Assembly: GCA_038064915.1 (NCBI GenBank) | Contig: JBBTSB010000010.1 | Coordinates: forward strand, 19,809-83,808 | DNA length: 64,000 nucleotides | Direction: 5' to 3' | Source of the DNA: Patescibacteria group bacterium | GTDB lineage: Bacteria > Patescibacteriota > Minisyncoccia > 2-02-FULL-40-12 > IGHO2-01-FULL-4-A | Shown here: in pieces, positions 1 to 64,000 of the stretch | How the letters are laid out: each line of letters opens with the position of its first letter | Numbering within the stretch: position 1 is the stretch's first letter | Translations under genes and position numbers: made by a program | Notes under the pieces: generated by a model | What the model was told of the DNA's origin: nothing | The model's database searches: none | What the model saw: the letters and a program-made list of their open reading frames with translations, nothing else

Positions 1-1
1 G

Positions 2-118
2 CTCAAGCTTTGGAAACGTCAGTGCTCAAAGTGCGGTAAAGATATAGAGACCAGCTACGCTCCCGAGCGAAAAGAAAATGTGTATTGTGAGAGTTGTTAT
101 CAACGCGAAGTGATGTAA
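2..118 (+). CDS. C-terminal fragment (5' truncated by window edge) of a third Cys-rich paralog (…NVYCESCYQREVM*)
   Basis: Translation of frame 2 gives LKLWKRQCSKCGKDIETSYAPERKENVYCESCYQREVM, colinear with the C-termini of ORFs 1212..2897 and 2873..4534 (…YCESCYQQEVA/…YCESCYQQEVI). Confidence 0.6.
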   Translation, partial: LKLWKRQCSKCGKDIETSYAPERKENVYCESCYQREVM

Positions 119-149
119 CCACATCTTTCACAGTTGCGTCTTAATAAGT

Positions 150-302
150 ATGCTTACCACCATTGCAATAATTTTGGTCGTGTTGTGGCTGTTAGGTTTT
201 GTGGGGTTCAATGCACTCGGAGGATTTATCCATATCTTGCTGGTGATTGCGATCATCATTTTCCTCATTCGCATCATCCAGGGCCGCAATCCGGTGGCAT
301 AA
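150..302 (+). CDS. small (50 aa) hydrophobic membrane protein, lmo0937-like family (MLTTIAIILVVLWLLGFVGF…HILLVIAIIIFLIRIIQGRNPVA)
   Basis: ATG at 150, stop TAA 300-302. Two predicted TM helices and the conserved GG…HILLVIAII motif of the lmo0937 small-membrane-protein family. Below the 60-aa cut-off of the ORF track. Confidence 0.55.
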   Translation: MLTTIAIILVVLWLLGFVGFNALGGFIHILLVIAIIIFLIRIIQGRNPVA

Positions 303-315
303 CCCAATCTAGCCT

Positions 316-338
316 CCCCTTTCATTAAGGGGAGGAAC
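316..338. terminator. stem-loop CCTCCCCTT-TCATT-AAGGGGAGG after the small membrane protein gene (no U-tract)
   Basis: perfect 9-bp inverted repeat seen in sequence. Confidence 0.3.
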
Positions 339-427
339 ATAAATTAAGGATCCACGCCGAGTGGGTGTCCCGGTGGGGCTCTTTTCGTTTGCAAATCTAC
401 CTGATATATTGCATCAATGGCCGTAAC

Positions 428-1219
428 ATGAAGAAAGGATTATTTATTCTCGTCACCGCAATTATTGTAATAGCAATTTTTTGGGTTGGTCATCCTCTAT
501 CCGATGAAATCCTTACTCCCACCCCCGACGATCCTCGAATTCCAAAGTATGAGCGTATCGAGTACGAGGGAAATGCATTTCATGTGGTGTATGTAAATTT
601 ACAAAAGCAAGATCTCAAGATGTACTACAAAAATCCCGCTGGACAAAGGTACGGTTCGATCAGTTCGTTGCAAACCGAACTCAAAAATCAGGGAGAAAAT
701 TTGGTGTTTGCAACCAATGGCGGCATCTATGCTGAAGATTTCTCGCCCCTGGGCCTGTATATAGAGGATGCCGAACAAATCTCTAAGCTCAATACTTCAA
801 AAGCAAGTACCGGCAATTTTTTTCTGCAACCAAACGGAGTATTTGAAATTTCCGGTGACACCCATAGCATACAAACTACAAGTGAATGGAAGGCAATGGA
901 TCGCCAGTCAGACTACGCAGTACAATCAGGACCGATGTTGGTGATTGACGGCGTCATTAACGCAAAATTTACTGCAAATTCGGAGAATAAACTTATAAGG
1001 AGCGGAGTGGGGAGTATTAGCAATTTCGAAATCGTTTTTGTCTTGAGTTCCGACCCCGTAAATTTCTATGAGTTTGCAAGTTTCTTTAAAGATCATCTAG
1101 GAGCTTCTCGGGCACTGTACCTCGATGGAACGATTTCAGATATGTATGTTGACGGGGTATACCTAGGGAATCTTCAAGGAGAGTATAGTACAATAATAGG
1201 AGTCACCATACATGAATAG
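428..1219 (+). CDS. phosphodiester glycosidase family protein (NAGPA-like, DUF2233), N-terminal TM anchor
   Basis: ORF 365..1219; the likely start is the internal ATG 428 (MKKGLFILVTAIIV… signal/anchor). The rest resembles the phosphodiester glycosidase domain. Confidence 0.5.
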   Translation: MKKGLFILVTAIIVIAIFWVGHPLSDEILTPTPDDPRIPKYERIEYEGNAFHVVYVNLQKQDLKMYYKNPAGQRYGSISSLQTELKNQGENLVFATNGGIYAEDFSPLGLYIEDAEQISKLNTSKASTGNFFLQPNGVFEISGDTHSIQTTSEWKAMDRQSDYAVQSGPMLVIDGVINAKFTANSENKLIRSGVGSISNFEIVFVLSSDPVNFYEFASFFKDHLGASRALYLDGTISDMYVDGVYLGNLQGEYSTIIGVTIHE

Positions 1220-2897
1220 CCAAACATGCCAGAATTGCAAGAATGATTTCATGATCGATCCCGAGGATTTTGATTTTTATGAAAAAATACAGGTACCGCC
1301 ACCCACCTTTTGCTGGCAGTGTCGTTTTCAGCGAAGATGCGCATATAGAAATGAGCGATCACTCAAAAAAGCAAAATCGGCAAAGTCAGGCCAGTATATT
1401 TTCACGTTGTATCCACCGAGCGCGGGACTGACGCTCTACTCGCAAGAAGAGTGGTACGGCGATGACTGGGACCAGATGGCAACCGGAAGAGACTATGACT
1501 TCTCCAGGCCGTTTTTCAACCAGCTCTTTGATCTTTTTAAAGTAGCGCCCATTTTTTGCCGCAATGTCGTCCAGGTGATCAACTCCGACTACTGTGCCAA
1601 CGCTTCGTATCTCAAAAACTGCTACCTCATGTTTCAGATCTCAAGTACGGAAGATAGCGCGTATGGCAATGCCGTAGATAATTCCAAAAATTGCTTCGAC
1701 AACTCTCACCTTTCCAAGTGCGAACGCAACCACATGTGCTTCATGAACCTCAACTGCTACCAGTGCTTTTACTCCTCGCAAAATACCGATTGTCATGGCA
1801 TGTGGTTTTCCAAAAACTGCCGCAACTCAAGCAACTGTGTGGGATGCGTGAACTTGGTAGGCAAGTCGTACTGCTTGTTCAATGAACAGTACACTAAAGA
1901 AGAGTATGCAAAGAAAGTGGCCGAGATGAAACTCAATACATGGAGTGGTTTGCAAGAACAACTCAAAAAATCCCGCGCATTTTGGCTCCAGTTTCCGAAC
2001 AAATTCATGCAGGGGATGAAAAATGAAAATGTGACAGGGGAGTATTTGTTTAATTGCAAAAACGTCCACTCCAGCTACCTGGTGCGCGAGAGTCGTGACA
2101 TGAAGTACGTCCAGTACCAGGCCATTCCCAAAAATGAAGACTGCTACGATATCACCATGTGGGGAGAAAACAACCAGCTCTGCTATGAAGTCATTGGTTC
2201 CGGGATGGCGAATGGTCTCAAATTCAGTACCGAGTGCTATGAAAATATTCGCGATGTGGAGTACTCCATGTCGTGTGTGTCGTGTCAGGATTGTTTTGGA
2301 TGCGTGGGCTTGCGTAAGAAGCAATACTGTATTTTGAATAAGCAATATTCAAAAGAAGAATACGAAGCACTCGTGCCCAAAATCAAAAAACATATGAATG
2401 ACATGCCGTACATAGATAAGGACGGTCGAGTGTACAAGTACGGTGAATTTTTTCCGATAGAACTTTCACCCTACGGAGCCAATTCTGACATCATGCAGGA
2501 TCACTTTGATCTTTCAAAAGAAGAAGCACTCAAGCAGGGATACACGTGGACGGAGACGGACAAAAAAGAATACGAATCTACTATGGATGCATCACAACTT
2601 CCCGATAGTATTGATGACGTCCAAGACGAAATTACAAAAGAACTCATCGCCTGCGTAGAATGCAAAAAGGCATATCGTATTATTGAAAAGGAACTCGGCT
2701 TTTATCAGACCGAAAAACTTCCCCTCCCGCGCACGTGCCTCAACTGCCGTCACAAACACCGCATTGCTCAGCGCAACCGCACGATGCTCTACGACCGCAC
2801 CTGTGCAAAATGCGGGGCTGCAATCGTGACTGCATATAGCCCTGAGCGAAAAGAAATTATATACTGTGAGTCATGTTACCAACAAGAAGTTGCATAA
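1212..2897 (+). CDS. Cys-rich repeat protein, paralog A (561 aa). N- and C-terminal zinc-ribbon-like CxxC…CxxC modules with an FYE…VPPPTFC…CR.QRR signature; internal duplicated CxxCxxCxxC modules each ending …N(E/K)QY(T/S)KEEY
   Basis: Long ORF with ATGA overlap to the upstream gene; about 40 Cys in regular spacing. Confidence 0.7.
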   Translation: MNSQTCQNCKNDFMIDPEDFDFYEKIQVPPPTFCWQCRFQRRCAYRNERSLKKAKSAKSGQYIFTLYPPSAGLTLYSQEEWYGDDWDQMATGRDYDFSRPFFNQLFDLFKVAPIFCRNVVQVINSDYCANASYLKNCYLMFQISSTEDSAYGNAVDNSKNCFDNSHLSKCERNHMCFMNLNCYQCFYSSQNTDCHGMWFSKNCRNSSNCVGCVNLVGKSYCLFNEQYTKEEYAKKVAEMKLNTWSGLQEQLKKSRAFWLQFPNKFMQGMKNENVTGEYLFNCKNVHSSYLVRESRDMKYVQYQAIPKNEDCYDITMWGENNQLCYEVIGSGMANGLKFSTECYENIRDVEYSMSCVSCQDCFGCVGLRKKQYCILNKQYSKEEYEALVPKIKKHMNDMPYIDKDGRVYKYGEFFPIELSPYGANSDIMQDHFDLSKEEALKQGYTWTETDKKEYESTMDASQLPDSIDDVQDEITKELIACVECKKAYRIIEKELGFYQTEKLPLPRTCLNCRHKHRIAQRNRTMLYDRTCAKCGAAIVTAYSPERKEIIYCESCYQQEVA

Positions 2898-4534
2898 ATT
2901 GCAAAAAAGACTTTACGATCGAACCCGATGACACGGCGTTCTATGAGTTGATGCAGGTGCCACCGCCGACGTTTTGTCCAGACTGCCGTCTTCAGCGCCG
3001 GTTGGCATTTCGGAATGACCGGTCTTTGTATAAAATCAAATGCGCTTTGTGCCGCCAAGATACGTTTTCTACAGCTCCACAAGGAGAACCTGACACCATC
3101 TACTGTCTTGAGTGTTGGAGTTCGGATTCTTGGGATGGCACGACCTATGGGCGGGAGTATGATTTTTCAAGACCGTTTTTTGAACAAATGAAGGAATTAT
3201 TTCACACCGTTCCTACACGCGCCCGTTTTGCGCTTCCCGGTACGCTCACGAACTCTGACTATACCAACCTGGTGAGTTATCTCAAAAACTGCTACCTCAT
3301 CTACAACTCTGACTACAACGAATACTGTATGTACGGCAGTGAGATAGAATCAAGCAAGGATTGCATCGACTGCACGATGGTGGACACGTGCGAGTCCTGC
3401 TATGGTTGTGTAAATTGCCAGAAATGTTATCGGGCATTTTTTTCGGTTGATTGTGAGGCATCGAGTGATATTTGGTTTTCAAAAAATCTTTCCGGCTGCC
3501 AAAGCTGTTTCGGCTGTATGAATTTACGCAACAAAAACTACTATATCTTCAACGAGCCCCATACAAAAGAAGACTATGCAAAAAAAGTCGAAGAATTAAA
3601 AAAGGATTTTAATCTCGAAAAGGCAAAGGAGTTTTGGCTCAAATATCCCGTCAAATACATTCACGGCCGGCAAAACACGAATGTTTCCGGCGACTATATC
3701 AATAATTCCAAGGATGTTCGCAACACCTACATTGCGAAAGAAGCTCAAAATATCAAGTACGGAATGTGGGTTTTGGTGCCGCCGGCCAAAGACTGCTGGG
3801 ACTATACGGAGTGGGGAGATGGCGCGGAAAAAATTTACGAAGGCGTGACCGTCGGGAGCCATGCGAGTAATGTCATGTTCAGTCAGATGGTCATGATATC
3901 GTCATCTCATGTACAATACAGCTTGAATTCCATTAGCGTGAAAGACTGTTTTGGTTGTGTTGGCTTGAAAAGCAAACAGTACTGCATCCTCAACAAGCAA
4001 TACGACAAAGAGTCCTTCGACAAGCTCAGGACACGCATCATTGCGCAAATGCGCAATGATGGTGAATACGGGGAGTTTTTCCCCATCACTATGAGTCCGT
4101 TTCCGTACAACGAAACCAATGCGCAAGAATACTTTCCTCTCACCAAAGAACAGGCGCTCGCAAAAGGGTATCGATGGAAGGATCTCGAGGAAAAAGCCTA
4201 CGTGCCCACGAAGAAATGGAATGAGGCATACGGGCTGGACGATATTGTCCTCTGTAGAGCGTGGGAGGAAGATAGCAAGAAGGCCCAGGAACATAAATGC
4301 ACGAAGGCATTTAAGATGACGAAACAGGAGCTCGAGTTTTATGAACGTTTTGGAATTGCATTGCCACAGTACTGTCCCAATAGCCGGTACTTCGAGCGCA
4401 GTAAATTCCGTAATCCTCTGAAGCTCTGGCATCGCAATTGCGCAAAATGCAACAAAGACATCGAAACTTCGTATTCTCCCGATCGGCCGGAGACTGTGTA
4501 TTGCGAATCTTGCTATCAGCAAGAAGTGATATAA
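2873..4534 (+). CDS. Cys-rich repeat protein, paralog B (553 aa), homologous to 1212..2897
   Basis: The same motif order is conserved with paralog A; the start overlaps paralog A by 25 nt. Confidence 0.7.
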   Translation: MLPTRSCINCKKDFTIEPDDTAFYELMQVPPPTFCPDCRLQRRLAFRNDRSLYKIKCALCRQDTFSTAPQGEPDTIYCLECWSSDSWDGTTYGREYDFSRPFFEQMKELFHTVPTRARFALPGTLTNSDYTNLVSYLKNCYLIYNSDYNEYCMYGSEIESSKDCIDCTMVDTCESCYGCVNCQKCYRAFFSVDCEASSDIWFSKNLSGCQSCFGCMNLRNKNYYIFNEPHTKEDYAKKVEELKKDFNLEKAKEFWLKYPVKYIHGRQNTNVSGDYINNSKDVRNTYIAKEAQNIKYGMWVLVPPAKDCWDYTEWGDGAEKIYEGVTVGSHASNVMFSQMVMISSSHVQYSLNSISVKDCFGCVGLKSKQYCILNKQYDKESFDKLRTRIIAQMRNDGEYGEFFPITMSPFPYNETNAQEYFPLTKEQALAKGYRWKDLEEKAYVPTKKWNEAYGLDDIVLCRAWEEDSKKAQEHKCTKAFKMTKQELEFYERFGIALPQYCPNSRYFERSKFRNPLKLWHRNCAKCNKDIETSYSPDRPETVYCESCYQQEVI

Positions 4535-4537
4535 TCT

Positions 4538-5401
4538 TTGGGTATGGGTTTTGAATTACGGCTAAGGCAAAAATCGGAGCTAGATCTTAGACTCGAACAA
4601 AAGTTTGGCGATTTTGAACGTGACCTTTGGGATACAGCAGAATTCCAGGATATTGATATCGAAAATCCCAAGAACGCTTATCATCGCGACATGCTTCAGG
4701 CAATTCTCTTGCGTTCTCCAGAAACGGGGACTTCTCTCATTGGACAAATTCTTCGCGAGCAAGAGGATTTGCGGGAGGAAGATATCGATAAGATTATCGT
4801 TGAAAGTTTTCAATTTGATGATATTGATCTTGATTTAGGGACGAAACGCAATGTTGATCGTGTGGTGCTCGTGTGTAAAGATATGAGAACGTTAACTATG
4901 ACGGTAAGTATTGATAAAGCTCGCGTTGAAAATATCTATGACAGCCCAACAATGCAAGAGACAAACACTATTCAAGAAATCAAGGACCCTTTGCTCACTT
5001 GGGCGGTTCAAAAGTGGTATGGGACCACAGTCGTAAAAGATGGAAAGGGCATCCGTGCTGTTATTTGTAAAGAATATGTACCGGGGACTATTCTCAATGC
5101 GCTTACGTTAGATTTGGAAGTTGCAGAGATGGAATACGGCGAGCAATTTATTCGCCAAGTTGCCTATGCCGTTGGTAAAATGATCGCCAACGTCCGTGCA
5201 GGCTTTGATGGTATACCCATTGACTCGAATCCTTTTAATATTATTATCGATACAAAAGATGACGGTAATATAACTGCACGATACTGTGACGTTGAACGTA
5301 TTCTCACGGAACCACAAGAAATGAATCGCGAGATCTCCTTGATTAAAAAGGAATTTGGAAAATATGCAGAAGAAGTGGAGCGTGGAATAAAGGAGGGCTA
5401 G
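4538..5401 (+). CDS. hypothetical acidic protein (287 aa)
   Basis: Long ORF with native-like AT-rich codon usage; no recognisable family. Confidence 0.5.
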   Translation: MGMGFELRLRQKSELDLRLEQKFGDFERDLWDTAEFQDIDIENPKNAYHRDMLQAILLRSPETGTSLIGQILREQEDLREEDIDKIIVESFQFDDIDLDLGTKRNVDRVVLVCKDMRTLTMTVSIDKARVENIYDSPTMQETNTIQEIKDPLLTWAVQKWYGTTVVKDGKGIRAVICKEYVPGTILNALTLDLEVAEMEYGEQFIRQVAYAVGKMIANVRAGFDGIPIDSNPFNIIIDTKDDGNITARYCDVERILTEPQEMNREISLIKKEFGKYAEEVERGIKEG

Positions 5402-5472
5402 CCCAAACGAAAAGGCCTCACGCGAGTGAGACCTATGGATCACCTCCTTTCAGGGGTGAAGCGGTTGTGGAA

Positions 5473-6417
5473 CTAGTTGAAGTAGGAGAGGGCGTCTGCG
5501 AAGTTCATGCGATTCTCGCCCTTTCCGAAGTTGTCGAGGCAGCCGGCCTTTGCGAGCTCGCTTCCCCCGCCGCCGGTATTGGCGACGAAGACGGCCTTGC
5601 AGCCCCGCGCCTTGATGACCAGCACGAGATCAGAACCGTTGATGCCGCGCAGACCCTGGTCCATTAGGATGATGTCGGGGCTCATAGCCATGATGGCGTC
5701 TGCGACCCGTGCCAGTTCTGCATCCTTGGCTTCGCCTTCCAGTCCTGGGTACGCATGTTCCGTGTACTGGTGGAAGAACTGGAAATTGATGTTCGGAATT
5801 CCTACCAGCGCGAGGGCGGAACGCAGCATCTCCCGCAGGTCGTCATCGACGATGAGGACGCTGAGCTCACGAGCCAGCTCCTTGGAGGAGATGGGCTTCT
5901 TGAGCTCGAGTTCCGCGTACTTGGGACGTATGGGATCCAGCCCCAAGCCGGTGAGCTTATCGTTGAGCACTGCGATGATCTGCGGCCTCTCGATGCGATC
6001 GAACGCTCCCCTGTCGGCGAGGAGGACGAAGGTATTCGCGATGGTGAGAATCTCCTGCGCCTCCTTCTCGTCCCTGCCGTCAAGAGCATCCAAGAGCTCG
6101 GAACGAAGCTCGGCGGCGAGTGTACGTTCCCGTTCGCGCTGCTTCTCGTCGTATATGCGCGGCAGATTTCTCTGCCAGAGCGTGGGTTCGAGCGGCGGCA
6201 CCGGAACGTCGCTTTTGGCGAGCACCGTGCAAAACATGGTGAACGCCTTCTCCCGGGTGTCGCCGTGGTGCTGCTCCTTGAGCAGCTTGCCCTCGCCGTC
6301 CACGATCCGGAAGAGGTCGTGGTCCAGAAAATAAGCCAGGTGGGCCGCGTAGACGAACATCCCGGTGAGCTTGAGCTTCTCGATGAACTCCATCACGATC
6401 CGCGTGTACGTGGTCAT
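5473..6417 (-). CDS. response-regulator receiver (REC) domain protein with unknown N-terminal domain; GC-rich (~60%)
   Basis: C-terminal half carries the REC signature (LIVDDD…, …DIILMD…, conserved T/K). AAGGAGGG SD directly upstream of the ATG. GC content is far above its neighbours. Confidence 0.6.
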   Translation of the reverse strand: MTTYTRIVMEFIEKLKLTGMFVYAAHLAYFLDHDLFRIVDGEGKLLKEQHHGDTREKAFTMFCTVLAKSDVPVPPLEPTLWQRNLPRIYDEKQRERERTLAAELRSELLDALDGRDEKEAQEILTIANTFVLLADRGAFDRIERPQIIAVLNDKLTGLGLDPIRPKYAELELKKPISSKELARELSVLIVDDDLREMLRSALALVGIPNINFQFFHQYTEHAYPGLEGEAKDAELARVADAIMAMSPDIILMDQGLRGINGSDLVLVIKARGCKAVFVANTGGGGSELAKAGCLDNFGKGENRMNFADALSYFN

Positions 6418-6549
6418 GTCGCCCTCCTTGGCGTTAGGTAGAATGGGGTTGGAAAACGAAAGCTTCGGCTTTAGCCTATGTATATTATATCATAATTATA
6501 TGCTCATAGTCAAGCAGTTTTTTGGACTAAAAAATGCTACTTTTCAAAG

Positions 6550-7317
6550 GTGACTATTCTTCATGCAATTATTCTCGGTATCGTCGAAGGCATCACAGAA
6601 TATCTGCCGATTTCGTCTACGGCGCATTTGGTGCTTGCCTCTGATGTGCTCAAGCTCACGCAGACGGAATTTTTGAAGAGTTTTGAAGTCATCATCCAAT
6701 CCGGCGCGATCTTGGCGGTACTCGTTCTCTACTGGCGAAAATTTTTCGATGTTGAGCTTCTCAAGCGACTCGTCGTGGCATTTATTCCTGCAGGCATCAT
6801 TGGCTACGGCCTTTACTCGCTGATTAAATCCACACTCATCGGCAACACGTCACTGACACTTTGGGTGTTAGGTGTTGGCGGGTTAGCTTTGATTTTGTTT
6901 GAGAAATACTATTTCAAAAATCGTGCATTCCAAATCACCGAGTTGTCGCAAATGAGCTATTCGACGTGTTTCAAAATCGGCATCTGTCAGGCACTCTCGG
7001 TGGTACCGGGCGTGTCACGCGCTGCGGCTACTATTGTGGGCGGTATGACACTGGGTGTGAGCAGATCGGTGATCGTGGAGTTTTCATTTTTGTTGGCTGT
7101 GCCAACACTCGTGGCCGCAACAGCACTGGATATCTTCAAAAATCCCTCCGTATTTGAGTCAGGAAATTTTGGATTACTGGCTGTGGGCTTTGTCATATCA
7201 TTTATAACCGCAATTATTGCCATCACATGGCTCCTGCGCTACATCAAGGGCCATACGTTTACGGCATTTGGATGGTATCGAATCATCATTGCAATGCTGG
7301 GAGCGATCTTGCTATGA
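6550..7317 (+). CDS. uppP: undecaprenyl-diphosphate phosphatase
   Basis: GTG start; [13 protein letters not shown] UppP/BacA signature; multi-TM. Confidence 0.9.
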
Positions 7318-7324
7318 TGGCTTT

Positions 7325-8374
7325 ATGGCAAAATTTAAAAAGGACAAAGACGAGGATAAAAAAGAGACTGGAAAGACGCAAGGGGATGGCTCGAGCAAGG
7401 CCGTAGATCTTGCGATCAAAGAAATCCAAGAAAAATACGGCGAGGGGAGTGTGATGAAGCTTGGCGATGCGCGCAAAGTAGATGTTGATGTGATTCCTAC
7501 CGGTTCGATTTCTATAGACTTGGCATTGGGAGTCGGAGGAATACCGAGAGGAAGAGTCACGGAAATCTATGGTCCGGAATCCAGCGGCAAAACCACGCTC
7601 TGTCTCCACCTGGTAGCTGAAATGCAGAAAAAGGGTGGCGTCTGCGCCTACGTGGATGCCGAGCATGCGCTTGATCCCGAATATGCAAAACGGATTGGGG
7701 TCAAAACCAATGATCTTTTGATATCTCAACCGGATACCGGAGAGCAGGCGCTCGAGATTGTCGAGACTCTCGTGCGCTCCGGCGGAATAGCACTAGTTGT
7801 CGTAGATTCTGTTGCGGCTTTGACTCCCCGTGCGGAAATCGAGGGTGAGATGGATCAGCAACACATGGGACTGCAGGCGCGCCTCATGAGTCATGCCTTG
7901 CGCAAACTGACCGGCATCATTTCCAAAACAAACACGACCGTGATTTTTATCAACCAGATTCGCCAGAAGATCGGCATCATGTTTGGCAACCCAGAAACGA
8001 CAACCGGCGGATTGGCACTGAAATTTTATGCATCCGTGCGTATCGAAATCCGCCGTGCCGCGCAGATTCAATCAGGCGAAAAAATAGTAGGCAATCGAGT
8101 GAAGGTGAAAATCGTCAAAAACAAAGTTGCCGCACCTTTCCGCACAGCAGAGTTTGATATTATGTACAACGAAGGCATCAGCCGTGTGGGAGACCTCATC
8201 AACACGGGAGTGGCACTGGAAGTCGTCAGTAAGTCGGGCTCCTGGTACAATTACGGTGACGTGAAGCTTGGCCAAGGCACGGAAGGTGCCAAAGCATTTT
8301 TGAAAGAAAATCCCAAAGTAGAAAAAGAAATTTTGGACGCTATCAAAAAAGCCGCCGCAGTACGAGAACTCTAG
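7325..8374 (+). CDS. recA: recombinase RecA
   Basis: GPESSGKTT Walker A and RecA loops; start MAKFKK at ATG 7325, in frame with ORF 7217..8374. Confidence 0.95.
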
Positions 8375-8530
8375 AGCATAACAAGTCATACTGACGCTGG
8401 AGGTGAAATAAGAAAAAAACGACCACTTCTCGGCTGGTCGTTAGGAAAAATACCTCAGGAAGACAGTGGACGGATGCCTTCCATAGTTGTAGCCATCCCC
8501 GCAAAGCGGGGCCGTCAGCTTGGTGAAGAG

Positions 8531-8749
8531 CTACTGGTCCTGGGGGAGGTCGTGATCCGGCACCTCGTCGAACGAAGCCAGGTACCGGAGGCCGAAGATC
8601 TCGCGCAGGGTGTTGTAAGCTCCCAGCGCGTGACCGGCGTTGAAGGAAACCCTGGGGTCGTCGTGTACATGAAGGCGATTATCCTGCGCCTCCTTCCACG
8701 CTCGACGCGCGGCCTCCAGCATCTTCCGAAAATCCTTCTCGATTTTCAT
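8531..8749 (-). CDS. small GC-rich hypothetical protein (72 aa)
   Basis: AGGAGGG SD 5 nt upstream of the ATG. A hairpin with T-run lies on the minus strand downstream (~8420-8450). This is preferred over the overlapping plus-strand ORF 8474..8818. Confidence 0.45.
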   Translation of the reverse strand: MKIEKDFRKMLEAARRAWKEAQDNRLHVHDDPRVSFNAGHALGAYNTLREIFGLRYLASFDEVPDHDLPQDQ

Positions 8750-8820
8750 CGGACCCTCCTAATCAATATTAAAACACACATCCAAATAAAAAACAAGCCC
8801 AAAGAGGGGCTGTTTTGATT

Positions 8821-8845
8821 TCAAATAAGTCTACTTCTTTCTCGT
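8821..8845. repeat. 25-bp direct repeat (left copy) TCAAATAAGTCTACTTCTTTCTCGT
   Basis: Identical to 10178..10202, which spans the rpsR stop codon and 3' end. Confidence 0.7.
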
Positions 8846-8867
8846 CTGACCTTTTGGTGCGCAGTCG

Positions 8868-10091
8868 TCAGTGCTGTTCTGGTTGCGCAGTCTTTAGCGG
8901 TATATATCGAACGGGAAAACTCATGGTACCGCTATTTTCTGTTTTGCTCCCAAAGAAAATAGGAAGATCGTATCTACGGTTATTGGATCCCCAGGTTTTT
9001 GCTATTTTTCCTGTTTCGATATCGACGATTGTTTGATATCCTAGTACCGGAACAAACATCAAATATTTATAGTTAAGAAAAGAGAGTTTAGCATTGTACT
9101 CTCCATCAACCAGCGCTCCTTTTAGTGTAACTTGTATAGGTCCGCTTAATTTTTCTTCATTTCGAATGTATTTGAAAATATATGTGTGTTGTGCAGATTC
9201 CTGAGGATTGTTAACCCCGTGAGGATAAATAGTCCCCATTTTGGAATGGCAAAAATATTCACTGGCTTTAACTGCTAATCCAAGGCAAGGCACTGGTGTG
9301 TCGAGGAAAGATACTACGGGATTGTTTTCAAGATTACTTACTGCATAAATACCTTTTTCGTTATACGTATACAATGTATTATCTACGTCCGACCAAATAA
9401 TCCTTGGGTCAGTAGAGTAAGGTTCTCCAATTTCGGGGTATAACAGATTGTCTAGTTCCTTGTAAAAAATCTTTTGCTTTTTTACGAGATCGTATATGAC
9501 AAAATGGGCATACTCACTGGTTTCCCAGAGATGTAAATTCGAACACGTCGTACCTTCTTTGCAAGGCTGTATTATTTGTGCAATAAAACGCTCATCATTA
9601 GACCAAGCTATTCCTCCATCTTCTTCGCTCCCAATATATTGCGGAGTCGAAGACTTGTGCACATAGTCTGGAAGAGTGAATACCTCGTTCCCGTGGGCAT
9701 CAACAATGATGACCTCATATGTCTCTGAATATGTATGGACAAATTTTTCGTAGTACGATCCTTGAGGAGAAAATCTGCCTGGATCATAATCAAAGCTTTT
9801 TAACACTCGAACGTCTTTTCCGCGAATATCACTTATAATCAATTGCGCTTTGCCATTTGATGGACAAGATGATTCCCGATAAGTTCTTTTATAACAATCG
9901 GTTAAATATATGAAGTCCCCATCAATAACTATTGGATCACTGATTTCATATGATGATTTGTGTGGAGTGTAAAAGATAATTAAGCTGATAATCGCAATCA
10001 ATACAACAACAGTCACAATATAAATCGTTTTTTTAGGGGAAAAATTATGTTGCTCATCCTGAGATTGGATTATCTGATCGTTACCTTCCAT
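8868..10091 (-). CDS. hypothetical membrane-anchored protein (407 aa), AT-rich, possible beta-propeller-like extracellular domain
   Basis: Long ORF with an N-terminal TM helix, lying inside a segment bounded by 25-bp direct repeats. Confidence 0.55.
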   Translation of the reverse strand: MEGNDQIIQSQDEQHNFSPKKTIYIVTVVVLIAIISLIIFYTPHKSSYEISDPIVIDGDFIYLTDCYKRTYRESSCPSNGKAQLIISDIRGKDVRVLKSFDYDPGRFSPQGSYYEKFVHTYSETYEVIIVDAHGNEVFTLPDYVHKSSTPQYIGSEEDGGIAWSNDERFIAQIIQPCKEGTTCSNLHLWETSEYAHFVIYDLVKKQKIFYKELDNLLYPEIGEPYSTDPRIIWSDVDNTLYTYNEKGIYAVSNLENNPVVSFLDTPVPCLGLAVKASEYFCHSKMGTIYPHGVNNPQESAQHTYIFKYIRNEEKLSGPIQVTLKGALVDGEYNAKLSFLNYKYLMFVPVLGYQTIVDIETGKIAKTWGSNNRRYDLPIFFGSKTENSGTMSFPVRYIPLKTAQPEQH

Positions 10092-10140
10092 AGAAAATTT
10101 CTATCACCCGTTAATATAGCATACCATAACAACCTAGGAG

Positions 10141-10166
10141 CACAAAAAAAGCCGTGAGGCTTTGTT
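10141..10166 (-). terminator. Rho-independent terminator downstream of rpsR (AAAGCCTCACGGCTTTTTTT on minus strand)
   Basis: 6-bp GC stem plus T7 run read on the minus strand. Confidence 0.6.
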
Positions 10167-10177
10167 TCAAAGTCTAA

Positions 10178-10202
10178 TCAAATAAGTCTACTTCTTTCTC
10201 GT
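10178..10202. repeat. 25-bp direct repeat (right copy) overlapping the last 4 codons of rpsR
   Basis: identical to 8821..8845. Confidence 0.7.
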
Positions 10203-10400
10203 TTGCGCTCTCGTGTAGGGCATAAGTGCCATGAAGCGGGCGAGTTTTACGGCTTGCGCGATTTGACGCTGATGCTTTTTGCACATCTCGGTGCGGGATG
10301 ACGAGGAAATCTTGAACATGCCCGAAACAAATTTGCGGAGGACATCCGTTTGTTTGTAGTCAACGTAAGTTATTTTTTCCTGACAGGCGGGACAAGGCAT
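10188..10400 (-). CDS. rpsR: 30S ribosomal protein S18
   Basis: CPACQEKITYVDYK…LRKF…KHQRQIAQAVKLARFMALMPY signature. Confidence 0.9.
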   Translation of the reverse strand: MPCPACQEKITYVDYKQTDVLRKFVSGMFKISSSSRTEMCKKHQRQIAQAVKLARFMALMPYTRAQTRKK

Positions 10401-10430
10401 AATATTAATTTAAAATGTAAATATCAAAAA

Positions 10431-10925
10431 TCAAAATGGGATGTCCTTCAGATCGATCTCGGCTTCTTCTACTCCTTCTTCTTTGCCGAGAGGATTAATA
10501 GGGGCGTTCTCTTCAATAACAGGTATATCTTCAACCTCGGGAGCGGGCTTGCCCGCCGAAGCTGTAGCGGAGGCGGGCGCAGAGGCAAAGTTACCCGATT
10601 TTGGTCCCAACTGCAAGCCTTCTGCTACTATTTCTGTACGATAGCGTTTTACGCCGTCATTACCTTGCCACGAGCGGGTTTGCAGTCTACCCTCAAACAT
10701 GGCGAGTTGACCTTTCTTTAGATACTTGCTGGCAACGTCGGCAAGTCCGGCCCAAGCGACGATCGTATGAAACTCCACCTGTTCTTGTTTCTGACCGCTT
10801 GTACGATCATTCCACACCCGATTGGTTGCAACACGGATGGTAGCGACTTGCTGACCGCTTGGAGTCGTACGTGTTTCCGGATCTGCCGTCAATCTGCCGA
10901 CGATGAAGACTTTGTTTAAATTCAT
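10431..10925 (-). CDS. ssb: single-stranded DNA-binding protein
   Basis: OB-fold N-terminus (VFIVGRLTADPE…), Gly/Ala-rich linker and C-terminal acidic tail ending DIPF. Confidence 0.9.
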   Translation of the reverse strand: MNLNKVFIVGRLTADPETRTTPSGQQVATIRVATNRVWNDRTSGQKQEQVEFHTIVAWAGLADVASKYLKKGQLAMFEGRLQTRSWQGNDGVKRYRTEIVAEGLQLGPKSGNFASAPASATASAGKPAPEVEDIPVIEENAPINPLGKEEGVEEAEIDLKDIPF

Positions 10926-11386
10926 TATATTTTTTCCAAAACATCCTCCAGCTTCTTTTCCATTTGTTTTTCTTCCGCTGGACTGGCTTTTTCTATGGGC
11001 TTTGGTGTCGGTGTCACATGCGTGCGAATTTTGCGTGATCGCTGTTCACCAAACGTGCGAAGCTCTTTTCCTTCGGGCTTGTGAATGATCAAGAATCGCA
11101 GTATACCTTCTTGGAGTTTGAGCTGTGCATTTACCCCGGCGAGCATGTCTGCTGGGCCGCTAAAATCCATGACTCCCATATATGCTTCGTGATGGCGAGT
11201 GATTGGATAGGAGAGGTGGACCTTTTTTGGATCGCGAGAGGTGCTTACCGTACCGCCGTTTTGCGTGATTAAAGACTCCACATCTTGCATGTGGGTTTTG
11301 ATCTTTGCTTCCTCAAGGTCGGGTTTCATGTGGTATGCCAGTTCGTACATCCCGTTTACTCTAGCATGGTAGTTGCGCTTTTTCAA
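10925..11386 (-). CDS. rpsF: 30S ribosomal protein S6 (real start probably the internal MYELAYHMKPDL)
   Basis: S6-like pattern plus the classic rpsF-ssb-rpsR gene order. Confidence 0.8.
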   Translation of the reverse strand: MKKRNYHARVNGMYELAYHMKPDLEEAKIKTHMQDVESLITQNGGTVSTSRDPKKVHLSYPITRHHEAYMGVMDFSGPADMLAGVNAQLKLQEGILRFLIIHKPEGKELRTFGEQRSRKIRTHVTPTPKPIEKASPAEEKQMEKKLEDVLEKI

Positions 11387-11407
11387 GTGGTTTGCTATAC
11401 CTCATGC

Positions 11408-11656
11408 ATGGACTTCACAAAATTAAAAGAGATAGCAAAGCGCCTAGGTGGTATTCTCGTGATGGACGGCAATGAGCCGGAGTTTGTCGTTATGTCGTAT
11501 GACCGTTTCAATGCCCTTGAAGCTGTTCCCCAATCGGTGCCGGTATCGCAAGCAGTTCCCGAAGATGAACAGCTCATCGACGCTCTCAACAAGGAAATCT
11601 TGGCGCTCAAAGAGGAAATTCGCCAAAAGGAAGTTTCCGAAGCGGAGATGGTGTAG
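11408..11656 (+). CDS. small protein with Phd/YefM-antitoxin-like N-terminus (MDFTKLKEIAKRLGGILVMDGNEPEFVVMSYDRFNAL…) and coiled-coil tail
   Basis: In-frame ATG at 11408 within ORF 11285..11656; divergent from rpsF. Confidence 0.35.
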   Translation: MDFTKLKEIAKRLGGILVMDGNEPEFVVMSYDRFNALEAVPQSVPVSQAVPEDEQLIDALNKEILALKEEIRQKEVSEAEMV

Positions 11657-11747
11657 TCTCGTTTGACTTCCTTTTTTTTTCTGCTATACTTCCCTTACTA
11701 AATAGTTAACCTACAGCCTAGGGTATCTCGGCTGTATTTTCAGTGTC

Positions 11748-12947
11748 ATGGCAGGAAAATTTGAACGAACAAAGCCGCACCTCAACGTCGGCACCATCGG
11801 TCACGTTGACCATGGAAAGACAACGCTCACCGCGGCGATTTTGCACTCGCTGAATTTGCTCGGTGAAGGATACAAAGCACGGGTCGAAAAAGTAGACCAA
11901 ATCGACAATGCTCCCGAAGAAAAAGCCCGTGGTATTACCATTGCTTTGCACCACTCTGAGTACGAGACACCGAAGCGTCACTACGCGCACATAGATGCTC
12001 CCGGTCACGCTGACTACATCAAGAACATGATTACCGGTGCCGCCCAGATGGATGGCGCCGTACTCGTAGTTTCTGCTCCTGACGGTCCGATGCCTCAGAC
12101 TCGTGAACACATCTTGCTTGCCCGCCAGGTCGGCGTTCCTGCGATTATTGTGTTTATGAACAAGATGGACATGGTAGAAGATCCTGAACTTGCCGATCTC
12201 GTAGAGGCGGAAATTCGGGAACTCTTAAACAAGTATCAATATCCCGGCGATAAGACCAAAATCATTCGCGGTTCAGCAATAAAAGCGCTTGAAGCTACGT
12301 CAAAAGACGATCCTGCGCTTGCTCCTTTAAAAGAACTGGCTGAAGCACTCGACAATGAAATTCCCGATCCTGTCCGTGAAACTGACAAACCGTTCCTCAT
12401 GCCCGTCGAAGACGTCTTCTCTATTGAAGGCCGCGGTACGGTGGTTACGGGAAGAATCGAGCGCGGTACGGTGAAAGTGAACGAAGAAATCGAAATCGTC
12501 GGTATCAAGGCAACCGCCAAAACCGTCATCACCGGAATCGAAATGTTCAACAAGCAACTCGATGAAGGAATGGCCGGCGACAATGCTGGACTCCTCCTTC
12601 GCGGACTCAAGAAAGAAGATGTTGCTCGCGGACAGGTACTTGCCAAGCCCGGCAGTATCACCCCGCACACTGAATTTGAATCCGAAGTGTATATTCTCTC
12701 CAAGGAAGAGGGTGGACGACATACCCCATTCTTTAAAGGCTACAAGCCGCAGTTCTATTTCCGAACTACGGACGTCACGGGAGAGGTGACCCTACCCGAG
12801 GGAACTGAAATGGTTATGCCTGGGGACACCGTCACCTTTAAAGTAAAACTCATCGCTCCGATTGCCATGCAGGAGAAACAGCGCTTCGCCATTCGCGAAG
12901 GCGGCAAGACGGTAGGAGCCGGCGTCGTAACGAAAGTAATCGCATAG
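11748..12947 (+). CDS. tuf: elongation factor Tu
   Basis: [26 protein letters not shown] motifs. Confidence 0.97.
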
Positions 12948-12949
12948 CC

Positions 12950-13285
12950 ATGGCAGCCAAAGCACCCCGAAAATCCGAGGCATCACAGAGAATCAGAATC
13001 AAGCTGAAGGCTTACGACAATAAGATTATCGACAAATCGGCAAAGCAGATCGTAGAGACGATCGAACGCAATGGGGGCAGGGTCATTGGCCCTGTCCCTT
13101 TGCCGACCGAAATTCACAAGTATACGGTGAATCGTTCTTCGTTTATCGATAAAAATTCACGCGAACAATTTGAAATGCGAGTCCATAAGCGGCTTATTGA
13201 TATCCCGAGTCACAGCTCGAAGATCATTGATTCGCTTATGAACTTGAATCTGCCTGCAGGGGTGGATATCGAGCTCAAAATGTAA
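12950..13285 (+). CDS. rpsJ: 30S ribosomal protein S10
   Basis: [10 protein letters not shown]…S10 signature. Confidence 0.93.
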
Positions 13286-13287
13286 GT

Positions 13288-13818
13288 ATGGCATTTATTA
13301 TTGGACAAAAAATCGGGATGACCCGAGTATTTAACGACGACGGCATCGTAACTCCCGTTACGGTGGTTCAAACTGGCCCGATGAAGGCAATCCAAGATCG
13401 TGGCCATGCTATTCAGTTTAGTTATCAAGCCGGAAAGAAGACAAAGAAAAAAGAAATAAAGACAGTAGCAACGGTGGGCGACGAAATCACCATTGGTGAC
13501 TTTAAAACAGGTGACCAAGTGAAAGTCACGGGAATTTCCAAAGCAAAAGGATTTCAAGGTGCGGTGAAACGCCACGGATTTCACGGAATGCCCGCAAGCC
13601 ACGGCCACCACCATGTGATGCGTCACGTGGGTTCCATCGGTCAGCGCTTTCCCCAGCATACCCTGAAGGGTCTTCGCATGGCTGGACGCATGGGCGGTCG
13701 CACGACCACAACGCGTGGACTCAAGGTGGTGAGCGTTGATACGGAAAAAAATATTCTCGCGCTGAAAGGTGCGGTTCCCGGCAAGCGTGGATCATGGCTC
13801 GCCATTCAAACACTATGA
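13288..13818 (+). CDS. rplC: 50S ribosomal protein L3
   Basis: GQKIGMTRVF…L3 signature. Confidence 0.92.
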   Translation: MAFIIGQKIGMTRVFNDDGIVTPVTVVQTGPMKAIQDRGHAIQFSYQAGKKTKKKEIKTVATVGDEITIGDFKTGDQVKVTGISKAKGFQGAVKRHGFHGMPASHGHHHVMRHVGSIGQRFPQHTLKGLRMAGRMGGRTTTTRGLKVVSVDTEKNILALKGAVPGKRGSWLAIQTL

Positions 13819-14447
13819 ACATAAAACTCCACAACCAAATGGGCGAGGAAATTGGTACCGTGGAGTTGCCCGCGGCGTTGTTTGAGGTTGCCATGAACGC
13901 AGACGTGCTCCATCAGGTTGTCCAAGCACAGCTTGCCAATGCTCGTCATCCGATCGCTCATACCAAGGGACGCGGTGAAGTTCGCGGTGGTGGCAAGAAA
14001 CCCTGGCGCCAAAAAGGAACCGGTCGCGCTCGACATGCATCTATCCGGTCTCCTATTTGGAAGGGTGGAGGCGTAGCATTCGGTCCGACCAAAGAGCGCA
14101 ACTTTGCTCGCAAGATGAATAAAAAAACCGTTCGCAAAGCGCTTGCTATGGTGCTTTCTGCAAAGGTAAGTGATGGTGAGTTGCTCGTTCTCGATCGCAT
14201 TGCATTTCCGGAGGCGAAAACAAAACAGGCGATTGCCATGTTCAAAAAATTCATTAAGCCCCGTGACTCTATCCTTGTTGTCACACCGGAGAAGGATCGT
14301 CTCGTAGAACGTACGATACGCAATATACCGAAAACGCATGTATCGGCAGCAGACAGTTTGAACGTACGCGATGTGTTGCAGGCAAAGTATCTCATGCTTA
14401 CCCAGGAATCAATTCCCGTAATTTCAAAAACATATGGCATGGTTTAA
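13815..14447 (+). CDS. rplD: 50S ribosomal protein L4
   Basis: ATGA overlap with rplC; [22 protein letters not shown] motif. Confidence 0.9.
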
Positions 14448-14802
14448 AAAAGATACAAAAGAAAAAAAGGAACCTCTCGATGAGCAAGAAGCCGCTCCGG
14501 CAGTTGCCGCACCGAAGGCGGGAGATTCACGATCCTATACGGTAATCCGTGGTCCGCATGTTACGGAGAAAGCATCGAACTCTGCGTCCTTGGGGAAGTA
14601 TGTGTTTAGGGTGGGTCCTGATGCAAATAAGCTGGAGGTTCGCCGTTCTATTGAAAAGCTCTATAAAGTGAAAGTTGCGAGCGTCCACATGCTCATTATG
14701 CCTTCGAAATTTCGCCAGGTGGGACGACACCATGGGGAACGGTCCGGGTACAAGAAAGCTGTCGTAACCCTGCGCCCCGGCGAAAAAATAGATATCACCT
14801 AA
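14434..14802 (+). CDS. rplW: 50S ribosomal protein L23 (with N-terminal extension)
   Basis: L23 core ([26 protein letters not shown]). Confidence 0.88.
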
Positions 14803-14803
14803 T

Positions 14804-15631
14804 ATGCCAAAGAATTACAGCCCCACAACTCCCTCGAGACGGCACATGCAAGGGTATGACTTCTCGAATCTCTCCCCTGTAGCACCACTCAAGAAACTCA
14901 CGGTTGGTTTTCAGCGTGCCATGGGGCGCAGCAACCAAGGCCGTATTACTACACGCCATAAGGGCGGAGGACACAAACGATCCTACCGACTCATTGATTT
15001 TAGGCAGGAAAAAATGAATATTCCCGCGACGGTATTTTCTCTTGAATACGATCCCAACCGTACGAGTCGCATCGCACGACTGCACTTTGCTGATGGTGAA
15101 AAACGCTACATTCTTGCACCCGAAGGACTGAAGGTGGGAGACACGCTTATGACGGCCGATCGCACCAAGCTTTCTCCCGGCAATCGCATGCGCTTGCGCA
15201 ATATTCCGCAAGGAAGTATGATTCACAATCTTGAGATCCACCCGGGGAAAGGGGGACAGATTGTACGGTCCGCTGGCATGGGGGCTACGGTGCTTGCGCA
15301 CGAAGGAACCTATGTCCAGGTGGTGATGCCTTCATCTGAAGTGCGCAAATTTCACGGAGATATCATGGCTTCGCTGGGGCAACTTTCCAATATTGAACAC
15401 AGCTCCATCAACATGGGCAAGGCCGGACGACAGCGCCACAAGGGCGTGCGGCCGCAAGTACGCGGAAGCGCCATGAATCCGGTAGATCATCCGCATGGTG
15501 GAGGAGAAGGCCGCCAGGGCATTGGACTCAAGCATCCCAAAACCCCGTGGGGCAAAATCGCCTTAGGTGGCAAAACACGCGGCCGCAAGAAGAGATCCAA
15601 TTTATTTATCGTAAAGCGTCGCAAAAAATAA
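14804..15631 (+). CDS. rplB: 50S ribosomal protein L2
   Basis: L2 signature (…GGGHKR…[13 protein letters not shown]). Confidence 0.95.
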
Positions 15632-15633
15632 TC

Positions 15634-15978
15634 ATGTCACGATCAATCAAAAAAGGAATATTTGTCGATCCCAAACTGTTGAAAAAACTTGGCAAGGCAA
15701 AAAAGGGCGACATCATCAAAACATGGTCACGCTCATCGACGGTGACTCCTGAAATGGTTGGATTTACCTTTGGCGTTCACAATGGTCGCCAACACCTTCC
15801 CGTAATGATCAATGAAGACATGGTGGGACACAAGCTTGGAGAATTTTCACCAACCCGCAAATTTCAGCGCCATGGAGGTCGTATGCAAAAAGAAATTGAA
15901 GCGGCGGCAAAGCAAAAAGAATTGGATGCTGCAAAAGCAGCCAAGGTGGAGCCCGCAGCAGCTCCTGCAAAAAAATAA
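15634..15978 (+). CDS. rpsS: 30S ribosomal protein S19 with Lys/Ala-rich C-terminal extension
   Basis: Start [12 protein letters not shown] at ATG 15634, in frame with ORF 15547..15978. Confidence 0.9.
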
Positions 15979-15981
15979 ACC

Positions 15982-16485
15982 ATGCAAGTTACCGCACACC
16001 TCAAATCAATACGGATTGCTCCTCGCAAAGTGCGATCGGTTACCCATATTCTCAAGGGCTTGGATGCGGTTGCGGCAAAGCATCAACTGCGCTATCTTAC
16101 GAGACGTTCTTCCCATCCCATCGAAAAGCTCATTGATTCCGCGCTTGCCAATGCAAACAACAATCTCGGACTGGTGCGTGAAAACATGCGCATCAAAGAT
16201 ATCATCGTTGGCGGAGGGCCGGTGCTCAAGCGTTTCGAGCCAAAAGGGTTTGGTTCGGTGTCCCCGGTGGCAAAGCGAACATCACACGTAACTATTATCC
16301 TCGAAGAGAAAGTACCTGGATTGAAGTCAGAGAAAAAAGAGGTGAAAAAAGAAGAAGTTCGCACAGAACACAAACACGATTCTGAACGGAAAAGTGCGAG
16401 CGCAGCGGATTATAGAGAATTAGGTCCCAAAGAGAGCGCCGTAAAGAAATTTACCAGGAAAATATTTCAGAGGAAATCAATTTAA
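15982..16485 (+). CDS. rplV: 50S ribosomal protein L22 with C-terminal extension
   Basis: L22 core (APRKVRSV…). Confidence 0.9.
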   Translation: MQVTAHLKSIRIAPRKVRSVTHILKGLDAVAAKHQLRYLTRRSSHPIEKLIDSALANANNNLGLVRENMRIKDIIVGGGPVLKRFEPKGFGSVSPVAKRTSHVTIILEEKVPGLKSEKKEVKKEEVRTEHKHDSERKSASAADYRELGPKESAVKKFTRKIFQRKSI

Positions 16486-16489
16486 TACC

Positions 16490-17125
16490 ATGGGACAAAA
16501 AATATCACCAATATCACTTCGTATCGCCGTAACCAAGGATTGGAAATCCAAGTGGTTTAGTACGCGCGCCTACAAGGATTTTTTGAAAGAAGATTTGGCT
16601 ATCAGGACCTTGTTGCAAAAGAAGCTGAAAGCAATGAGCGTGGATCGTATCAGTATCGAACGCAGTCCCGATGTGTTGACGGTCACGGTGCATACGGCGC
16701 GCCCCGGACTCATCATTGGACGAGCAGGGACGGGCGTGGAGGAGCTGAAGAAAGCTCTTCAGCGTATGATCAAGCGAAAAACCGCCATACGTCTGGATAT
16801 CCAAGAATACAAAAATCCCGAAAGCTCCGCTGCCATTATGGCGGAATCCATGGCTGAACAGATTGAAAAGCGCATGCAGTATCGCCGTGTTCTTAAGCAA
16901 ACTCTTGCCAAGATCATGGCGAGCCGGCTTGTCAAAGGAGCAAAAGTGACGCTATCCGGACGTTTAGATGGAAATGAAATCGCCCGCATTGAACACCTGG
17001 AACAGGGAAATTTGCCGCTCCAAACGCTTCGCGCCGATATTGATTTTGCAAGAGCTACTGCCTATACCACCTATGGAACCGTAGGCGTAAAGGTGTGGAT
17101 TTATAAAGGAATGAAATTTGAATAA
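16490..17125 (+). CDS. rpsC: 30S ribosomal protein S3
   Basis: [12 protein letters not shown]… KH and S3-C domains. Confidence 0.93.
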
Positions 17126-17127
17126 TC

Positions 17128-17538
17128 ATGTTACAGCCTAAACGCATAAAACACCGCAAGGTCCATAAGAGCGCCTCCACCTGGAGGAAGGTTGCCAGTC
17201 GTGGATACTACTTGAGTTTCGGAAAGTATGGGCTGAAAGCGCTCGAAGCGGATTGGCTCAAATCTTCTCAGATCGAGGCCGCACGCCGTGCCATTAGTCA
17301 TTCTATCCAGCGTGGTGGTAAACTTTGGATCCGCGTGTTCCCCGACAAACCCCGTACCCAAAAAGGAGCTGAAGTGGGCATGGGTGGTGGCGCCGGATCA
17401 CTGTCGCATTTTGTTGCACCCATTGAAGCGGGAAGAATCTTATTTGAAATGGACGGTGTCGCGGAATCGATTGCTCGTGAAGCGTTTCGTCTTGCGGCGC
17501 ATAAACTGCCGGTAAAAACCAGATTTATAAAGAGATAA
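17128..17538 (+). CDS. rplP: 50S ribosomal protein L16
   Basis: [11 protein letters not shown]…L16 signature. Confidence 0.93.
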
Positions 17539-17539
17539 T

Positions 17540-17722
17540 ATGAAATTTTCTGATATAAAAACCAAAGACCGGTCCGAGTTGGAGGAATTGCTCAAAGAGT
17601 ACCAAGTGAAACTTGGCCAATTGAGCTTTGAGAGAGTTCGTAAAACACTGAAGAAATCCAGCGACGTTGGAAAAACCAGAAAAGTTATTGCACAAATTAA
17701 AACCATCCTCCATGGAATCTAA
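17540..17722 (+). CDS. rpmC: 50S ribosomal protein L29
   Basis: 60-aa helical protein at the L29 position in the operon. Confidence 0.85.
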
Positions 17723-17942
17723 ACCACGCACATTACGAGGTGTTGTCGTATCCGATAAGATGATGAAAACCGTCGTCGTTGCAGTCACGCGTCTCAAAAA
17801 ACATCCCAAGTATTTAAAATACTACAAAGTTACCAAGAAGTTTAAGGCGCACGATGAAGAGAAGAAATACAAAACGGGGGACAAAGTAACTATCCAAGAA
17901 ACACGGCCATTATCGAAAGATAAGCGCTGGAACGTATTATGA
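17712..17942 (+). CDS. rpsQ: 30S ribosomal protein S17
   Basis: Start [17 protein letters not shown] at ATG 17712, overlapping the rpmC stop. Confidence 0.88.
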
Positions 17943-18304
17943 TTCAGCTACGATCCATAGTTCAAGTTGCAGATAATAGCGGGGCCAAGAAGGTTGGCGT
18001 GTTTAAGGTGCTTGGCGGTTCCAAGCGTCGGTATGCCCAGCTTGGTGACATCGTAGTATGTTCCGTCAAGGTCGCTGAGCCGCGCAAGGCCGTAAAGAAA
18101 AAAGATGTCGTGAAGGCTGTCGTGGTACGTCAGAGAAATAATTTTCGTCGCAAAGATGGTAGTTATATCCGATTTGACGAAAATGCCGTTGTGCTTTTGG
18201 ATGGTGTTGAGCCAAAGGGCGGACGTATTTTCGGTCCCATTCCCCGCGAGATCAAAGAACGAGGATTTAATACCATCGCGAGTTTAGCTCAAGAAATTGT
18301 ATGA
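17939..18304 (+). CDS. rplN: 50S ribosomal protein L14
   Basis: [18 protein letters not shown]…. Confidence 0.95.
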
Positions 18305-18600
18305 ACATTCGAAAAGGCGACAACGTCATCATGCTTGCTGGCAAAGACCGAGGAAAGACCGGGAAGGTTTTGTCCGTGCTCGAAGGACGTGTTGTCATTG
18401 AGGGCTTAAACACCATCAAAAAACACCAGCGTGCGAAAAAGCAGGGACAGAAGGGACAGATTATCACGAAAGAGCGTGCGGTGGATCGATCAAACGTACA
18501 GATAGTTTGCCCGAAATGCGGTAAGCCAACCCGTATTGGTCACCAGGTAGTTGGAGATAGAAAAATTAGAATTTGTAAAAAATGCCAAGCAGAATTTTAG
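18301..18600 (+). CDS. rplX: 50S ribosomal protein L24 (C-terminal CxxC…CxxC zinc ribbon)
   Basis: KOW motif plus zinc ribbon. Confidence 0.9.
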
Positions 18601-19094
18601 AAAAATACCGCAAAGAATACGGTCATACAATGAAAGCCCCTCGGATCACCAAAGTAGTGCTCAACGTTGGCGTCGGGAAAATTGCAAAGGATGCGAAGGC
18701 GCTCGAAAAAATAGAGCAGGACCTTGCAAAAATCACCGGACAAAAACCCGCGCTCCGTGCCGCAAAAAAGTCCATTGCAGGATTCAAGGTTCGAGAAGGA
18801 ACCCCATCAGGATACATGGTTACCTTGCGTGGATCGCGAATGTATGATTTTATAGATAGGCTGATTTCGGTAGCATTGCCTAGGAGCCGCGACTTTCAGG
18901 GAATTCCTGAAAGTTCCTTTGATGCGGCAGGTAACCTCAATATAGGCATTAAAGAACATAACATTTTTCCTGAGGTGAGCTATGAGTCTTTAAAAGATAT
19001 TTTCGGTCTTGAGGTAACTATCGTGATCAATGCTGGATCCCGCAAGGAGGGAGTAGTACTACTCCGGTTTCTTGGATTTCCCATAAGAACATAG
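18582..19094 (+). CDS. rplE: 50S ribosomal protein L5
   Basis: L5 signature (…VVLNVGVG…). Confidence 0.92.
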
Positions 19095-19095
19095 C

Positions 19096-19281
19096 ATGGC
19101 AAAAACATCTACTATCGCACGATCCAATAAGAAACCGAAGTTTTCCAGCCGAAAGGTTAATCGGTGTTTCTTGTGCGGCCGCAAACATGGCTACATGAGG
19201 AAGTTTGGATTGTGCCGTATACACTTCAGAGAGCTTGCCACCGACGGCCTGCTCCCCGGAGTTCAAAAATCTTCCTGGTAA
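19096..19281 (+). CDS. rpsZ: 30S ribosomal protein S14 type Z (zinc-binding)
   Basis: 61 aa with CxxC…C…H. Confidence 0.9.
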
Positions 19282-19312
19282 CTAATAACCTAATCAGCTA
19301 ATCACCTTTTCG

Positions 19313-19699
19313 ATGAGTCCACTTGCAAACATGTTAATACAGATCAAGAACGCCCAAATCAGGGGCTTGGAGGAAGTTCTTGTCCCTGCTTCCGGCATGA
19401 AACGTGCCATTGCGATGGTTTTGCAAAAAGAGGGGTTTTTAGCGAACGTGGAAGACATCAAGAAAAAGGGAAAAAAATCAGAACTTCCCTACCTCTCCAT
19501 CACACTCAAGCCTGATGCCATTCACGATGTGCTATTGATTTCAAAACCGTCTCGCCGCATGTACGCGGGGAATGCAGATATGGGCAGGATAAAGAACGGC
19601 TTTGGAACTGCGGTCATTAGCACGCCCAAGGGTATTATGACCAGTACCGATGCCCGCGCCGCAGGTGTGGGCGGAGAAGTTTTATTTGAAATTTGGTAA
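19313..19699 (+). CDS. rpsH: 30S ribosomal protein S8
   Basis: MSPLANMLIQIKNAQ…. Confidence 0.92.
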   Translation: MSPLANMLIQIKNAQIRGLEEVLVPASGMKRAIAMVLQKEGFLANVEDIKKKGKKSELPYLSITLKPDAIHDVLLISKPSRRMYAGNADMGRIKNGFGTAVISTPKGIMTSTDARAAGVGGEVLFEIW

Positions 19700-19700
19700 T

Positions 19701-20234
19701 ATGTCAAAAATCGGCAAAAAACCCATTGCGATTCCCACTGGCGTTGATATAAAAATCGACGGCAATTCGCTTGTTGTCAAAGGCCCTAAGGGGGAGTTAA
19801 AAAAACTTTTTCCTGCAGGAGTTTCGTTTGTTAAAGAAGAAAGTAATTTGAAAGTTGCTGCGGAAAATAGCGCTATCTGGGGTTTGAGCCGAGCGCTTGC
19901 GGCAAACATGGTCACTGGTGTTGCCCAAGGATTTCAAAAAATACTTGAATTTACCGGCGTGGGATACAAAGCACAGGTGAAAGGTGATATGTTAGAACTC
20001 AACCTCGGATTTACTCATCCTATTTCCGTAAAAGCTCCCCCGGCGGTTACTTTTAAGGTAGAAAAGAATGTTATCACCATTGAAGGGCCCGACAAGGAAT
20101 CGGTAGGACATGTTGCCGCAGAGATTCGTTCTCATCGTCCCCCGGAGCCCTACAAGGGAAGTGGTATTAAATATCGAGATGAGGTAATTCGGCGCAAGGC
20201 TGGCAAAAAAGCTGGCGCTACGGCTACAGCATGA
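19701..20234 (+). CDS. rplF: 50S ribosomal protein L6
   Basis: Start MSKIGKKPIAIP at ATG 19701, in frame with ORF 19650..20234. Confidence 0.92.
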   Translation: MSKIGKKPIAIPTGVDIKIDGNSLVVKGPKGELKKLFPAGVSFVKEESNLKVAAENSAIWGLSRALAANMVTGVAQGFQKILEFTGVGYKAQVKGDMLELNLGFTHPISVKAPPAVTFKVEKNVITIEGPDKESVGHVAAEIRSHRPPEPYKGSGIKYRDEVIRRKAGKKAGATATA

Positions 20235-20533
20235 GAATTCAACGCCACAACAGAATTCGCGCAAGACTTCAGGGCACGTCGGAGCGCCCGCGCGTTGCGG
20301 TTTTTCGGAGCAACCAGTATATTTCTGCGCAGATTATTGATGACAGCGCTCACAAAACACTTGCAAGTGCAAAGGGGCCAAAAGCCAAGCCCGATGCTGT
20401 TGCGCAGGAATTGGCAAAGAAGGCGGTTGCCGCTGGTATTTCAAAGGTGGTATTTGATCGCGGTGGACACAAGTATCACGGGGGCGTAAAGGCGCTGGCG
20501 GAAGGTTTGCGTAAAGGAGGTCTTCAACTATGA
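20231..20533 (+). CDS. rplR: 50S ribosomal protein L18
   Basis: L18 signature. Confidence 0.9.
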   Translation: MRIQRHNRIRARLQGTSERPRVAVFRSNQYISAQIIDDSAHKTLASAKGPKAKPDAVAQELAKKAVAAGISKVVFDRGGHKYHGGVKALAEGLRKGGLQL

Positions 20534-21072
20534 ACAATCCGAACAACAACAGTAGATTTCAAAAAACAGACAATCGTCGTGGGGGAAAGTTTAATCGTCC
20601 GCCAAAGGAAAAGTCGGAGTTTGATTCCCGCATGCTTGATCTTGCTCGTGTTGCTCGTGTCACCAAGGGAGGAAAGCGATTCAGTTTCCGTGCTACCATG
20701 GTGGTAGGTGATGGGAAGGGACGAGTTGGCGTAGGCGTTGCTCAGGGCCATGACGTACAGCAAGCAATGGAAAAATCCACCCAGAACGCCAAGAAGCGCC
20801 TCTTGCGTGTTGTTATCGTGAAAGGAACTATTCCTCACCAGGTAACATTCAAATATCACAGCGCCGTAGTTATGATAAAGCCATCCCCCATGGGCAGTGG
20901 AGTAAAAGCAGGCGGCCCCGTCCGTGTGATCGCAAAGCTCGCAGGAATCAGCAATATTACCGCAAAGCTTATCGAGCGAACAGGCAATAAGATTAACATT
21001 GCACGAGCGACCATTGGGGCGCTTGGGCAATTGAAACAACATGCAACTTCACCATCTCAAGCCAATTCATAA
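20530..21072 (+). CDS. rpsE: 30S ribosomal protein S5
   Basis: S5 dsRBD and C-terminal domain. Confidence 0.93.
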
Positions 21073-21334
21073 AGCTATTGCTTCCAAGCGCGTTGGTCGC
21101 GGTGGAAAGCGTGGTACGTTTTCGGGCCGTGGTTCAAAAGGGCAGAAATCCCGCGCCGGTACCCGTATTCGCCCGGGGTTTCGAGGCGGCAATGAACCTC
21201 TTTGGAAACTTTTCCCGAAGTCTCGTGGAGCGAGCAAAAAAACCGACATCAAACACCGATCGTTCCAGGTACGCCGCAAGAAACCAAAGGGCCGTTACGT
21301 AAGCAAGGCCAATCGCCATGATACAGTTCAATAA
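21041..21334 (+). CDS. rplO: 50S ribosomal protein L15, unusually short (97 aa; only the N-terminal KRVGRG…GFEGG-like half is recognisable)
   Basis: N-terminus [12 protein letters not shown]…[10 protein letters not shown]…GFRGGNEPL matches L15; secY starts at 21318 inside its 3' end. Confidence 0.7.
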
Positions 21335-22577
21335 ATTATTCAAGATCAAAGACATTCGCAACAAGATATTGTTCATCTTGGCACTTTTGATTGTGTTCCG
21401 TCTTATTGCTGCAATTCCCATTCCTGGAGTCGATCCTGACAAACTTCGCCAATTTTTTGCCGACAACCAGCTTTTTGGTCTCATTAGTACCTTTACCGGT
21501 GGTGGACTCACGACATTTTCGCTGGTCATGCTGGGTCTTGGACCGTATATTACCGGTTCGATCATTATGCAATTGTTGACCATGATCTTTCCGCGCCTCG
21601 AACAGATGTATAAATACGAAGGAGAGGCGGGACGACAAAAATTCAACCAATATTCTCGCATGCTCACCGTACCACTGGCGATGATCCAGGGCTACAGCTT
21701 TATGATATTGCTTTCCCGGCAAAACGTGTTGAGCGTGCCAGATCTTTTCGGATGGATCAATGCACTCGTGGTGATAGCCGCTGGGTCGGTATTTTTGATG
21801 TGGCTCGGTGAGCTGATTTCTGAAAAAAATATCGGCAACGGAGTATCACTGCTCATTTTTGCAGGCATCGTGTCTGGCCTGCCCACCAGTATTCGGCAAT
21901 CTATTTTTACGTATACCCCCGATAAGTTGTTTACCTACCTTGCGTTTATTATTATTGCTGTCGTTGTGATCGCCGGGGTTGTATATTTGACGGAAGCACA
22001 GCGCAATATTCCCATCAACTATGCGCGACGTATTCGCGGATCGAGGGTTTTCGGAGGCGTCTCTTCGTATTTGCCTATGCGCGTCAATAATGCAGGTGTT
22101 ATGCCCATCATTTTTGCACTTTCCATCTTGCTGTTTCCCGGCATGATCGCAAGCTTTCTGACAGCATCAAAAACGGAATGGCTTGCAGATATTGGCCGCT
22201 TCTTCAGTGGAATAGTGCAAAATCAGTTGATCTACGGTATTGCATATTTCGTCTTAGTCATTGTGTTTACGTACTTCTATACAGCAGTGACGTTTGATCC
22301 AAAATCCATTTCCGAAAATATTCAAAAACAAGGAGGGTACATTCCCGGTATTCGTCCCGGTACTCCGACAACCGAATTTTTAAAGCATCTTCTCAACCGA
22401 GTTACCCTCGTGGGCGCGATTTTCTTGGGCCTCATCGCTGTCATGCCGCAGATTGTACAGGGTTTTACCGGAATCACCGCGCTGACCGTCGGCGGTACTT
22501 CGATTCTCATCGTTGTCTCGGTGGCTCTGGAAACCATCAAAGCGCTTGACGGACAACTCTCGATGTACGAATATTAG
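21318..22577 (+). CDS. secY: preprotein translocase subunit SecY
   Basis: 10 TM segments, SecY motifs. Confidence 0.95.
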
Positions 22578-22580
22578 TGG

Positions 22581-23240
22581 ATGAAGCAAGTAGTCATCTT
22601 TATTGCTCCCCCGGGGGCTGGGAAAGGGACGCAGTCGGATATCCTTGCAAAGCGCATGGGTTTTTTGCATTTGGAGACTTCGCAAATTATCGAAGAAAAA
22701 TTTGCAAAGGCTTCACTTGATGACGAAGATATCAACAAAGAAAAAGAAAACTTTCGCACCGGCAAGCTTGTTACACCTGAAAAAGTTACAGCCTGGGTAA
22801 TCGAAAAAATTCGTGGGCTCGCAGAACAGGGGACAAGCATTGTATTTTCGGGATCGTTTCGCACGCTCTATGAGGCGAGTCAGGAAATTCCTGTTGTGGA
22901 GGAGCTCTATGGCAGAGAGCATATCAAGATTTTTTATATCACTCTTTCTGAAGAAGAATCCGTACGGAGAAATGCTGGGCGAAGGATTTGCAAAGCCAAC
23001 CGTCATCCCATCTTGGCAGATTTTTCCGGTGATGTCTGTCCCCATGATGGATCGGAGCTGATTAAGCGAAGCCTCGATACTCCTGAGGTAATCAGGAGGC
23101 GTTACCAAGAATACTTGGATCGCACCGAGCCTGTACTTGCTTTTCTCAAAGAGCAGAAGTATCCCATCATCGAAGTCAACGGTGTGCAGGGCGTTGAACA
23201 ACTTTCCCATGATATCCATCAAAACTTCAAAGCAAATTGA
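22581..23240 (+). CDS. adk: adenylate kinase (zinc-lid type)
   Basis: IAPPGAGKGTQ P-loop and LID domain. Confidence 0.93.
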   Translation: MKQVVIFIAPPGAGKGTQSDILAKRMGFLHLETSQIIEEKFAKASLDDEDINKEKENFRTGKLVTPEKVTAWVIEKIRGLAEQGTSIVFSGSFRTLYEASQEIPVVEELYGREHIKIFYITLSEEESVRRNAGRRICKANRHPILADFSGDVCPHDGSELIKRSLDTPEVIRRRYQEYLDRTEPVLAFLKEQKYPIIEVNGVQGVEQLSHDIHQNFKAN

Positions 23241-23997
23241 GCTCATGGCGGAAAGTGGCAGGATTTTGCATGAGATCATTACTCAAATGGTAGCCATGGC
23301 AAAGCCCGGTGTGACGACGCAAGAGATTGATGATCTTGCGCGGAGACTGTGCAAAGAGCACAAAGTAAAACCTGGATTTTTTGGGTACGGAGTTATGGGC
23401 AAGAAATATCCTGCAGTAGCGTGTCTCTCCGTCAATGATGCCATTGTGCATGCGATCCCTACAGATCTACAACTCGTGGATGGCGATGTGCTAGGCATAG
23501 ATATGGGGGTACTCTACAAGGGTTGGAATTCAGATAGTGCGGTGACGGTCATAGTATCTCCCTCCGACCCCCTCTTATCTATAAGAGGGGGAGCAAAGGG
23601 GGAGTTGGTTGCTCAAAAGCTCATTTCCGTAACGCGCGATTCGATGTATCTGGGAATCAAACAGGCCATACCAGGCAACCATGTCGGTGACATTGGCAAC
23701 GCAGTGCAGACGTATGTGGAATCGCATGGCTTTGGAGTGGTTCGCGACCTGGTGGGGCATGGCATCGGCAGAGAACTTCACGAAGAGCCACGTATTCCAA
23801 ACTTTGGAAAACCTGGCGAAGGTCCAGAGTTGCGCGAGGGTATGGTCATTTGCATTGAGCCCATGGTCACCGCAGGAGACTGGAGGCTTGTCCTTGATGA
23901 AGATGGCTGGACGTACCGCACCAAAGACGGCAGCTTGGGCGCGCATTTTGAACACACACTTGCGATTACCAAAGACGGACCACGAGTATTGACCTAG
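23209..23997 (+). CDS. map: methionine aminopeptidase type I (with ~12-aa in-frame insertion)
   Basis: Start MISIKTSKQIELMAESGRIL at ATG 23209, in frame with ORF 23137..23997; conserved metal-ligand residues. Confidence 0.9.
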   Translation: MISIKTSKQIELMAESGRILHEIITQMVAMAKPGVTTQEIDDLARRLCKEHKVKPGFFGYGVMGKKYPAVACLSVNDAIVHAIPTDLQLVDGDVLGIDMGVLYKGWNSDSAVTVIVSPSDPLLSIRGGAKGELVAQKLISVTRDSMYLGIKQAIPGNHVGDIGNAVQTYVESHGFGVVRDLVGHGIGRELHEEPRIPNFGKPGEGPELREGMVICIEPMVTAGDWRLVLDEDGWTYRTKDGSLGAHFEHTLAITKDGPRVLT

Positions 23998-24016
23998 TTT
24001 TGGCGACTGATATAAT
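23989..24016 (+). promoter_or_regulatory. sigma70-like promoter TTGACC-16nt-TATAAT placing the transcription start about 3 nt before ATG 24027 (near-leaderless)
   Basis: TTGACC at 23989-23994, TATAAT at 24011-24016. Confidence 0.4.
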
Positions 24017-24026
24017 TGGTCTACGT

Positions 24027-24296
24027 ATGTCACAACCTCTTACAAAAGAAGATCTCAAAGAAGCCATAGCCGGATTAGCCACGAAAAAAGATCTCGAAAG
24101 TCTTAAAGATGAGTTAAAGCTCCATATGAATGCTCGTCTAGAAGACGTAGCCACTAAAGATGATCTTCTGGCTCTCGAAACAAAATTTATCAAAGATGTT
24201 GACGCGGTAGTTGGTGTCCAGGTAAAAGATACAAAAGATTTCAAAGGTCGCGTCGAGCGACTTGAGGGCGTCGTCTTTCCAAGAAAGCACGCCTAG
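24027..24296 (+). CDS. small coiled-coil hypothetical protein
   Basis: ORF 24000..24296; ATG 24027 sits just downstream of the predicted promoter. Confidence 0.4.
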   Translation: MSQPLTKEDLKEAIAGLATKKDLESLKDELKLHMNARLEDVATKDDLLALETKFIKDVDAVVGVQVKDTKDFKGRVERLEGVVFPRKHA

Positions 24297-24315
24297 ACTC
24301 ATGGTAGCGGCGATA

Positions 24316-24344
24316 TTGACGTAACTATAATTTTCATATATAAT
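24316..24344 (+). promoter_or_regulatory. consensus sigma70 promoter TTGACG-17nt-TATAAT upstream of the DGR target gene
   Basis: TTGACG 24316-24321, TATAAT 24339-24344. Confidence 0.5.
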
Positions 24345-24414
24345 ATAAATAGTTGTGCCTGCTAAACCGACGCAACGAAGCGTTGTTTTGGCAAGCTTAA
24401 GAAAGGAGTTCGGC

Positions 24415-25236
24415 ATGAGCCGGCTCACCGAGGGCATTGATGGCCGCATGATTGAGGCAGCCAAAACGCTTTCCGCACAGGGCGGAACCCTGGAAGACCT
24501 CGAGGTGCTCAAGAACCCCGAGGCCAATCCCCGTGCTGTCACTGTGGCACGGGCCGTCTTGCGTGAGCTCCGTGGAGAGGTGCTCGCGCCCATTCCGCTC
24601 TCGCCGCCGCAGATCGTCCCGGGCGCCAAGAACTTCATAAACTTCGACCTCTCGGCTTTCATGGTGAGCTGGACGAAGTTCTACGGGCGGATTTTCCAGA
24701 TCACGCTCGATCCGGCTTCCGTGCTGTTGCCGCCCCTTGAGCTCGCGCTCGGGAGCGGCCTCATCCGTCATCCCGACGTCACTATCGAGAAGGTGCTCTC
24801 GGCGTGGAAGAAGAACACGCCCAAGGAGCTCCTCTACCGCTACACGGAGAGCGATCTGGACGCTGCGATTCAAAAGGAGAAGGAGTCGTGGCGCCCGAGC
24901 GGTACCTACGTCGCCTGGGCGTATCCGGCGATCGAGGCTACGGACCAGGCGCCCGAGCTCGCCGAGAAGTCCTACGAGGACATCCAGGCAATGCCCGGGG
25001 TCTGGGTCATGAACTATCCCGAGCTGCCGCTCTACGCGCTCTGGCACTACGTGGAGACCGGAGTGCCGCTAGATCAGAAGACCGTCTCGCTCTCGGACTC
25101 ACTCGATGCGGCTGGCCGCGCGCTCGGCGGCAGCTGGCACGGCGACGGGTTCTGCGTCCACTGGTGCCACCGGCGCGGCTCGCACCCGAGCATCCGCGCT
25201 CGCAGGATCGTTCTCCCGCAGCCGAAGGCTGCGTAA
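24415..25236 (+). CDS. DGR target protein (273 aa), GC-rich, with the variable region in its C-terminal ~35 residues (…GGSWHGDGFCVHWCHRRGSHPSIRARR…), C-type-lectin/FGE-like VR-fold expected
   Basis: AAGGAG SD 7 nt upstream of ATG 24415. The 3' 106 nt equal the TR except at TR-adenine positions. Confidence 0.75.
   Translation: MSRLTEGIDGRMIEAAKTLSAQGGTLEDLEVLKNPEANPRAVTVARAVLRELRGEVLAPIPLSPPQIVPGAKNFINFDLSAFMVSWTKFYGRIFQITLDPASVLLPPLELALGSGLIRHPDVTIEKVLSAWKKNTPKELLYRYTESDLDAAIQKEKESWRPSGTYVAWAYPAIEATDQAPELAEKSYEDIQAMPGVWVMNYPELPLYALWHYVETGVPLDQKTVSLSDSLDAAGRALGGSWHGDGFCVHWCHRRGSHPSIRARRIVLPQPKAA
25111..25216 (+). repeat. DGR variable region (VR)
   Basis: 106-nt alignment to 25495..25600 with 22 mismatches, every one at a template adenine; the identical 3' block CATCCGCGCTCGCAGG is IMH-like. 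Confidence 0.8.
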
Positions 25237-25241
25237 CGCTT
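25225..25241 (+). other. hairpin CGCAGCC-GAA-GGCTGCG immediately 3' of the VR (DGR target-recognition stem-loop analog)
   Basis: perfect 7-bp stem with 3-nt loop, 9 nt after the VR end. Confidence 0.5.
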
Positions 25242-25265
25242 CTCGCTCTTCTCTCGTTCACTCGG

Positions 25266-25310
25266 ACTCCGGCAGCTTGCTGCTGGAGTCCGATTTCTTT
25301 TTTGGTATAC
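25266..25310 (+). terminator. Rho-independent terminator of target gene (CGGACTCC…GGAGTCCG + TTTCTTTTTT)
   Basis: 8-bp stem plus T-run. Confidence 0.6.
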
Positions 25311-25494
25311 TTACCCCGGGCTCATACAATCGGTCTTGTTCGCCGTTTGGCGAGACGGATAGCGATTTGCCCTATCAAAGGAGAACTACGTGCCCTTTTT
25401 TGGAGAAGAAGAGCTTCCTAAAAAATCTACTGCAATGGCAGCATACTCATAATTCTTTTTGAATGATGAGCGGCAAGGATGAGATGGGGCACTT

Positions 25495-25600
25495 ACTCGA
25501 TGCGGATGGCAACGCGCTCAACAGCAACTGGAACGACGACAAGTTCTACGTCAACTGGTACAACCAGCGCAACTCGAACCCGAACATCCGCGCTCGCAGG
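25495..25600 (+). repeat. DGR template region (TR), Asn-codon (AAC) rich
   Basis: See VR. It is followed at 25606..25645 by the hairpin CAACAGGCTCCT-TCAT-AGGAGTCTGTTG plus T7. Confidence 0.8.
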
Positions 25601-25620
25601 TAGACTCCCAACAGGCTCCT

Positions 25621-25962
25621 TCATAGGAGTCTGTTGTTTTTTTGGAATGATCCGATCCAGCCATTTGTTTCTTTTGAGATTTCTTGAAGTTCTTCTTCAA
25701 ATGCTTGATATAGACTTAGTCCGATAATATCCAGTTCTTGCATGAGCCGTACCATGCGTTTTAGTATTTCTATATTGGTGCGTAGGTCTTTCAGTGTAGG
25801 GACCTTTTCAATACCAGTTTGAAATCGTGCCTTGATCGCAAGTGCAATTGCATCCAATATAAGCGCATCAAGTTTTGAATAAATTCCGTGCCGATCCTGC
25901 TTTGATATTTTCGTGCGGAGGCGATAAAATTTCTTGTAAAACTCAAACAAATGATAAATCAA
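25621..25962 (-). CDS. avd: accessory variability determinant (Avd)-like four-helix-bundle protein, opposite strand to TR/RT
   Basis: 113 aa, basic. The C-terminal …LQEISKETNGWIGSF and central …RHGIYSKLDALILDAIA… segments resemble the Avd / 23S-IVS four-helix-bundle family. TTG start. Confidence 0.55.
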   Translation of the reverse strand: MIYHLFEFYKKFYRLRTKISKQDRHGIYSKLDALILDAIALAIKARFQTGIEKVPTLKDLRTNIEILKRMVRLMQELDIIGLSLYQAFEEELQEISKETNGWIGSFQKNNRLL

Positions 25963-25963
25963 G

Positions 25964-26914
25964 GTGACAGGTCGTTGGGGGGGGGGTCGCTATAGGAGTA
26001 TTCATGATTTGGCAAATTTATTTCTCGCCTGGCGGGAATTCCGGCGCGGCAAGCGACAGAAACCGGATGTTCAAGCATTTGAGTTTGATCTGGAGGATAA
26101 CCTATTTGAGCTTCACGAGCAACTCGTATCAAAAACATATTCGCACCAGCCGTACGAATCATTTTTTGTAACAGATCCAAAGCTTCGACATATCCATAAG
26201 GCCACCGTGCGAGATCGCGTCTTGCACCAGGCGGTGTTCCATGTGCTCTATCCGATCTTTGATCATACATTTATCTACGACTCCTATTCCTGTCGCATTG
26301 GCAAAGGGACTCACATTGCCGTTAATCGTCTCAAAGAATTTTGCCGCAAAGCTAGTTGCAACAATTCACGAAACATCTTCGCTCTCAAATGCGATATCCG
26401 CAAGTTCTTCGATTCGGTAGATCATGAAATTTTGATTGATTTGATAAAGCAGAGCGTTGTTGATCCCGATGTGCTTTGGCTCATAAAATTGATTCTCGAT
26501 AGTTTTCCCAAGGGCCTACCTTTGGGCAACGTCACGAGTCAATTATTTGCAAATATCTATTTGAATGAGCTTGATCAGTTTGCTAAGCATACGCTCAAGG
26601 CAAAGTATTACCTGCGCTACTGCGATGATTTTGTGTTACTCAACCCAGATCAGTCGACCCTTCTAGTAATTCGCAATTTTTTAGAGAATAACCTCAAACT
26701 GCAGCTTCATCCCAACAAAATCATCCTTCGTACCTACCGCCAGGGGATTGATTTTCTCGGCTACGTCGTGCGGCCGTACTGTCGAACCTTGCGGACGAAG
26801 ACAAAGAAGCGAATTTTTAAGAATATTTCAGAGAAAAATCTCGCATCGTACCTTGGTGTTCTCGATCATTGCGACGGATATGCCATTCGCCAAAAGCTCT
26901 TTGATTTGGTATGA
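25964..26914 (+). CDS. DGR reverse transcriptase
   Basis: RT motifs including LPLGNVTSQLFANIYL (DGR-type IGxxxSQ) and YCDDFVLL (YxDD). N-terminus alignable to Bordetella Brt. GTG start; G10 tract at 25977-25986. Confidence 0.85.
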   Translation: MTGRWGGGRYRSIHDLANLFLAWREFRRGKRQKPDVQAFEFDLEDNLFELHEQLVSKTYSHQPYESFFVTDPKLRHIHKATVRDRVLHQAVFHVLYPIFDHTFIYDSYSCRIGKGTHIAVNRLKEFCRKASCNNSRNIFALKCDIRKFFDSVDHEILIDLIKQSVVDPDVLWLIKLILDSFPKGLPLGNVTSQLFANIYLNELDQFAKHTLKAKYYLRYCDDFVLLNPDQSTLLVIRNFLENNLKLQLHPNKIILRTYRQGIDFLGYVVRPYCRTLRTKTKKRIFKNISEKNLASYLGVLDHCDGYAIRQKLFDLV

Positions 26915-26921
26915 TTTTTCC

Positions 26922-27629
26922 ATGTATCTTTCTGTCATTATTCCCGCTTACAACGAAGAAAAACGCATCGGCAAGACGCTCGAAGCAATTCGAGAATATT
27001 TGAGCGAGCAAAGTTATGAGTGGGAAGTCATTGTAGTAAATAATAATTCAAATGATGCTACAAGCGAAATTGCAGAAAAATATCAGGTTCACGTCATTGA
27101 CGAAAAGCGACCAGGAAAAGGATATGCAGTCACGACCGGAATGCTTGAGGCAAAGGGTGATCTCCGACTTTTCACTGATGCTGATAATTCAACGAGCATT
27201 GATCATCTTGACCTCATGATTCCGTATATGCAAAATTACGATGTGGCGATTGGCTCTCTTGCAGTACCTGGAGCGAAGGTTGTGCAGGGAGGCGAAGAGC
27301 CATGGTATCGTGTTATCATGGGTAAGCTGGGCAATAAATGGATTCAGCTATTCGCGGTATGGGGGATCCATGACACGCAACGTGGATTCAAGTTATTTAA
27401 GGCGCAAGCCGTAGAAAAGATCTTTCCCAAGCTCACAATCTTTGGCTGGGGATTTGATGTAGAAGTTTTGGCTTTAGCACGCAAGTTTGGTTTTACCATA
27501 AAAGAAATACCTGTCACGTGGGACAACGATCCCAATTCCAAAGTAACCGTTTGGGCATATCCGCAAGTACTTTTGCAAACACTTAACGTGAGATGGAACC
27601 TGTTAACGAATAAATATGGATCCCGTTAG
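26922..27629 (+). CDS. GT2 family glycosyltransferase (DPM1/polyprenyl-phosphate sugar synthase-like)
   Basis: MYLSVIIPAYNEEKRIG… DxD context; start at ATG 26922, 8 nt after the RT stop. Confidence 0.8.
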   Translation: MYLSVIIPAYNEEKRIGKTLEAIREYLSEQSYEWEVIVVNNNSNDATSEIAEKYQVHVIDEKRPGKGYAVTTGMLEAKGDLRLFTDADNSTSIDHLDLMIPYMQNYDVAIGSLAVPGAKVVQGGEEPWYRVIMGKLGNKWIQLFAVWGIHDTQRGFKLFKAQAVEKIFPKLTIFGWGFDVEVLALARKFGFTIKEIPVTWDNDPNSKVTVWAYPQVLLQTLNVRWNLLTNKYGSR

Positions 27630-27697
27630 AAGCAGCCCTAACGGGTTATAATCTACGCTAAACTATTACTATGACTTATACTGCTTCTAACGGGATG
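27619..27697 (+). promoter_or_regulatory. conserved cis element copy A: hairpin CCCGTTAGAAG…CTAACGGG plus distal CTTCTAACGGG abutting the galT ATG
   Basis: A near-identical arrangement is found at 61382..61462. Confidence 0.5.
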
Positions 27698-28687
27698 GAA
27701 AGTGAATTTAGAAGAGAAATCGTTTCCGGAGATTGGGTATTGATCGCGGCGGGACGAGGAATGCGTCCGCACGCGGTAAAGCCGCGCGAGAGCAATTATC
27801 AAAGTCCCGCTGACTGTCCCTTTGAAGACCCTCAAAAATCAGGCAACAGTGAAGCAGTCATGGTTGTTCCCGAGGGGTCAAACGAGTGGCGCATCCAGGT
27901 CGTCAAAAACAAATATCCTGCCGTTGTGCCGGGAGCGTGCGGGCCGATTATGGAGCGAGAAGGATTTGAAGTTACCGCAGGAGTGGGATTCCATGAAATT
28001 ATCGTCATGCGCGACCACGACAAATTTTTTCCTTCGTTTTCACCGGAGGAGACAGCTCAAGTTCTGCAAGTGTATCGCGATCGCTACCGCCAGATTGCTC
28101 TCGAGCCTTGCGGTCAGTACATTATGATTTTTCACAACTATGGTCATCGCGGCGGAGCCAGTGTGTACCACCCACATTCACAAATCATTTCCGTGCCGAT
28201 CATTCCTCCTGATGTCATGCGAAGCGTCAAGGGATCTTATGATTACTTTAAAAAAAACGGACGTGAAGCACATGCCGTTATGGTGGAGTATGAACTTGCG
28301 AACAAAAAACGGATTCTCTTTGAAAATGAGCAGTTTGTAGCCTTTTGTCCCTTCGTTTCCAAACAGCCCTACGAAATGCGCATCTATCCAAAATTTTCCA
28401 GTGCACATTTTGATCACATAGAAGATCAGAGCCTTGTGCCGCTAGGCGAGGCTCTGAACACGGTACTCAAAAAAATGCGTGACGCTCTTGATGATCCGGC
28501 ATATAACTTTTTCATCCATACGGCGCCGCTTCACTTTGAACACTCAGATCTTTCCTTTGACCAGTACTATCGATGGCACATAGAAGTCATTCCACGTGTG
28601 AGCTTTGATGCCGGGTTTGAGGCAGGGACGGGAATTAAAATAAATATTATAGATCCGGATGTTGCCGCGCAAACGCTCAATGGGTAA
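27695..28687 (+). CDS. galT: galactose-1-phosphate uridylyltransferase (HIT family)
   Basis: HPHSQI HxHxQ motif and Zn-binding Cys/His N-terminus. ORF track start is 27671; ATG 27695 is preferred by analogy with element copy B. Confidence 0.8.
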   Translation: MESEFRREIVSGDWVLIAAGRGMRPHAVKPRESNYQSPADCPFEDPQKSGNSEAVMVVPEGSNEWRIQVVKNKYPAVVPGACGPIMEREGFEVTAGVGFHEIIVMRDHDKFFPSFSPEETAQVLQVYRDRYRQIALEPCGQYIMIFHNYGHRGGASVYHPHSQIISVPIIPPDVMRSVKGSYDYFKKNGREAHAVMVEYELANKKRILFENEQFVAFCPFVSKQPYEMRIYPKFSSAHFDHIEDQSLVPLGEALNTVLKKMRDALDDPAYNFFIHTAPLHFEHSDLSFDQYYRWHIEVIPRVSFDAGFEAGTGIKINIIDPDVAAQTLNG

Positions 28688-29417
28688 AATTCTCATCGCC
28701 AATTGGAAAGCCAATCCCGCAACGCTACAAGATGCAGAGCATTTATTTCATGCCGAAATGAAGGCGACGAAGAAATTTCCTCAGGTAACCGTGGTGATCT
28801 GTCCGCCATTTGTGTACCTCGCACGCTATGCAAGTCATGCTGCGGTGGAACTCGGAGCTCAGGACGTGCACTGGGAAGATCGTGGTCCTCATACTGGTGA
28901 GGTGTCGCCGCTGATGCTCAAGGAACTTGGCGTAAGGTTTGTCCTCGTGGGACACTCTGAAAGGCGTGCTCTCGGGGAAACAGATGAAATGGTCAATAAA
29001 AAACTGAAGGCAGTTTTGCAGAATGGCATGATACCGGTGCTTTTGATCGGTGAGCCCGAAAAAGGCCCTGCGCGTTCGGACTACCTTATAGATCAGCTTA
29101 CCCGCGATTTGGAAGGTATTGATGCTGATGGCGCGAAAAAGATTTTGTTTACCTATGAGCCGGTTTGGGCGATTAGTACCAATCCTGGCGCGCAACCGGC
29201 TACTCCCGAAGATGCTTTATCCGCGATTCACGAGATGCAGGCGATTATCAGTAAAATGTACGGATTTGCTCCCGAAGTACTTTACGGCGGGAGCGCGAAT
29301 GTTGAAAACATCGCGGGCTTTCTTTCCCATCCGGAAATTTGCGGGGCGGTGGTTGGCGGCGCCAGCCTTCATGCAGATGAGTTTGGGAGAATGATTGATA
29401 TTGTGGCGCAATTATGA
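28680..29417 (+). CDS. tpiA: triosephosphate isomerase
   Basis: ANWKAN…VGHSERR…YEPVWAI motifs; ATG 28680 overlaps the galT stop. Confidence 0.9.
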   Translation: MGKILIANWKANPATLQDAEHLFHAEMKATKKFPQVTVVICPPFVYLARYASHAAVELGAQDVHWEDRGPHTGEVSPLMLKELGVRFVLVGHSERRALGETDEMVNKKLKAVLQNGMIPVLLIGEPEKGPARSDYLIDQLTRDLEGIDADGAKKILFTYEPVWAISTNPGAQPATPEDALSAIHEMQAIISKMYGFAPEVLYGGSANVENIAGFLSHPEICGAVVGGASLHADEFGRMIDIVAQL

Positions 29418-30445
29418 TGAAGCTTTTGCGTGATATTCCCAAGGGAGAACTCAAAAACAAAAAAGTCTTTTTGCGTGTGGATTTTAATGTGGCCCGGGAG
29501 GGAGAAAAAATCGTTGAACCATTTAAAATTGAAACACATAAAGAAACCATCGACTATCTTCTTAATAATGGAGCAAGAGTCGTCTGCACTTCCCATATTT
29601 CAGAAGAAGGACAAAGTTTTGCACCCATAGCAAAACAGATTGGCGAGATTCTTGGACATGAATTCTTTTTTGTAGATGAAGTAACAGGTCCTGCAATTCG
29701 GTCAGCGATTCAAGATCATTCCCTTGTACTTGTCGATAATATCGAGCTTCGTGCCGAAGAAAAGACCAATGATCCTGAATTTGCAAAAGAACTCGCAGGA
29801 GGATTTGATTTGTTCGTCTTTGATGCATTTGCTAGTGCCCATCGATCGTATGTAACCCGAGAAGGAATTATGCACCTATTGCCTTCATACGCTGGTTTTG
29901 TGGTGGAAAAAGAAGTAAAAGAACTCTCCGATGCGCTGAAAGCTCCGGCAGAACACAAGGTTGTGGTGCTCGGAGGGGCAAAAATTTCTACAAAAATGCC
30001 GGTAATCCAAAACTTTTTGGACAAAGCGGAATATATTTTATTGGGCGGTACGCTCATCAATCAACACGAAGAACTACAAGCCATCAAAAATCCCAAAGTG
30101 ATTTTGCCCAAAGACACCAATCCCACCGAAGGCAACGCTTTTGATATCGGTCCACAAGCCATTGCCCAGTACTCCAAAATTATTCGCAAAGCGGCATTTG
30201 TGATTTGGAATGGTCCCATGGGGAAATATGAGGACCCGCAATATGCTGGAGGGACAAAAACTATTGCAGAAGCTGTTGCCAGCGCGCCATTTTCTATCAT
30301 CGGTGGTGGAGATACTGTGGCGGCGGTGGATAAATTCGGCCTTCGTGAAAAGTATAGCTATGTTTCCACCGGAGGCGGGGCTATGCTAGAATTCCTTTCC
30401 GGTAAAGAATTGCCGGCACTAAAAGCACTCGGCTACTATGAGTGA
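29414..30445 (+). CDS. pgk: phosphoglycerate kinase (short form, 343 aa)
   Basis: FLRVDFNV, GGGA/STGGGA motifs. Confidence 0.8.
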   Translation: MMKLLRDIPKGELKNKKVFLRVDFNVAREGEKIVEPFKIETHKETIDYLLNNGARVVCTSHISEEGQSFAPIAKQIGEILGHEFFFVDEVTGPAIRSAIQDHSLVLVDNIELRAEEKTNDPEFAKELAGGFDLFVFDAFASAHRSYVTREGIMHLLPSYAGFVVEKEVKELSDALKAPAEHKVVVLGGAKISTKMPVIQNFLDKAEYILLGGTLINQHEELQAIKNPKVILPKDTNPTEGNAFDIGPQAIAQYSKIIRKAAFVIWNGPMGKYEDPQYAGGTKTIAEAVASAPFSIIGGGDTVAAVDKFGLREKYSYVSTGGGAMLEFLSGKELPALKALGYYE

Positions 30446-30986
30446 AAAACTTTCTACGAAAATCAAAGAACGGCCACTAATATTCGTTGATTTAGAATTC
30501 ACTGGTTTGCGATGGGAGCATGAGGTGATACAAATTGGCGCCTTGGTGGTTTCGCAGCCTGATTTTAAACAGGTCAAAGAGTGGGAATGCAAGATCAACG
30601 CAGATTTTTCAAAAGCAGATCCTGAAGCACTCAAAATTGTGGGATACACAGAAGAGCGGTGGAAAAATGCAGTGCCGCTTCGCGATGCGCTGACCAAGTT
30701 TAATGAAATCGCAAATGGGGGAGTATTAGTTGGCTTCAACGTGGCGATGGATTTTTTGTACCTGAAGAAAGCCTACGCGAGCGTCGACATGGAACCGACA
30801 TTTCACTGGCAGATTATCGATGTTCTCTCGATGGCGTTTAAGGATCTGTATAAAGAAAATCTTACGGAGTATCGTATGAGCGAGCTTACGACGCATTTCG
30901 GCATCAAAAACGACGTCCATCACGACGCTCTCGAAGATGCACGCATGACATATGAGATTTTCATGAAGCTATGGCAGACTTCATAA
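30438..30986 (+). CDS. DEDDh 3'-5' exonuclease (DnaQ/epsilon-like)
   Basis: Exo I FVDLEFTGL and Exo III HHDALEDARMT motifs. Confidence 0.75.
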   Translation: MSEKLSTKIKERPLIFVDLEFTGLRWEHEVIQIGALVVSQPDFKQVKEWECKINADFSKADPEALKIVGYTEERWKNAVPLRDALTKFNEIANGGVLVGFNVAMDFLYLKKAYASVDMEPTFHWQIIDVLSMAFKDLYKENLTEYRMSELTTHFGIKNDVHHDALEDARMTYEIFMKLWQTS

Positions 30987-31405
30987 TTCATACAGACGGT
31001 GGATCACGCGGAAATCCCGGCCCTGCGGCGATTGGGGTGACGATTGAATCGGCAGACAAAACTTTAAAGAAAGAGTACGGCGAGTCCATTGGCATTGCGA
31101 CCAACAACGATGCCGAGTATCAGGCCGTGATTTTTGCTTTAAAAAAATTAAAACAACTTGTTGGAAAAGAAAAATCGGCAAACTCAAACGTGGCGGTCAA
31201 GATGGATAGTGAACTCATCGAGCGCCAGCTCAACGGACATTTCAAAATCATGGACGAGCGGATGGGAAAGTACTTTATCCAAATCTGGAACCTCAAAATG
31301 GACTTTGCCTCGGTTACCTTTGAGCACGTCTACCGTGAAGCAAATCAAGCCGCCGACCGCATGGTAAACGCGTCACTGGATAAAGAGACGAATAAACTGC
31401 TATAA
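30971..31405 (+). CDS. rnhA: ribonuclease HI
   Basis: TDGGSRGNPGPAAIG, …NNDAEY…, …ANQAAD… RNase H motifs. Confidence 0.8.
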   Translation: MADFIIHTDGGSRGNPGPAAIGVTIESADKTLKKEYGESIGIATNNDAEYQAVIFALKKLKQLVGKEKSANSNVAVKMDSELIERQLNGHFKIMDERMGKYFIQIWNLKMDFASVTFEHVYREANQAADRMVNASLDKETNKLL

Positions 31406-31413
31406 TACATCTT

Positions 31414-33576
31414 ATGAAATATATTCTCCCCCTGGCTATCTTTTTCGGATTTGCTGCGCATGCTGCGGCCGTCATCAACCCCATCGACGTAGGACTTCGC
31501 GATGGTGACCTCGTTTCTGCGCAAGGTGATGTGGACGTCTTTATTGTCAAAGATGGGGGATACAAGCGTCTTTTCCTCAATGAGGTTATTTTTAGTTTCT
31601 ACGGGCACCTTGGCGGATTTTCCAATATCAAACACATCACCTCAAGTGTGCGAGATGTCTTTACGACCGTTTCAACCTATCGCTACGTAAACGATTCTCG
31701 GATCTTTTGTCTTGAGGTGACGGGAAATGATACGGGAGTACTTCACTGGCTCAATGTCAGCGCAGATCAAGCAGTTGCAGCTGACCCTGACTTTTTTAAA
31801 CATATTTTCACCATCAATGAGCATGAATTTAAATGGTATCCCCAGGCGTTTCCCTATACGTCCGTAGCACAATGCAAAAAACCTGGTGCGTCCACACCCA
31901 CACCCACACCCACACCAACGCCAACTCCCACTCCGACCACAACGCCGAGTGCTACTCCTGCAGGAAATGCAAATCTTTCCCTCAATATCTTTCCTTCATT
32001 TGAAACCACAGGTGTGATCATCACCCTTCCCGCAGGAACCAATGGCAACGAGACTGCAACGCTCTACCTCAAAGGCCCGGGGGACAGTAGTTTTAAAGAA
32101 CAACACCCATTTACGAAGTACGATGCAAACAACATGGCCTCAAGTTTATTCAGTCTCGCGCCCAATACTGCCTATCAACTGCGTGTCGTCTATAGCGATC
32201 CTGATGGCGCAGGTTCTGGTACCAAGGAGGCAAGCTTTACTACGAGGCAAGAGTTTTCGATTCCTGCGGCGTTGCGTGTCGTAAACGTAACCACGACGGC
32301 GACACTACAAGCGGCGATCAATGCGGCGATACCTGGAGACGAAATTCGAGTCGCGGCAGGTACCTACGGCAAAATCACCGTCAATGCCAAAAACGGTACG
32401 GCAAACAATCCGATAGTCATCAAAGGTGCAACATCAACGAAGCCGCTCATCGATGGCATGGCTGCCGGAAGCTCAGCTGTCTTAATCACCAACTCCTCCT
32501 ATCTTGTTTTCGATGGTCTCGATGTGCGTCGAGGCGGAACGTGCAGCAATGATGGTTCCGGATTCCATCTCTTGAAATCAAACCACATTACGCTACAAAA
32601 CAACGCCTTGAGCAACAACGGCGAGCACGATATTTGGCTCGGAGATTATACAGCGACCAATTTTCTCCCTACCGATGGTTATCATCTCATTCAAAACAAT
32701 ACGATATCTGGAGCTACTTGTAGTAAAGCCGAAGGTATCGCCATGTATACCAACAGCGGTAGCAATAATGTCATTCGCAATAACACCATTAGTGGTGGCA
32801 AAGATGGCATGAAACTTGCCGGCGGTGACTCGGCTGGTGGTCCAAGCTCCACCGTTCTCGAAACTACTACTCACGTCCTCAAACTCACGGGCGGTATCTA
32901 CTCTTCTCATGACCATGATGTTTACGGCAATACGATCAGCAATGTCAGAGATGACTTTGTTGAGCTTGATGGCGTCTCGGTGAATATTCGATTCTTCAAT
33001 AATACGTTGAGTGGCAGTACGATCAACGCCATTTCGATTTCCCCAGCTCTGCCCGGACCGCATTTTGTGATTCGCAACAAGGTGTCAGGCACGTGGGGAG
33101 AAGCTGCGGTAAAAATGAACACCAGCGCCGGCAGTTCGACCAACCCCGCGCGCAATGTGTTTTTCTACCACAATACATTCAGCCGCGATACCAGCGGCCA
33201 CTTGCTCAACCTCTGGTACGCCTATCCGGGTGAGCACATTGTCCCCGTCAAAAATATTCAGTTTAAAAATAATATCTTTTGGAATAAAGCTGGTGGACAG
33301 TCTACAGACGTAAAAATCAACACCTGGCCCACGACTCAGCCCACCTTCGACTACAACCTCTGGTACACGTCGTCCACCACGGGAATCTTTGAGTGGTGGG
33401 ATGGCGTGAAGCGCGTCTACAATACCTTTGCAGCTTTCAAAACCGGCAGTGGCCAAGAAGCCAACGGCAAGTTTGGAAATACGGAAAGCGCCGCAATGGA
33501 CGCCGCCGTCCGCATCCACGGCATCAACAATACCTTCACGGGCAGTGCTCCTGATATCGGTGCGGTGGAGTACTAA
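31414..33576 (+). CDS. secreted right-handed beta-helix (pectin-lyase-fold) protein with signal peptide, conserved N-terminal ~140-aa domain and Pro-Thr linker (TPTPTPTPTPTPTTTP)
   Basis: Signal peptide; repeated NNTISG/NNALSNN beta-helix motifs; N-terminal domain shared with 43537..47250. Confidence 0.7.
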   Translation: MKYILPLAIFFGFAAHAAAVINPIDVGLRDGDLVSAQGDVDVFIVKDGGYKRLFLNEVIFSFYGHLGGFSNIKHITSSVRDVFTTVSTYRYVNDSRIFCLEVTGNDTGVLHWLNVSADQAVAADPDFFKHIFTINEHEFKWYPQAFPYTSVAQCKKPGASTPTPTPTPTPTPTPTTTPSATPAGNANLSLNIFPSFETTGVIITLPAGTNGNETATLYLKGPGDSSFKEQHPFTKYDANNMASSLFSLAPNTAYQLRVVYSDPDGAGSGTKEASFTTRQEFSIPAALRVVNVTTTATLQAAINAAIPGDEIRVAAGTYGKITVNAKNGTANNPIVIKGATSTKPLIDGMAAGSSAVLITNSSYLVFDGLDVRRGGTCSNDGSGFHLLKSNHITLQNNALSNNGEHDIWLGDYTATNFLPTDGYHLIQNNTISGATCSKAEGIAMYTNSGSNNVIRNNTISGGKDGMKLAGGDSAGGPSSTVLETTTHVLKLTGGIYSSHDHDVYGNTISNVRDDFVELDGVSVNIRFFNNTLSGSTINAISISPALPGPHFVIRNKVSGTWGEAAVKMNTSAGSSTNPARNVFFYHNTFSRDTSGHLLNLWYAYPGEHIVPVKNIQFKNNIFWNKAGGQSTDVKINTWPTTQPTFDYNLWYTSSTTGIFEWWDGVKRVYNTFAAFKTGSGQEANGKFGNTESAAMDAAVRIHGINNTFTGSAPDIGAVEY

Positions 33577-34274
33577 GATTGCTCTCGTTTCCGGTCGTAG
33601 AAAAAATATTTACTCAAAAGTACGGCAATCCAAATGCCGAAGACGATAAAGGCATATTTGACGCCGAAGTATTGAAATATGGTTTGCCCCGCGAGGTGAA
33701 CAAAGACACCCCACAACATATTCCAGGCTATAATAGCAATGGCTGAGTAAAGCAAAAAGCGACGGAATGAAAATTGGAGGATGCCCGCCGCCGTTGCAGT
33801 TATAGAGGCAAGATTCGGTTCCCAGTAGCTTGCGATGATACCCCAAAAATATTGCCGCTCGAGTTTTGTTTGGGCATTTTCCAGTGCGCCTTTGAGGCCG
33901 AGTTTGAGAAACAGGCGATACCAGCCAAAACGCCCAAGGGCATAGTTGAACATGTATGCAATAAAAAATGCCACACATACGAGCGCCACGACCGTGACAA
34001 TACGGGTGATGTTGTCGCCGGCTGAAATAACCCCGATAAAAATCACGAACCCTCCCGGAAAGTACTGTCCCAGGATCAACGCTCCCTCAATAACAGCGGC
34101 AAGAAAAAGCACCCAGAGGCCATGCTGGGCGAAATAGCGATTGATGACTTCTATGAGCTCGGCATCCTGGGGAAGATCAAACAAGGACCATACTCCCCAT
34201 AGCGAAAGATAAAACGCCAGCAAGATCAACGGCCCCGCCGCGATCTTCAGCATAGGTTTCCAATTAAACGTCAT
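33573..34274 (-). CDS. DedA/VTT-domain family membrane protein
   Basis: EGALILGQYFPGG motif; multi-TM. Confidence 0.75.
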   Translation of the reverse strand: MTFNWKPMLKIAAGPLILLAFYLSLWGVWSLFDLPQDAELIEVINRYFAQHGLWVLFLAAVIEGALILGQYFPGGFVIFIGVISAGDNITRIVTVVALVCVAFFIAYMFNYALGRFGWYRLFLKLGLKGALENAQTKLERQYFWGIIASYWEPNLASITATAAGILQFSFRRFLLYSAIAIIAWNMLWGVFVHLAGQTIFQYFGVKYAFIVFGIWIAVLLSKYFFYDRKREQS

Positions 34275-34285
34275 GGGATAACTGT

Positions 34286-34314
34286 ATCATAAAATCCGCT
34301 TAGAGCGGATTTTA
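34286..34314 (-). terminator. perfect palindrome TAAAATCCGC-TTAGA-GCGGATTTTA, terminator for rnpB
   Basis: 10-bp stem with flanking T/A runs. Confidence 0.55.
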
Positions 34315-34319
34315 TGAAG

Positions 34320-34727
34320 CTTGGTATATCTGTAAGCCGAATTCTGTATTTGTGTGATCATTCATCTTGCCCGGCTGTTGCCAGACGGATCCTTGCGGCA
34401 CCCCCGCACAAATGCGTTAGCTTTTGGCGGGTACGGCCTTGCACCAGGCAGGGTTTAGCGCACTCCCATGTCGCCATGGGGTGATTCCGTTCGGAACCTT
34501 TTCACCCGCGGTCAGCCGTCTGGCTGACTCGGAATGGTCTCTGTGCCACTCACCGCTACGCGCTCGCGCTCTAGCGGGACCCCGCAGTTATGCGGTGGTT
34601 TCCCTAAGTTTTCACTCGGTGGTCGTTAGCCACTGCCTATACCAAGGTTTAACCTTGGTAGTGTTCGGACTTTCCTCGCTCCCCCGACAGAATCGTCGGG
34701 GCCCGCGCGATCACCCGATATACCAAG
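34320..34727 (-). ncRNA. rnpB: RNase P RNA, bacterial type A
   Basis: Read on the minus strand. P1 GGTATATC…GATATACC; P3 CCCCGAC-GATTCT-GTCGGGG; CR-I GAGCGAGGAAAGTCCGAAC; CR-V ACAGAATTCGGCTTACA. GC-rich with no credible ORF. Confidence 0.8.
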
Positions 34728-34784
34728 CTACTGTGAGGATAACACAATTTACAGAAAACAACAAGTGTGGTAGAGTAACTACCC

Positions 34785-36170
34785 ATGAAACGCTCTGAAT
34801 TAATGCTCAATGTCGCTCTCGTACCCGTGGATTTTGTCATGCTCATACTGGCAGGCGTGATTGCATACGTTGTACGTACGAGGATTTTGGATGCTATTCG
34901 ACCTGTACAATTTACCCCGGACCTGTCCTTTGAGCGCTACTTTTTGATCGTCCTTGTTGTCTCTCTTATTTTTATCGCATGCTATGCATTTTCCGGTTTG
35001 TATCGACTTTCCACCACGCGCCGTTTTCTCCAAGAGCTTTTTCGTATTATCGTTGCGTCTTCCGCGGGACTGATGGTAGTCATCGTCTACATGTTTTTGC
35101 GTGCGGAACTTTTTAACTCGCGGTTTTTGGTACTTGGAGCTTGGGTGGTAGGAATTCTATTTGTCCTCATGGGACGGTTTGCAATGAGGAAGTTACAGCG
35201 ATTTTTAGCGGGATACTACGATATTGGTATTCACAAAGTCTTAGTGATCGGGGATGATGAGCTTACTAAAACGCTCGTTCAGCACATGCAAGAGGATCGC
35301 AACGCCGGTTGGCGCGTGGTTAAGCAACTTGCCCACCCCGAAATCGCCGAAGTCCACAGTGCCATAGGTAACCCTGGAGTTGATGAGGTCATTTTAGCAA
35401 ACCCCAACTATCCCGCAGAGCGGGTGATCGAACTCATAGAGTTTTGCAACGAAATGCATTTGGGATTTCGCTTCGTACCGAATCTCTATCAAACTCTGAC
35501 GAAAAATTTCTCGTTCGATACGTATACCGGTGTGCCATTTGTGGAGTTGCGCCGCACGCCGTTGGATGGCTGGGGACGTGTTTTCAAGCGCGGAATTGAT
35601 ATCTTGGGTGCAGTCGTTGGCATCATCGGTTTGTCACCACTTTTTGCGATTGTTGCTTTTGCCATAAAATGGGAAACAACGGGTCCGGTTGTCGTTCGTC
35701 AGGAACGCATCAGTCGGGGGAAGAGGTTTTCGCTCGTAAAGTTTCGCTCGATGATCAAGAACGCCGAGGAGCTCAAGCCGCTGTTGGCGGAGTTCAATGA
35801 ACGTAAGGGAACGCCGTTTTTTAAGATGCGCAATGATCCCCGCGTCACTAAGGTAGGGAAGTTTATTCGTCGCTACCGAATTGATGAGTTGCCGCAGTTG
35901 TGGAATGTTCTCAAGGGAGAGATTTCCCTTGTAGGTCCGCGTCCTCATGAGCCTGCCGAGATTGCTCAATACGAACGATCCCACCGCCGTGTGCTCGCTA
36001 TCAAGGCGGGTGTTACGGGATTGGCGCAAACTTCGGGGTCTTCCGATCTTTCTTTTGAAGAAGAAGTGGCTTTTGATGTGCTCTATATCGAAAATTGGTC
36101 ATTTGCCCATGATATAAAGATTATCATTCTCACGATTCTCAAGCTTGTCAGGGATCGCTCTGCGGTGTAA
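34785..36170 (+). CDS. undecaprenyl-phosphate sugar phosphotransferase (WbaP/bacterial sugar transferase family)
   Basis: N-terminal TMs plus ELPQLWNVLKGEISLVGPRP signature. Confidence 0.85.
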   Translation: MKRSELMLNVALVPVDFVMLILAGVIAYVVRTRILDAIRPVQFTPDLSFERYFLIVLVVSLIFIACYAFSGLYRLSTTRRFLQELFRIIVASSAGLMVVIVYMFLRAELFNSRFLVLGAWVVGILFVLMGRFAMRKLQRFLAGYYDIGIHKVLVIGDDELTKTLVQHMQEDRNAGWRVVKQLAHPEIAEVHSAIGNPGVDEVILANPNYPAERVIELIEFCNEMHLGFRFVPNLYQTLTKNFSFDTYTGVPFVELRRTPLDGWGRVFKRGIDILGAVVGIIGLSPLFAIVAFAIKWETTGPVVVRQERISRGKRFSLVKFRSMIKNAEELKPLLAEFNERKGTPFFKMRNDPRVTKVGKFIRRYRIDELPQLWNVLKGEISLVGPRPHEPAEIAQYERSHRRVLAIKAGVTGLAQTSGSSDLSFEEEVAFDVLYIENWSFAHDIKIIILTILKLVRDRSAV

Positions 36171-36207
36171 GCGCACGGAACCCCACAGGAGAGATCCCGT
36201 GGGGTGA

Positions 36208-36441
36208 TCAGGGAACGATGTGCCCGCTGACGGCGATACGCCTTATTCTGGCTTTTGCCGCCTGGAAAGCTCTGCGACCATGCCGTTTCACGAATGCCCG
36301 ACAGTTCAGGGCATAGGTGTGCGCGGAGAAACGCACTCTCGCGCATGCAATAGCCGGAGGAATGCGGGCGCATTCAGCGAGGACGGTAATGGTCATCGCT
36401 GGCGAGACGCCGTTGTCGAGTGGCAGGAGAAAGTTCGACAC
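36208..36441 (-). CDS. small GC-rich hypothetical protein (77 aa)
   Basis: AGGAGG SD 6 nt upstream of a GTG start; hairpin CCCCACAGG…CCCGTGGGG downstream. Confidence 0.35.
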   Translation of the reverse strand: MSNFLLPLDNGVSPAMTITVLAECARIPPAIACARVRFSAHTYALNCRAFVKRHGRRAFQAAKARIRRIAVSGHIVP

Positions 36442-36509
36442 GCCGATCCTCCTTTACTCATATTTTATTCTCCTTCCCTTTTTTATGCAATCTGCTAGAC
36501 TCGGGGCAC

Positions 36510-37619
36510 ATGAAAATCGCTCTTGTTCACGATTATTTGACGCAATTTGGCGGTGGGGAGCGGGTATTGCAGGTACTTTCCGAGATGTACCCCGAAGCAC
36601 CCATCTATACGTTGGTATACGATGAACGGGCGACCGGGGGAGTATTTAAGGGTCGTGATGTTCGAACAAGCTTTCTCCAAAAGTTGCCGTTTACCAAGCG
36701 CCACCATCGTCTATTCCCCTTGCTCATGCCTCTTGCGATCGAGCAGTTTGATTTTTCGGAGTTTGATACGGTGCTTTCCGTTTCCGCTTCATTTGCCAAA
36801 GGCATCATCACCAAACCTTCCACCCGGCACATCAACTACTGCCTTACCCCTACGCGGTTTTTATGGGACGACAGTCAGCGATATTTGCGCGAGAATTATT
36901 CTCCATTGTTGAATAAAATCGTTGCTCCATTCTTGAGCTATCTACGGATCTGGGACCATGAGGCTTCCATGCGCGTCGATGAATACATTGGTATTTCGCG
37001 GTTTGTTCAAGAGCGCATCAAAAAATACTACGATCAAGATTCTGCGTTCATCTATCCCCCGGTGGATACAACAAAGTACTTCGTTACGGAACTCGCCGAC
37101 GACTATTTTCTTATGGTGGGCAGGCTGGTGGGATACAAGCGATTTGATCTCGCAGTAAAAACCTTTAGCGCCATGGAGCTGCCACTAAAAATCGTGGGCG
37201 ATGGACCCGAACGAGCGCGCCTTGAACAAATGGCCGAACCTAACATTGAATTCTTGGGCCTCGTTTCGGACTACAAGATGCCAGAACTCTATGCTCATGC
37301 CAAAGCCGTCGTATTTCCCCAGGAGGAAGATTTTGGTCTTGTGCCGTTGGAAGCGATGGCCTCTGGACGACCCGTCGTCGCCTACCGAGCCGGGGGAGCG
37401 CTGGAAACGATCACCGAGGGTGTTACCGGGGTCTTCTTTGACCAGCAAACAGAAATCGACCTTTCTCTTGCCGTCGGGAAACTTCAGCAAATGACGTGGA
37501 ATCCCGAAAAGATACGCGAACATGCAATGAAATTCGATATCAACATCTTTCGGCAGCAAATGCGTGGTATACTGGAAAGTGAGGATGCCAAAACAGAATA
37601 TTCATTTGGCGCTTTTTGA
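36510..37619 (+). CDS. GT4 family glycosyltransferase
   Basis: Start MKIALVHDYL; C-terminal E…E GT4 motif (FPQEEDFGLVPLEAMASGRPVVA). Confidence 0.85.
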   Translation: MKIALVHDYLTQFGGGERVLQVLSEMYPEAPIYTLVYDERATGGVFKGRDVRTSFLQKLPFTKRHHRLFPLLMPLAIEQFDFSEFDTVLSVSASFAKGIITKPSTRHINYCLTPTRFLWDDSQRYLRENYSPLLNKIVAPFLSYLRIWDHEASMRVDEYIGISRFVQERIKKYYDQDSAFIYPPVDTTKYFVTELADDYFLMVGRLVGYKRFDLAVKTFSAMELPLKIVGDGPERARLEQMAEPNIEFLGLVSDYKMPELYAHAKAVVFPQEEDFGLVPLEAMASGRPVVAYRAGGALETITEGVTGVFFDQQTEIDLSLAVGKLQQMTWNPEKIREHAMKFDINIFRQQMRGILESEDAKTEYSFGAF

Positions 37620-40122
37620 TGTACTGCCGAAGAAAGATTCGGAAGGTTTTCGCGCGGGAAAGGTAGTAAATTTAAAGAGGAAGGAAGAAAGAAAGGAAGA
37701 AAGGCGAGAAGAAAGGACAGAAGAAATAAAAGAAGAAATAAAAGTCGAAGAACCAAGGGTATCTGTCGCAGATCAAATTGCCCGCCATGGCCCGGTCGCC
37801 GACTCCAGAGAAATTATTGCGCATGATATTGAGTCGGCATTGAAGGAGAGCAATCTCGTCGCTGATTTGGCACGAATGGGTGCAAAAATTCATCAGCCAC
37901 GCCCGACCGAACGGTCGTTCGGGCAGGCACAGCCGAAGGTTTCCACGCGCCCACGCGCCATTGAGCGTCCGATTCCGGAACCTCCACTTCCGGTAAAAAT
38001 CCCGAACGAACCGGATGAACACAAAGAACTCACAGATTTTTGGACAGCTCCTGCTTCTCAACAAAGCGAACCGACTGCCACGCTTGCTCGTATGCCGCAT
38101 GCGCCATTTGAACCGCGTCCCCATCGGCCCATTGCTCCATTGCATCTCTCTCCTGCGGCGCGCGATGTCGAACACTGGCTCCAGCAGGTAAAAACACGAA
38201 AACGACAAACCCTACCACGTCGCATCTTTACTCGCCGCAGTATGGTGGCGATGGTTGTTGGTTTTCTGGCTATCACGGGTGTAGCCGCGGCCGCATTTGT
38301 TTCCAGTGAGCTTGTTGTCCAAAAAGAAGCTCAGGTTCTTGGCAACAGCAACAATGCGATTGCCAATCTCGAAGCCGCAAAAACGGAATTGGAAGGGCTT
38401 AATTTTATTGGCGCGGCTGATCGCTTTGCGCTTGCCTATGAAGACTTTGGAAAAGCTTCCGGCACCATCAATAACTTTGGTGCTTCGTTCCTATCGTTCC
38501 TTCCCGGTTTAGGAAAAGTAAAATCCGCCCAAAATCTCGTTCAGGCGGGACAGTATATTTCTAAAGCGGGAGAGTCGCTTTCCCGTGCATTTGATAATCT
38601 CCATACCATCAATTTTTTTGCAGAGCAGTCTATAGCCAGTCCTATAGAGGATTTTCAAGACGTGTTGAAATTTGCAGACCAGAATATTTCCAAAGCAGGA
38701 AAATTGCTCAATGGAGTGGAGACTTCTGCTATTCCGGAAGAGAAACGGTCTACCTTCGAACACTTCCGGAAACAAGTTCCCAGCTTCCAAGCATACATTG
38801 GCCAGGCGCTTGAATACACCGACTTTCTGCTTGGATTTTTCGGTAAACGTTCTCCCAAGACTTATATGGTCCTTTTGCAGAACACCAGTGAGCGACGTCC
38901 CACCGGTGGGTTTCCCGGAACGTACGCGATCATTTCTTTTGACAAGGGAATGCTAAAAAAGGTCTTTGTTGACGACATTTATAACCCCGATGGCCAAATC
39001 AAGGTTAATATGATCCCACCAGTGCCTTTGCGGCACATTACTCCGAATTGGGGATTGCGCGATGTAAATTGGTTTGCTGATTTTCCTACCTCTGCCCGTA
39101 AAATCACTGAATATTACCAATACGATGGTGGTGCCGCGCTTGACGGTGTTTTTGCGATCACCCCCACCCTTATTGCACGGCTTCTCGAAGTGATTGGTCC
39201 GATCGAGATGCCCGAGTACGGAGTTACCCTCGATGCAAAGAATTTTTTGGCTGAAATTCAGGACGAAGTTGAATACGGCGAGAACCGAATCCAGCCCAAG
39301 AAAATTGTTATTGATTTCCAGGCAATATTTTTTGAAAAGCTTGCCGAACAAAAAGACAAGGATACCTGGGTGGCAATCATGAAAATATTTGTTGATGCCC
39401 TTCAGGAAAAACATATTCTGGCGTACGTTGCGGACCAAGCTCTCCAAGAGGAAGTGTTGGAAAATGGATTGGCCGGGCAGCTCAAAAAAACTGATGGCGA
39501 TTACCTCCAGGTCGCGATATCGAATGTGAAAGGCGTAAAAGCCGATGCGGTGACGGCCAATTCCATGAAATTATCGGTTGCCGACTCTACCCACGTTCTC
39601 ACGATAACCCGTGCTCACAACGGAGGAGATTCCAAGTATCCGTTTTACAATAAAGAGAATTTTTCCTACATAAAAGTCTACGTTCCCAAGGGTTCACAAT
39701 TTGTTCATGCAGAAGGATTTAGCAAGACGAACTACAAACCGCTCGTCAACTACAAAGACCTTGGATTTAACGAGGATCCTGATCTTGCAGCCGTGGAACG
39801 CACTATGACACATCCTGTTGAGGGAATTGATGTGTTTGAAGAGTCTGGGAAGACGGTATTTGGTTTTTGGCTCAATACAAAACCCAAGAAAGTGAACACG
39901 ATGACTCTTGCCTACGAAACGCCCGTACCCGGTACTGACCGGTATGATCTCCTATGGCAAAAACAGTCCGGTAGCGAAGGGGATCAGATGCACGTGAGCA
40001 TAACACCTCCGTCTCCTCTTGCTGTAAGGGGAGAGACAGAGGGAATACAGATCATTGGCAATACTGCGGTCTATGACAACGATCTCTCTCTCGACAGGGA
40101 AGTGAAAGTTGTGTTTAACTAG
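37564..40122 (+). CDS. DUF4012-domain membrane protein (polysaccharide-locus associated); N-terminal KEE low-complexity repeat
   Basis: Single TM around residue 230 and a large extracytoplasmic domain (…RRPTGGFPGTYAIISFDKG…). The real start may be the internal MPKQNIHL. Confidence 0.6.
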   Translation: MVYWKVRMPKQNIHLALFDVLPKKDSEGFRAGKVVNLKRKEERKEERREERTEEIKEEIKVEEPRVSVADQIARHGPVADSREIIAHDIESALKESNLVADLARMGAKIHQPRPTERSFGQAQPKVSTRPRAIERPIPEPPLPVKIPNEPDEHKELTDFWTAPASQQSEPTATLARMPHAPFEPRPHRPIAPLHLSPAARDVEHWLQQVKTRKRQTLPRRIFTRRSMVAMVVGFLAITGVAAAAFVSSELVVQKEAQVLGNSNNAIANLEAAKTELEGLNFIGAADRFALAYEDFGKASGTINNFGASFLSFLPGLGKVKSAQNLVQAGQYISKAGESLSRAFDNLHTINFFAEQSIASPIEDFQDVLKFADQNISKAGKLLNGVETSAIPEEKRSTFEHFRKQVPSFQAYIGQALEYTDFLLGFFGKRSPKTYMVLLQNTSERRPTGGFPGTYAIISFDKGMLKKVFVDDIYNPDGQIKVNMIPPVPLRHITPNWGLRDVNWFADFPTSARKITEYYQYDGGAALDGVFAITPTLIARLLEVIGPIEMPEYGVTLDAKNFLAEIQDEVEYGENRIQPKKIVIDFQAIFFEKLAEQKDKDTWVAIMKIFVDALQEKHILAYVADQALQEEVLENGLAGQLKKTDGDYLQVAISNVKGVKADAVTANSMKLSVADSTHVLTITRAHNGGDSKYPFYNKENFSYIKVYVPKGSQFVHAEGFSKTNYKPLVNYKDLGFNEDPDLAAVERTMTHPVEGIDVFEESGKTVFGFWLNTKPKKVNTMTLAYETPVPGTDRYDLLWQKQSGSEGDQMHVSITPPSPLAVRGETEGIQIIGNTAVYDNDLSLDREVKVVFN

Positions 40123-40127
40123 GTCTT

Positions 40128-41891
40128 GTGCACAATGTCAGAAATTTTGTAATAGTGGCCCATATTGACCACGGAAAATCGACGCTTGCCGATCGACTTT
40201 TGGAATTGACCGGTACCATCGAAAAGCGAAAAATGCAGGAGCAGTTTCTGGATACGATGGAATTGGAGCGCGAACGGGGTATTACCATTAAACTTCAGCC
40301 CGTGAGGATGCAGTACGGAGATTATATGTTGAATTTGATCGACACGCCGGGTCACGTAGACTTTACCTATGAAGTCTCACGCTCCCTGGCGGCGGTGGAG
40401 GGGGCGATTTTGTTGGTAGATGCGACCAAGGGCGTCCAAGCGCAAACTCTCGCCAATCTGCACCTGGCGCAACGCCAGGGTTTGGTGATTATTCCTGTCA
40501 TCAACAAAATAGACCTTCCCAATGCAAGAGTTGCTGAAGTGGAAGAAGAAATTACGAACATTCTTGTTGTCGAGCCATCAGACATTCTCAAAATCTCTGC
40601 AAAAGAAGGAAAAGGAGTGAAAGAAGTTCTTGATGCCGTGATTTCCCAAGTTCCTCCACCCAAAAACGGCAGCGATTTTCAAGCCCTCATTTTTGACTCT
40701 GCGTTTGATACCTACAAGGGTGTTCTCGCCTATGTCCGAGTATTTGGCGGTTCTGTCAAAGGGGGAGAAAAAATTCAATTTTTTGCATCAAAAACCCAGG
40801 CAGATGTTATTGAAGTTGGGATTTTTACGCCATCATTGAAAAAAACAGAAAGCTTGTCTGCGGGGGATATTGGCTACGTTGCTACGGGACTAAAAGACCT
40901 AGGACAGGTTCGCGTCGGGGACACTATCCACTATCCACTATCCAATTCTTCTCCACTTTCCGGCTACCAAGAGCCACGTCCGGTCGTATTTGCGAGTTTT
41001 TATCCGGAGAACGGAGAAGACTATGATAATCTTCGCGATGCGCTGGGAAAACTAAAATTAACCGATGCATCACTTGTGTACGAGCCGGAGTCCTCTCCCG
41101 CTTTGGGCCGTGGTTTTCGCCTTGGGTTTTTGGGGATGCTTCATGTGGAGATTATCAGCGAACGCTTGCGCCGTGAGTTTAAGCTTTCGCTCATTATTTC
41201 GACACCTTCTGTTGAGTATCACGTCACCACAAAACGTGGTGAAAGCATGATCGTGCGATCTGCAGCGCTTCTGCCTGATCCGAGTGTCATAGAAACACTC
41301 GAAGAACCGGTGGTTGCTTTGGAACTGTTGAGTCCTGTTGCTTATCTCGGGCCATTGATGACACTTTTATCTGAATACCGAAGTGCCTACCAAGCCACAG
41401 ATTATCTCACCAAGGAAATTGTCATTTTGAAATATACGGTACCTTTGGGAGAGATTATCACGGATTTTTATGATCGTCTTAAGTCGGTCAGTTCCGGCTA
41501 TGCCTCCATGAGCTATGAGCCGGCGGGATACCAGGCATCTGATTTGGTGCGCCTTGATATTTTGGTGGCAGGGGATTTGGTGGAGCCGTTCTCGCGAATC
41601 GTGCCTCGTCCTGCCGCATATCATGAAGGCAAGAGAGTTATAGAAAAATTGAAAGAAGTACTTCCCCGCCAGTGGTTTGTGGTTACGCTCCAAGCCGCAA
41701 TCGGCGGCAAGATCATCGCCCGGGAGACCATCAGTGCCCTACGCAAGGACGTGACGGGGTATCTCTACGGTGGTGACGTTACACGCAAGAAAAAACTGCT
41801 TGAAAAGCAGAAAAAAGGGAAGAAACGCATGCAAGCATCCGGTAAGGTGGAAATTCCCCAGACCGTATTCCTCGAAATGCTCAAAAAGTGA
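40128..41891 (+). CDS. lepA: elongation factor 4 (LepA)
   Basis: NFVIVAHIDHGKSTLADR GTPase domain and LepA C-terminal domain. Confidence 0.95.
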   Translation: MHNVRNFVIVAHIDHGKSTLADRLLELTGTIEKRKMQEQFLDTMELERERGITIKLQPVRMQYGDYMLNLIDTPGHVDFTYEVSRSLAAVEGAILLVDATKGVQAQTLANLHLAQRQGLVIIPVINKIDLPNARVAEVEEEITNILVVEPSDILKISAKEGKGVKEVLDAVISQVPPPKNGSDFQALIFDSAFDTYKGVLAYVRVFGGSVKGGEKIQFFASKTQADVIEVGIFTPSLKKTESLSAGDIGYVATGLKDLGQVRVGDTIHYPLSNSSPLSGYQEPRPVVFASFYPENGEDYDNLRDALGKLKLTDASLVYEPESSPALGRGFRLGFLGMLHVEIISERLRREFKLSLIISTPSVEYHVTTKRGESMIVRSAALLPDPSVIETLEEPVVALELLSPVAYLGPLMTLLSEYRSAYQATDYLTKEIVILKYTVPLGEIITDFYDRLKSVSSGYASMSYEPAGYQASDLVRLDILVAGDLVEPFSRIVPRPAAYHEGKRVIEKLKEVLPRQWFVVTLQAAIGGKIIARETISALRKDVTGYLYGGDVTRKKKLLEKQKKGKKRMQASGKVEIPQTVFLEMLKK

Positions 41892-41979
41892 TATGCTTTA
41901 GTATCCGAATGCTGGAATCAGCAAAAAAGTAATCATTGCCAGGATTACCAGGACGGCTACCACAATACCAAAAATACGC

Positions 41980-42420
41980 ATGAGTATCATTGTACGGGAA
42001 AACGAGGAAAAAATAAAGGAGATACGTGAGCACAAGTTGGTTCTCGTGCCGCGTTTTGTCTTTTGGATTGCGGTGATCATTCTTTTGGGAGTATGGGACT
42101 CCCCGCAGTTCGTATTGATTGGCGTGGCGATTGTTGCGTTCCTGTCTCTTTTGATCAAGATATTTCGATGGGAGTATACCATGCTTGTACTCACGAATCA
42201 GCGCATTGTTTGCCAGGTACAAAAGGGGCTATTTTCTCGCAACACCATAGAACTCCTGTACAAAGATATCAAAGAGCTTTCCTATGCAAACCGAGGCATC
42301 GGGGGAACGATGTTCAACTATGGCGATCTCAAGCTAAGCACCGCGGCAGATGTCACGCATACGTTTGAGCATATACCTGAACCCGATCATGTAGTTGAGC
42401 TTATTGGGAAGATGCGATGA
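41980..42420 (+). CDS. bacterial PH-domain (bPH_2/DUF304) membrane protein
   Basis: Two TMs followed by a TNQRIV…KGLFSR… PH-like domain. Confidence 0.6.
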   Translation: MSIIVRENEEKIKEIREHKLVLVPRFVFWIAVIILLGVWDSPQFVLIGVAIVAFLSLLIKIFRWEYTMLVLTNQRIVCQVQKGLFSRNTIELLYKDIKELSYANRGIGGTMFNYGDLKLSTAADVTHTFEHIPEPDHVVELIGKMR

Positions 42421-42782
42421 TGTTGCGAACTGTGTTTCAATCAAAATGGGTGACAGCGATAGGCATTTTTGCCCTTGTGCTTTTGGGGACGATTGTTGTT
42501 CGGCGTCTTGACCCGCTGCGAGACGCGCAACTCGAAGTGCGGCAGGTGCAAGAGAAAATCAGTGAGGCCCAACAATTGCGGGAAACTATCAAGAAGAAGC
42601 AGGAGTATGCCTACAGTACTTCGTATTTGGAACGTCAGGCGCGCCTCAAGCTCAACTATAAAAAACCAGGAGAAGAAGTGGTGTATGTCTATCGCCAGGA
42701 TTCCCAGGAATCACCCCAACCTATTGCCAAACCCCGCTCAAATTTGCGAGAATGGTTGGATTATCTTTGGGGAAGTGAATAG
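42417..42782 (+). CDS. septum formation initiator (FtsB/DivIC-like)
   Basis: N-terminal TM, coiled coil, …YLERQARLKLNYKKPGEEVV motif. Confidence 0.65.
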   Translation: MMLRTVFQSKWVTAIGIFALVLLGTIVVRRLDPLRDAQLEVRQVQEKISEAQQLRETIKKKQEYAYSTSYLERQARLKLNYKKPGEEVVYVYRQDSQESPQPIAKPRSNLREWLDYLWGSE

Positions 42783-42799
42783 TGGATAGTGAATAGTAT

Positions 42800-42871
42800 G
42801 CGGGTGTGGTTCAATGGTAGAACACGACCTTCCCAAGGTTGAGACGTGGGTCCGATTCCCATCACCCGCTC
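42800..42871 (+). tRNA. tRNA-Gly (anticodon CCC)
   Basis: Cloverleaf GCGGGTG acceptor / CACCCGC; D-arm GTTC..GAAC; anticodon stem CGACC/GGTTG with loop TTCCCAA; T-arm GTGGG-TCCGATT-CCCAT; no encoded CCA. Confidence 0.8.
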
Positions 42872-42900
42872 ACTTGCTCATTGTGGCAGAATTTGCCATA

Positions 42901-43176
42901 ATGGCACAAATGGCAACTGTTCATGAAAAGATTGTGGCAATGCTGGCAACTGTTCAGGAAATGAGGAAAATGCTCAAATCTGGGGAAAAAGCTGATGATA
43001 TTGTTGCGCTTGTGGAGCAGCGATTGCGCATTTCCCAGAAGGACCTTCTGGCCACCTTCCCTCAAATAAGCTCTCGAACCATACGTCGTCGGCTGGACAC
43101 CCTCATTCGGCAGAGTAGGCTTTTGCGTCGCAAAGAGGGGAAGGAAGTCTATTATCTCGCTTATCCACAAAAATGA
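42901..43176 (+). CDS. small winged-helix DNA-binding-like protein (91 aa)
   Basis: ATG 42901 within ORF 42814..43176, whose 5' part would overlap the tRNA. C-terminal …SSRTIRRRLDTLIRQSRLLRRK… looks HTH/wing-like. Confidence 0.4.
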   Translation: MAQMATVHEKIVAMLATVQEMRKMLKSGEKADDIVALVEQRLRISQKDLLATFPQISSRTIRRRLDTLIRQSRLLRRKEGKEVYYLAYPQK

Positions 43177-43536
43177 GCTTGACCGCCGATTTTTATTCTG
43201 TTAGCATCAGTGTCAGATTTGCGGTTAGTGTACGTTATGAATAGGTAGGACAATGCTCAATATCGCATCCATATAACCCAAGGGAAGTTTTTCATTTCGC
43301 TTGGATTTTGTGTGCATAGGTGAGCTTTCGGAGAGAACATTGACAACTAAATACTAGTAGTTAGTTGTTTATGTTTCTTCAGTTGTTCGTCAGAAAATTC
43401 CATGGATTCTCCAAGAGGACCTTGTGTCGGTCGATCATGTCCGCCGAAAGGCGGGCAAGCGGAATTCATGAGATTAATAATTCTCTTCATGCCAGGTCAT
43501 ATGACAAGGCAGTGAGAGATACAGAAAAAATTATTT

Positions 43537-46500
43537 ATGAGTATAGCAACTATCAGAGCAATGTCTTCCAAAAAGACCTTGCTGATCGTAGTCGCCGCGG
43601 CAGCTATCGCTGCAGTCGGAGTATTCTTTGCTCTTCAGCAAGCTGCTCCCACGCAAAGCGTTAGCGCTTTCCAGCCGGGCGACGCCGGTCTTGTAAACGG
43701 GAATCTCATTACTGCCTACAATCAGGCAGGAGACCCCGATGTTTTCGTTATTAAAGAAGTCTATCCTACGGCCACGAAGCGCGTTTTCCAAAACGAAGCG
43801 ATCGGCCGCATGTATGGACAGTTCGGTTATGCGGGTATTTTCACCCCTGGCGTGATCAAGCAAGTTTCCGCATCCACTCGTGATGCGTTTACTCTTGGCT
43901 GCTATGTGAGAAATGCCGAAACGAATGATCCGAAGGTCTACTATCGTAATTCCACGGGTCCCGATACCGCTACGCTCCACTGGGTCAATGTGACCGCAGC
44001 TGAAGCGAATGCCGCAGATTCGATGTTCTTCCCCAAGACATTCGATATCAACAACGCAGAGTTCAACTTCTACGCGCAGGGAGCTGCATACACCAGTATG
44101 TCTCAAATCCCGGCCTGTACGACTGGTGGATCTGCAACTCCAGTACCGGTTCCAGGTGCGGTTTCCGCAAGCCTCTCTCCCGCCAACCCTGCTTCGGCAA
44201 CGGTTACGGGTGGAGCGAGTGGTGTGGAAATGCTCCGTGTCCGCCTGACGGGAACGGGGACACTTAGCACGGTTACCTTCAAGCGCATTGGCGCAGGTTC
44301 CGCGAATGATTTCAGCAATGTATACATCTATGATGGTGCTACCCGCTTGACTTCAGGAAAATCAGTTTCCACGTCAACCGGTGAAACAACCTTCATTAGC
44401 TTGAACATTGCTGTCAACGGTTCGAAAGATCTTTCCCTCGTAGCTGACATTGCTGCCGGACAGACAGCAGGAAACGTAAACGGATTCCAGATAGCTTCCA
44501 TGGGATTGGTTGCCGGTACCGTGACTGGTTTGCCGATTTCCGGCAACCTCTTTACGATGGCCGGAGCTGACAGTGGCATCCTTGATGTCGCGAAAGTGGG
44601 TTCAATCCCCAACCCCGTTGTAGGCCAGAAAGGCGCACAGTTGTCTGAATTTAGACTCACTTCCAACACGGAAGGCTCATGGGTGAAGCGTGTCACTCTC
44701 TTGCAGGGCGGTACGGTCAAGGCCTCTGACATCACCAATGTCAAGATCAAAACCGGTACGACCGAATGGAGCGGTACGGTTACCTCTACCGGCTACCTCG
44801 TCTTCGATATGGGCAGTGGATTCTTCATTGCAAAAGGCGGAGACGCAATCTTCAAGGTCTATGGAGATATGGCAGGCAAGAAGGATGAAGATGTCAATCT
44901 TTACTTCGAATATGCGTCAGATCTATGGGCGGTAGGTGACCAGTTTGGATTCGGTATGAACACCGCATCCGGCACTGCGAACAAAGGTATTGATGCCCTT
45001 GATGCGGCTTCTGAAGCGCACGACGTGACCCTCCAAGGTGGAGCTCTCACGATCGCCTTCAATGGACCGTCCGCAGGGAACATAGGTACCAATACCTCCG
45101 ACACGACCCTCTTGAGAGTATCCATGACTGCAGTTTCGAACATCGAAATCCGCAAGACGGAATTGACTCTCTGTAAGGATCCTGCCGGTGACGGCTCATT
45201 TGGCAATGCCGCAGATACCGACAGCGGTTGGTCAGATATCACCGATATCAAGATGACCGATGAAGCGGCGGGAGGACTTGGTACAGTTCTTGGTCCAGAA
45301 GATGGATCAGCATTTACCACGTCTGATTCCGGCACTTGTGAGGACAGCGTGACCGGAGCTCAAAAGAGCTTCAACAATTCGTTTGTCCTTATGGGCGGAA
45401 AGACCTACAGCTTCAAAGTTACGGGTGATATCAACACTGCAAACACTGATGGTAATGGCGTTGCATTGAGCGCTGCTGATGCGATGCAGCTCTTCCTCGA
45501 CAACTATGCTGATGACACTCCGGATGTGACCATCATGAAATATGATGGTACCAACACGGCAGTTGCGGATGCGGATATTGTTCCGCAATCTGACATCGGC
45601 GGAGGCATCCAGACACTCCAAGCTTCTTCGCTGACGCTTGGTTTGAGCTCGGGTGTTAATGACCAAAGCTTTGTACGTGGCACCCAGGGAATCACGGCAG
45701 TTGGTCTTACCTTCAAGTCGGCGCAAGCTTCAGACATGACGGTGACCGATCTCGTGTTGACAGGGTACTTCTCCGAAGCGGGTTCTACATTCGTAGTCGG
45801 TTCTGATACCACCACGAGTGTTGCGGATCTGGTGAGCGGCGTATCGCTCTATGAAATAGAGTCCAATACGACCATCGCCACGACCCCAACCAGCAACCAG
45901 CTTTCGAACACCACCGGTACGGTGACGTTCAATGGCTTGAACTGGAAAATCCCCGCAGGCGCTACCAAGACGCTTGGCGTAAAAGTCAACCTTGGAAGCA
46001 ATGCACTTGCCGACACCGATTACTTCGCATTCGATATCAACGCGACGACGGATGTCACCGCGCTTGATAAAGATTCGCGTACGGTAAATGCCGGCAACGC
46101 CGATCCAAACAACAGCACCAGCGCTACTACCGTGGTCACCGTCCTCAACTCTGGTTCACTGGCAGTTGCGGTTGCTACGGCAACCACGCCACGTGACCAC
46201 GCAGTCTACTGGGGACAAACCGGTGACTCTGCAGGTGTATGGCGCTTCACGTCAACCAATGAGGCCCAGTACCTAAAGACCCTGCAGTTCGGTGAATACG
46301 ATGCAGGTGGTACCCAGGAAACGGATCTTGCGACCAACGCAAGGACTGTCTACCTTGAGTACAAGAACAAGCTCGGACAGACATTGACAGCCAGCGGAGC
46401 CTTGAGCACTGCGGGAACGACATCATTCGGATTCTCCGATGATGCGACCAGCCCCTACGTACCCAAGGACAGCAGCATGGATGTCACCATCAAGGTTGAC

Positions 46501-47250
46501 TACAAGAACAAGACTGAAGGTGCCTCAACTGGTAAGACCTGGGACTTTGACTTCATCCCCAACACCAGCTCCGGAACTTCAATGTTCAAGGCGATTGGTG
46601 AGGGTTCAGGTGTAGTCATAGATGGTCAGGACACCGGTTTTACGGCGGCAGTCGACCAGGACACAGCAGGTACGGATATCATCATCTACCGTGTGTTCCC
46701 AGAGTTCAAGCTGATTACGCCAACCACGACGAATCTTTCGGTCGTAGATCCGATAGTCTCCTTCACGGTGACTGCCAAGGGTCTTTCCGACTCGAGAGTC
46801 TTCTTCGATGGTACAGCAGCTGGTTCTGGTTCAATCAAGTTCGCGGTGCTCGCCTCCGGGCGTGGCATCACGGCTGATCCGAACTTCACCGTCCGCAAGG
46901 GCGATGGTGTGGTCGTCGACACGGGATCCATCACTGATGCTCCGTTCGCGATCGCTGGACAGCGCGCCAGTATGACTATCGACTTCGGAACCCTGGATGT
47001 GGAAATCACGGGTGGTACTACCCAGACATTCCACGTCTACCTAGATTCGGTTTCAGACTTCAATACACCGGCTCAGTCAAACCCGGCGGTTGCAGCTGAC
47101 TACTTCCAGGTACAGCTCCGAGACGATGAGAACAGTCTGGTCAACTGGGTTGATAGTTCGACGAACTCGTCGAATGACCTCGATACCCAATCAACGTCAG
47201 GGTACTTAATGTACCTGCCGATGAGCGGATATCAGTTCATCGCCCAGTAG
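43537..47250 (+). CDS. 1237-aa secreted Thr/Ser/Gly/Ala-rich, essentially Cys-free, beta-rich surface (S-layer-like) protein; N-terminal ~140-aa domain shared with 31414..33576
   Basis: Signal/anchor sequence; strong compositional bias; long 5' leader; strong terminator downstream. Confidence 0.8.
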   Translation: MSIATIRAMSSKKTLLIVVAAAAIAAVGVFFALQQAAPTQSVSAFQPGDAGLVNGNLITAYNQAGDPDVFVIKEVYPTATKRVFQNEAIGRMYGQFGYAGIFTPGVIKQVSASTRDAFTLGCYVRNAETNDPKVYYRNSTGPDTATLHWVNVTAAEANAADSMFFPKTFDINNAEFNFYAQGAAYTSMSQIPACTTGGSATPVPVPGAVSASLSPANPASATVTGGASGVEMLRVRLTGTGTLSTVTFKRIGAGSANDFSNVYIYDGATRLTSGKSVSTSTGETTFISLNIAVNGSKDLSLVADIAAGQTAGNVNGFQIASMGLVAGTVTGLPISGNLFTMAGADSGILDVAKVGSIPNPVVGQKGAQLSEFRLTSNTEGSWVKRVTLLQGGTVKASDITNVKIKTGTTEWSGTVTSTGYLVFDMGSGFFIAKGGDAIFKVYGDMAGKKDEDVNLYFEYASDLWAVGDQFGFGMNTASGTANKGIDALDAASEAHDVTLQGGALTIAFNGPSAGNIGTNTSDTTLLRVSMTAVSNIEIRKTELTLCKDPAGDGSFGNAADTDSGWSDITDIKMTDEAAGGLGTVLGPEDGSAFTTSDSGTCEDSVTGAQKSFNNSFVLMGGKTYSFKVTGDINTANTDGNGVALSAADAMQLFLDNYADDTPDVTIMKYDGTNTAVADADIVPQSDIGGGIQTLQASSLTLGLSSGVNDQSFVRGTQGITAVGLTFKSAQASDMTVTDLVLTGYFSEAGSTFVVGSDTTTSVADLVSGVSLYEIESNTTIATTPTSNQLSNTTGTVTFNGLNWKIPAGATKTLGVKVNLGSNALADTDYFAFDINATTDVTALDKDSRTVNAGNADPNNSTSATTVVTVLNSGSLAVAVATATTPRDHAVYWGQTGDSAGVWRFTSTNEAQYLKTLQFGEYDAGGTQETDLATNARTVYLEYKNKLGQTLTASGALSTAGTTSFGFSDDATSPYVPKDSSMDVTIKVDYKNKTEGASTGKTWDFDFIPNTSSGTSMFKAIGEGSGVVIDGQDTGFTAAVDQDTAGTDIIIYRVFPEFKLITPTTTNLSVVDPIVSFTVTAKGLSDSRVFFDGTAAGSGSIKFAVLASGRGITADPNFTVRKGDGVVVDTGSITDAPFAIAGQRASMTIDFGTLDVEITGGTTQTFHVYLDSVSDFNTPAQSNPAVAADYFQVQLRDDENSLVNWVDSSTNSSNDLDTQSTSGYLMYLPMSGYQFIAQ

Positions 47251-47257
47251 AGAGTAG

Positions 47258-47298
47258 AATAGGACCTGTAGGACCAATCGGACATATAGGACCTATGG
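47258..47298. repeat. intergenic cluster of ATAGG(A/T)CC palindromic units (…AATAGGACCTGTAGGACC…ATAGGACCTAT…)
   Basis: The palindromic 11-mer ATAGGACCTAT is also seen at 47630..47662 and 52383..52417. Confidence 0.6.
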
Positions 47299-47330
47299 CA
47301 AACCCCCGCTTTGAAAAAAGCGGGGGTTTT
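47299..47330 (+). terminator. Rho-independent terminator AAACCCCCGCTTT-GAAA-AAAGCGGGGGTTTT
   Basis: perfect GC-rich stem plus U-tract. Confidence 0.85.
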
Positions 47331-47347
47331 GCTATGATGGGAAAGCT

Positions 47348-48418
47348 ATGAAACGCATATTTTTGCTACTGATACTTGTCATTTTTGTGGGGGGACTCTT
47401 GATTTGGCAGTCCGAGCGCCGTACAAAGCCTTCCCAGCCTGTACCGCCCGCCGGGTATACCCTTGAAGTCTACGCCCAGAGTTTGGATGATCCGCGGGTG
47501 ATAGCGTTTGATCCCCAGGGACGCATGCTGGTGAGTGAGACCTCCGCCGGACGGGTGACCCTGGTGACTCCGGATCGCAAGGTGCTCCTGGAAGAGCTTG
47601 ACAATCCTCATGGTCTGGCTTTCTATGAAGATAGGTCCGATAGGTCCTATACGACCTATCTGTACGTTGCTACTACACTCGAGGTGGCGCGCTACGCCTA
47701 TGATGTCGCCACTGCTACGGTGGATATTGCCAGCAAGAAAAATATTGTGGATCTTCCCAAAGGCGGCAAGCACTTCATCCGTACGATCGGCTTTGGAAAA
47801 GACTTTCGCGATGCGCCGATCATCGAAGGCTTGTCCCGCGAAAGTTTTTTGAGTCCCATCAAGCTCTATGTGAGTGTCGGTTCATCCTGCGATGCGTGTT
47901 TGGAGAACAGCTGGAAATATGCATCGATTCTGGAGTCTGATTCCAAAGGGACGTATACGGCGGAAGTGGCGGGGGGATTGCGCAACAGCGAATTTTTTAC
48001 CTTCCATCCCACGACAGGGGAACTGTGGGCATCGGAGCAAAGCCGTTCCCGGTTTCCCGATGAAATCAATATCATCAAGCCGCCACTCAAGTACGGCTGG
48101 CCGTACTGCTATGGCAACCAGATGTGGGACACGACGTTTACCGAAACGACCGATCGCACGGACTTGCCGATGGACTGTACAAGAACCGAACCGCCTGTCA
48201 TTGAGCTTCCGGAAAACGCCAATCCCCGTGGCATCGTCTTTTTGTCTCCCACGGAACTCCTCGTGGCCTATCAAGACAAGATCGTGCTTTTTGACGAACA
48301 GCACCAGCCGAGTGACTTTATGAACGGTTCGTTTGCCGATCTCAAGATTGACAGTCATGGCGATCTTTTCATCAGTGATGACAGCGCGGGAATTATTTAC
48401 CGGGTATCGCGTCCGTAA
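47348..48418 (+). CDS. secreted beta-propeller protein, PQQ-dependent sugar dehydrogenase (YliI/sGDH)-like
   Basis: Signal peptide; …FDPQGRMLVSETSAGRV… repeat pattern. Contains the in-frame palindromic repeat encoding EDRSDRSYTTYLY. Confidence 0.55.
   Translation: MKRIFLLLILVIFVGGLLIWQSERRTKPSQPVPPAGYTLEVYAQSLDDPRVIAFDPQGRMLVSETSAGRVTLVTPDRKVLLEELDNPHGLAFYEDRSDRSYTTYLYVATTLEVARYAYDVATATVDIASKKNIVDLPKGGKHFIRTIGFGKDFRDAPIIEGLSRESFLSPIKLYVSVGSSCDACLENSWKYASILESDSKGTYTAEVAGGLRNSEFFTFHPTTGELWASEQSRSRFPDEINIIKPPLKYGWPYCYGNQMWDTTFTETTDRTDLPMDCTRTEPPVIELPENANPRGIVFLSPTELLVAYQDKIVLFDEQHQPSDFMNGSFADLKIDSHGDLFISDDSAGIIYRVSRP
47630..47662. repeat. intragenic in-frame copy of ATAGGTCC/ATAGGTCCTAT palindromic repeat
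   Basis: GATAGGTCCGATAGGTCCTATACGACCTATC inside ORF 47348..48418. Confidence 0.6.
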
Positions 48419-49874
48419 CGCGGTTCTTGCGATACTGCTTGTGTTGGTATTTCTCCAGCCCTTTTTGAGCGCGCGCCGGTTTGGTCCGGTGACGGACGAA
48501 GTACCGCACATCGCCGCCGGCTATTCCTACTGGAAGACGGAGGAAGTCACGCTCAATTCCCAGCATCCTCCGCTGGTCAAACTCCTCGCTACGATCCCCA
48601 TGCTTTTTATGGATATCCGTTTTGATCCTGCCGACATGGCGCTGGGGCAGTGGCTTTTTGGGAGGAAATTTCTCTTTTCAAACGACGTTGATCGAATTCT
48701 CGCCTGGGCTCGCTTGATTCCCATGCTTCTCTCGGTGCTTCTGGGGTACTTCATCTATCGTTGGGCCAGGGAGCTTTTTAAAAATGATTGGGTGGGGATT
48801 TTGGCGCTTGGTATCTATGCGTTCATGCCCCCTATCCTCGCGCATGCCCAATTTGTGACGACGGATCTTGCTGTGGCGGCGTTCAGTTTCATCACCCTGT
48901 ACTTTGTGTGGCGGCGTTCGCTGTGGGCAGGGCTATTTTTGGGGCTGGCGCTTGCGACAAAGTTTTCCGCGCTCGTACTTCTTCCTATTGTTGTCATCGC
49001 GATGGGAGTACGGTGGCGCAAGACGTTGGCGATTCTTGGCATCGCGTTTGCTTTGCTCTATGTGGTATATCTACTTCCCAGCAACCTACACTTCTACCTT
49101 GATGGCTACCGGGCGCTGTATTCTGATCGAAGTCCCGATTACCTCTATTATTTGAACGGCCATTTTTCGGATGACGGGTTTTGGTATTATTTCTTGGAAG
49201 CCTTCCTTATCAAGACGCCAATTCCGTTTTTGATCGGTCTCCTGGGGGCGGTTGTTTATTCCAGTAAGTTCAAATTCAATTGGACAACAAACGTGCTATT
49301 GTGGGGGACTCCCGTGCTGTTTCTACTCGCGACGACGCTCAAGGCTGAGCAAATTGGAGTGCGATATTTATTGCCGATGTATCCGTTTTTGATTGTTTTG
49401 GTGTCGGGTTGGATATTCAAAATTTCAAATTTTAAATTATCATTTTCCATTTTGATTTTTGCATTTTCCATTTGGTACGTCGTTGGCACTGTTCGCATGT
49501 ACCCCGACTATCTTGCGTACTTCAACGAGTCTGTCGGTGGGCCACGCAACGGCTACCGGTATCTCGATGATTCGAATGTGGAATGGGGACAGGATGTAAA
49601 ACGTCTGGCCACGTACCAGCGCGAGCATGCCGGTACCAAGGTCATCTCTCCGTGGGAGGCAATCGACCTGGCATACTACGGAATAGGCGACAACCAGTTT
49701 ACCGCAAGCGGTGAGTGGTGGAAGGACCCGCATGGACGCTACGCGGTGAGCATATTTTATTTGATTCGTGCAAAAGCAGCCGCATTGCGCTATGGAGCTT
49801 CGGAAATTGACTGGCTTTCTCGCTTCCAGCCTGTAGATCGGATCGGCTATTCCTATTTTGTCTACGAATTATGA
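48378..49874 (+). CDS. GT-C membrane glycosyltransferase, GT39/GT83 (PMT/ArnT)-like, no TPR
   Basis: ~11 TM segments; first-loop DE motif (TDEVPHIAAGYSYW). ORF 48333..49874; the start is uncertain and overlaps the upstream gene. Confidence 0.7.
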   Translation: MTARELFTGYRVRNAVLAILLVLVFLQPFLSARRFGPVTDEVPHIAAGYSYWKTEEVTLNSQHPPLVKLLATIPMLFMDIRFDPADMALGQWLFGRKFLFSNDVDRILAWARLIPMLLSVLLGYFIYRWARELFKNDWVGILALGIYAFMPPILAHAQFVTTDLAVAAFSFITLYFVWRRSLWAGLFLGLALATKFSALVLLPIVVIAMGVRWRKTLAILGIAFALLYVVYLLPSNLHFYLDGYRALYSDRSPDYLYYLNGHFSDDGFWYYFLEAFLIKTPIPFLIGLLGAVVYSSKFKFNWTTNVLLWGTPVLFLLATTLKAEQIGVRYLLPMYPFLIVLVSGWIFKISNFKLSFSILIFAFSIWYVVGTVRMYPDYLAYFNESVGGPRNGYRYLDDSNVEWGQDVKRLATYQREHAGTKVISPWEAIDLAYYGIGDNQFTASGEWWKDPHGRYAVSIFYLIRAKAAALRYGASEIDWLSRFQPVDRIGYSYFVYEL

Positions 49875-51487
49875 AATACGCCTTGCTTCTCATCGTGGTC
49901 GTTGCTGCGCTATACGGACAGACGTTTTCATTTGGCTATGTCGGTCTCGATGAAGAAGAGCTCATTGTCCAGCGGCAGGGTTTTTTGCGGAATCCGGCAA
50001 ACATTCCCGTGATATTCACACACGATGTCAGCTATCCCAATAAAACTTCTCCGTACTACCGTCCAATGCTCACCCTATCGTTCATGGCGGATGCCATGAT
50101 CGGCGGTACGAGCAACGTAGTGGCGCACCTTACCAATGTACTCTTGCACATCGTTGCCGTCTTGCTCCTTTGGCGATTTTTTATTGCGCTTGGCATTGAG
50201 AAGTCCAAATCATTTTTTTATTCTCTGATCTTTGCTGTCCATCCTGTTTTCTCCCAAGCTGTCGCATGGGTGCCGGGGAGAAATGACACGCTATTGGCCG
50301 TTTTCGTTCTTTCCTCGTGCATCTTTTTTCTCAAGTCTCTTCGCCTCCGTTCGTGGAAACCGCACGCGGTACACTTTGCTTTGTTTGCGCTCGCGCTGTT
50401 GACCAAGGAAACCGCGGTTGTGGTTCCGATCATCATTATAGGAATATGGCTTTGGTTTTCTGGCGTGCCGTTTTCTTGGCGGCGTTTTTGGAGCTACGCA
50501 GTGCCTTGGATGATTCTTCTTGTTATCTGGTATGCCGTTCGGGCGCATGCACTTTCTTCCATCCCGGGGAAATCTCTGTCCGCAATGTTGTCGCAGATCT
50601 TGGGCTACGCTCCCCAGGTAGTGGTCTACTTGGGAAAAATCATATTACCATTTCAGCTTTCTGTGATGCCTTCCGCAGGGGATAGTGTTATTTGGTTTGG
50701 TTTGGGGGCTCTTATCATTCTGTGTGCCCTGGTATATATCAGCAGGAAATACTTGCGATCTTCACAGGTATTCTTTGGTGCTTGCTGGTTCTTGTCGTTC
50801 TTGGTTCCATCGCTGATCAGCTATGATGATCCGTCCAGGGTGGTATTTTTTGAACATCGGCTTTACCTGCCGCTGATCGGTGTATTGCTCATATTTGCAT
50901 TGCTTCCGGGGAGAGTCTGGAAAATCGGCGCACCCATCCTTGTTGGTTTTGCCGTGCTTGCTTTTTTTCATGTTCGAACATTTCGCAGTGAAATTTCTTT
51001 CTGGGAGCAGGCTGTATCGTCATCACCCAGTATGGCTCGCGCGCGCAACTCTTTGGGAGTTGCCTACGCCAATGCGGGACGCCTCGGAGATGCGTTTCAG
51101 GAATATCAAACCGCGTACCGCATGACCCCGGATGATTATTTGATCAATACCAGTTTGGGGAATGCCTATCGGTTGCGGCGAGAACCGGCGCTTGCCGAAG
51201 AGCACCTCAAAAAAGCTATTTCCATAAATCCTGCCCGCGCGCCAGCGCATCACTACCTGGGATTCCTCTATGCAACACAAAAGCGTTTTTCTGAAGCCGA
51301 GCAGGAATGGTTTCTTGCGCTTCAATACAATTCACAGTACGCTCCACCACATGAAGCTTTGGCGGTATACTATGCACAGGTAGGGCGATTTGAAGAATCC
51401 ATCGTGCACATCCGCGCCATCATGGAACTGGGAGCTCCAGTTCTTCCCGAACTTATGAACATATTGCAGACACATCAACAGCCATGA
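49871..51487 (+). CDS. TMTC/PMT_2-like GT-C membrane glycosyltransferase with C-terminal TPR repeats (paralog 1)
   Basis: ATGA coupling to the upstream gene; DEEE loop motif, YYRP motif, TPR tail. Confidence 0.75.
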   Translation: MKYALLLIVVVAALYGQTFSFGYVGLDEEELIVQRQGFLRNPANIPVIFTHDVSYPNKTSPYYRPMLTLSFMADAMIGGTSNVVAHLTNVLLHIVAVLLLWRFFIALGIEKSKSFFYSLIFAVHPVFSQAVAWVPGRNDTLLAVFVLSSCIFFLKSLRLRSWKPHAVHFALFALALLTKETAVVVPIIIIGIWLWFSGVPFSWRRFWSYAVPWMILLVIWYAVRAHALSSIPGKSLSAMLSQILGYAPQVVVYLGKIILPFQLSVMPSAGDSVIWFGLGALIILCALVYISRKYLRSSQVFFGACWFLSFLVPSLISYDDPSRVVFFEHRLYLPLIGVLLIFALLPGRVWKIGAPILVGFAVLAFFHVRTFRSEISFWEQAVSSSPSMARARNSLGVAYANAGRLGDAFQEYQTAYRMTPDDYLINTSLGNAYRLRREPALAEEHLKKAISINPARAPAHHYLGFLYATQKRFSEAEQEWFLALQYNSQYAPPHEALAVYYAQVGRFEESIVHIRAIMELGAPVLPELMNILQTHQQP

Positions 51488-53169
51488 AGTACGCAGTCAT
51501 CATTCTCATTCTTGTCGGTGCGCTGATCTATGGTTTTAATGTAACCGGCCAGCTTTTGTGGGATGACATCGAATGGATCGCGACCAATCCTTTTGTCCAC
51601 TCGTTTTCGTGGGACAATATCAAACATTGGTTCAGTGGTAATGTTTTGGAGGGAATTGGTCTCTCGAGCAATTACTACCGGCCGTTCCTCTTTGCCACAT
51701 TCACCTTTAACTACGTCATGCACGGCGTACATCCTGTTGGATGGCATGTTGTAAGCAATCTAATTCATATTGCCAACGCCATCCTTCTTGTTTTCCTGTT
51801 GATGCGCCTGTTTGGCAATCGATTTCTTGCTTTTTGGGTTGGTCTGATCTTCCTCGTTCATCCGCTTCAAACCGAGGCGGTGACATACATCTCCGGCCGG
51901 GGGGATCCTCTGGCCGCGCTTTTCATGCTTTCCGCGCTGTTGCTATTCCTTCGGGGCCGGCGTGTTCTCCCGCTTGTTTTTCTTGTACTTGCGCTCTTGA
52001 GTCGAGAAACAGCAATCATGTTTCCGTTCCTCCTGATGATCGTGCTGATCGTGCAGAGTAAAGAGACATTCTGGCGCTCGCTGAAAAAATCTTTTTTTCA
52101 AGCATTGCCGTATGTTGGCGTTGTCACCGCCTATGGCATATTGCGTCTTACGGTGCTGAACTTTGACAACACGCTCAATTTTTTCTCTTCCGCTGTTTCC
52201 AATCCCTACACGCAAAGTGTATTCGTCCGCCTGATTACCTTCTTGAGCATCCTGCCGACCTATGGCCGGCTTCTTCTGGTTCCCCTTGGTCTCCATATGG
52301 ACCGTGCGCCGGCCGTATATACGTCGCTGACGTTCTGGGAAGTGTGGGTGCCCCTGGTGGTGCTTCTGGGGCTCCTGTATGTGACCTATACGACCTATAG
52401 GTCTCATAGGACCTATGCTGGGGTTCTGTTTTTTGGCATTGCATGGTTTTTTGCGGCGATCAGTCCCATGAGCGGCATCACGCCTATCAATGCGATCATG
52501 TACGAGCACTGGCTCTACGTTCCACTCATTGGACCGTTTACGATTATCGTATATTTTCTTTCGCGCATTTCCTACCGCAAAGCGGTCATTGCCGTTCTTG
52601 TATTACTTACGGCTTGGTTTTCGTACCTTGCGATCCAACGCAATAGAATTTGGTCGAATCCAATTGCGCTGTTTGAAGATATCTTGCGCTATGAGCCCAT
52701 GAGTGCGCGGGCGCTGACCAATGCCGCGAACCTCTACTTTGAACAGGGTGATACCGCAATGGCCGAGGCCTACTACCGACGTGCCATCGCCACCAATACC
52801 TCATTTCCCCAAGCTTACTACAATCTTGCTCGGCTCCACCGCGAGCAGGGGAGATACACAGAAACGCTGCCCTTGCTCCGCCGTGCGCTTGATCTGGATC
52901 CAGGTTTTTTCTACGCCTACCAGGAGCTTGCCATCGTTTATGCGCATGAGGGGGATTTCATCCGGTCCCGCGATGCGCTTCTTGCGCTACGCGAACTGCG
53001 TCCTCAAGACCCGCGCGTGTATTTGAATTTGGGCAAAGTTGAACAGGCCCTGGGAAACACTCGTGAGGCGATACGCTGGTTGACTGCAGGATTACCGCTC
53101 TCGGAAAGTGATCTTGAGGCGCACCAGGAAATCCAAGCACTTCTTGACCAACTTGCCAAAAAACGGTAG
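51484..53169 (+). CDS. TMTC/PMT_2-like GT-C glycosyltransferase with C-terminal TPR repeats (paralog 2)
   Basis: ATGA coupling; WDD, YYRP, TPR tail. Contains the in-frame palindromic repeat (VTYTTYRSHRTYA). Confidence 0.75.
   Translation: MKYAVIILILVGALIYGFNVTGQLLWDDIEWIATNPFVHSFSWDNIKHWFSGNVLEGIGLSSNYYRPFLFATFTFNYVMHGVHPVGWHVVSNLIHIANAILLVFLLMRLFGNRFLAFWVGLIFLVHPLQTEAVTYISGRGDPLAALFMLSALLLFLRGRRVLPLVFLVLALLSRETAIMFPFLLMIVLIVQSKETFWRSLKKSFFQALPYVGVVTAYGILRLTVLNFDNTLNFFSSAVSNPYTQSVFVRLITFLSILPTYGRLLLVPLGLHMDRAPAVYTSLTFWEVWVPLVVLLGLLYVTYTTYRSHRTYAGVLFFGIAWFFAAISPMSGITPINAIMYEHWLYVPLIGPFTIIVYFLSRISYRKAVIAVLVLLTAWFSYLAIQRNRIWSNPIALFEDILRYEPMSARALTNAANLYFEQGDTAMAEAYYRRAIATNTSFPQAYYNLARLHREQGRYTETLPLLRRALDLDPGFFYAYQELAIVYAHEGDFIRSRDALLALRELRPQDPRVYLNLGKVEQALGNTREAIRWLTAGLPLSESDLEAHQEIQALLDQLAKKR
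52383..52417. repeat. intragenic in-frame copy of the ATAGGACCTAT palindromic repeat
   Basis: GACCTATACGACCTATAGGTCTCATAGGACCTATG inside ORF 51484..53169. Confidence 0.6.
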
Positions 53170-53185
53170 TCTTGCAGATACTACC

Positions 53186-53692
53186 ATGAAGAAAAACATC
53201 TTATTTGTCCTTATATTAGTGGTTATTATTCTCGGAGGGGCGTTTGTCGTGTGGAACAATAGACAGTCCGCTCAACCGAACCCTTCTCCGTCAAGTAGTG
53301 CTATCGCACCGACGCCCTCTCCCAGCGGGGCGGACATTACCCAGTTTACGAAACCGGCCAGCTGTCAGCTTTCCGGATCCATTGATTTTTTGCAAAAAAA
53401 TATCTTTCGTTCCAACGACGCTCTGTTCCGATATCAGGGCATTGACAATGAGGCGCGTTTGATCACCTGGACGGTCAGTCCAACCGATGAGTTTTCGATC
53501 GGCCCGAACATTTTTGCAAACCTTGATATTCCGGACGGCAGTCGTTCGCTTACGATTTCTCTTCCCGCCGAACCAAAAGCTCGCCAGTATACATTGACCG
53601 CTCGTATCTCCTATGGTCGCTGGGTCAATAACACCGTCGTTGTAAAAGAAGCACGATGCTCCGGTTCAATCCCCGTATATCTTCGCTATTAG
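53186..53692 (+). CDS. small secreted/membrane-anchored hypothetical protein (169 aa)
   Basis: ATG 53186 within ORF 53108..53692; signal peptide MKKNILFVLILVVIILGGAFVVW. Confidence 0.5.
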   Translation: MKKNILFVLILVVIILGGAFVVWNNRQSAQPNPSPSSSAIAPTPSPSGADITQFTKPASCQLSGSIDFLQKNIFRSNDALFRYQGIDNEARLITWTVSPTDEFSIGPNIFANLDIPDGSRSLTISLPAEPKARQYTLTARISYGRWVNNTVVVKEARCSGSIPVYLRY

Positions 53693-55455
53693 CGCTCTCT
53701 GCAAGCCTCATACTATCATTTGCGCTGTTTGGCAACGGCATAAAAGGAGATTATGTTTTTGACGACAAAATAGTCATTCTGGGCAATCCGCATTTGGAAG
53801 AGCGTCCGCCGAGTCTTATAGACATCTTTAGCGATTCCTACCATGCATACCAGCCGACGACCGGTTTGTATCGGCCGCTGACGATCGCAAGCTTTGCACT
53901 GAACACGTATATGTTCGGAACGTCGCCGGTGAGTTTTCATGTGTTCAATATCATCCTCCACGCTCTTGTGGGGTTCATGATCTATGTAATCGTCGGAAGT
54001 CTTGCCGATATGCGCACGGCCGTGGTAAGCGCGCTCCTGTTTCTGTTCCTTCCCATCCATGTCGAAGATGTTACGTCCTTGGTGGGTCGCGCGGAGCTTT
54101 TGGCGCTTTTGTTTTCGCTTGTAGCGCTGTATGCGGTCATGCGCGGAAAGTATCATTGGGGGGCGCTGGCGTTTCTTTTGGGGCTTTTCAGCAAGGAATC
54201 CGCGATCGCATTCATTCCGATTTGGCTTTCCTGGGAATATTTTTTCAACAAACAAACGATTCGCACAATCCTCAAGCGATTTTTGATTATGCTTCCTGCA
54301 ATCAGTATATATGCGGTGCTCCGTTATCTAGCTTTGGGGAAATATGTTCTTGCCAACGATGCCACGGCCGTCTACAATCCGCTCAAATTTGCTCCTTTTT
54401 TTGATACACTGTGGACCAGCGGCAAAATCGCTTTTCTCTATATTCAAAAAATGTTGGTGCCCACGGTTTTTTCTTCGGATTATTCGTTCAACCAGATTCC
54501 CGTCGTCCACAATCCCTTTAGCTCCTGGCAGGCCCTGCTCGGATTGACGATACTCGCGGGACTTGTGTGGATTGCCGTAAAAAAGCGGCGTTCGCTTGTT
54601 GGATGGTCTGCCGTAGTGTTTCTTGCTTTTTATTTCATCATATCAAATCTTATTTTCAAAACCGGTACCATCATGGCGGAGCGTTTGGTATATGCCGCAT
54701 CGCTTGGTCTGGTGATGTTATTGGCGCTGTGTATAGAGCATCTCCGAAAAAAAATCGGTCATGAAAAGGTCATCTATGGCGCTTTGACAATTATGTTGAT
54801 TTTCTATGGATACAAAACTATCAATCGCAATTCTGTTTGGATCAGCGAGGAACGGCTTTTTGCGTCTGCCGTTGTCGTGGCTCCGGAGAGTGTTGTGAAC
54901 CGCACCAACCTTGCCTATCTTCGCTATGTCCAAAAAGATCTTGAGGGCGCAAAGACGGAAAGCGAAGGAGTGTTGGCTATCGCTCCCGACCATGTGCCCG
55001 CTCTCAACCTGGCCGCGCAATCAAACAAAAAGCTTGGCAACCCCAAGGTTGCAGAAGATTACTGGAAGCGTGCCATTGAGCTCCGTCCAGATTATGTCCG
55101 CGGATATTTGGGATTGGGTGTGTTATACTACGAAAATGGTCACTTTCCGGACGCAGAGCTCATTCTTACCAAGGCGGTAAATATTTTCCCGCGCTGGAGT
55201 GAGGTGCTGTTTCTCTCGCTGACCAAAACGGCGCTAAAGAAATACGATGAGGCGATTGCGATTGTTATTCAGCACTTCGGAGAAGATCCGGAGCGACCGG
55301 ACCTCATCTTTGCTCTCGGCGTAGCCTACTACAAAAAAGGCGACCGCGAGCATGCCATGAAGTACCTGCGCAAGGTCCAAAATCCCAACCTTACCCAAGA
55401 GCAATTTTTACAAACCATTGAAAAAAACACTATTTTTCTCATTACTGATCTGTAG
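53656..55455 (+). CDS. TMTC/PMT_2-like GT-C glycosyltransferase with TPR (paralog 3)
   Basis: VFDDKIV, GLYRPL, TPR tail; very similar to paralog 5. Confidence 0.75.
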   Translation: MLRFNPRISSLLALSASLILSFALFGNGIKGDYVFDDKIVILGNPHLEERPPSLIDIFSDSYHAYQPTTGLYRPLTIASFALNTYMFGTSPVSFHVFNIILHALVGFMIYVIVGSLADMRTAVVSALLFLFLPIHVEDVTSLVGRAELLALLFSLVALYAVMRGKYHWGALAFLLGLFSKESAIAFIPIWLSWEYFFNKQTIRTILKRFLIMLPAISIYAVLRYLALGKYVLANDATAVYNPLKFAPFFDTLWTSGKIAFLYIQKMLVPTVFSSDYSFNQIPVVHNPFSSWQALLGLTILAGLVWIAVKKRRSLVGWSAVVFLAFYFIISNLIFKTGTIMAERLVYAASLGLVMLLALCIEHLRKKIGHEKVIYGALTIMLIFYGYKTINRNSVWISEERLFASAVVVAPESVVNRTNLAYLRYVQKDLEGAKTESEGVLAIAPDHVPALNLAAQSNKKLGNPKVAEDYWKRAIELRPDYVRGYLGLGVLYYENGHFPDAELILTKAVNIFPRWSEVLFLSLTKTALKKYDEAIAIVIQHFGEDPERPDLIFALGVAYYKKGDREHAMKYLRKVQNPNLTQEQFLQTIEKNTIFLITDL

Positions 55456-57064
55456 TGCGATTGTAGCGATCTACGCGCAAACGCTGAAGTTTGATTTTGT
55501 GTCCCTGGACGAGGAGGATCACCTTGCCAACCGCCAGTATTTTCTCTCATCAGTAAAAAATATTCCGGAAGCTTTTCAGCACAACACCTACTATCCCAAT
55601 GGAACATCGCAATACTACCGGCCCCTGCACACGATTTCCTTTATGCTCGATGCGATCGGCGACATCACTCCGTCAAAATCCCACGCCATCAACATCGTTC
55701 TCCACATGGGTGCGGCGTTGCTGCTGTTTTGGTTCATGCGGGAGCTGGGGATTGGAAAAACGGCTTCATTTTTTCTCGCACTGCTCTTCGCGGTACACCC
55801 GATCGGCAGTCGAATCGTGGGATGGGTGCCGGGGCGGAATGACGCCACGTTTGCTATATTTGCGATAGCCTCGTGTATCGCGTATCTCCGATGGGTGGCT
55901 CATCCCGAGCGCTGGTGGCTCATGGCGGTGCACCTGGTGCTGTTTTTTGCAGCTTTCTTGAGCAAGGAATTGGGCATCGTTTTGCCTATTCTGTACGTGC
56001 TCATGCCTCGCAATTATGTTGTATCTCGAAAACACGTTGGTCTGGTGGCCGGCGGTTGGATTCTTATCGTCATTTTCTGGTGGCTCATGAGATCCGAAGC
56101 ACTTGCGGGAACGGTTGTTACCGCGTGGAACGATTTGTTGCTGGGACTTTTTCCCAATACCGTTGCCATTCCTTTCTATCTCCAGATTTCTTCGTTGCCG
56201 CTCCATCCGTCCGTTATGCCGACGATGCAGGATGCGCTTCATTGGCTACCCATTGTCGTCAGCGGAGCTTTTATTGCCATACTCATCGTGCTTGGGAAGC
56301 GATTTCAACCCCGCAGTAATTTGCTTCTCTTTGGTATTGCCTGGTTTCTCCTATTTCTTCTTCCTTCTCTTGCGGGGTATGGATCGGATATCCGTCTGGT
56401 GCTATTTGAACACCGAGCCTATGTTCCGCTCATGGGACTGCTGTTTATTGCCGCCGCTTTTCCCTGGGGCCGCATGATTCCTTTCTCCCGTTCCCGTCGC
56501 TTCATCCTTGCGGGAGCTGTAGTTGCCGTGTATGGTGTTTTTGCCTTTTTGGGAACTCGTGATTTTCGGGATGCTTTGACATTTTGGGAAAAAGCAGTAG
56601 CGCAAGCGCCCGACTACGCCGGATCACATAAAGGGCTGGGAACGGTGTATGTCAACAGAGGACGTTTTGATGATGCCGTGAACGAGTTTCAAAAAGCGCT
56701 CGAACTGAATCCGACAGAAAAACGCGTACACAACAACCTCGGCATTATTTACCTGAACCAACGGCGGGTGCAGGAGGCGGAAATGGAATTTCTCTCGGAG
56801 CTTGACGTAAACCCCGGCTATGCGATCACCTACAACAACCTCGGGTTTGTGTACGCCACGCAGAAGCGATTTGCAGACGCGGAAAAAGCATGGCTTACGG
56901 CGCTGGTGTTCGATCCCTGGTATGCCGCTCCGCACCAGGGCCTGGCTATTATCTATGCCATTGCAAACAATAAAGAGCAGTCCTTGGCCCACATTGAGGC
57001 GCTCGTGAAGCTTGGTGCCCCGCTTTCTCCGGATATACAGAAGATCTATGAAAGTTACCGGTAG
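55418..57064 (+). CDS. TMTC/PMT_2-like GT-C glycosyltransferase with TPR (paralog 4)
   Basis: SLDEED, QYYRPL, TPR tail. Confidence 0.75.
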   Translation: MKKTLFFSLLICSAIVAIYAQTLKFDFVSLDEEDHLANRQYFLSSVKNIPEAFQHNTYYPNGTSQYYRPLHTISFMLDAIGDITPSKSHAINIVLHMGAALLLFWFMRELGIGKTASFFLALLFAVHPIGSRIVGWVPGRNDATFAIFAIASCIAYLRWVAHPERWWLMAVHLVLFFAAFLSKELGIVLPILYVLMPRNYVVSRKHVGLVAGGWILIVIFWWLMRSEALAGTVVTAWNDLLLGLFPNTVAIPFYLQISSLPLHPSVMPTMQDALHWLPIVVSGAFIAILIVLGKRFQPRSNLLLFGIAWFLLFLLPSLAGYGSDIRLVLFEHRAYVPLMGLLFIAAAFPWGRMIPFSRSRRFILAGAVVAVYGVFAFLGTRDFRDALTFWEKAVAQAPDYAGSHKGLGTVYVNRGRFDDAVNEFQKALELNPTEKRVHNNLGIIYLNQRRVQEAEMEFLSELDVNPGYAITYNNLGFVYATQKRFADAEKAWLTALVFDPWYAAPHQGLAIIYAIANNKEQSLAHIEALVKLGAPLSPDIQKIYESYR

Positions 57065-58805
57065 CAAGTATCTCTTGGTGGGTTTGGCTGTTTCGTTTGC
57101 GCTTTTCAGCAACGGAATACGGGGAGACTTTGTTTTTGATGACGCGATCGTCATTGTTGGCAATCCCATTATTGAGCGGGGGATTTCCGGGGTGGTTGAG
57201 GCCTTCCGGTCACCCTACCACGCTTACCAACCCAAGACAGGCCTTTATCGTCCGCTTACGATTTTTTCTTATTCGCTGAATTACGCTATATTCGGCACTT
57301 CACCGGTGAGCTTTCATGTGGTTAACATTGTTCTGCATGGGCTCGTTGGGTTTTTTATTTTCTTGGTCCTTCAACAGATTGGTGGCAAGCGCGCGGCTAT
57401 TCTTGGCATGTTGCTGTTCCTCGCGTTTCCCATTCATGTCGAGGACGTGACGTCTATCGTAGGCCGTGCTGAACTCCTCGCCCTGCTGTTTGTTCTTGCG
57501 GCTTTGTATAGTGCCATGCGACATCGGTACATCCTTGCATCCTGTATGTTTTTGCTCGGCATCTTGAGTAAAGAATCCGCGATCGTATTTTTGCCAATGT
57601 GGCTTGCGTGGGAATACTTCTTTAACAAACAAACGATTCGCACCATCCTCAAGCGATTTTTGATTATGATTCTTGCAATAAGTATGTATGCGGTGCTCCG
57701 CTATCTGGCACTGGGGGAATATTTTCTCGCCAACGATGCCACTCCCACGTACAACGCTCTCAAATTCGCTACCATTCCCCAAACCCTATGGACATCAGGG
57801 AAGATTTTTTTTCTGTATCTGCAAAAAACGTTGTTCCCGACGGTTTTTTCGCCCGACTATTCGCTTTTCCAGATACCGTTGCTCAACAGTCCTCTGGCGT
57901 CATGGGAGTCGATCGTGGGAATAGTGCTACTTGTCGGCTGTATCGTGATTGCATGGCGAAATCGGCGTTCTCCCTTGGGGTGGTTTGTTCTATTCTTTTT
58001 GAGTTCCTACTTTATTATTTCCAATCTTGTTTTCAAAACCGGCACAATCATGGCCGAGCGCATTCTGTATCCAGCCACCTTTGGCCTTGCGGCGATGACT
58101 GCGTATGGCATCGAGTGGTTGAGACAGAAATGGGGGCATGAGAAGGTGATCTATGCGAGTGTAACTCTTCTACTCCTTTTCTATGGCTTCAAAACAATCC
58201 AGCACAACCGTGACTGGATCAGCGAAACTAATCTTTTTCAACGAGCCTATGCTTCCGCGCCGTTGAGTATTCCCAATAGGGTAAACCATGCATATTTGGC
58301 GTATCGAGATAACAACTATGCGCGTGCTGTTGATGAACTGGAAGCGACGTTGACCGTTGTGCCCGATCATGTCCCCGCCTTGCATCTTGCGGGGCAAGCA
58401 TATAAAAAAATGGGCAACGTGGGTAAGGCAGAGGAGTATTGGAAAAAAGCAGTTGCATTGCAACCCGACTATCTTGCCGCTTACCTTGGTCTGGGAATGC
58501 TGTATTATGAGCAGGGGCATTTTGCGTCCGCGGAGGCGGCGCTTGATGACGCGGTGGCCGTCTTTCCTCGTTCTAGCGAAGTCGCCTATCTTTCATTGGC
58601 AAAGACCGGTCTCAAAAAATATGACGAAGCGATTTCGATTGTGGAGAACTATTTTGGAAAAAATCCCGGCCAGGTTGAATTGCGTCTTGCTCTTGGCATC
58701 GCCTGGTACAAAAAGGGCGACAAGGAGCGGGCATCGGAATACATCAGCGCTGATTATTTTCCCACGATTGAGAAAAATTCGATCTTTCGAATCATTGACC
58801 TATAG
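57048..58805 (+). CDS. TMTC/PMT_2-like GT-C glycosyltransferase with TPR (paralog 5)
   Basis: ATG 57048 within ORF 57012..58805; VFDDAIV, GLYRPL; long identical stretches with paralog 3 (for example KQTIRTILKRFLIM). Confidence 0.75.
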   Translation: MKVTGSKYLLVGLAVSFALFSNGIRGDFVFDDAIVIVGNPIIERGISGVVEAFRSPYHAYQPKTGLYRPLTIFSYSLNYAIFGTSPVSFHVVNIVLHGLVGFFIFLVLQQIGGKRAAILGMLLFLAFPIHVEDVTSIVGRAELLALLFVLAALYSAMRHRYILASCMFLLGILSKESAIVFLPMWLAWEYFFNKQTIRTILKRFLIMILAISMYAVLRYLALGEYFLANDATPTYNALKFATIPQTLWTSGKIFFLYLQKTLFPTVFSPDYSLFQIPLLNSPLASWESIVGIVLLVGCIVIAWRNRRSPLGWFVLFFLSSYFIISNLVFKTGTIMAERILYPATFGLAAMTAYGIEWLRQKWGHEKVIYASVTLLLLFYGFKTIQHNRDWISETNLFQRAYASAPLSIPNRVNHAYLAYRDNNYARAVDELEATLTVVPDHVPALHLAGQAYKKMGNVGKAEEYWKKAVALQPDYLAAYLGLGMLYYEQGHFASAEAALDDAVAVFPRSSEVAYLSLAKTGLKKYDEAISIVENYFGKNPGQVELRLALGIAWYKKGDKERASEYISADYFPTIEKNSIFRIIDL

Positions 58806-59717
58806 GAGAGCTTCGATATCACGGACCATTTTTTTTAAATCAAATCGGTGCAAGATCGTTTGGTGTCCTTGAATGGCGAATTCTTGGCGCAGGCGGTCGT
58901 TGTCCATCAGTTTAAATATGGCATCGGCAATCCGTTCCGGTTTTTTGGGTTCGACGAGAAAACCATTGACCCCATCCTGAATCATTTCGGGTGCCGCACC
59001 TACACGCGTCGCGACGATGGGAACCTTGGCCGCCATGGCTTCCAGAAGCGCCCAAGAAAAACCCTCTTTGACCGAAGACGAAACATATACATCAAAGGCA
59101 CGCAGGAAGCGTGAGGCGTTCGGTGTATCGCTCAAGATTTTTACGAGGTAGCGGTTATGCCGGGGAAGATACTCCAAGCCTTTAGCGGGATATGGGTTGG
59201 CGATAGTTCCCACGACAAAGGCATCGGCAGGAAGGTCAAGCTTTGTCCGCGCTTCGTCCCGCGGCAAAAATTCCATCTTATACACATCAAGCCCGTTGTG
59301 AATCACGAGGAGTTTTTCGCGCGGCTTGATGCCATAGCGAATCGCTTGTTGGTAGTCGTGGTCGTTGTTGAGAATGATGATGTCCCGCCATCGGGCGAGC
59401 AGTTGTTCCACAAACCGCATCAGCGGCCGCCACCAGGGCTTGGGATCGTTGAAAGACCATCCTCCGATGCGATACACCACACGTGCTTTTGTTCCTATGG
59501 CTGCAAGAGTACCCCATCCGCCCGCCACCGAACTCATGAGAAATAACGTATCGGGTTTGAAATCTGCAATCGCTTTTCGTATCTTGAAAAAGTTTTTTTC
59601 ATGGAGGACCTCGTACGAAAATCGCGACCGGTCAATGCGGCTTTCCAGTTCTCGAAGAAACGTTTGCGCCCCCCCGATGCCTCCCTGACTGATAACAAAG
59701 AGTATCTTCTTCACCTT
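58800..59717 (-). CDS. GT4 family glycosyltransferase
   Basis: EGFSWALLEAMAAKVPIVATRVG motif. The ORF extends to 59828, but the likely start is the GTG near 59717 (VKKILFVISQGGIGG). Confidence 0.7.
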   Translation of the reverse strand, partial: KVKKILFVISQGGIGGAQTFLRELESRIDRSRFSYEVLHEKNFFKIRKAIADFKPDTLFLMSSVAGGWGTLAAIGTKARVVYRIGGWSFNDPKPWWRPLMRFVEQLLARWRDIIILNNDHDYQQAIRYGIKPREKLLVIHNGLDVYKMEFLPRDEARTKLDLPADAFVVGTIANPYPAKGLEYLPRHNRYLVKILSDTPNASRFLRAFDVYVSSSVKEGFSWALLEAMAAKVPIVATRVGAAPEMIQDGVNGFLVEPKKPERIADAIFKLMDNDRLRQEFAIQGHQTILHRFDLKKMVRDIEALL

Positions 59718-59751
59718 GAAAAAATACAACAAAAATGATATTTTATCAAGT

Positions 59752-60738
59752 ATGCGCGTTCTTATTCTTACCACGGAATACCTTCCCAAAATTGGTGGTT
59801 CTGAACTGGCAATTAAGAATCTTACCAAGCGATTGCCCCAGGTGCAGTTTACTATTATTTCTGGAGGATGGAAGTGGCTTTTGCCAATTATTGGCTTTCT
59901 TCGTGCGCTTCGCTATGATTTTGATATCATTCACGTATTTCAGGCGTCGTATGCAGGAGGCGCTGGAGTGTTGTTAAAGTTATTTCACCCCAAAACCCCA
60001 TTCATCGTTTCTCTTCAGGAAGGCAAGCAACTTGAGAAGCAAAGTTTTTTTGTCAGATTTTTTCGTTCCGTTATTCTTCGGAACGCCGATGTGATAACCG
60101 CGATCAGCAGTCACTTGCTGAACTATGCAAATAGTATCAACCCCAAAGCCGCTCGTGTTTTGCTTCCCAACGGAGTGGACGTGCGCAATTTTTCTCATAC
60201 CGGTTCCGAATATATCGTGACTTCATCTCGATTAGTTGAAAAAAATGGCATCGACACGCTTATTCAAGCCATGGTATTCTTGCCAGGGGAGCGGCTCCAT
60301 ATCATCGGCGATGGACCGATGCGCAAACAGCTTGAATCATTGGCAAAGCGACTTGGTGTTGCAGATCGCGTGCGATTCATAGGCGCGGTCCTATATGATG
60401 ATTTGCCTCCCCACCTCGCTTCCGCTTCCGTTTTCGTTCGCCCTTCTCGATCAGAGGGCTTGGGTATTGCGTTTTTGGATGCTATGGCTGCCGGCGTTCC
60501 CATTGTGGGGACACCGGTTGGCGGTATTCCTGATTTTTTGAAAGATCGTGAAACGGGGCTTTTTTGCAAGCCAGAAGATCCGCAATCGGTGGCACATGCT
60601 GTCCGAGAAATTATTGAAAACAACGAGTTGAGAAAAAACATAACCGATCGAGCGAGAAGTTTGGTTGAGGAAAAATACAATTGGGACATGTTAGCCAAAA
60701 AATACTATGAAATTATCCGTCATTATTCCCGTATATAA
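59752..60738 (+). CDS. GT4 family glycosyltransferase
   Basis: Start [16 protein letters not shown] (ATG 59752); [21 protein letters not shown] motif; divergent from 58800..59717. Confidence 0.8.
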
Positions 60739-61381
60739 CGAGCGCAAAACGCTTGGCCATGTTATCAGCGCCGTCAAATCGGTTCTCTTGGATGTGGAAA
60801 AAGAAATCATCATCGTCAATGACGGATCCACTGACGGTCCTGTACCGGAAGCGACCATTACATTTGAACAGAATCGGGGCAAGGGAGCAGCTCTGCGTGC
60901 AGGATTTGCAAAAGCGACCGGTGACATCATCCTCATTCAAGATGGTGATTTGGAATATGATCCGCGTGAATACCAGTCGTTGATCCAACCCATTCTGGAT
61001 GGCAAGGCCGATGTTGTCTATGGATCAAGACTTGTTACACATCACCCGCATCGTGTACTTTACAATCACCACTATCTGGCGAACAAATTTCTAACCTCGT
61101 TTTCTAATCTTTTTTCCAACCTCAATCTTTCCGATATGGAGACATGCTACAAAGTTTTTTCCAGATCAGCTTTGGATGATATCAAGCCGTGTTTAACGGC
61201 GAATCGCTTTGGAATAGAGATAGAACTGACGGCGCAGATCTCCAAGCACCATCTGCGCGTATATGAAGTCGGTATTTCCTATAGCGGGCGTACGTATGAA
61301 GAAGGAAAAAAAATAGGATGGAAGGATGGTGTGGCAGCGCTCTGGCACATCATTCGATATAACGTATTCCGCCGTTCATGA
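60707..61381 (+). CDS. GT2 family glycosyltransferase (polyprenyl-phosphate glycosyltransferase-like)
   Basis: [12 protein letters not shown]…DGDLEYDP. Confidence 0.8.
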
Positions 61382-61462
61382 ATCCCGTTAGAAGTTGCCC
61401 TAACGGGTTACAAACCACACAATGTCGAATATCAACATTACCATACAACTTCTAACGGGATG
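61382..61462 (+). promoter_or_regulatory. conserved cis element copy B (CCCGTTAGAAG…CTAACGGG … CTTCTAACGGG-ATG)
   Basis: See copy A at 27619..27697. Confidence 0.5.
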
Positions 61463-62542
61463 AAAAAAATCCTCATTGCAACCGGCATCTTTCCTCCGGA
61501 TATTGGCGGGCCTGCGACGTATGCAAAACTCCTGGCGGATCATTTTGGCGATGACGTTCATGTCATGACATACACGGCTGGTTTGCGAAAAATTCCCTGG
61601 CCGTTGCGGCAAGTGATATTTTTTTTCCGCCTTTGGCGAGCAAGTCGGGACGTCGACGTAATATACTCGTTGAGTCCTCTGGGCACGGGTATTGCGGCAG
61701 CTTTACTAGGTAAGCCATTTGTAGTTCGTGTTGCGGGGGATCGTGCCTGGGAGGATGCGGTGAACAGAGGAAAAACTCAATTGTTGTTGGATGATTTTCA
61801 GAATCTCAAAAAACGTGGCCGTAAGCATCGTCTGCAAGTTTGGGTGTGCCTCAAAGCCAAGAGGGTCGTCGTTCCGTCATCCTATCTTGCTGGCATAGTG
61901 GTTGGTTGGGGGATACCCAGAGAAAAAATCACTATCGTCGCCAACTCCGCCGACTTAGTGGTTCAACCACTAAGTAAAGAAGAAGCCCGGAAAGAACTTG
62001 GGCTTCAGGGCAACGTGATTATCTCGGTCGGGCGCCTTGTTCCCTGGAAGGGGTTTCGCATGCTCATCAAGATTGTGCCGCAATTTTTGGAAATCAATCC
62101 CTTTTTTCGGTTGGTGATTGTCGGCGACGGCCCGGATCGGACATTACTGGAGACGATGATACACAATTTGAACCTTCAGAAAAAAGTTCACCTCGTGGGG
62201 AAAAAATCGCATGAAGAACTCATTCGCTACCTGCAAGCATCAGAAATCATGATTCTCAACAGCGGCTATGAAGGATTTTCGCATCAACTTCTCGAGGCAA
62301 TGATGATCGGAGTTCCTGTCATTGCCTCGAACATGGGTGGAAACCGTGAACTCGTTCGGCAGGGCGAAAATGGTTTTATGGTAAAGTACAATGACGAGTT
62401 CAACTTGGTCGAGGCAGTAAAAACCTTGTGGGCCAGTCCTGAGCTTCGCACAAAATTTACTGTCGAAGGCAAAAAAACCGCCGCACAGTACACTCCGGAG
62501 CGCACTGTGCGTGAGACGAAAGCCGTACTTGATACGATATGA
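61460..62542 (+). CDS. GT4 family glycosyltransferase
   Basis: GYEGFSHQLLEAMMIGVPVIASNMGG motif. Confidence 0.85.
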   Translation: MKKILIATGIFPPDIGGPATYAKLLADHFGDDVHVMTYTAGLRKIPWPLRQVIFFFRLWRASRDVDVIYSLSPLGTGIAAALLGKPFVVRVAGDRAWEDAVNRGKTQLLLDDFQNLKKRGRKHRLQVWVCLKAKRVVVPSSYLAGIVVGWGIPREKITIVANSADLVVQPLSKEEARKELGLQGNVIISVGRLVPWKGFRMLIKIVPQFLEINPFFRLVIVGDGPDRTLLETMIHNLNLQKKVHLVGKKSHEELIRYLQASEIMILNSGYEGFSHQLLEAMMIGVPVIASNMGGNRELVRQGENGFMVKYNDEFNLVEAVKTLWASPELRTKFTVEGKKTAAQYTPERTVRETKAVLDTI

Positions 62543-63468
62543 ATCTTCTCATGATTTCAGGAAAGGGAGCAATTGAGACTGCGCGGGGAAAGCGCAATGC
62601 GTTTTATAATACCCTGGAAGAGCTGCACAAGTATTTTGACCGGATCGATGTTGTTTGTTCAGAACAGGGAAGCCTTTTCGGCAATGTGTTTTTTCATGCT
62701 CAAGTTCCTGAGAAAGAGTTTGATGTTATGACGGTGCATGAATATGCGCCGTTTCGCAACGGACGCATGGCGAATCAATTTTGGAAAAAAACAAAGACAC
62801 CGATGATATTTGAAATCATGCATATTCCCGGTTTGCCCAAAGCGGGGAACTTGCGAGAGCACATCGCTCATCTCATGACACGCTGGTATATAAAGTATGA
62901 TGTCCGTAATGCAAAAGCAGTTCGGGTAATCAACAAGCAAGTAGGCGATTGGCTCGCACAACGCGGCGTCCCGAGAGAAAAAATTCACGTGGTGTCGGCC
63001 ATGTATATAGATTTAGATATTTTTAAAAATTTAAATATAGAAAAGAAATACGAAGTGATCTATGTTGGCCGCCGGGCAAAAAATAAGGGGATCGAACTAT
63101 TCGAAAAAGCAGGGCAGGGTTTTAAGACGCTGATTGTTGATGGCTGGGCGAAGGATGCGCATGAAGTGGCGACTCTAATCAACCAATCAAAGGTGTTAGT
63201 GATGCCTTCCTACAATGAAGGCGGCCCGCGCGTGGTGCTTGAGGCCTTTGCCTGCAACGTACCTGTTCTCGCCACGCCCGTTGGCATAGTGCCGGAAGTC
63301 GTTTCTCCGGAATTTATCATCGACTGGTCGCCGCGTCGGATCGGAAAAAAAATCAAAGCGGTTTTGGATGGCACGTTGCAGTTTATAAAACCGGATTTGT
63401 CGCGATTCGAAAAAAAAGAAGCAATAAAAACATATGCGGAATTTATTGATCATCACGCAAAAAGTTGA
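62539..63468 (+). CDS. GT4-like glycosyltransferase
   Basis: SYNEGGPRVVLEAFACNVPVLATPVG motif; ATGA coupling. Confidence 0.7.
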   Translation: MNLLMISGKGAIETARGKRNAFYNTLEELHKYFDRIDVVCSEQGSLFGNVFFHAQVPEKEFDVMTVHEYAPFRNGRMANQFWKKTKTPMIFEIMHIPGLPKAGNLREHIAHLMTRWYIKYDVRNAKAVRVINKQVGDWLAQRGVPREKIHVVSAMYIDLDIFKNLNIEKKYEVIYVGRRAKNKGIELFEKAGQGFKTLIVDGWAKDAHEVATLINQSKVLVMPSYNEGGPRVVLEAFACNVPVLATPVGIVPEVVSPEFIIDWSPRRIGKKIKAVLDGTLQFIKPDLSRFEKKEAIKTYAEFIDHHAKS

Positions 63469-63850
63469 TCCAAACGACCAGCTACTTGGTTTTTTCGTCG
63501 ATTGGATAAAAGAGTTTAAAAACTATTATTACGTTGATGTGGTTGCGTTACGCACGCCCAAGAAAAATTGGCTTGGTCTGACGTGGAATATTTTTTGGGA
63601 GGTGCCAAAACATGATGCCGTGTTCGTGCATATGGCTCCGATGTTTGCCATTCTCGCGGCTCCCTGGGCTCGATTATGGGGAAAGCGTATTGCGTTGTGG
63701 TACACGCACGGTGCGGTTACATGGAAACTCCGTCTTGCTGAAAAACTTGTCCACGTGATTTTCACCGCGTCGCCGGAAAGCTGTCGCCTAAAATCAAAAA
63801 AAATCATTATCACCGGCCATGGCATTGATACGGAATTTTTTAAACCATGA
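63434..63850 (+). pseudogene. N-terminal half of a GT4 glycosyltransferase, either split from or frameshifted relative to the next ORF
   Basis: The protein ends …ITGHGIDTEFFKP* exactly where GT4 enzymes continue into the …LLxVGRI… motif, and that motif starts in the -1 frame at 63847. Confidence 0.4.
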
Positions 63851-64000
63851 AACTTCTCACTGTGGGCAGGATCGCTCCTGTCAAAAATTACGATATACTG
63901 ATCCGAGCCGCCAAACTTCTCACGATTGATTTTTCTGTTACCGTTGTTGGGGAAGCAGCATTGGAAGAGGATAAAGCATACGAACAGCGGATTCGTGCCG
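63847..64000 (+). CDS. C-terminal GT4 domain fragment (MKLLTVGRIAPVKNYDIL…), truncated by window end
   Basis: GT4 C-domain start motif. Confidence 0.45.
   Translation, partial: MKLLTVGRIAPVKNYDILIRAAKLLTIDFSVTVVGEAALEEDKAYEQRIRA

Follow-up and report, generated by a model that had tools for sequence, protein, structure and literature searches.

TMTC-like glycosyltransferase genes in an enlarged surface-protein cassette of a groundwater Patescibacteria genome

Results

The glycosyltransferase genes and their surroundings

The 64-kb stretch of DNA analyzed here (the window) comes from a groundwater Patescibacteria genome and carries six co-directional genes for membrane glycosyltransferases, G1 to G6, at 48378–58805 (Table 1). 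These are real genes, with homologues found at E values down to 1e-275, and all six ORFs lie on the forward strand where an earlier interpretation of the bare sequence (the sequence-only reading) had put them. The TTG start of G5 is the same in the ENA gene call. The flanks also agree with that reading, which had noted a Thr/Ser-rich protein (SLP), a GSDH-like propeller, and a GT4/GT2 cluster downstream. Two details of gene order had to be corrected. The six genes had been called consecutive and mostly coupled through ATGA overlaps; they are co-directional but not strictly consecutive, as the gene for a small protein, S, separates G3 from G4, and ATGA overlaps occur at only two of the seven junctions of the co-directional block (G1/G2 and G2/G3), the remaining junctions being overlaps of 17–41 nt or a 16-nt gap.

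Table 1. Positions and properties of the features discussed in the text
Feature	Position	Strand	Properties
WbaP/WcaJ-type polyprenyl-phosphate hexose-1-phosphate transferase (PGT)	34785–36170	+	Bac_transf, E 7.8e-60; TIGR03025, 366.7 bits, above cut-off
GT4	36420–37619	+	Upstream envelope-glycan genes
DUF4012 protein	37564–40122	+	Upstream envelope-glycan genes
SLP	43537–47250	+	1,237 aa, secreted or anchored; N-terminal signal/anchor, then beta-sandwich (Ig-like) chain
Promoter-like site	47311–47338	+	Just 5' of propeller/GT-C block; 10/12 consensus plus extended TG; consensus match alone
GSDH-like beta-propeller	47348–48418	+	N-terminal membrane anchor; PF07995 GSDH, E 8.4e-12
G1	48378–49874	+	498 aa
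G2	49871–51487	+	538 aa; TMTC-like GT-C with 5 TPR hairpins, lineage A
G3	51484–53169	+	561 aa; TMTC-like GT-C with TPR, lineage B
S	53186–53692	+	168 aa, between G3 and G4
G4	53656–55455	+	599 aa; TMTC-like GT-C with 6 TPR hairpins, lineage C
G5	55418–57064	+	548 aa; TTG start; TMTC-like GT-C with TPR, lineage A
G6	57048–58805	+	585 aa; TMTC-like GT-C with 6 TPR hairpins, lineage C
GT4	58800–59828	-	Convergent with G6, opens conserved GT4/GT2 block; Glycos_transf_1, Glyco_transf_4
GT4	59716–60738	+	Glycos_transf_1, E 1.9e-40; orthologues in L090, L092, L093
GT2, DPM1-like	60707–61381	+	Glycos_transf_2, E 2.5e-28; orthologue in L093
GT4	61460–62542	+	Pfam, NCBIfam; orthologues in L090, L091, L093
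GT4	62539–63468	+	Pfam, NCBIfam; orthologues in L090, L091, L093

G2–G6 resemble the catalytic domains of human TMTC proteins

All six proteins are multi-pass membrane proteins with an acidic DE/DD pair in the first loop, and Pfam detects C-terminal TPR repeats in G2–G6, as the sequence-only reading had claimed. Two of its generalizations held for some copies only. PMT_2 scores are above the Pfam threshold in G1, G2, and G6 (26.5 bits for G6, cut-off 26.1), but below it in G4 (21–22 bits), and G3 and G5 give no match; databases therefore label G3 merely "TPR protein." The YRP motif is present in G2–G6 but not in G1.

The proposed likeness to TMTCs was assessed by BLASTP against the N-domains of human TMTC1–4 (sequences from the supplement of PMC7801869), and all of G2–G6 are significantly similar to these catalytic domains. 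G4 aligned end to end over approximately 425 columns, with 26–28% identity and 79–119 bits, and G6 did so over approximately 420–430 columns with 67–104 bits; overall, identities for these two proteins were 24–28%, and both are closer to the human TMTCs than to their neighbors G2 and G5. Scores were 62–79 bits for G3 (25% identity to TMTC4 over 434 columns) and 50–67 bits for G2 and G5, and a profile of the lineage formed by the latter pair matched the TMTC alignment with 99.9% probability in hhalign. DUF1736, the Pfam signature of TMTCs, is absent in G2, G3, G5, and G6 and reaches only a sub-threshold score in G4 (TMTC_DUF1736, residues 241–288, 17.1 bits; cut-off 27).

The ligand-binding and catalytic motifs of TMTCs defined in the literature are D27 (DD/DE), YRP, GRx(D/E), (K/R)E, and E..xxY. 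These are kept in all five proteins and are invariant across 63 homologues; the acidic motif, whose loss from most copies had been named as grounds for rejecting the assignment, is retained in every copy. The metal-binding motif DW appears as DY in G4 and G6, and no clear counterpart is seen in G2 and G5. Judging from these alignments, G2–G6 belong among the TMTC-like GT-C glycosyltransferases, and none of them lacks a catalytic residue. Human TMTC1–4 are protein O-mannosyltransferases, but kinship with them does not imply that G2–G6 use mannose.

An AlphaFold model of G2 (pLDDT 95.4, pTM 0.93) has 11 transmembrane helices and gave structural matches to yeast Pmt4, ALG12, AglB, and ArnT. The distribution of charges fits the 11-helix topology, with 12 Lys/Arg residues in the five short inner loops versus 3 in the short outer loops. 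Each TMTC-like enzyme is thus predicted to span the membrane 11 times, with the first and later outer loops forming the active site; model and loop charges put the TPR domain outside the cytoplasm, on the same side of the membrane as the active site, which answers the earlier suggestion that this topology be checked.

G1 is a PMT_2-family GT-C separate from the TMTC-like G2–G6. It scores 32.8 bits against PMT_2 (cut-off 26.1) and 20.7 bits against PMT (cut-off 22.7), and the earlier label "GT39/ArnT-like" is only approximate because the Pfam thresholds for PMT (GT39) and GT87 are not reached. G1 has no TPR repeats and carries a conserved C-terminal soluble domain of approximately 125 residues. 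Its DE..H motif is invariant among orthologues, which occur inside the cassettes of related loci L082, L083, L085, and L088. Comparison with the TM profile of the G2 family by hhalign gave 92.7% probability, and sequence comparison with the TMTC1–4 catalytic domains revealed no similarity.

Three lineages of TPR-bearing enzymes

Pairwise comparison divides the five TPR genes into three old lineages: A (G2 and G5), B (G3), and C (G4 and G6). G5 is 38% identical to G2 over 551 residues, and G3 is approximately 25% identical to G2, G4, G5, and G6 along its full length. G4 and G6, the "paralogs 3 and 5" of the sequence-only reading, share 59% identity; their longest identical stretch spans 20 residues, and at the DNA level they agree at 77% of positions over 300 nt. 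The recent duplication proposed for this pair is contradicted by an orthologue in L081, on another contig, which outscores G6 against G4 (941 versus 752 bits).

Five tandem copies are unusual. In 79 species-representative loci, each centered on a G2-like gene, the number of copies within ±10 kb was one in 71 loci, two in seven, and three, the maximum, in one.

SLP and S as candidate acceptors

SLP is rich in Thr (12.4%), Ala (11%), Gly (10.6%), and Ser (9.1%), Ser and Thr together making up 21.5%, and has no match in Pfam or NCBIfam. Its family, which appears confined to the Parcubacteria group of Patescibacteria, comprises 172 clusters of approximately 1,200 residues, with named matches all from Patescibacteria or unclassified metagenome-assembled genomes (MAGs). 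The AlphaFold model (pLDDT 87) is almost entirely beta and predicts a chain of Ig-like beta-sandwich domains; Foldseek matches included PrgB Ig-like domains, a mastigoneme, MG domains, the Haloferax volcanii S-layer protein (7ptp), and integrin legs. The description of SLP as S-layer-like is plausible but unproven. Some homologues carry a peptidoglycan-binding domain (PG_binding_1).

S has an N-terminal transmembrane anchor, followed by a linker that is rich in Ser, Pro, and Thr and varies in length. Next comes a conserved domain of approximately 110 residues, in which an alignment with nine homologues shows two conserved cysteines. It has no family match in Pfam or NCBIfam, and its family contains just 95 clusters at 50% identity. 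S may either assist the enzymes as an accessory subunit or serve as a second acceptor.

The genes belong to a conserved cassette

Synteny is the main new result of this analysis, the kind of enzyme being already known. Six loci with SLP homologues were retrieved using the SLP sequence alone, independently of the GT-C genes; in five of these, S and TMTC-like genes follow within 8 kb after SLP, the exception being L091, with no TMTC-like genes within 10 kb of SLP. Five further loci, reached through the GT-C genes, keep the same SLP–S–TMTC-like order, so that in 10 of the 11 SLP loci examined TMTC-like genes come after SLP and S. The linkage sought by the synteny check that had been proposed is therefore found repeatedly in related genomes. 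In L084–L086, L088–L090, L092, and L093, the gene for S separates SLP from the GT-C genes. Lineage B, to which G3 belongs (orthologues in L082–L086, L088–L090, and L093), has the most constant linkage to SLP and S of the three, and its named matches are likewise all from Patescibacteria or unclassified MAGs.

Related loci often share the propeller and GT4/GT2 genes too. Propeller homologues come after the GT-C genes in L084, L086, L088, and L090, making the propeller a conserved member of the cassette. The GT4 gene convergent with G6 has orthologues at the same position in L090–L093, and the order DUF4012–LepA–...–SLP recurs in L092. The region is an enlarged version of a cassette common to genomes of Parcubacteria-group Patescibacteria, which appears to be undescribed so far. 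Its role, we think with moderate confidence, is in making and decorating a large cell-surface protein.

Discussion

The reading that we favor, with reservations, is extracytoplasmic O-glycosylation of SLP from polyprenyl-phosphate sugars. The recurrent linkage makes this idea of the sequence-only reading considerably stronger, but the acceptor is proposed by guilt by association, and linked genes do not by themselves reveal an acceptor. The DPM1-like GT2 would put a monosaccharide on polyprenyl phosphate at the cytoplasmic face. It is a candidate polyprenyl-phosphate-sugar synthase: its best NCBIfam matches, all below cut-off, are AglJ, PgfS, PpgS, ArnC, and a dolichyl-phosphate hexose transferase, and of 86 loci centered on GT-C/TPR genes, 28 have a homologue next to these genes, often immediately upstream. 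The window also contains the undecaprenyl-phosphate genes BacA and DedA. The lipid-linked sugar would then be flipped across the membrane, although no flippase was identified. The GT-C enzymes would move the sugar to Ser/Thr residues of secreted proteins emerging from the Sec translocon, with the acceptor chosen by the TPR arm. SLP is the most likely target because related genomes keep the cassette next to it, and the linker of S could be a second acceptor.

Precedents exist for both the acceptor and the architecture. TMTC1–4 and TMEM260 act on Ig-like domains, and modification of the SLP domains would parallel that of cadherin EC domains by TMTC1–4 and of IPT domains by TMEM260. Among bacteria, the characterized GT-C enzyme TfpW, whose TPR domain is periplasmic, O-glycosylates pilin. 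A TPR arm is no proof of a protein substrate, since polysaccharide-secretion proteins also carry TPR domains.

A possible, if rather unlikely, alternative is that the enzymes add side-branch sugars, from polyprenyl-phosphate donors at the outer face, to a glycan and not a protein, as in the three-component systems GtrA/B/C, ArnC/ArnT, GT136, and Emb/Aft, a paradigm widespread in bacteria. The acceptor would be a lipid- or wall-linked polysaccharide made by the WbaP/WcaJ-type PGT and the at least five GT4 enzymes encoded in the neighborhood, and it might anchor the surface protein. Conservation of the GT4/GT2 block together with the cassette fits this idea, as does a weak match of G3 to NF046093, a "cell surface glycopolymer formation protein" family. 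However, SLP and S show the tightest linkage to the GT-C genes, even without an adjacent GT4 block (L084–L086 and L089), and both TMTC1–4, the closest relatives of known function by sequence, and TfpW, the closest characterized bacterial architecture, act on proteins. Furthermore, the glycan-modifying GT-Cs described so far have either carbohydrate-binding modules or no additional domain, and no TPR arms.

We regard as improbable that the PGT and GT4 enzymes build an undecaprenyl-diphosphate oligosaccharide and that at least one TPR-bearing GT-C then transfers it en bloc to SLP, acting as the Wzy_C enzymes (WsaB, PglL) do in classical S-layer and pilin O-glycosylation. Gram-positive S-layer glycosylation clusters are laid out similarly, combining a PGT and numerous glycosyltransferases with the gene for a surface protein; none of the window ORFs that were scanned encodes a Wzy_C protein, and TfpW has been proposed to polymerize as well as transfer oligosaccharide. 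Against this, the PMT/TMTC/ArnT branch uses monophosphate-linked monosaccharides (established for PMT and ArnT, modeled for TMTC), the conserved K/R-E and E..R..Y motifs suit one phosphate, the DPM1-like GT2 is co-conserved, and the L088 cassette has a separate Wzy_C+TPR gene besides its GT-C genes.

Glycosylation of type IV pilins, with the link to SLP incidental, seems very improbable: type IV pili are abundant in Patescibacteria, and the architecture and a Y-x6-P-x6-P motif are similar to those of TfpW, but the 64-kb window contains no prepilin-type motif, and tfpW lies directly downstream of pilA, unlike the position after SLP and S seen in 10 of the 11 SLP loci. Equally hard to credit is that some of the five paralogues are degenerate, non-catalytic scaffolds or chaperones for surface-protein export and assembly, as might be read from G3, where Trp replaces Arg of the ERxxY-type motif (EHWLY), given the motif invariance described above, first-loop Asp included, and the strong conservation of lineage B, with 42–51% identity kept over >120 clusters.

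Under O-glycosylation of SLP, the presence of several enzymes would reflect lineages that probably have different acceptor sites or sugars. In seven related loci, genes of lineages B and C are direct neighbors, and the two enzymes may work jointly.

Organization of the GT-C gene array

All six GT-C glycosyltransferase genes (G1–G6) are open reading frames on the plus strand at the positions where the sequence-only reading had placed them (see table). That reading called them consecutive; they are co-directional, but the gene for S, a membrane-anchored protein of 168 residues, is interposed between G3 and G4. Mostly ATGA-coupled junctions were also claimed, but ATGA overlaps occur at G1/G2 and G2/G3 alone, the other junctions being 17–41-nt overlaps or a 16-nt gap. 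The surroundings were described accurately, with genes for a Ser/Thr-rich protein of 1,237 residues (SLP) and a GSDH-like propeller upstream and GT4 and GT2 genes downstream. The downstream group consists of five GT4 genes and one DPM1-like GT2, which among known families scores best with synthases of polyprenyl-phosphate sugars (AglJ, PgfS, PpgS, ArnC, and dolichyl-phosphate hexose transferase). Farther upstream lie genes for a WbaP/WcaJ-type phosphoglycosyl transferase (PGT), one GT4, a DUF4012 protein, and a DedA protein.

The window is bacterial and also encodes RNase P class A, tRNA-Gly, a ribosomal-protein operon, SecY, EF-Tu, RecA, and LepA. Proteins identical to those of the window are also found on a scaffold from a Hainich groundwater 0.1-μm-filter metagenome (at NCBI, a "Patescibacteria group bacterium" MAG). 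Lipid-carrier housekeeping genes in the window include those for BacA/UppP, a DedA-family protein, and a second GT2 of 293 residues.

Features of the window and of comparison loci (L numbers, fetched from other records)
Feature	Position	Strand	Remark
G1	48378–49874	+	ORF
G2	49871–51487	+	ORF
G3	51484–53169	+	ORF
G4	53656–55455	+	ORF
G5	55418–57064	+	ORF, TTG start; same start in ENA gene call
G6	57048–58805	+	ORF
SLP	43537–47250	+	surface protein
Propeller	47348–48418		GSDH/TrAA12-like, membrane-anchored
S	53186–53692		between G3 and G4
GT2	60707–61381		DPM1-like
BacA/UppP	6550–7317		lipid-carrier housekeeping
DedA-family protein	33573–34274	-	lipid-carrier housekeeping
Second GT2	26748–27629		293 aa
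NosD-like protein	31414–33576		β-helix
Retroelement	24355–26914		diversity-generating
Reverse transcriptase	25964–26914		ORF
Template repeat	25491–25600		110 nt
Variable repeat	25097–25206		3′ end of the 293-aa ORF
293-aa ORF	24355–25236		no Pfam match
L013 triple	4133–9270		tandem A-type genes
L088 TPR protein	17202–19145		~650 aa
L089 TPR protein	14533–16503		~650 aa
L088 Wzy_C+TPR protein	22701–23657		directly after propeller
L088 Avd-like gene	19174–19542		PF05635/bAvd
L091 Avd-like gene	21948–22307		PF05635/bAvd

Relationships among the paralogs

Pairwise comparison showed that G4 and G6 are 59% identical and G2 and G5 38% identical, that G3 is ~25% identical to each of G2, G4, G5, and G6, and that G1 is barely akin to the other five. 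The five TPR proteins thus represent three old lineages: A (G2 and G5), B (G3), and C (G4 and G6). The sequence-only reading had proposed a recent duplication for G4 and G6, which share an identical run of at most 20 residues and DNA that is 77% identical over 300 nt. We rejected this: in addition to the low identities within both pairs, the G4 orthologue on the related contig L081 scores 941 bits against G4, compared with 752 bits for G6, so that the duplication predates the split from the L081 species.

Among 79 species-representative loci centered on a G2-like gene, the maximum number of copies within ±10 kb was three, and in related SLP cassettes one or two TMTC-like genes could be detected. 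The five TMTC-like genes of the window, together with G1, form the largest set in the loci surveyed. The sole other tandem triple in the survey, three A-type GT-C/TPR genes, is found in a Planctomycetia MAG (L013).

Predicted fold and membrane topology

The AlphaFold model of G2, built with 63 homologues (pLDDT 95.4, pTM 0.93), contains 11 transmembrane helices, juxtamembrane helices in outer loops 1 and 4, and ten TPR helices. Its predicted multi-pass membrane domain has the GT-C fold and superposes on solved enzymes of this class, with scores of 19.2 for yeast Pmt4 (309 residues aligned), 18.6 for ALG12, 17.7 for AglB, 16.4 for both ArnT and STT3B, and 15.9 for Pmt2. Transmembrane helices were counted from the AlphaFold model; a simple hydropathy count (6–10 per protein) was unreliable. 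Sequence searches of the PDB returned TPR matches only for G2 and none for G1, and no TMTC structure was found.

In the 11-helix model, 12 Lys/Arg residues fall in the five short loops that share the side of the N terminus, versus 3 in the short loops opposite. This places the N terminus inside and puts the first-loop Asp outside, together with the TPR arm. The TPR arm is accordingly modeled on the active-site side of the membrane.

Homology to TMTC O-mannosyltransferases

For comparison with the animal enzymes, the human TMTC1–4 sequences were rebuilt from the N-terminal-domain alignment in the supplement of Eisenhaber et al. 2021 (PMC7801869), and their N-domains were compared with the membrane domains of the window proteins. 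G4 aligned end to end with TMTC1–4 (79–119 bits, ~425 columns, 26–28% identity), as did G6 (67–104 bits, ~420–430 columns, 24–27% identity). G3 reached 62–79 bits over up to 434 columns (TMTC4), G2 and G5 reached 50–67 bits over their first 100–205 residues, and G1 showed no similarity. With just 36–56 bits against their neighbors G2 and G5, versus up to 119 bits against the human proteins, G4 and G6 are closer to human TMTCs than to G2 and G5. A profile of lineage A matched the TMTC alignment with 99.9% probability (hhalign). The observation behind the sequence-only reading is real and, on this sequence comparison, its TMTC-like assignment of G2–G6 is right.

An acidic pair in the first loop, reported for every protein, is indeed present in all six as DE or DD (residues 27–40), and D27 is invariant in the 63 homologues. 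The YRP motif, also ascribed to all six, is found in G2–G6 and is lacking in G1; the TPR repeats are clear in the last five proteins, as had been read. G2–G6 keep the TMTC motifs DD/DE, YRP, GRx(D/E), (K/R)E, and E..xxY, which have been assigned to sugar, phosphate, and metal binding (PMC7801869). Relative to the animal forms (M1 DD, M2 ..YRP, M3 RxD, M4 KE(T/Q), and M7 ERxxY), the variants are conservative (DE, GRAE, RE, and EHRxY, with EHWLY in G3). Non-catalytic roles are therefore less likely, and pseudo-enzymes were rejected, since the catalytic motifs are intact in G2–G6.

Two features set these proteins apart from the animal family. At the place of the DW motif, G4 and G6 have DY, and G2 and G5 have no equivalent Asp. 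Moreover, Pfam TMTC_DUF1736 (PF08409) matched G4 alone, at 17.1 bits versus a cut-off of 27. We therefore file G2–G6 as TMTC-like homologues and keep them apart from the animal family. Many poorly characterized prokaryotes have already been noted to possess full-length homologues that combine a transferase part with a TPR part (PMC7801869), so the kind of protein is not new. Pfam PMT_2 scored above threshold for G1, G2, and G6 only, below it for G4, and not at all for G3 and G5. Because this profile misses such genes, public databases call them merely "tetratricopeptide repeat protein"; lineages B and A′, both missed by PMT_2, carry just this label, which is a lesson for annotation.

G1 itself passes PMT_2 and falls just under the PMT and GT87 thresholds. 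Its PMT (PF02366) score is 20.7 bits versus a cut-off of 22.7; G2–G6 gave no PMT match, and a MIR domain was found in no protein, which leaves the set outside the PMT family. Orthologues of G1 have an invariant DE..H in the first loop and match the membrane profile of the G2 family at 92.7% (hhalign).

The surface protein SLP

SLP has a signal/anchor, contains 21.5% Ser+Thr, and is without a known domain. Its family comprises 172 clusters, nearly all of 1,190–1,280 residues and 28–66% identical to SLP, and the named matches are all from Patescibacteria (Yanofskybacteria, Nomurabacteria, and Parcubacteria group) or an unclassified MAG. Most homologues are annotated as hypothetical; some have a peptidoglycan-binding domain (PG_binding_1).

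The model of residues 38–1237 (pLDDT 87) shows a small N-terminal α/β domain followed by a chain of β-sandwiches. Foldseek returned other chains of Ig-like domains, from the PrgB adhesin, mastigonemes, macroglobulin domains, the Haloferax volcanii S-layer protein, and integrin legs, with the low TM-scores to be expected when the query is flexible and has several domains. The match to the H. volcanii protein (E 7.6e-11, low TM-score) is one among many. The model supports a surface protein built of Ig-like domains, and it is plausible that SLP is an S-layer protein.

Upstream of the SLP homologue, L088–L091 and L093 encode another large secreted protein of 313–1,455 residues that carries a lamin-tail (LTD) domain, directly adjacent in L089 and L093; at this place, the window has DivIC and tRNA-Gly. 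The window also encodes a NosD-like β-helix protein, whereas relatives hold the LTD protein.

Conservation of the SLP cassette

In loci fetched through GT-C genes, SLP homologues were found directly upstream of TMTC-like genes in L011, L023, L084, L085, and L086, with a recurring order of SLP, S, B-type gene, C-type gene, and then a G1-type gene or propeller. Because these loci were found through GT-C genes, the result is biased. For an unbiased test, six loci were fetched through SLP homologues alone (33–47% identical to SLP). Five of them (L088, L089, L090, L092, and L093) contain an S homologue and one or two TMTC-like genes less than 8 kb downstream of SLP; L091 has GT4 genes and lacks a TMTC-like gene. 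Several of the SLP-fetched loci also contain the propeller, G1, and a GT4(-)/GT4/GT2/GT4/GT4 block. A GT2 homologue is present, often immediately upstream, in 28 of 86 loci with a G2-like or G4-like gene. A scan of genome contigs with the single G4 protein detected no relatives; an alignment-based scan did.

The top named matches of lineage B are all Patescibacteria or unclassified MAGs. Lineage A is spread more widely, with members in groups such as Bacteroidota, Omnitrophota, Elusimicrobia, and Gammaproteobacteria as well.

S is a real, conserved gene that had been overlooked until now. Members of its family (95 clusters at 50% identity) have a transmembrane anchor, a linker that is rich in Ser/Pro/Thr and differs in length, and a domain of ~110 residues with two conserved Cys. 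In the related cassettes, S always sits between the surface-protein gene and the TMTC-like genes. The ENA scaffold of the same genome (L001) has a 10-N gap inside S (window ~53546; L001 ~9880), which is why the ENA gene call is cut to 140 residues. An assembly artefact was rejected, as in the window sequence the frame continues through this site and the alignment to S homologues is free of gaps.

The propeller is likewise a conserved cassette member (also in L084, L086, L088, and L090), usually right after the TMTC-like genes, and might bind or oxidize sugars. In L088, it is directly followed by a Wzy_C+TPR protein of the classical O-antigen ligase or O-oligosaccharyltransferase type. L088 and L089 each encode a further TPR protein of ~650 residues between S or G1 and the B-type gene; missed by the transmembrane-domain profile, it may be a fourth, more divergent lineage.

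Literature searches on Patescibacteria O-mannosyltransferases and candidate phyla radiation S-layer glycosylation yielded nothing relevant. While the enzyme kind is known, the Parcubacteria-group cassette that combines an Ig-like surface protein, S, and transferases of three lineages appears to be undescribed in the literature searched.

A proposed glycosylation pathway and its alternatives

The modeled GT-C fold, the TMTC homology and intact motifs of G2–G6, the predicted outside position of the TPR arm, and the linkage to SLP, S, and GT2 across relatives bear on what the array does, and conserved synteny strengthens the proposal that SLP would be glycosylated outside the cytoplasm. GT2 would charge polyprenyl phosphate with a sugar, and the lipid-linked sugar would be flipped across the membrane; no flippase gene was recognized. 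The GT-C enzymes would then transfer the sugar to Ser/Thr of SLP, and perhaps of the S linker, during export, with the TPR arms choosing the site.

There is precedent in animals, where Ig-like domains of the EC and IPT types are the substrates of TMTC1–4 and TMEM260 (PMC11292533). TMTC1–4 (CAZy GT105), the ER O-mannosyltransferases for cadherin EC domains, share with the window proteins an 11-helix GT-C domain followed by TPRs on the catalytic side, and the motifs DD, (S)YRP, GRx(D/E), KE.., and ER..Y. Ig-like β-sandwich domains are likely acceptors here as well. In contrast to the animal enzymes, the Parcubacteria-group system is bacterial and resides in the plasma membrane, its putative donor is a bacterial polyprenyl-phosphate sugar rather than dolichyl-phosphate mannose, its TPR arm is shorter (5–6 hairpins), and its genes are clustered with the putative substrate.

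Members of the PMT family (GT39), such as yeast Pmt1/2/4 and actinobacterial Pmt, are dimeric enzymes that use polyprenyl-phosphate mannose made by a DPM1-like GT2 to modify Ser/Thr of secreted proteins. Here, the TPR arm takes the place of the luminal β-trefoil. By analogy, PMT dimers may find a parallel in the adjacent B and C genes, the products of which might form a heteromer like Pmt1/Pmt2.

The main rival to SLP glycosylation is that the GT-Cs decorate a wall glycan built by the neighboring PGT and GT4 enzymes. This would resemble three-component systems (GtrA/B/C, ArnC/E/F/T, GT136, and PgfS/PgfM), which likewise pair a GT2 polyprenyl-phosphate-sugar synthase with an outer-face GT-C. 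Those systems differ, however, from the array in having one GT-C rather than five to six, and the GT-Cs of the array have TPR arms.

En bloc transfer of an oligosaccharide is less likely. Clusters for Gram-positive S-layer O-glycosylation (slg) use a WsaP-type PGT and a Wzy_C oligosaccharyltransferase, and they share with the window a surface-protein gene next to a WbaP-like PGT and many GT2/GT4 genes. The candidate transferases of the window, however, are GT-C/TPR proteins, Pfam detected no Wzy_C (PF04932) in G1–G6, and the donor is probably a monophosphate-linked monosaccharide.

Pilin glycosylation is also less likely, and we rejected it, as the entire window is without a prepilin motif. 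Its model, TfpW, the pilin O-arabinofuranosyltransferase of Pseudomonas aeruginosa, is nonetheless a bacterial precedent for a GT-C enzyme with a periplasmic C-terminal TPR domain. It resembles the window proteins in its ~11 transmembrane helices, DDx in periplasmic loop 1, a YX6PFX7P motif before the TPR domain (versus an invariant Y-x6-P-x6-P here), and a gene beside its protein substrate. The array thus has the GT-C and TPR architecture of this type, but the neighbor is a 1,200-residue Ig-like protein instead of a pilin, with SLP/S as the upstream partner. Nor did we see genes for a D-Araf donor (DprE1/E2, PRPP transferase) here.

Strand choice by TMTC1–4 and TMEM260 on cadherin and IPT domains is still unknown (PMC11292533). 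In the cassette, TMTC homologues stand beside a donor synthase, a partner protein, and what is probably their Ig-like substrate, which would permit bacterial reconstitution and enzyme–substrate structures. We regard it as a tentative and rather doubtful idea that TMTC-type, TPR-guided O-glycosylation of Ig-like domains is an old bacterial, not animal, invention and that the Parcubacteria-group cassette (SLP, S, GT2, and three specialized lineages) is self-contained. If this is true, the cassette would be the simplest available system for TMTC/TMEM260 recognition of folded or folding Ig-like domains. One conserved protein of ~1,200 residues may be a major, probably glycosylated, component of the Patescibacteria surface, and this would bear on episymbiont attachment to hosts and on phage recognition.

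A diversity-generating retroelement

The window also contains a diversity-generating retroelement, with a reverse transcriptase ORF (RVT_1, E 7.5e-19), a template repeat, and a variable repeat at the 3′ end of a separate ORF. At every mismatch between the repeats, the template has A and the variable repeat has G or C. Avd-like genes, a retroelement accessory, occur in or beside the SLP cassettes of L088 and L091.

Follow-up and report, generated by a model that had tools for sequence, protein, structure and literature searches.

A probable MITE-like mobile element on the start codon of a glycosyltransferase gene in a Patescibacteria genome

The 78 bp at positions 61383..61460 (+) of the window, the 64,000-nucleotide stretch of DNA from a Hainich groundwater 0.1-µm metagenome that was analysed here, are very probably a copy of a non-autonomous, MITE-like transposable element belonging to a superfamily with the termini T/C-CCCGTTAGAAG...CTTCTAACGGG-A/G in CPR bacteria (Patescibacteria, Yanofskybacteria-like). 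This superfamily is apparently new and undescribed so far, and a literature search returned no published description of these termini or of MITEs in CPR. A preliminary description had interpreted this sequence as one of two copies of a dedicated functional RNA in front of two sugar genes. The observation behind that interpretation is real, but the sequence belongs to a mobile element and is no dedicated regulator of the GT4 and GalT-like genes; an element of this kind, read in isolation, mimics a regulatory RNA.

The two window copies and their empty sites

The copy described here (copy B, 'B-type' subfamily, termini T...A) lies between a GT2 glycosyltransferase gene upstream (60707..61381 (+)) and a GT4 glycosyltransferase gene downstream (61460..62542 (+)). 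All three arms of the preliminary description are present, with arm1, CCCGTTAGAAG, at 61384-61394, arm2, CTAACGGG, at 61400-61407, and arm3, CTTCTAACGGG, at 61449-61459, and the motif does abut the start codon, as the ORF 61460-62542 begins one base after arm3. Arm1 and the distal arm are the two terminal inverted repeats (TIR) of the element, the left one, TCCCGTTAGAAGTTG, occupying 61383..61397 (+) and the right one, CAACTTCTAACGGGA, 61446..61460 (+), each including the corresponding arm; arm2 (61400..61407 (+)) is an internal third copy of the terminal 8-mer. The complete junction, 61378-61470, reads ATGAA-T-CCCGTTAGAAG-TTGC-CCTAACGGG-...-CAA-CTTCTAACGGG-A-TGAAAAA. On either side of the element stands a TGAA target-site duplication (TSD), at 61379..61382 (+) and 61461..61464 (+). 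The TGA of the left duplication preserves the stop codon of the GT2 gene, which ends at the same codon position as its empty-site orthologue, and the last base of the element, 61460, is the A of the GT4 start codon, which together with the duplicated TG restores the ATG (ATG AA...); the GT4 N-terminus, MKKILIATGIFPPDIGG, matches its orthologues from this ATG on. A leftover ATG stands at the left flank, its A being the native base 61378 and its TG that of the left duplication. Inside the element, a mini-ORF at 61422..61463 (+) reads ATG TCG AAT ATC AAC ATT ACC ATA CAA CTT CTA ACG GGA TGA.

The 11-mer and its reverse complement occur four times in the window (27622, 27684, 61384 and 61449), two per copy, where 0.84 occurrences are expected and none of 100 shuffles reached four, and the 8-mer CTAACGGG occurs six times versus 1.25 expected; no degenerate further copies above chance were found in the window. 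The second copy that had been reported (copy A, 'A-type' subfamily) is indeed there with the same arrangement and identical arms. It covers 75 bp at 27621..27695 (+), with arms spanning 27622-27694, an ATG at 27695 and TGGA duplications at 27617-27620 and 27696-27699, and has a GT2 gene on one side and a GalT/DUF4921-like gene on the other. Its interior differs from that of copy B, as had also been noted, and the two copies share arms and not interiors because they belong to two subfamilies, each with an interior that is conserved within the subfamily across genomes: A-type interiors recur in L003, L051 and L073, and B-type interiors in L011, L017, L020, L032, L035, L048 and L053.

Orthologous loci provide the sites in their unoccupied state. 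In two relatives (L075 and L076, whose GT4 orthologue is 67% identical), the GT4-GT2-GT4 synteny is kept, the element is absent, and the TGA of the GT2 gene overlaps the ATG of the GT4 gene. Their junction, ...CGCCATTTATGAAAACA, is what the window would read after removal of the element and one TGAA; in L075 the empty site is ...CCATTT ATGA AAACA, and the overlap, ...TTCCGCCATTTATGAAAACAATT, can be set beside the window with 61383-61464 removed, ...TTCCGCCGTTCATGAAAAAAATC. At the locus of copy A, the empty site in L077 (orthologue 85% identical), ...AATAAATATGGAAAGTGAATTT, is the window minus the element exactly, and L078 and L079 are likewise without the element, so that presence/absence polymorphism with an exact empty site is seen for copy B (L075/L076) as well as copy A (L077, L078 and L079). 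Because these exact empty sites lie in orthologous loci, both window copies are insertions into stop/start overlaps. Neither flanking protein was altered in length or N-terminus by the insertion. An origin of both copies in an ancient duplication of a GT2 gene plus its spacer was also considered and is ruled out by the separate empty sites and the different subfamilies. In another Hainich well (L073), an independent A-type copy occupies the start of a GT4 homologue, here with a TPR gene upstream.

Several features of the surrounding sequence were recorded alongside the two copies. In another relative (L071 2111-2479 and L072 2096-2464), a 122-aa 23S_rRNA_IVP gene (PF05635) replaces the element at the same GT2-GT4 junction, and since this gene sits there, the boundary appears to have been struck by different insertions. 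Upstream of the glycosyltransferase cluster, at 53656-58805, lie three successive ORFs of ~550-600 aa, called TPR/PMT_2-like on L001, two of which (53656-55455 and 57012-58805) have in common a 300-nt repeat, 77% identical, and look like tandem paralogues. Just upstream of copy A's GT2 gene is a diversity-generating retroelement (24355-26914), with a reverse transcriptase encoded at 25964-26914 (RVT_1, E = 7.5e-19), a template repeat at 25491-25600, and a variable repeat at 25097-25206, at the 3' end of the ORF 24355-25236; every mismatch between template and variable repeat is an A in the template. The window also holds a bacterial class A RNase P RNA (34317-34726 (-), 143.9 bits) and a tRNA-Gly(CCC) gene (42800-42871 (+)). 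As for the GalT/DUF4921-like gene behind copy A (338 aa, P0121), its NCBI start is the element-internal ATG (window 27671-27697), 8 codons upstream of 27695, and the ATG at 27695 is the one that aligns with the start of the orthologues; the internal ATG at 27671 is in frame with it.

Copies, target sites and orientation in CPR genomes

A scan with the left-end pattern CCCGTTAGAAGNNNNCCTAACGGG, using one genome per species, yielded 78 copies at 68 loci in 18 genomes, with a maximum of 30 in one genome. The host genomes are CPR/Patescibacteria MAGs (Yanofskybacteria, Paceibacterota, Minisyncoccia and Hainich bins) except for one MAG labelled Pseudomonadota, which is possibly mis-binned. In nearly all copies the layout is the same: 40-95 nt downstream comes a matching right arm, immediately followed by an ATG. 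The downstream genes are mutually unrelated, their starts reading, for example, like those of an aminoacyl-tRNA synthetase, a GDP-mannose dehydratase, an epimerase and membrane proteins. Family sizes range from ~50 to 250 bp, with no transposase gene inside. A metagenome scan by the termini only, TCCCGTTAGAAG-N40-70-CTTCTAACGGGATG, returned at least 120 loci; the matches listed comprise 125 distinct copies in ~80 unrelated interior clusters, and among them the right ATG opens at least 60 codons in 107/125. Both scans together place at least ~200 copies before unrelated genes in many genomes. As only 2 of the 125 listed copies defined by their termini carry arm2, which is absent from the other 123, this arm is a trait of one sub-lineage and does not define the element. 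No copies were present in the viral contigs that were searched as a possible phage vector.

The same termini also enclose other cargos in the genome loci, including a 48-nt GC-rich type and types of 69, 78, 79 and 120 nt. At L032 6962-7070, the termini CCCGTTACAAGTC...GACTTGTAACGGG, with the duplication TTCA, bracket a tRNA-Val(CAC) gene that is complete and includes its CCA (ARAGORN, 6979-7053), and this tRNA may be a cargo of the MITE. Nested insertions were found at L033, L037, L056, L063 and L068 and at L021, L022 and L069, in the form of a 79-nt AT-rich element in the ATGAA of a 114-nt element or a 48-nt GC-rich element in its CTGCGCA (TSD CGCA), and these composites have themselves been copied to several loci. 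At L052 3513-3570, arm1 and arm2 are present, the right arm is missing and the gene's ATG follows ~55 nt later; this copy looks like a decayed element that lost the start-masking arm.

With the element delimited as T-CCCG...CGGG-A, an exact 4-bp TSD flanks 49 of the 73 complete copies, in addition to three copies with 3 bp and two with 5 bp, and a 4-bp duplication is found in 83/125 copies among the metagenome matches listed. The duplicated sequence covaries between the two flanks (TGAA, TGGA, TGCG, TGAG, TTGA, TAAG and TCCA, with CGCA in nested copies). A 6-bp duplication abutting CCCG...CGGG was tried as a different delimitation and rejected, as it fits 17/73 copies versus 49/73 for the model of T...A plus 4 bp. 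Reconstruction of the target gives the logo A|TGRA, whose information is confined to these five positions. The start codon is cut after its A, and the duplicated TG then follows the element's last base; ATG or GTG stands at the right junction in 66/73 copies. In 69 copies the terminal pair is T-A and in 8 it is C-G, never a mixture of the two; because the last base of the C...G subfamily is G, this subfamily leaves a GTG at the position of the orthologues' ATG. At L020 (4776-4860), a B-type copy was inserted one step later (ATG|TCCA), which cost the epimerase-like gene its own ATG at this junction; the ATG inside the element is in frame with the gene and would add 13 residues. It is this targeting of A|TGRA, together with the donation of the start codon's first base, that allows stop/start overlaps to be split with both proteins unchanged.

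In 518 kb around the copies, unoccupied ATGRA sites were counted by class: ORFs contain 1,735 of them, 494 lie outside ORFs, and gene-start proxies account for 118. Gene starts make up ~90% of occupied sites versus ~19% of the unoccupied non-ORF ATGRA sites. Within the window, ~22% of genes begin with ATGRA. The copies that carry arm2 have a single orientation relative to the gene (~77:0), despite the symmetric repeats. The AT-rich families likewise have one orientation, and the ORF-less GC-rich family inserts both ways (11:2); since it does so, the uniform orientation elsewhere suggests selection rather than mechanism. The leftover left ATG was rejected as a cause of the orientation bias, as it meets an in-frame stop either way (51/52 in sense versus 49/52 inverted).

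Regarding the mode of insertion, copy B entered the ATGA where the GT2 stop and the GT4 start overlap, at A|TGAA, and duplicated TGAA; the cut would have been staggered by 4 bp and made by a putative DDE-type transposase acting in trans. A search of 1.4 Mb around the copies for an autonomous element bounded by these termini, or for a multi-copy transposase ORF, found neither, and long-range TIR pairs and multi-copy ORFs were likewise absent from this sequence. Unpaired arms were followed up as possible ends of an autonomous partner and proved to be chance near-matches in coding sequence or decayed copies.

Pairing of the repeats, translation and alternative readings

The complementarity of the arms in the RNA is real and longer than the preliminary description had stated, with a predicted 16-bp stem pairing 61382-61397 with 61446-61461 and including the A and U of the AUG. 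This long stem is the minimum free energy structure (-30.1 kcal/mol, z = -4.8), and the local arm1:arm2 hairpin (8 bp, 8-nt loop) reaches -12.2 kcal/mol alone. The terminal inverted repeat of copy B is 15 bp long, and across 77 copies positions 0-14 are Watson-Crick paired in 86-100%. When 18 short copies are aligned, 96.4% of the arm1:arm3 stem is paired, and four of its pairs have changed on both sides (C-G/U-A, U-A/A-U, G-C/A-U and U-A/C-G), giving a covariation score of 0.155 versus 0.073 in shuffled alignments, a value reached in 0/500 shuffles. For the arm1:arm2 helix no double change was detected, the sole variation being six U-A to U-G cells. The claim that structure is conserved without sequence therefore holds for the terminal inverted repeats. 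If a transposase simply recognised both ends, compensatory upkeep of the inverted repeats would not be the prediction. This covariation may come from selection for pairing, whether in the transcript or in a single-stranded intermediate, or from templated correction of quasi-palindromes during replication, a known mutational process.

An effect of the element on translation at the RNA level is plausible. Co-transcribed with the operon, its 16-bp stem would mask the GT4 AUG, and GT4 expression would probably be kept by ribosomes terminating at the GT2 stop beside arm1; alternatively, the mini-ORF at 61422-61463, which has 13 codons and a stop overlapping the GT4 ATG (ATGA, -4 spacing), might be translated through arm3, with reinitiation at the overlapping ATGA. 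Of the three frames through CTTCTAACGGGATGA, one ends at a TAA that lies 4 nt ahead of the ATG, another at the TGA that overlaps it, and the third fuses in frame. An internal ATG-ORF reaching the gene start is present in 64/77 sense copies versus 10/77 copies inverted in silico, and, counted by k-mer cluster, in 32/36 clusters versus ~16 expected from dinucleotide shuffles. The independent metagenome set gives 40/77 clusters with an internal ORF among the matches listed (25.4 +/- 3.5 expected, 19 inverted), leaving 37/77 without one, and since about half of the families have no such ORF, ribosome delivery is not general. In B-type interiors, 75-80% of shuffles also yield such an ORF, so that the enrichment is not significant for the B-type alone. 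In the 114-nt family, the 25-codon ORF is open in 11/13 diverged copies despite the AT-rich sequence, and its peptide drifts. Shine-Dalgarno motifs were seen at few window genes, and most starts, those of the ribosomal protein operon at 13288-21072 included, are preceded by A/T-rich sequence; because the host genes mostly do without this motif, an unstructured start region should matter for initiation.

These data bear on several other explanations. The preliminary description had proposed a dedicated cis-regulatory RNA switch for the GT4 and GalT-like genes, in which arm1 pairs with either arm2 (start free) or arm3 (start masked) in response to a signal such as sugar or temperature, and such a switch is now highly improbable. 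The two pairings do exist and are mutually exclusive, the long stem does take in the A and U of the AUG, arm1:arm3 covaries, each of the six arm2 variants replaces A by G and thereby retains a U-G pair in the sense strand, and the orientation relative to the gene is uniform; but the element is missing from orthologous junctions and is bordered by 4-bp duplications, its copies precede many unrelated genes that form no coherent set, ~80 unrelated interiors among the metagenome matches listed leave no conserved interior core, and arm2 is lacking in 123/125 of the listed relatives defined by their termini. In addition, the alternative helices do not both covary, arm1:arm2 being without a double change, and because the long stem wins by ~18 kcal/mol at equilibrium, there is no balanced switch. 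No Rfam family matched above chance, the sole hit being a plant miRNA hairpin at 23.9 bits versus a gathering score of 100. Least credible of these readings is a DNA-level protein site, be it an operator in which a third half-site accompanies the palindrome CCCGTTAG-N8-CTAACGGG, a promoter, or a promoter segment that inverts between the repeats; the empty sites and duplications already explain these repeats. The palindrome is a perfect 8+8, and copy A has a TATAAT just behind arm2, but this TATAAT is not conserved in copy B or other families, consensus scans found no promoter or terminator inside copy A or copy B, and the 48-bp spacer is too short for an invertase, with no flipped alleles among the arm2-bearing copies.

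Movement as single-stranded DNA, by which the element would be an IS200/IS605-derived PATE or an attC-like folded site and not a product of DDE cut-and-paste, is very unlikely. It would fit the subterminal hairpin at the left end, a stem that covaries beyond the conserved 12-nt core as in attC sites, the fixed orientation on an asymmetric target and the lack of any DDE transposase in the sequence around the copies. HUH transposases make no target duplications, and the duplications seen here are true ones that covary with the target; the ends are perfect inverted repeats and not two same-strand hairpins, the core-like order GTTAGAA...TTCTAAC is the reverse of attC RYYYAAC...GTTRRRY, and the GC-rich family inserts in both orientations. 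A reading that keeps the mobile element and adds a host benefit, as a translational coupling or ribosome-delivery module whose upstream ORF (uORF) crosses the right arm and ends in TAA-4nt-ATG, in ATGA or by fusing in frame, deserves more weight, and we hold it as a tentative possibility. [quoted passage not shown] Against it stand the 37/77 families among the matches listed that have no such ORF, the short interiors like that of copy B that give an ORF by chance in most shuffles, peptide sequences that are not conserved and family copies that are not independent.

A more far-reaching proposal, which we consider unlikely, is that the termini TCCCGTTAGAAG/CTTCTAACGGGA define an undescribed start-codon-homing class in CPR, moved by an enzyme that is no recognisable IS transposase, with ends partly recognised as a folded stem, and possibly retained as portable translation-initiation or coupling modules (ribosome delivery by a uORF, start masking) in organisms largely without Shine-Dalgarno sequences. 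If true, it would mean a mobile 5' leader that rebuilds the start codon on which it lands and is able to carry cargo such as a tRNA gene. For the MITE-like element itself, the consequences are practical as well as biological. Repeats on the first base of hundreds of CPR genes mislead start calling, as at the copy A gene, and this mode of insertion offers a mobile element a route to persist in gene-dense genomes of ~1 Mb. Ordinary MITE biology does not account for the strong bias to true gene starts, for the single orientation that AT-rich families share, for the excess of read-through mini-ORFs or for inverted repeats whose pairing is restored by compensatory changes, and these unusual features could inform how translation starts in CPR bacteria with few Shine-Dalgarno sequences.

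Comparison with known mobile repeats

Bacterial MITEs such as the Neisseria Correia elements (CREE), ERIC and RUP are non-coding, multi-copy sequences of ~50-250 bp with TIR and TSD, which show insertion polymorphism and co-transcription with their neighbours, the RNA stem of the Correia repeat being an RNase III substrate (PMC10969869, PMC2229807, PMC2649163). The element described here resembles them in being short, in having no transposase gene, and in its TIR, site-varying TSD, dispersed copies and empty sites. It differs from Correia, ERIC and RUP in that its termini are unrelated in sequence and are common to dozens of unrelated cargos, one of them a tRNA gene, in that its TSD is 4 bp at A|TGRA and not TA, in that ~90% of its copies are placed precisely at a start codon, to which they contribute the first base, in that compensatory changes preserve the complementarity of its repeats, and in that it has no known parent IS.

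Integron attC sites, too, have short, conserved inverted cores, a stem that covaries and a variable centre, lie between ORFs and keep a fixed orientation, whereas here the order of the cores is reversed, there is a true 4-bp TSD, empty sites show a simple 78-bp insertion, and the neighbours are ordinary operon genes with no integrase context. REP/BIME sequences and IS200/IS605-derived PATEs are likewise small, hairpin-forming, intergenic and present in many copies. They have no TSD and no long-range inverted repeats, and PATEs insert 3' of a fixed tetra- or pentanucleotide. The 4-mer here, in contrast to that of PATEs, is duplicated and variable, its left and right copies covary, and the conserved GTAG-type 5' signature is absent. 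The Rickettsia palindromic elements (RPEs) are palindromic mobile repeats tolerated in very small genomes because the genes that they enter stay functional, and they insert in frame within coding sequences and are translated as part of the protein (PMC10969869); the elements here sit instead at the gene boundary.

Finally, MIRUs are described, in the account of PMC12548453 citing Supply et al. 1997, as mobile repeats that enter operons at start codons, carry an ORF coupled to the downstream gene at -4 spacing and have minimal impact on expression. Set beside this description, copy B has the same -4 arrangement, with its ORF at 61422-61463 and the GT4 ATG at 61460, and the superfamily shares the insertion at start codons, with ATG or GTG at 66/73 junctions. 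MIRUs are units of 46-101 bp, often in tandem, that are not known to have long terminal inverted repeats and belong to another phylum. The element here, unlike MIRUs, has both TIR and TSD, and about half of its families carry an internal ORF.
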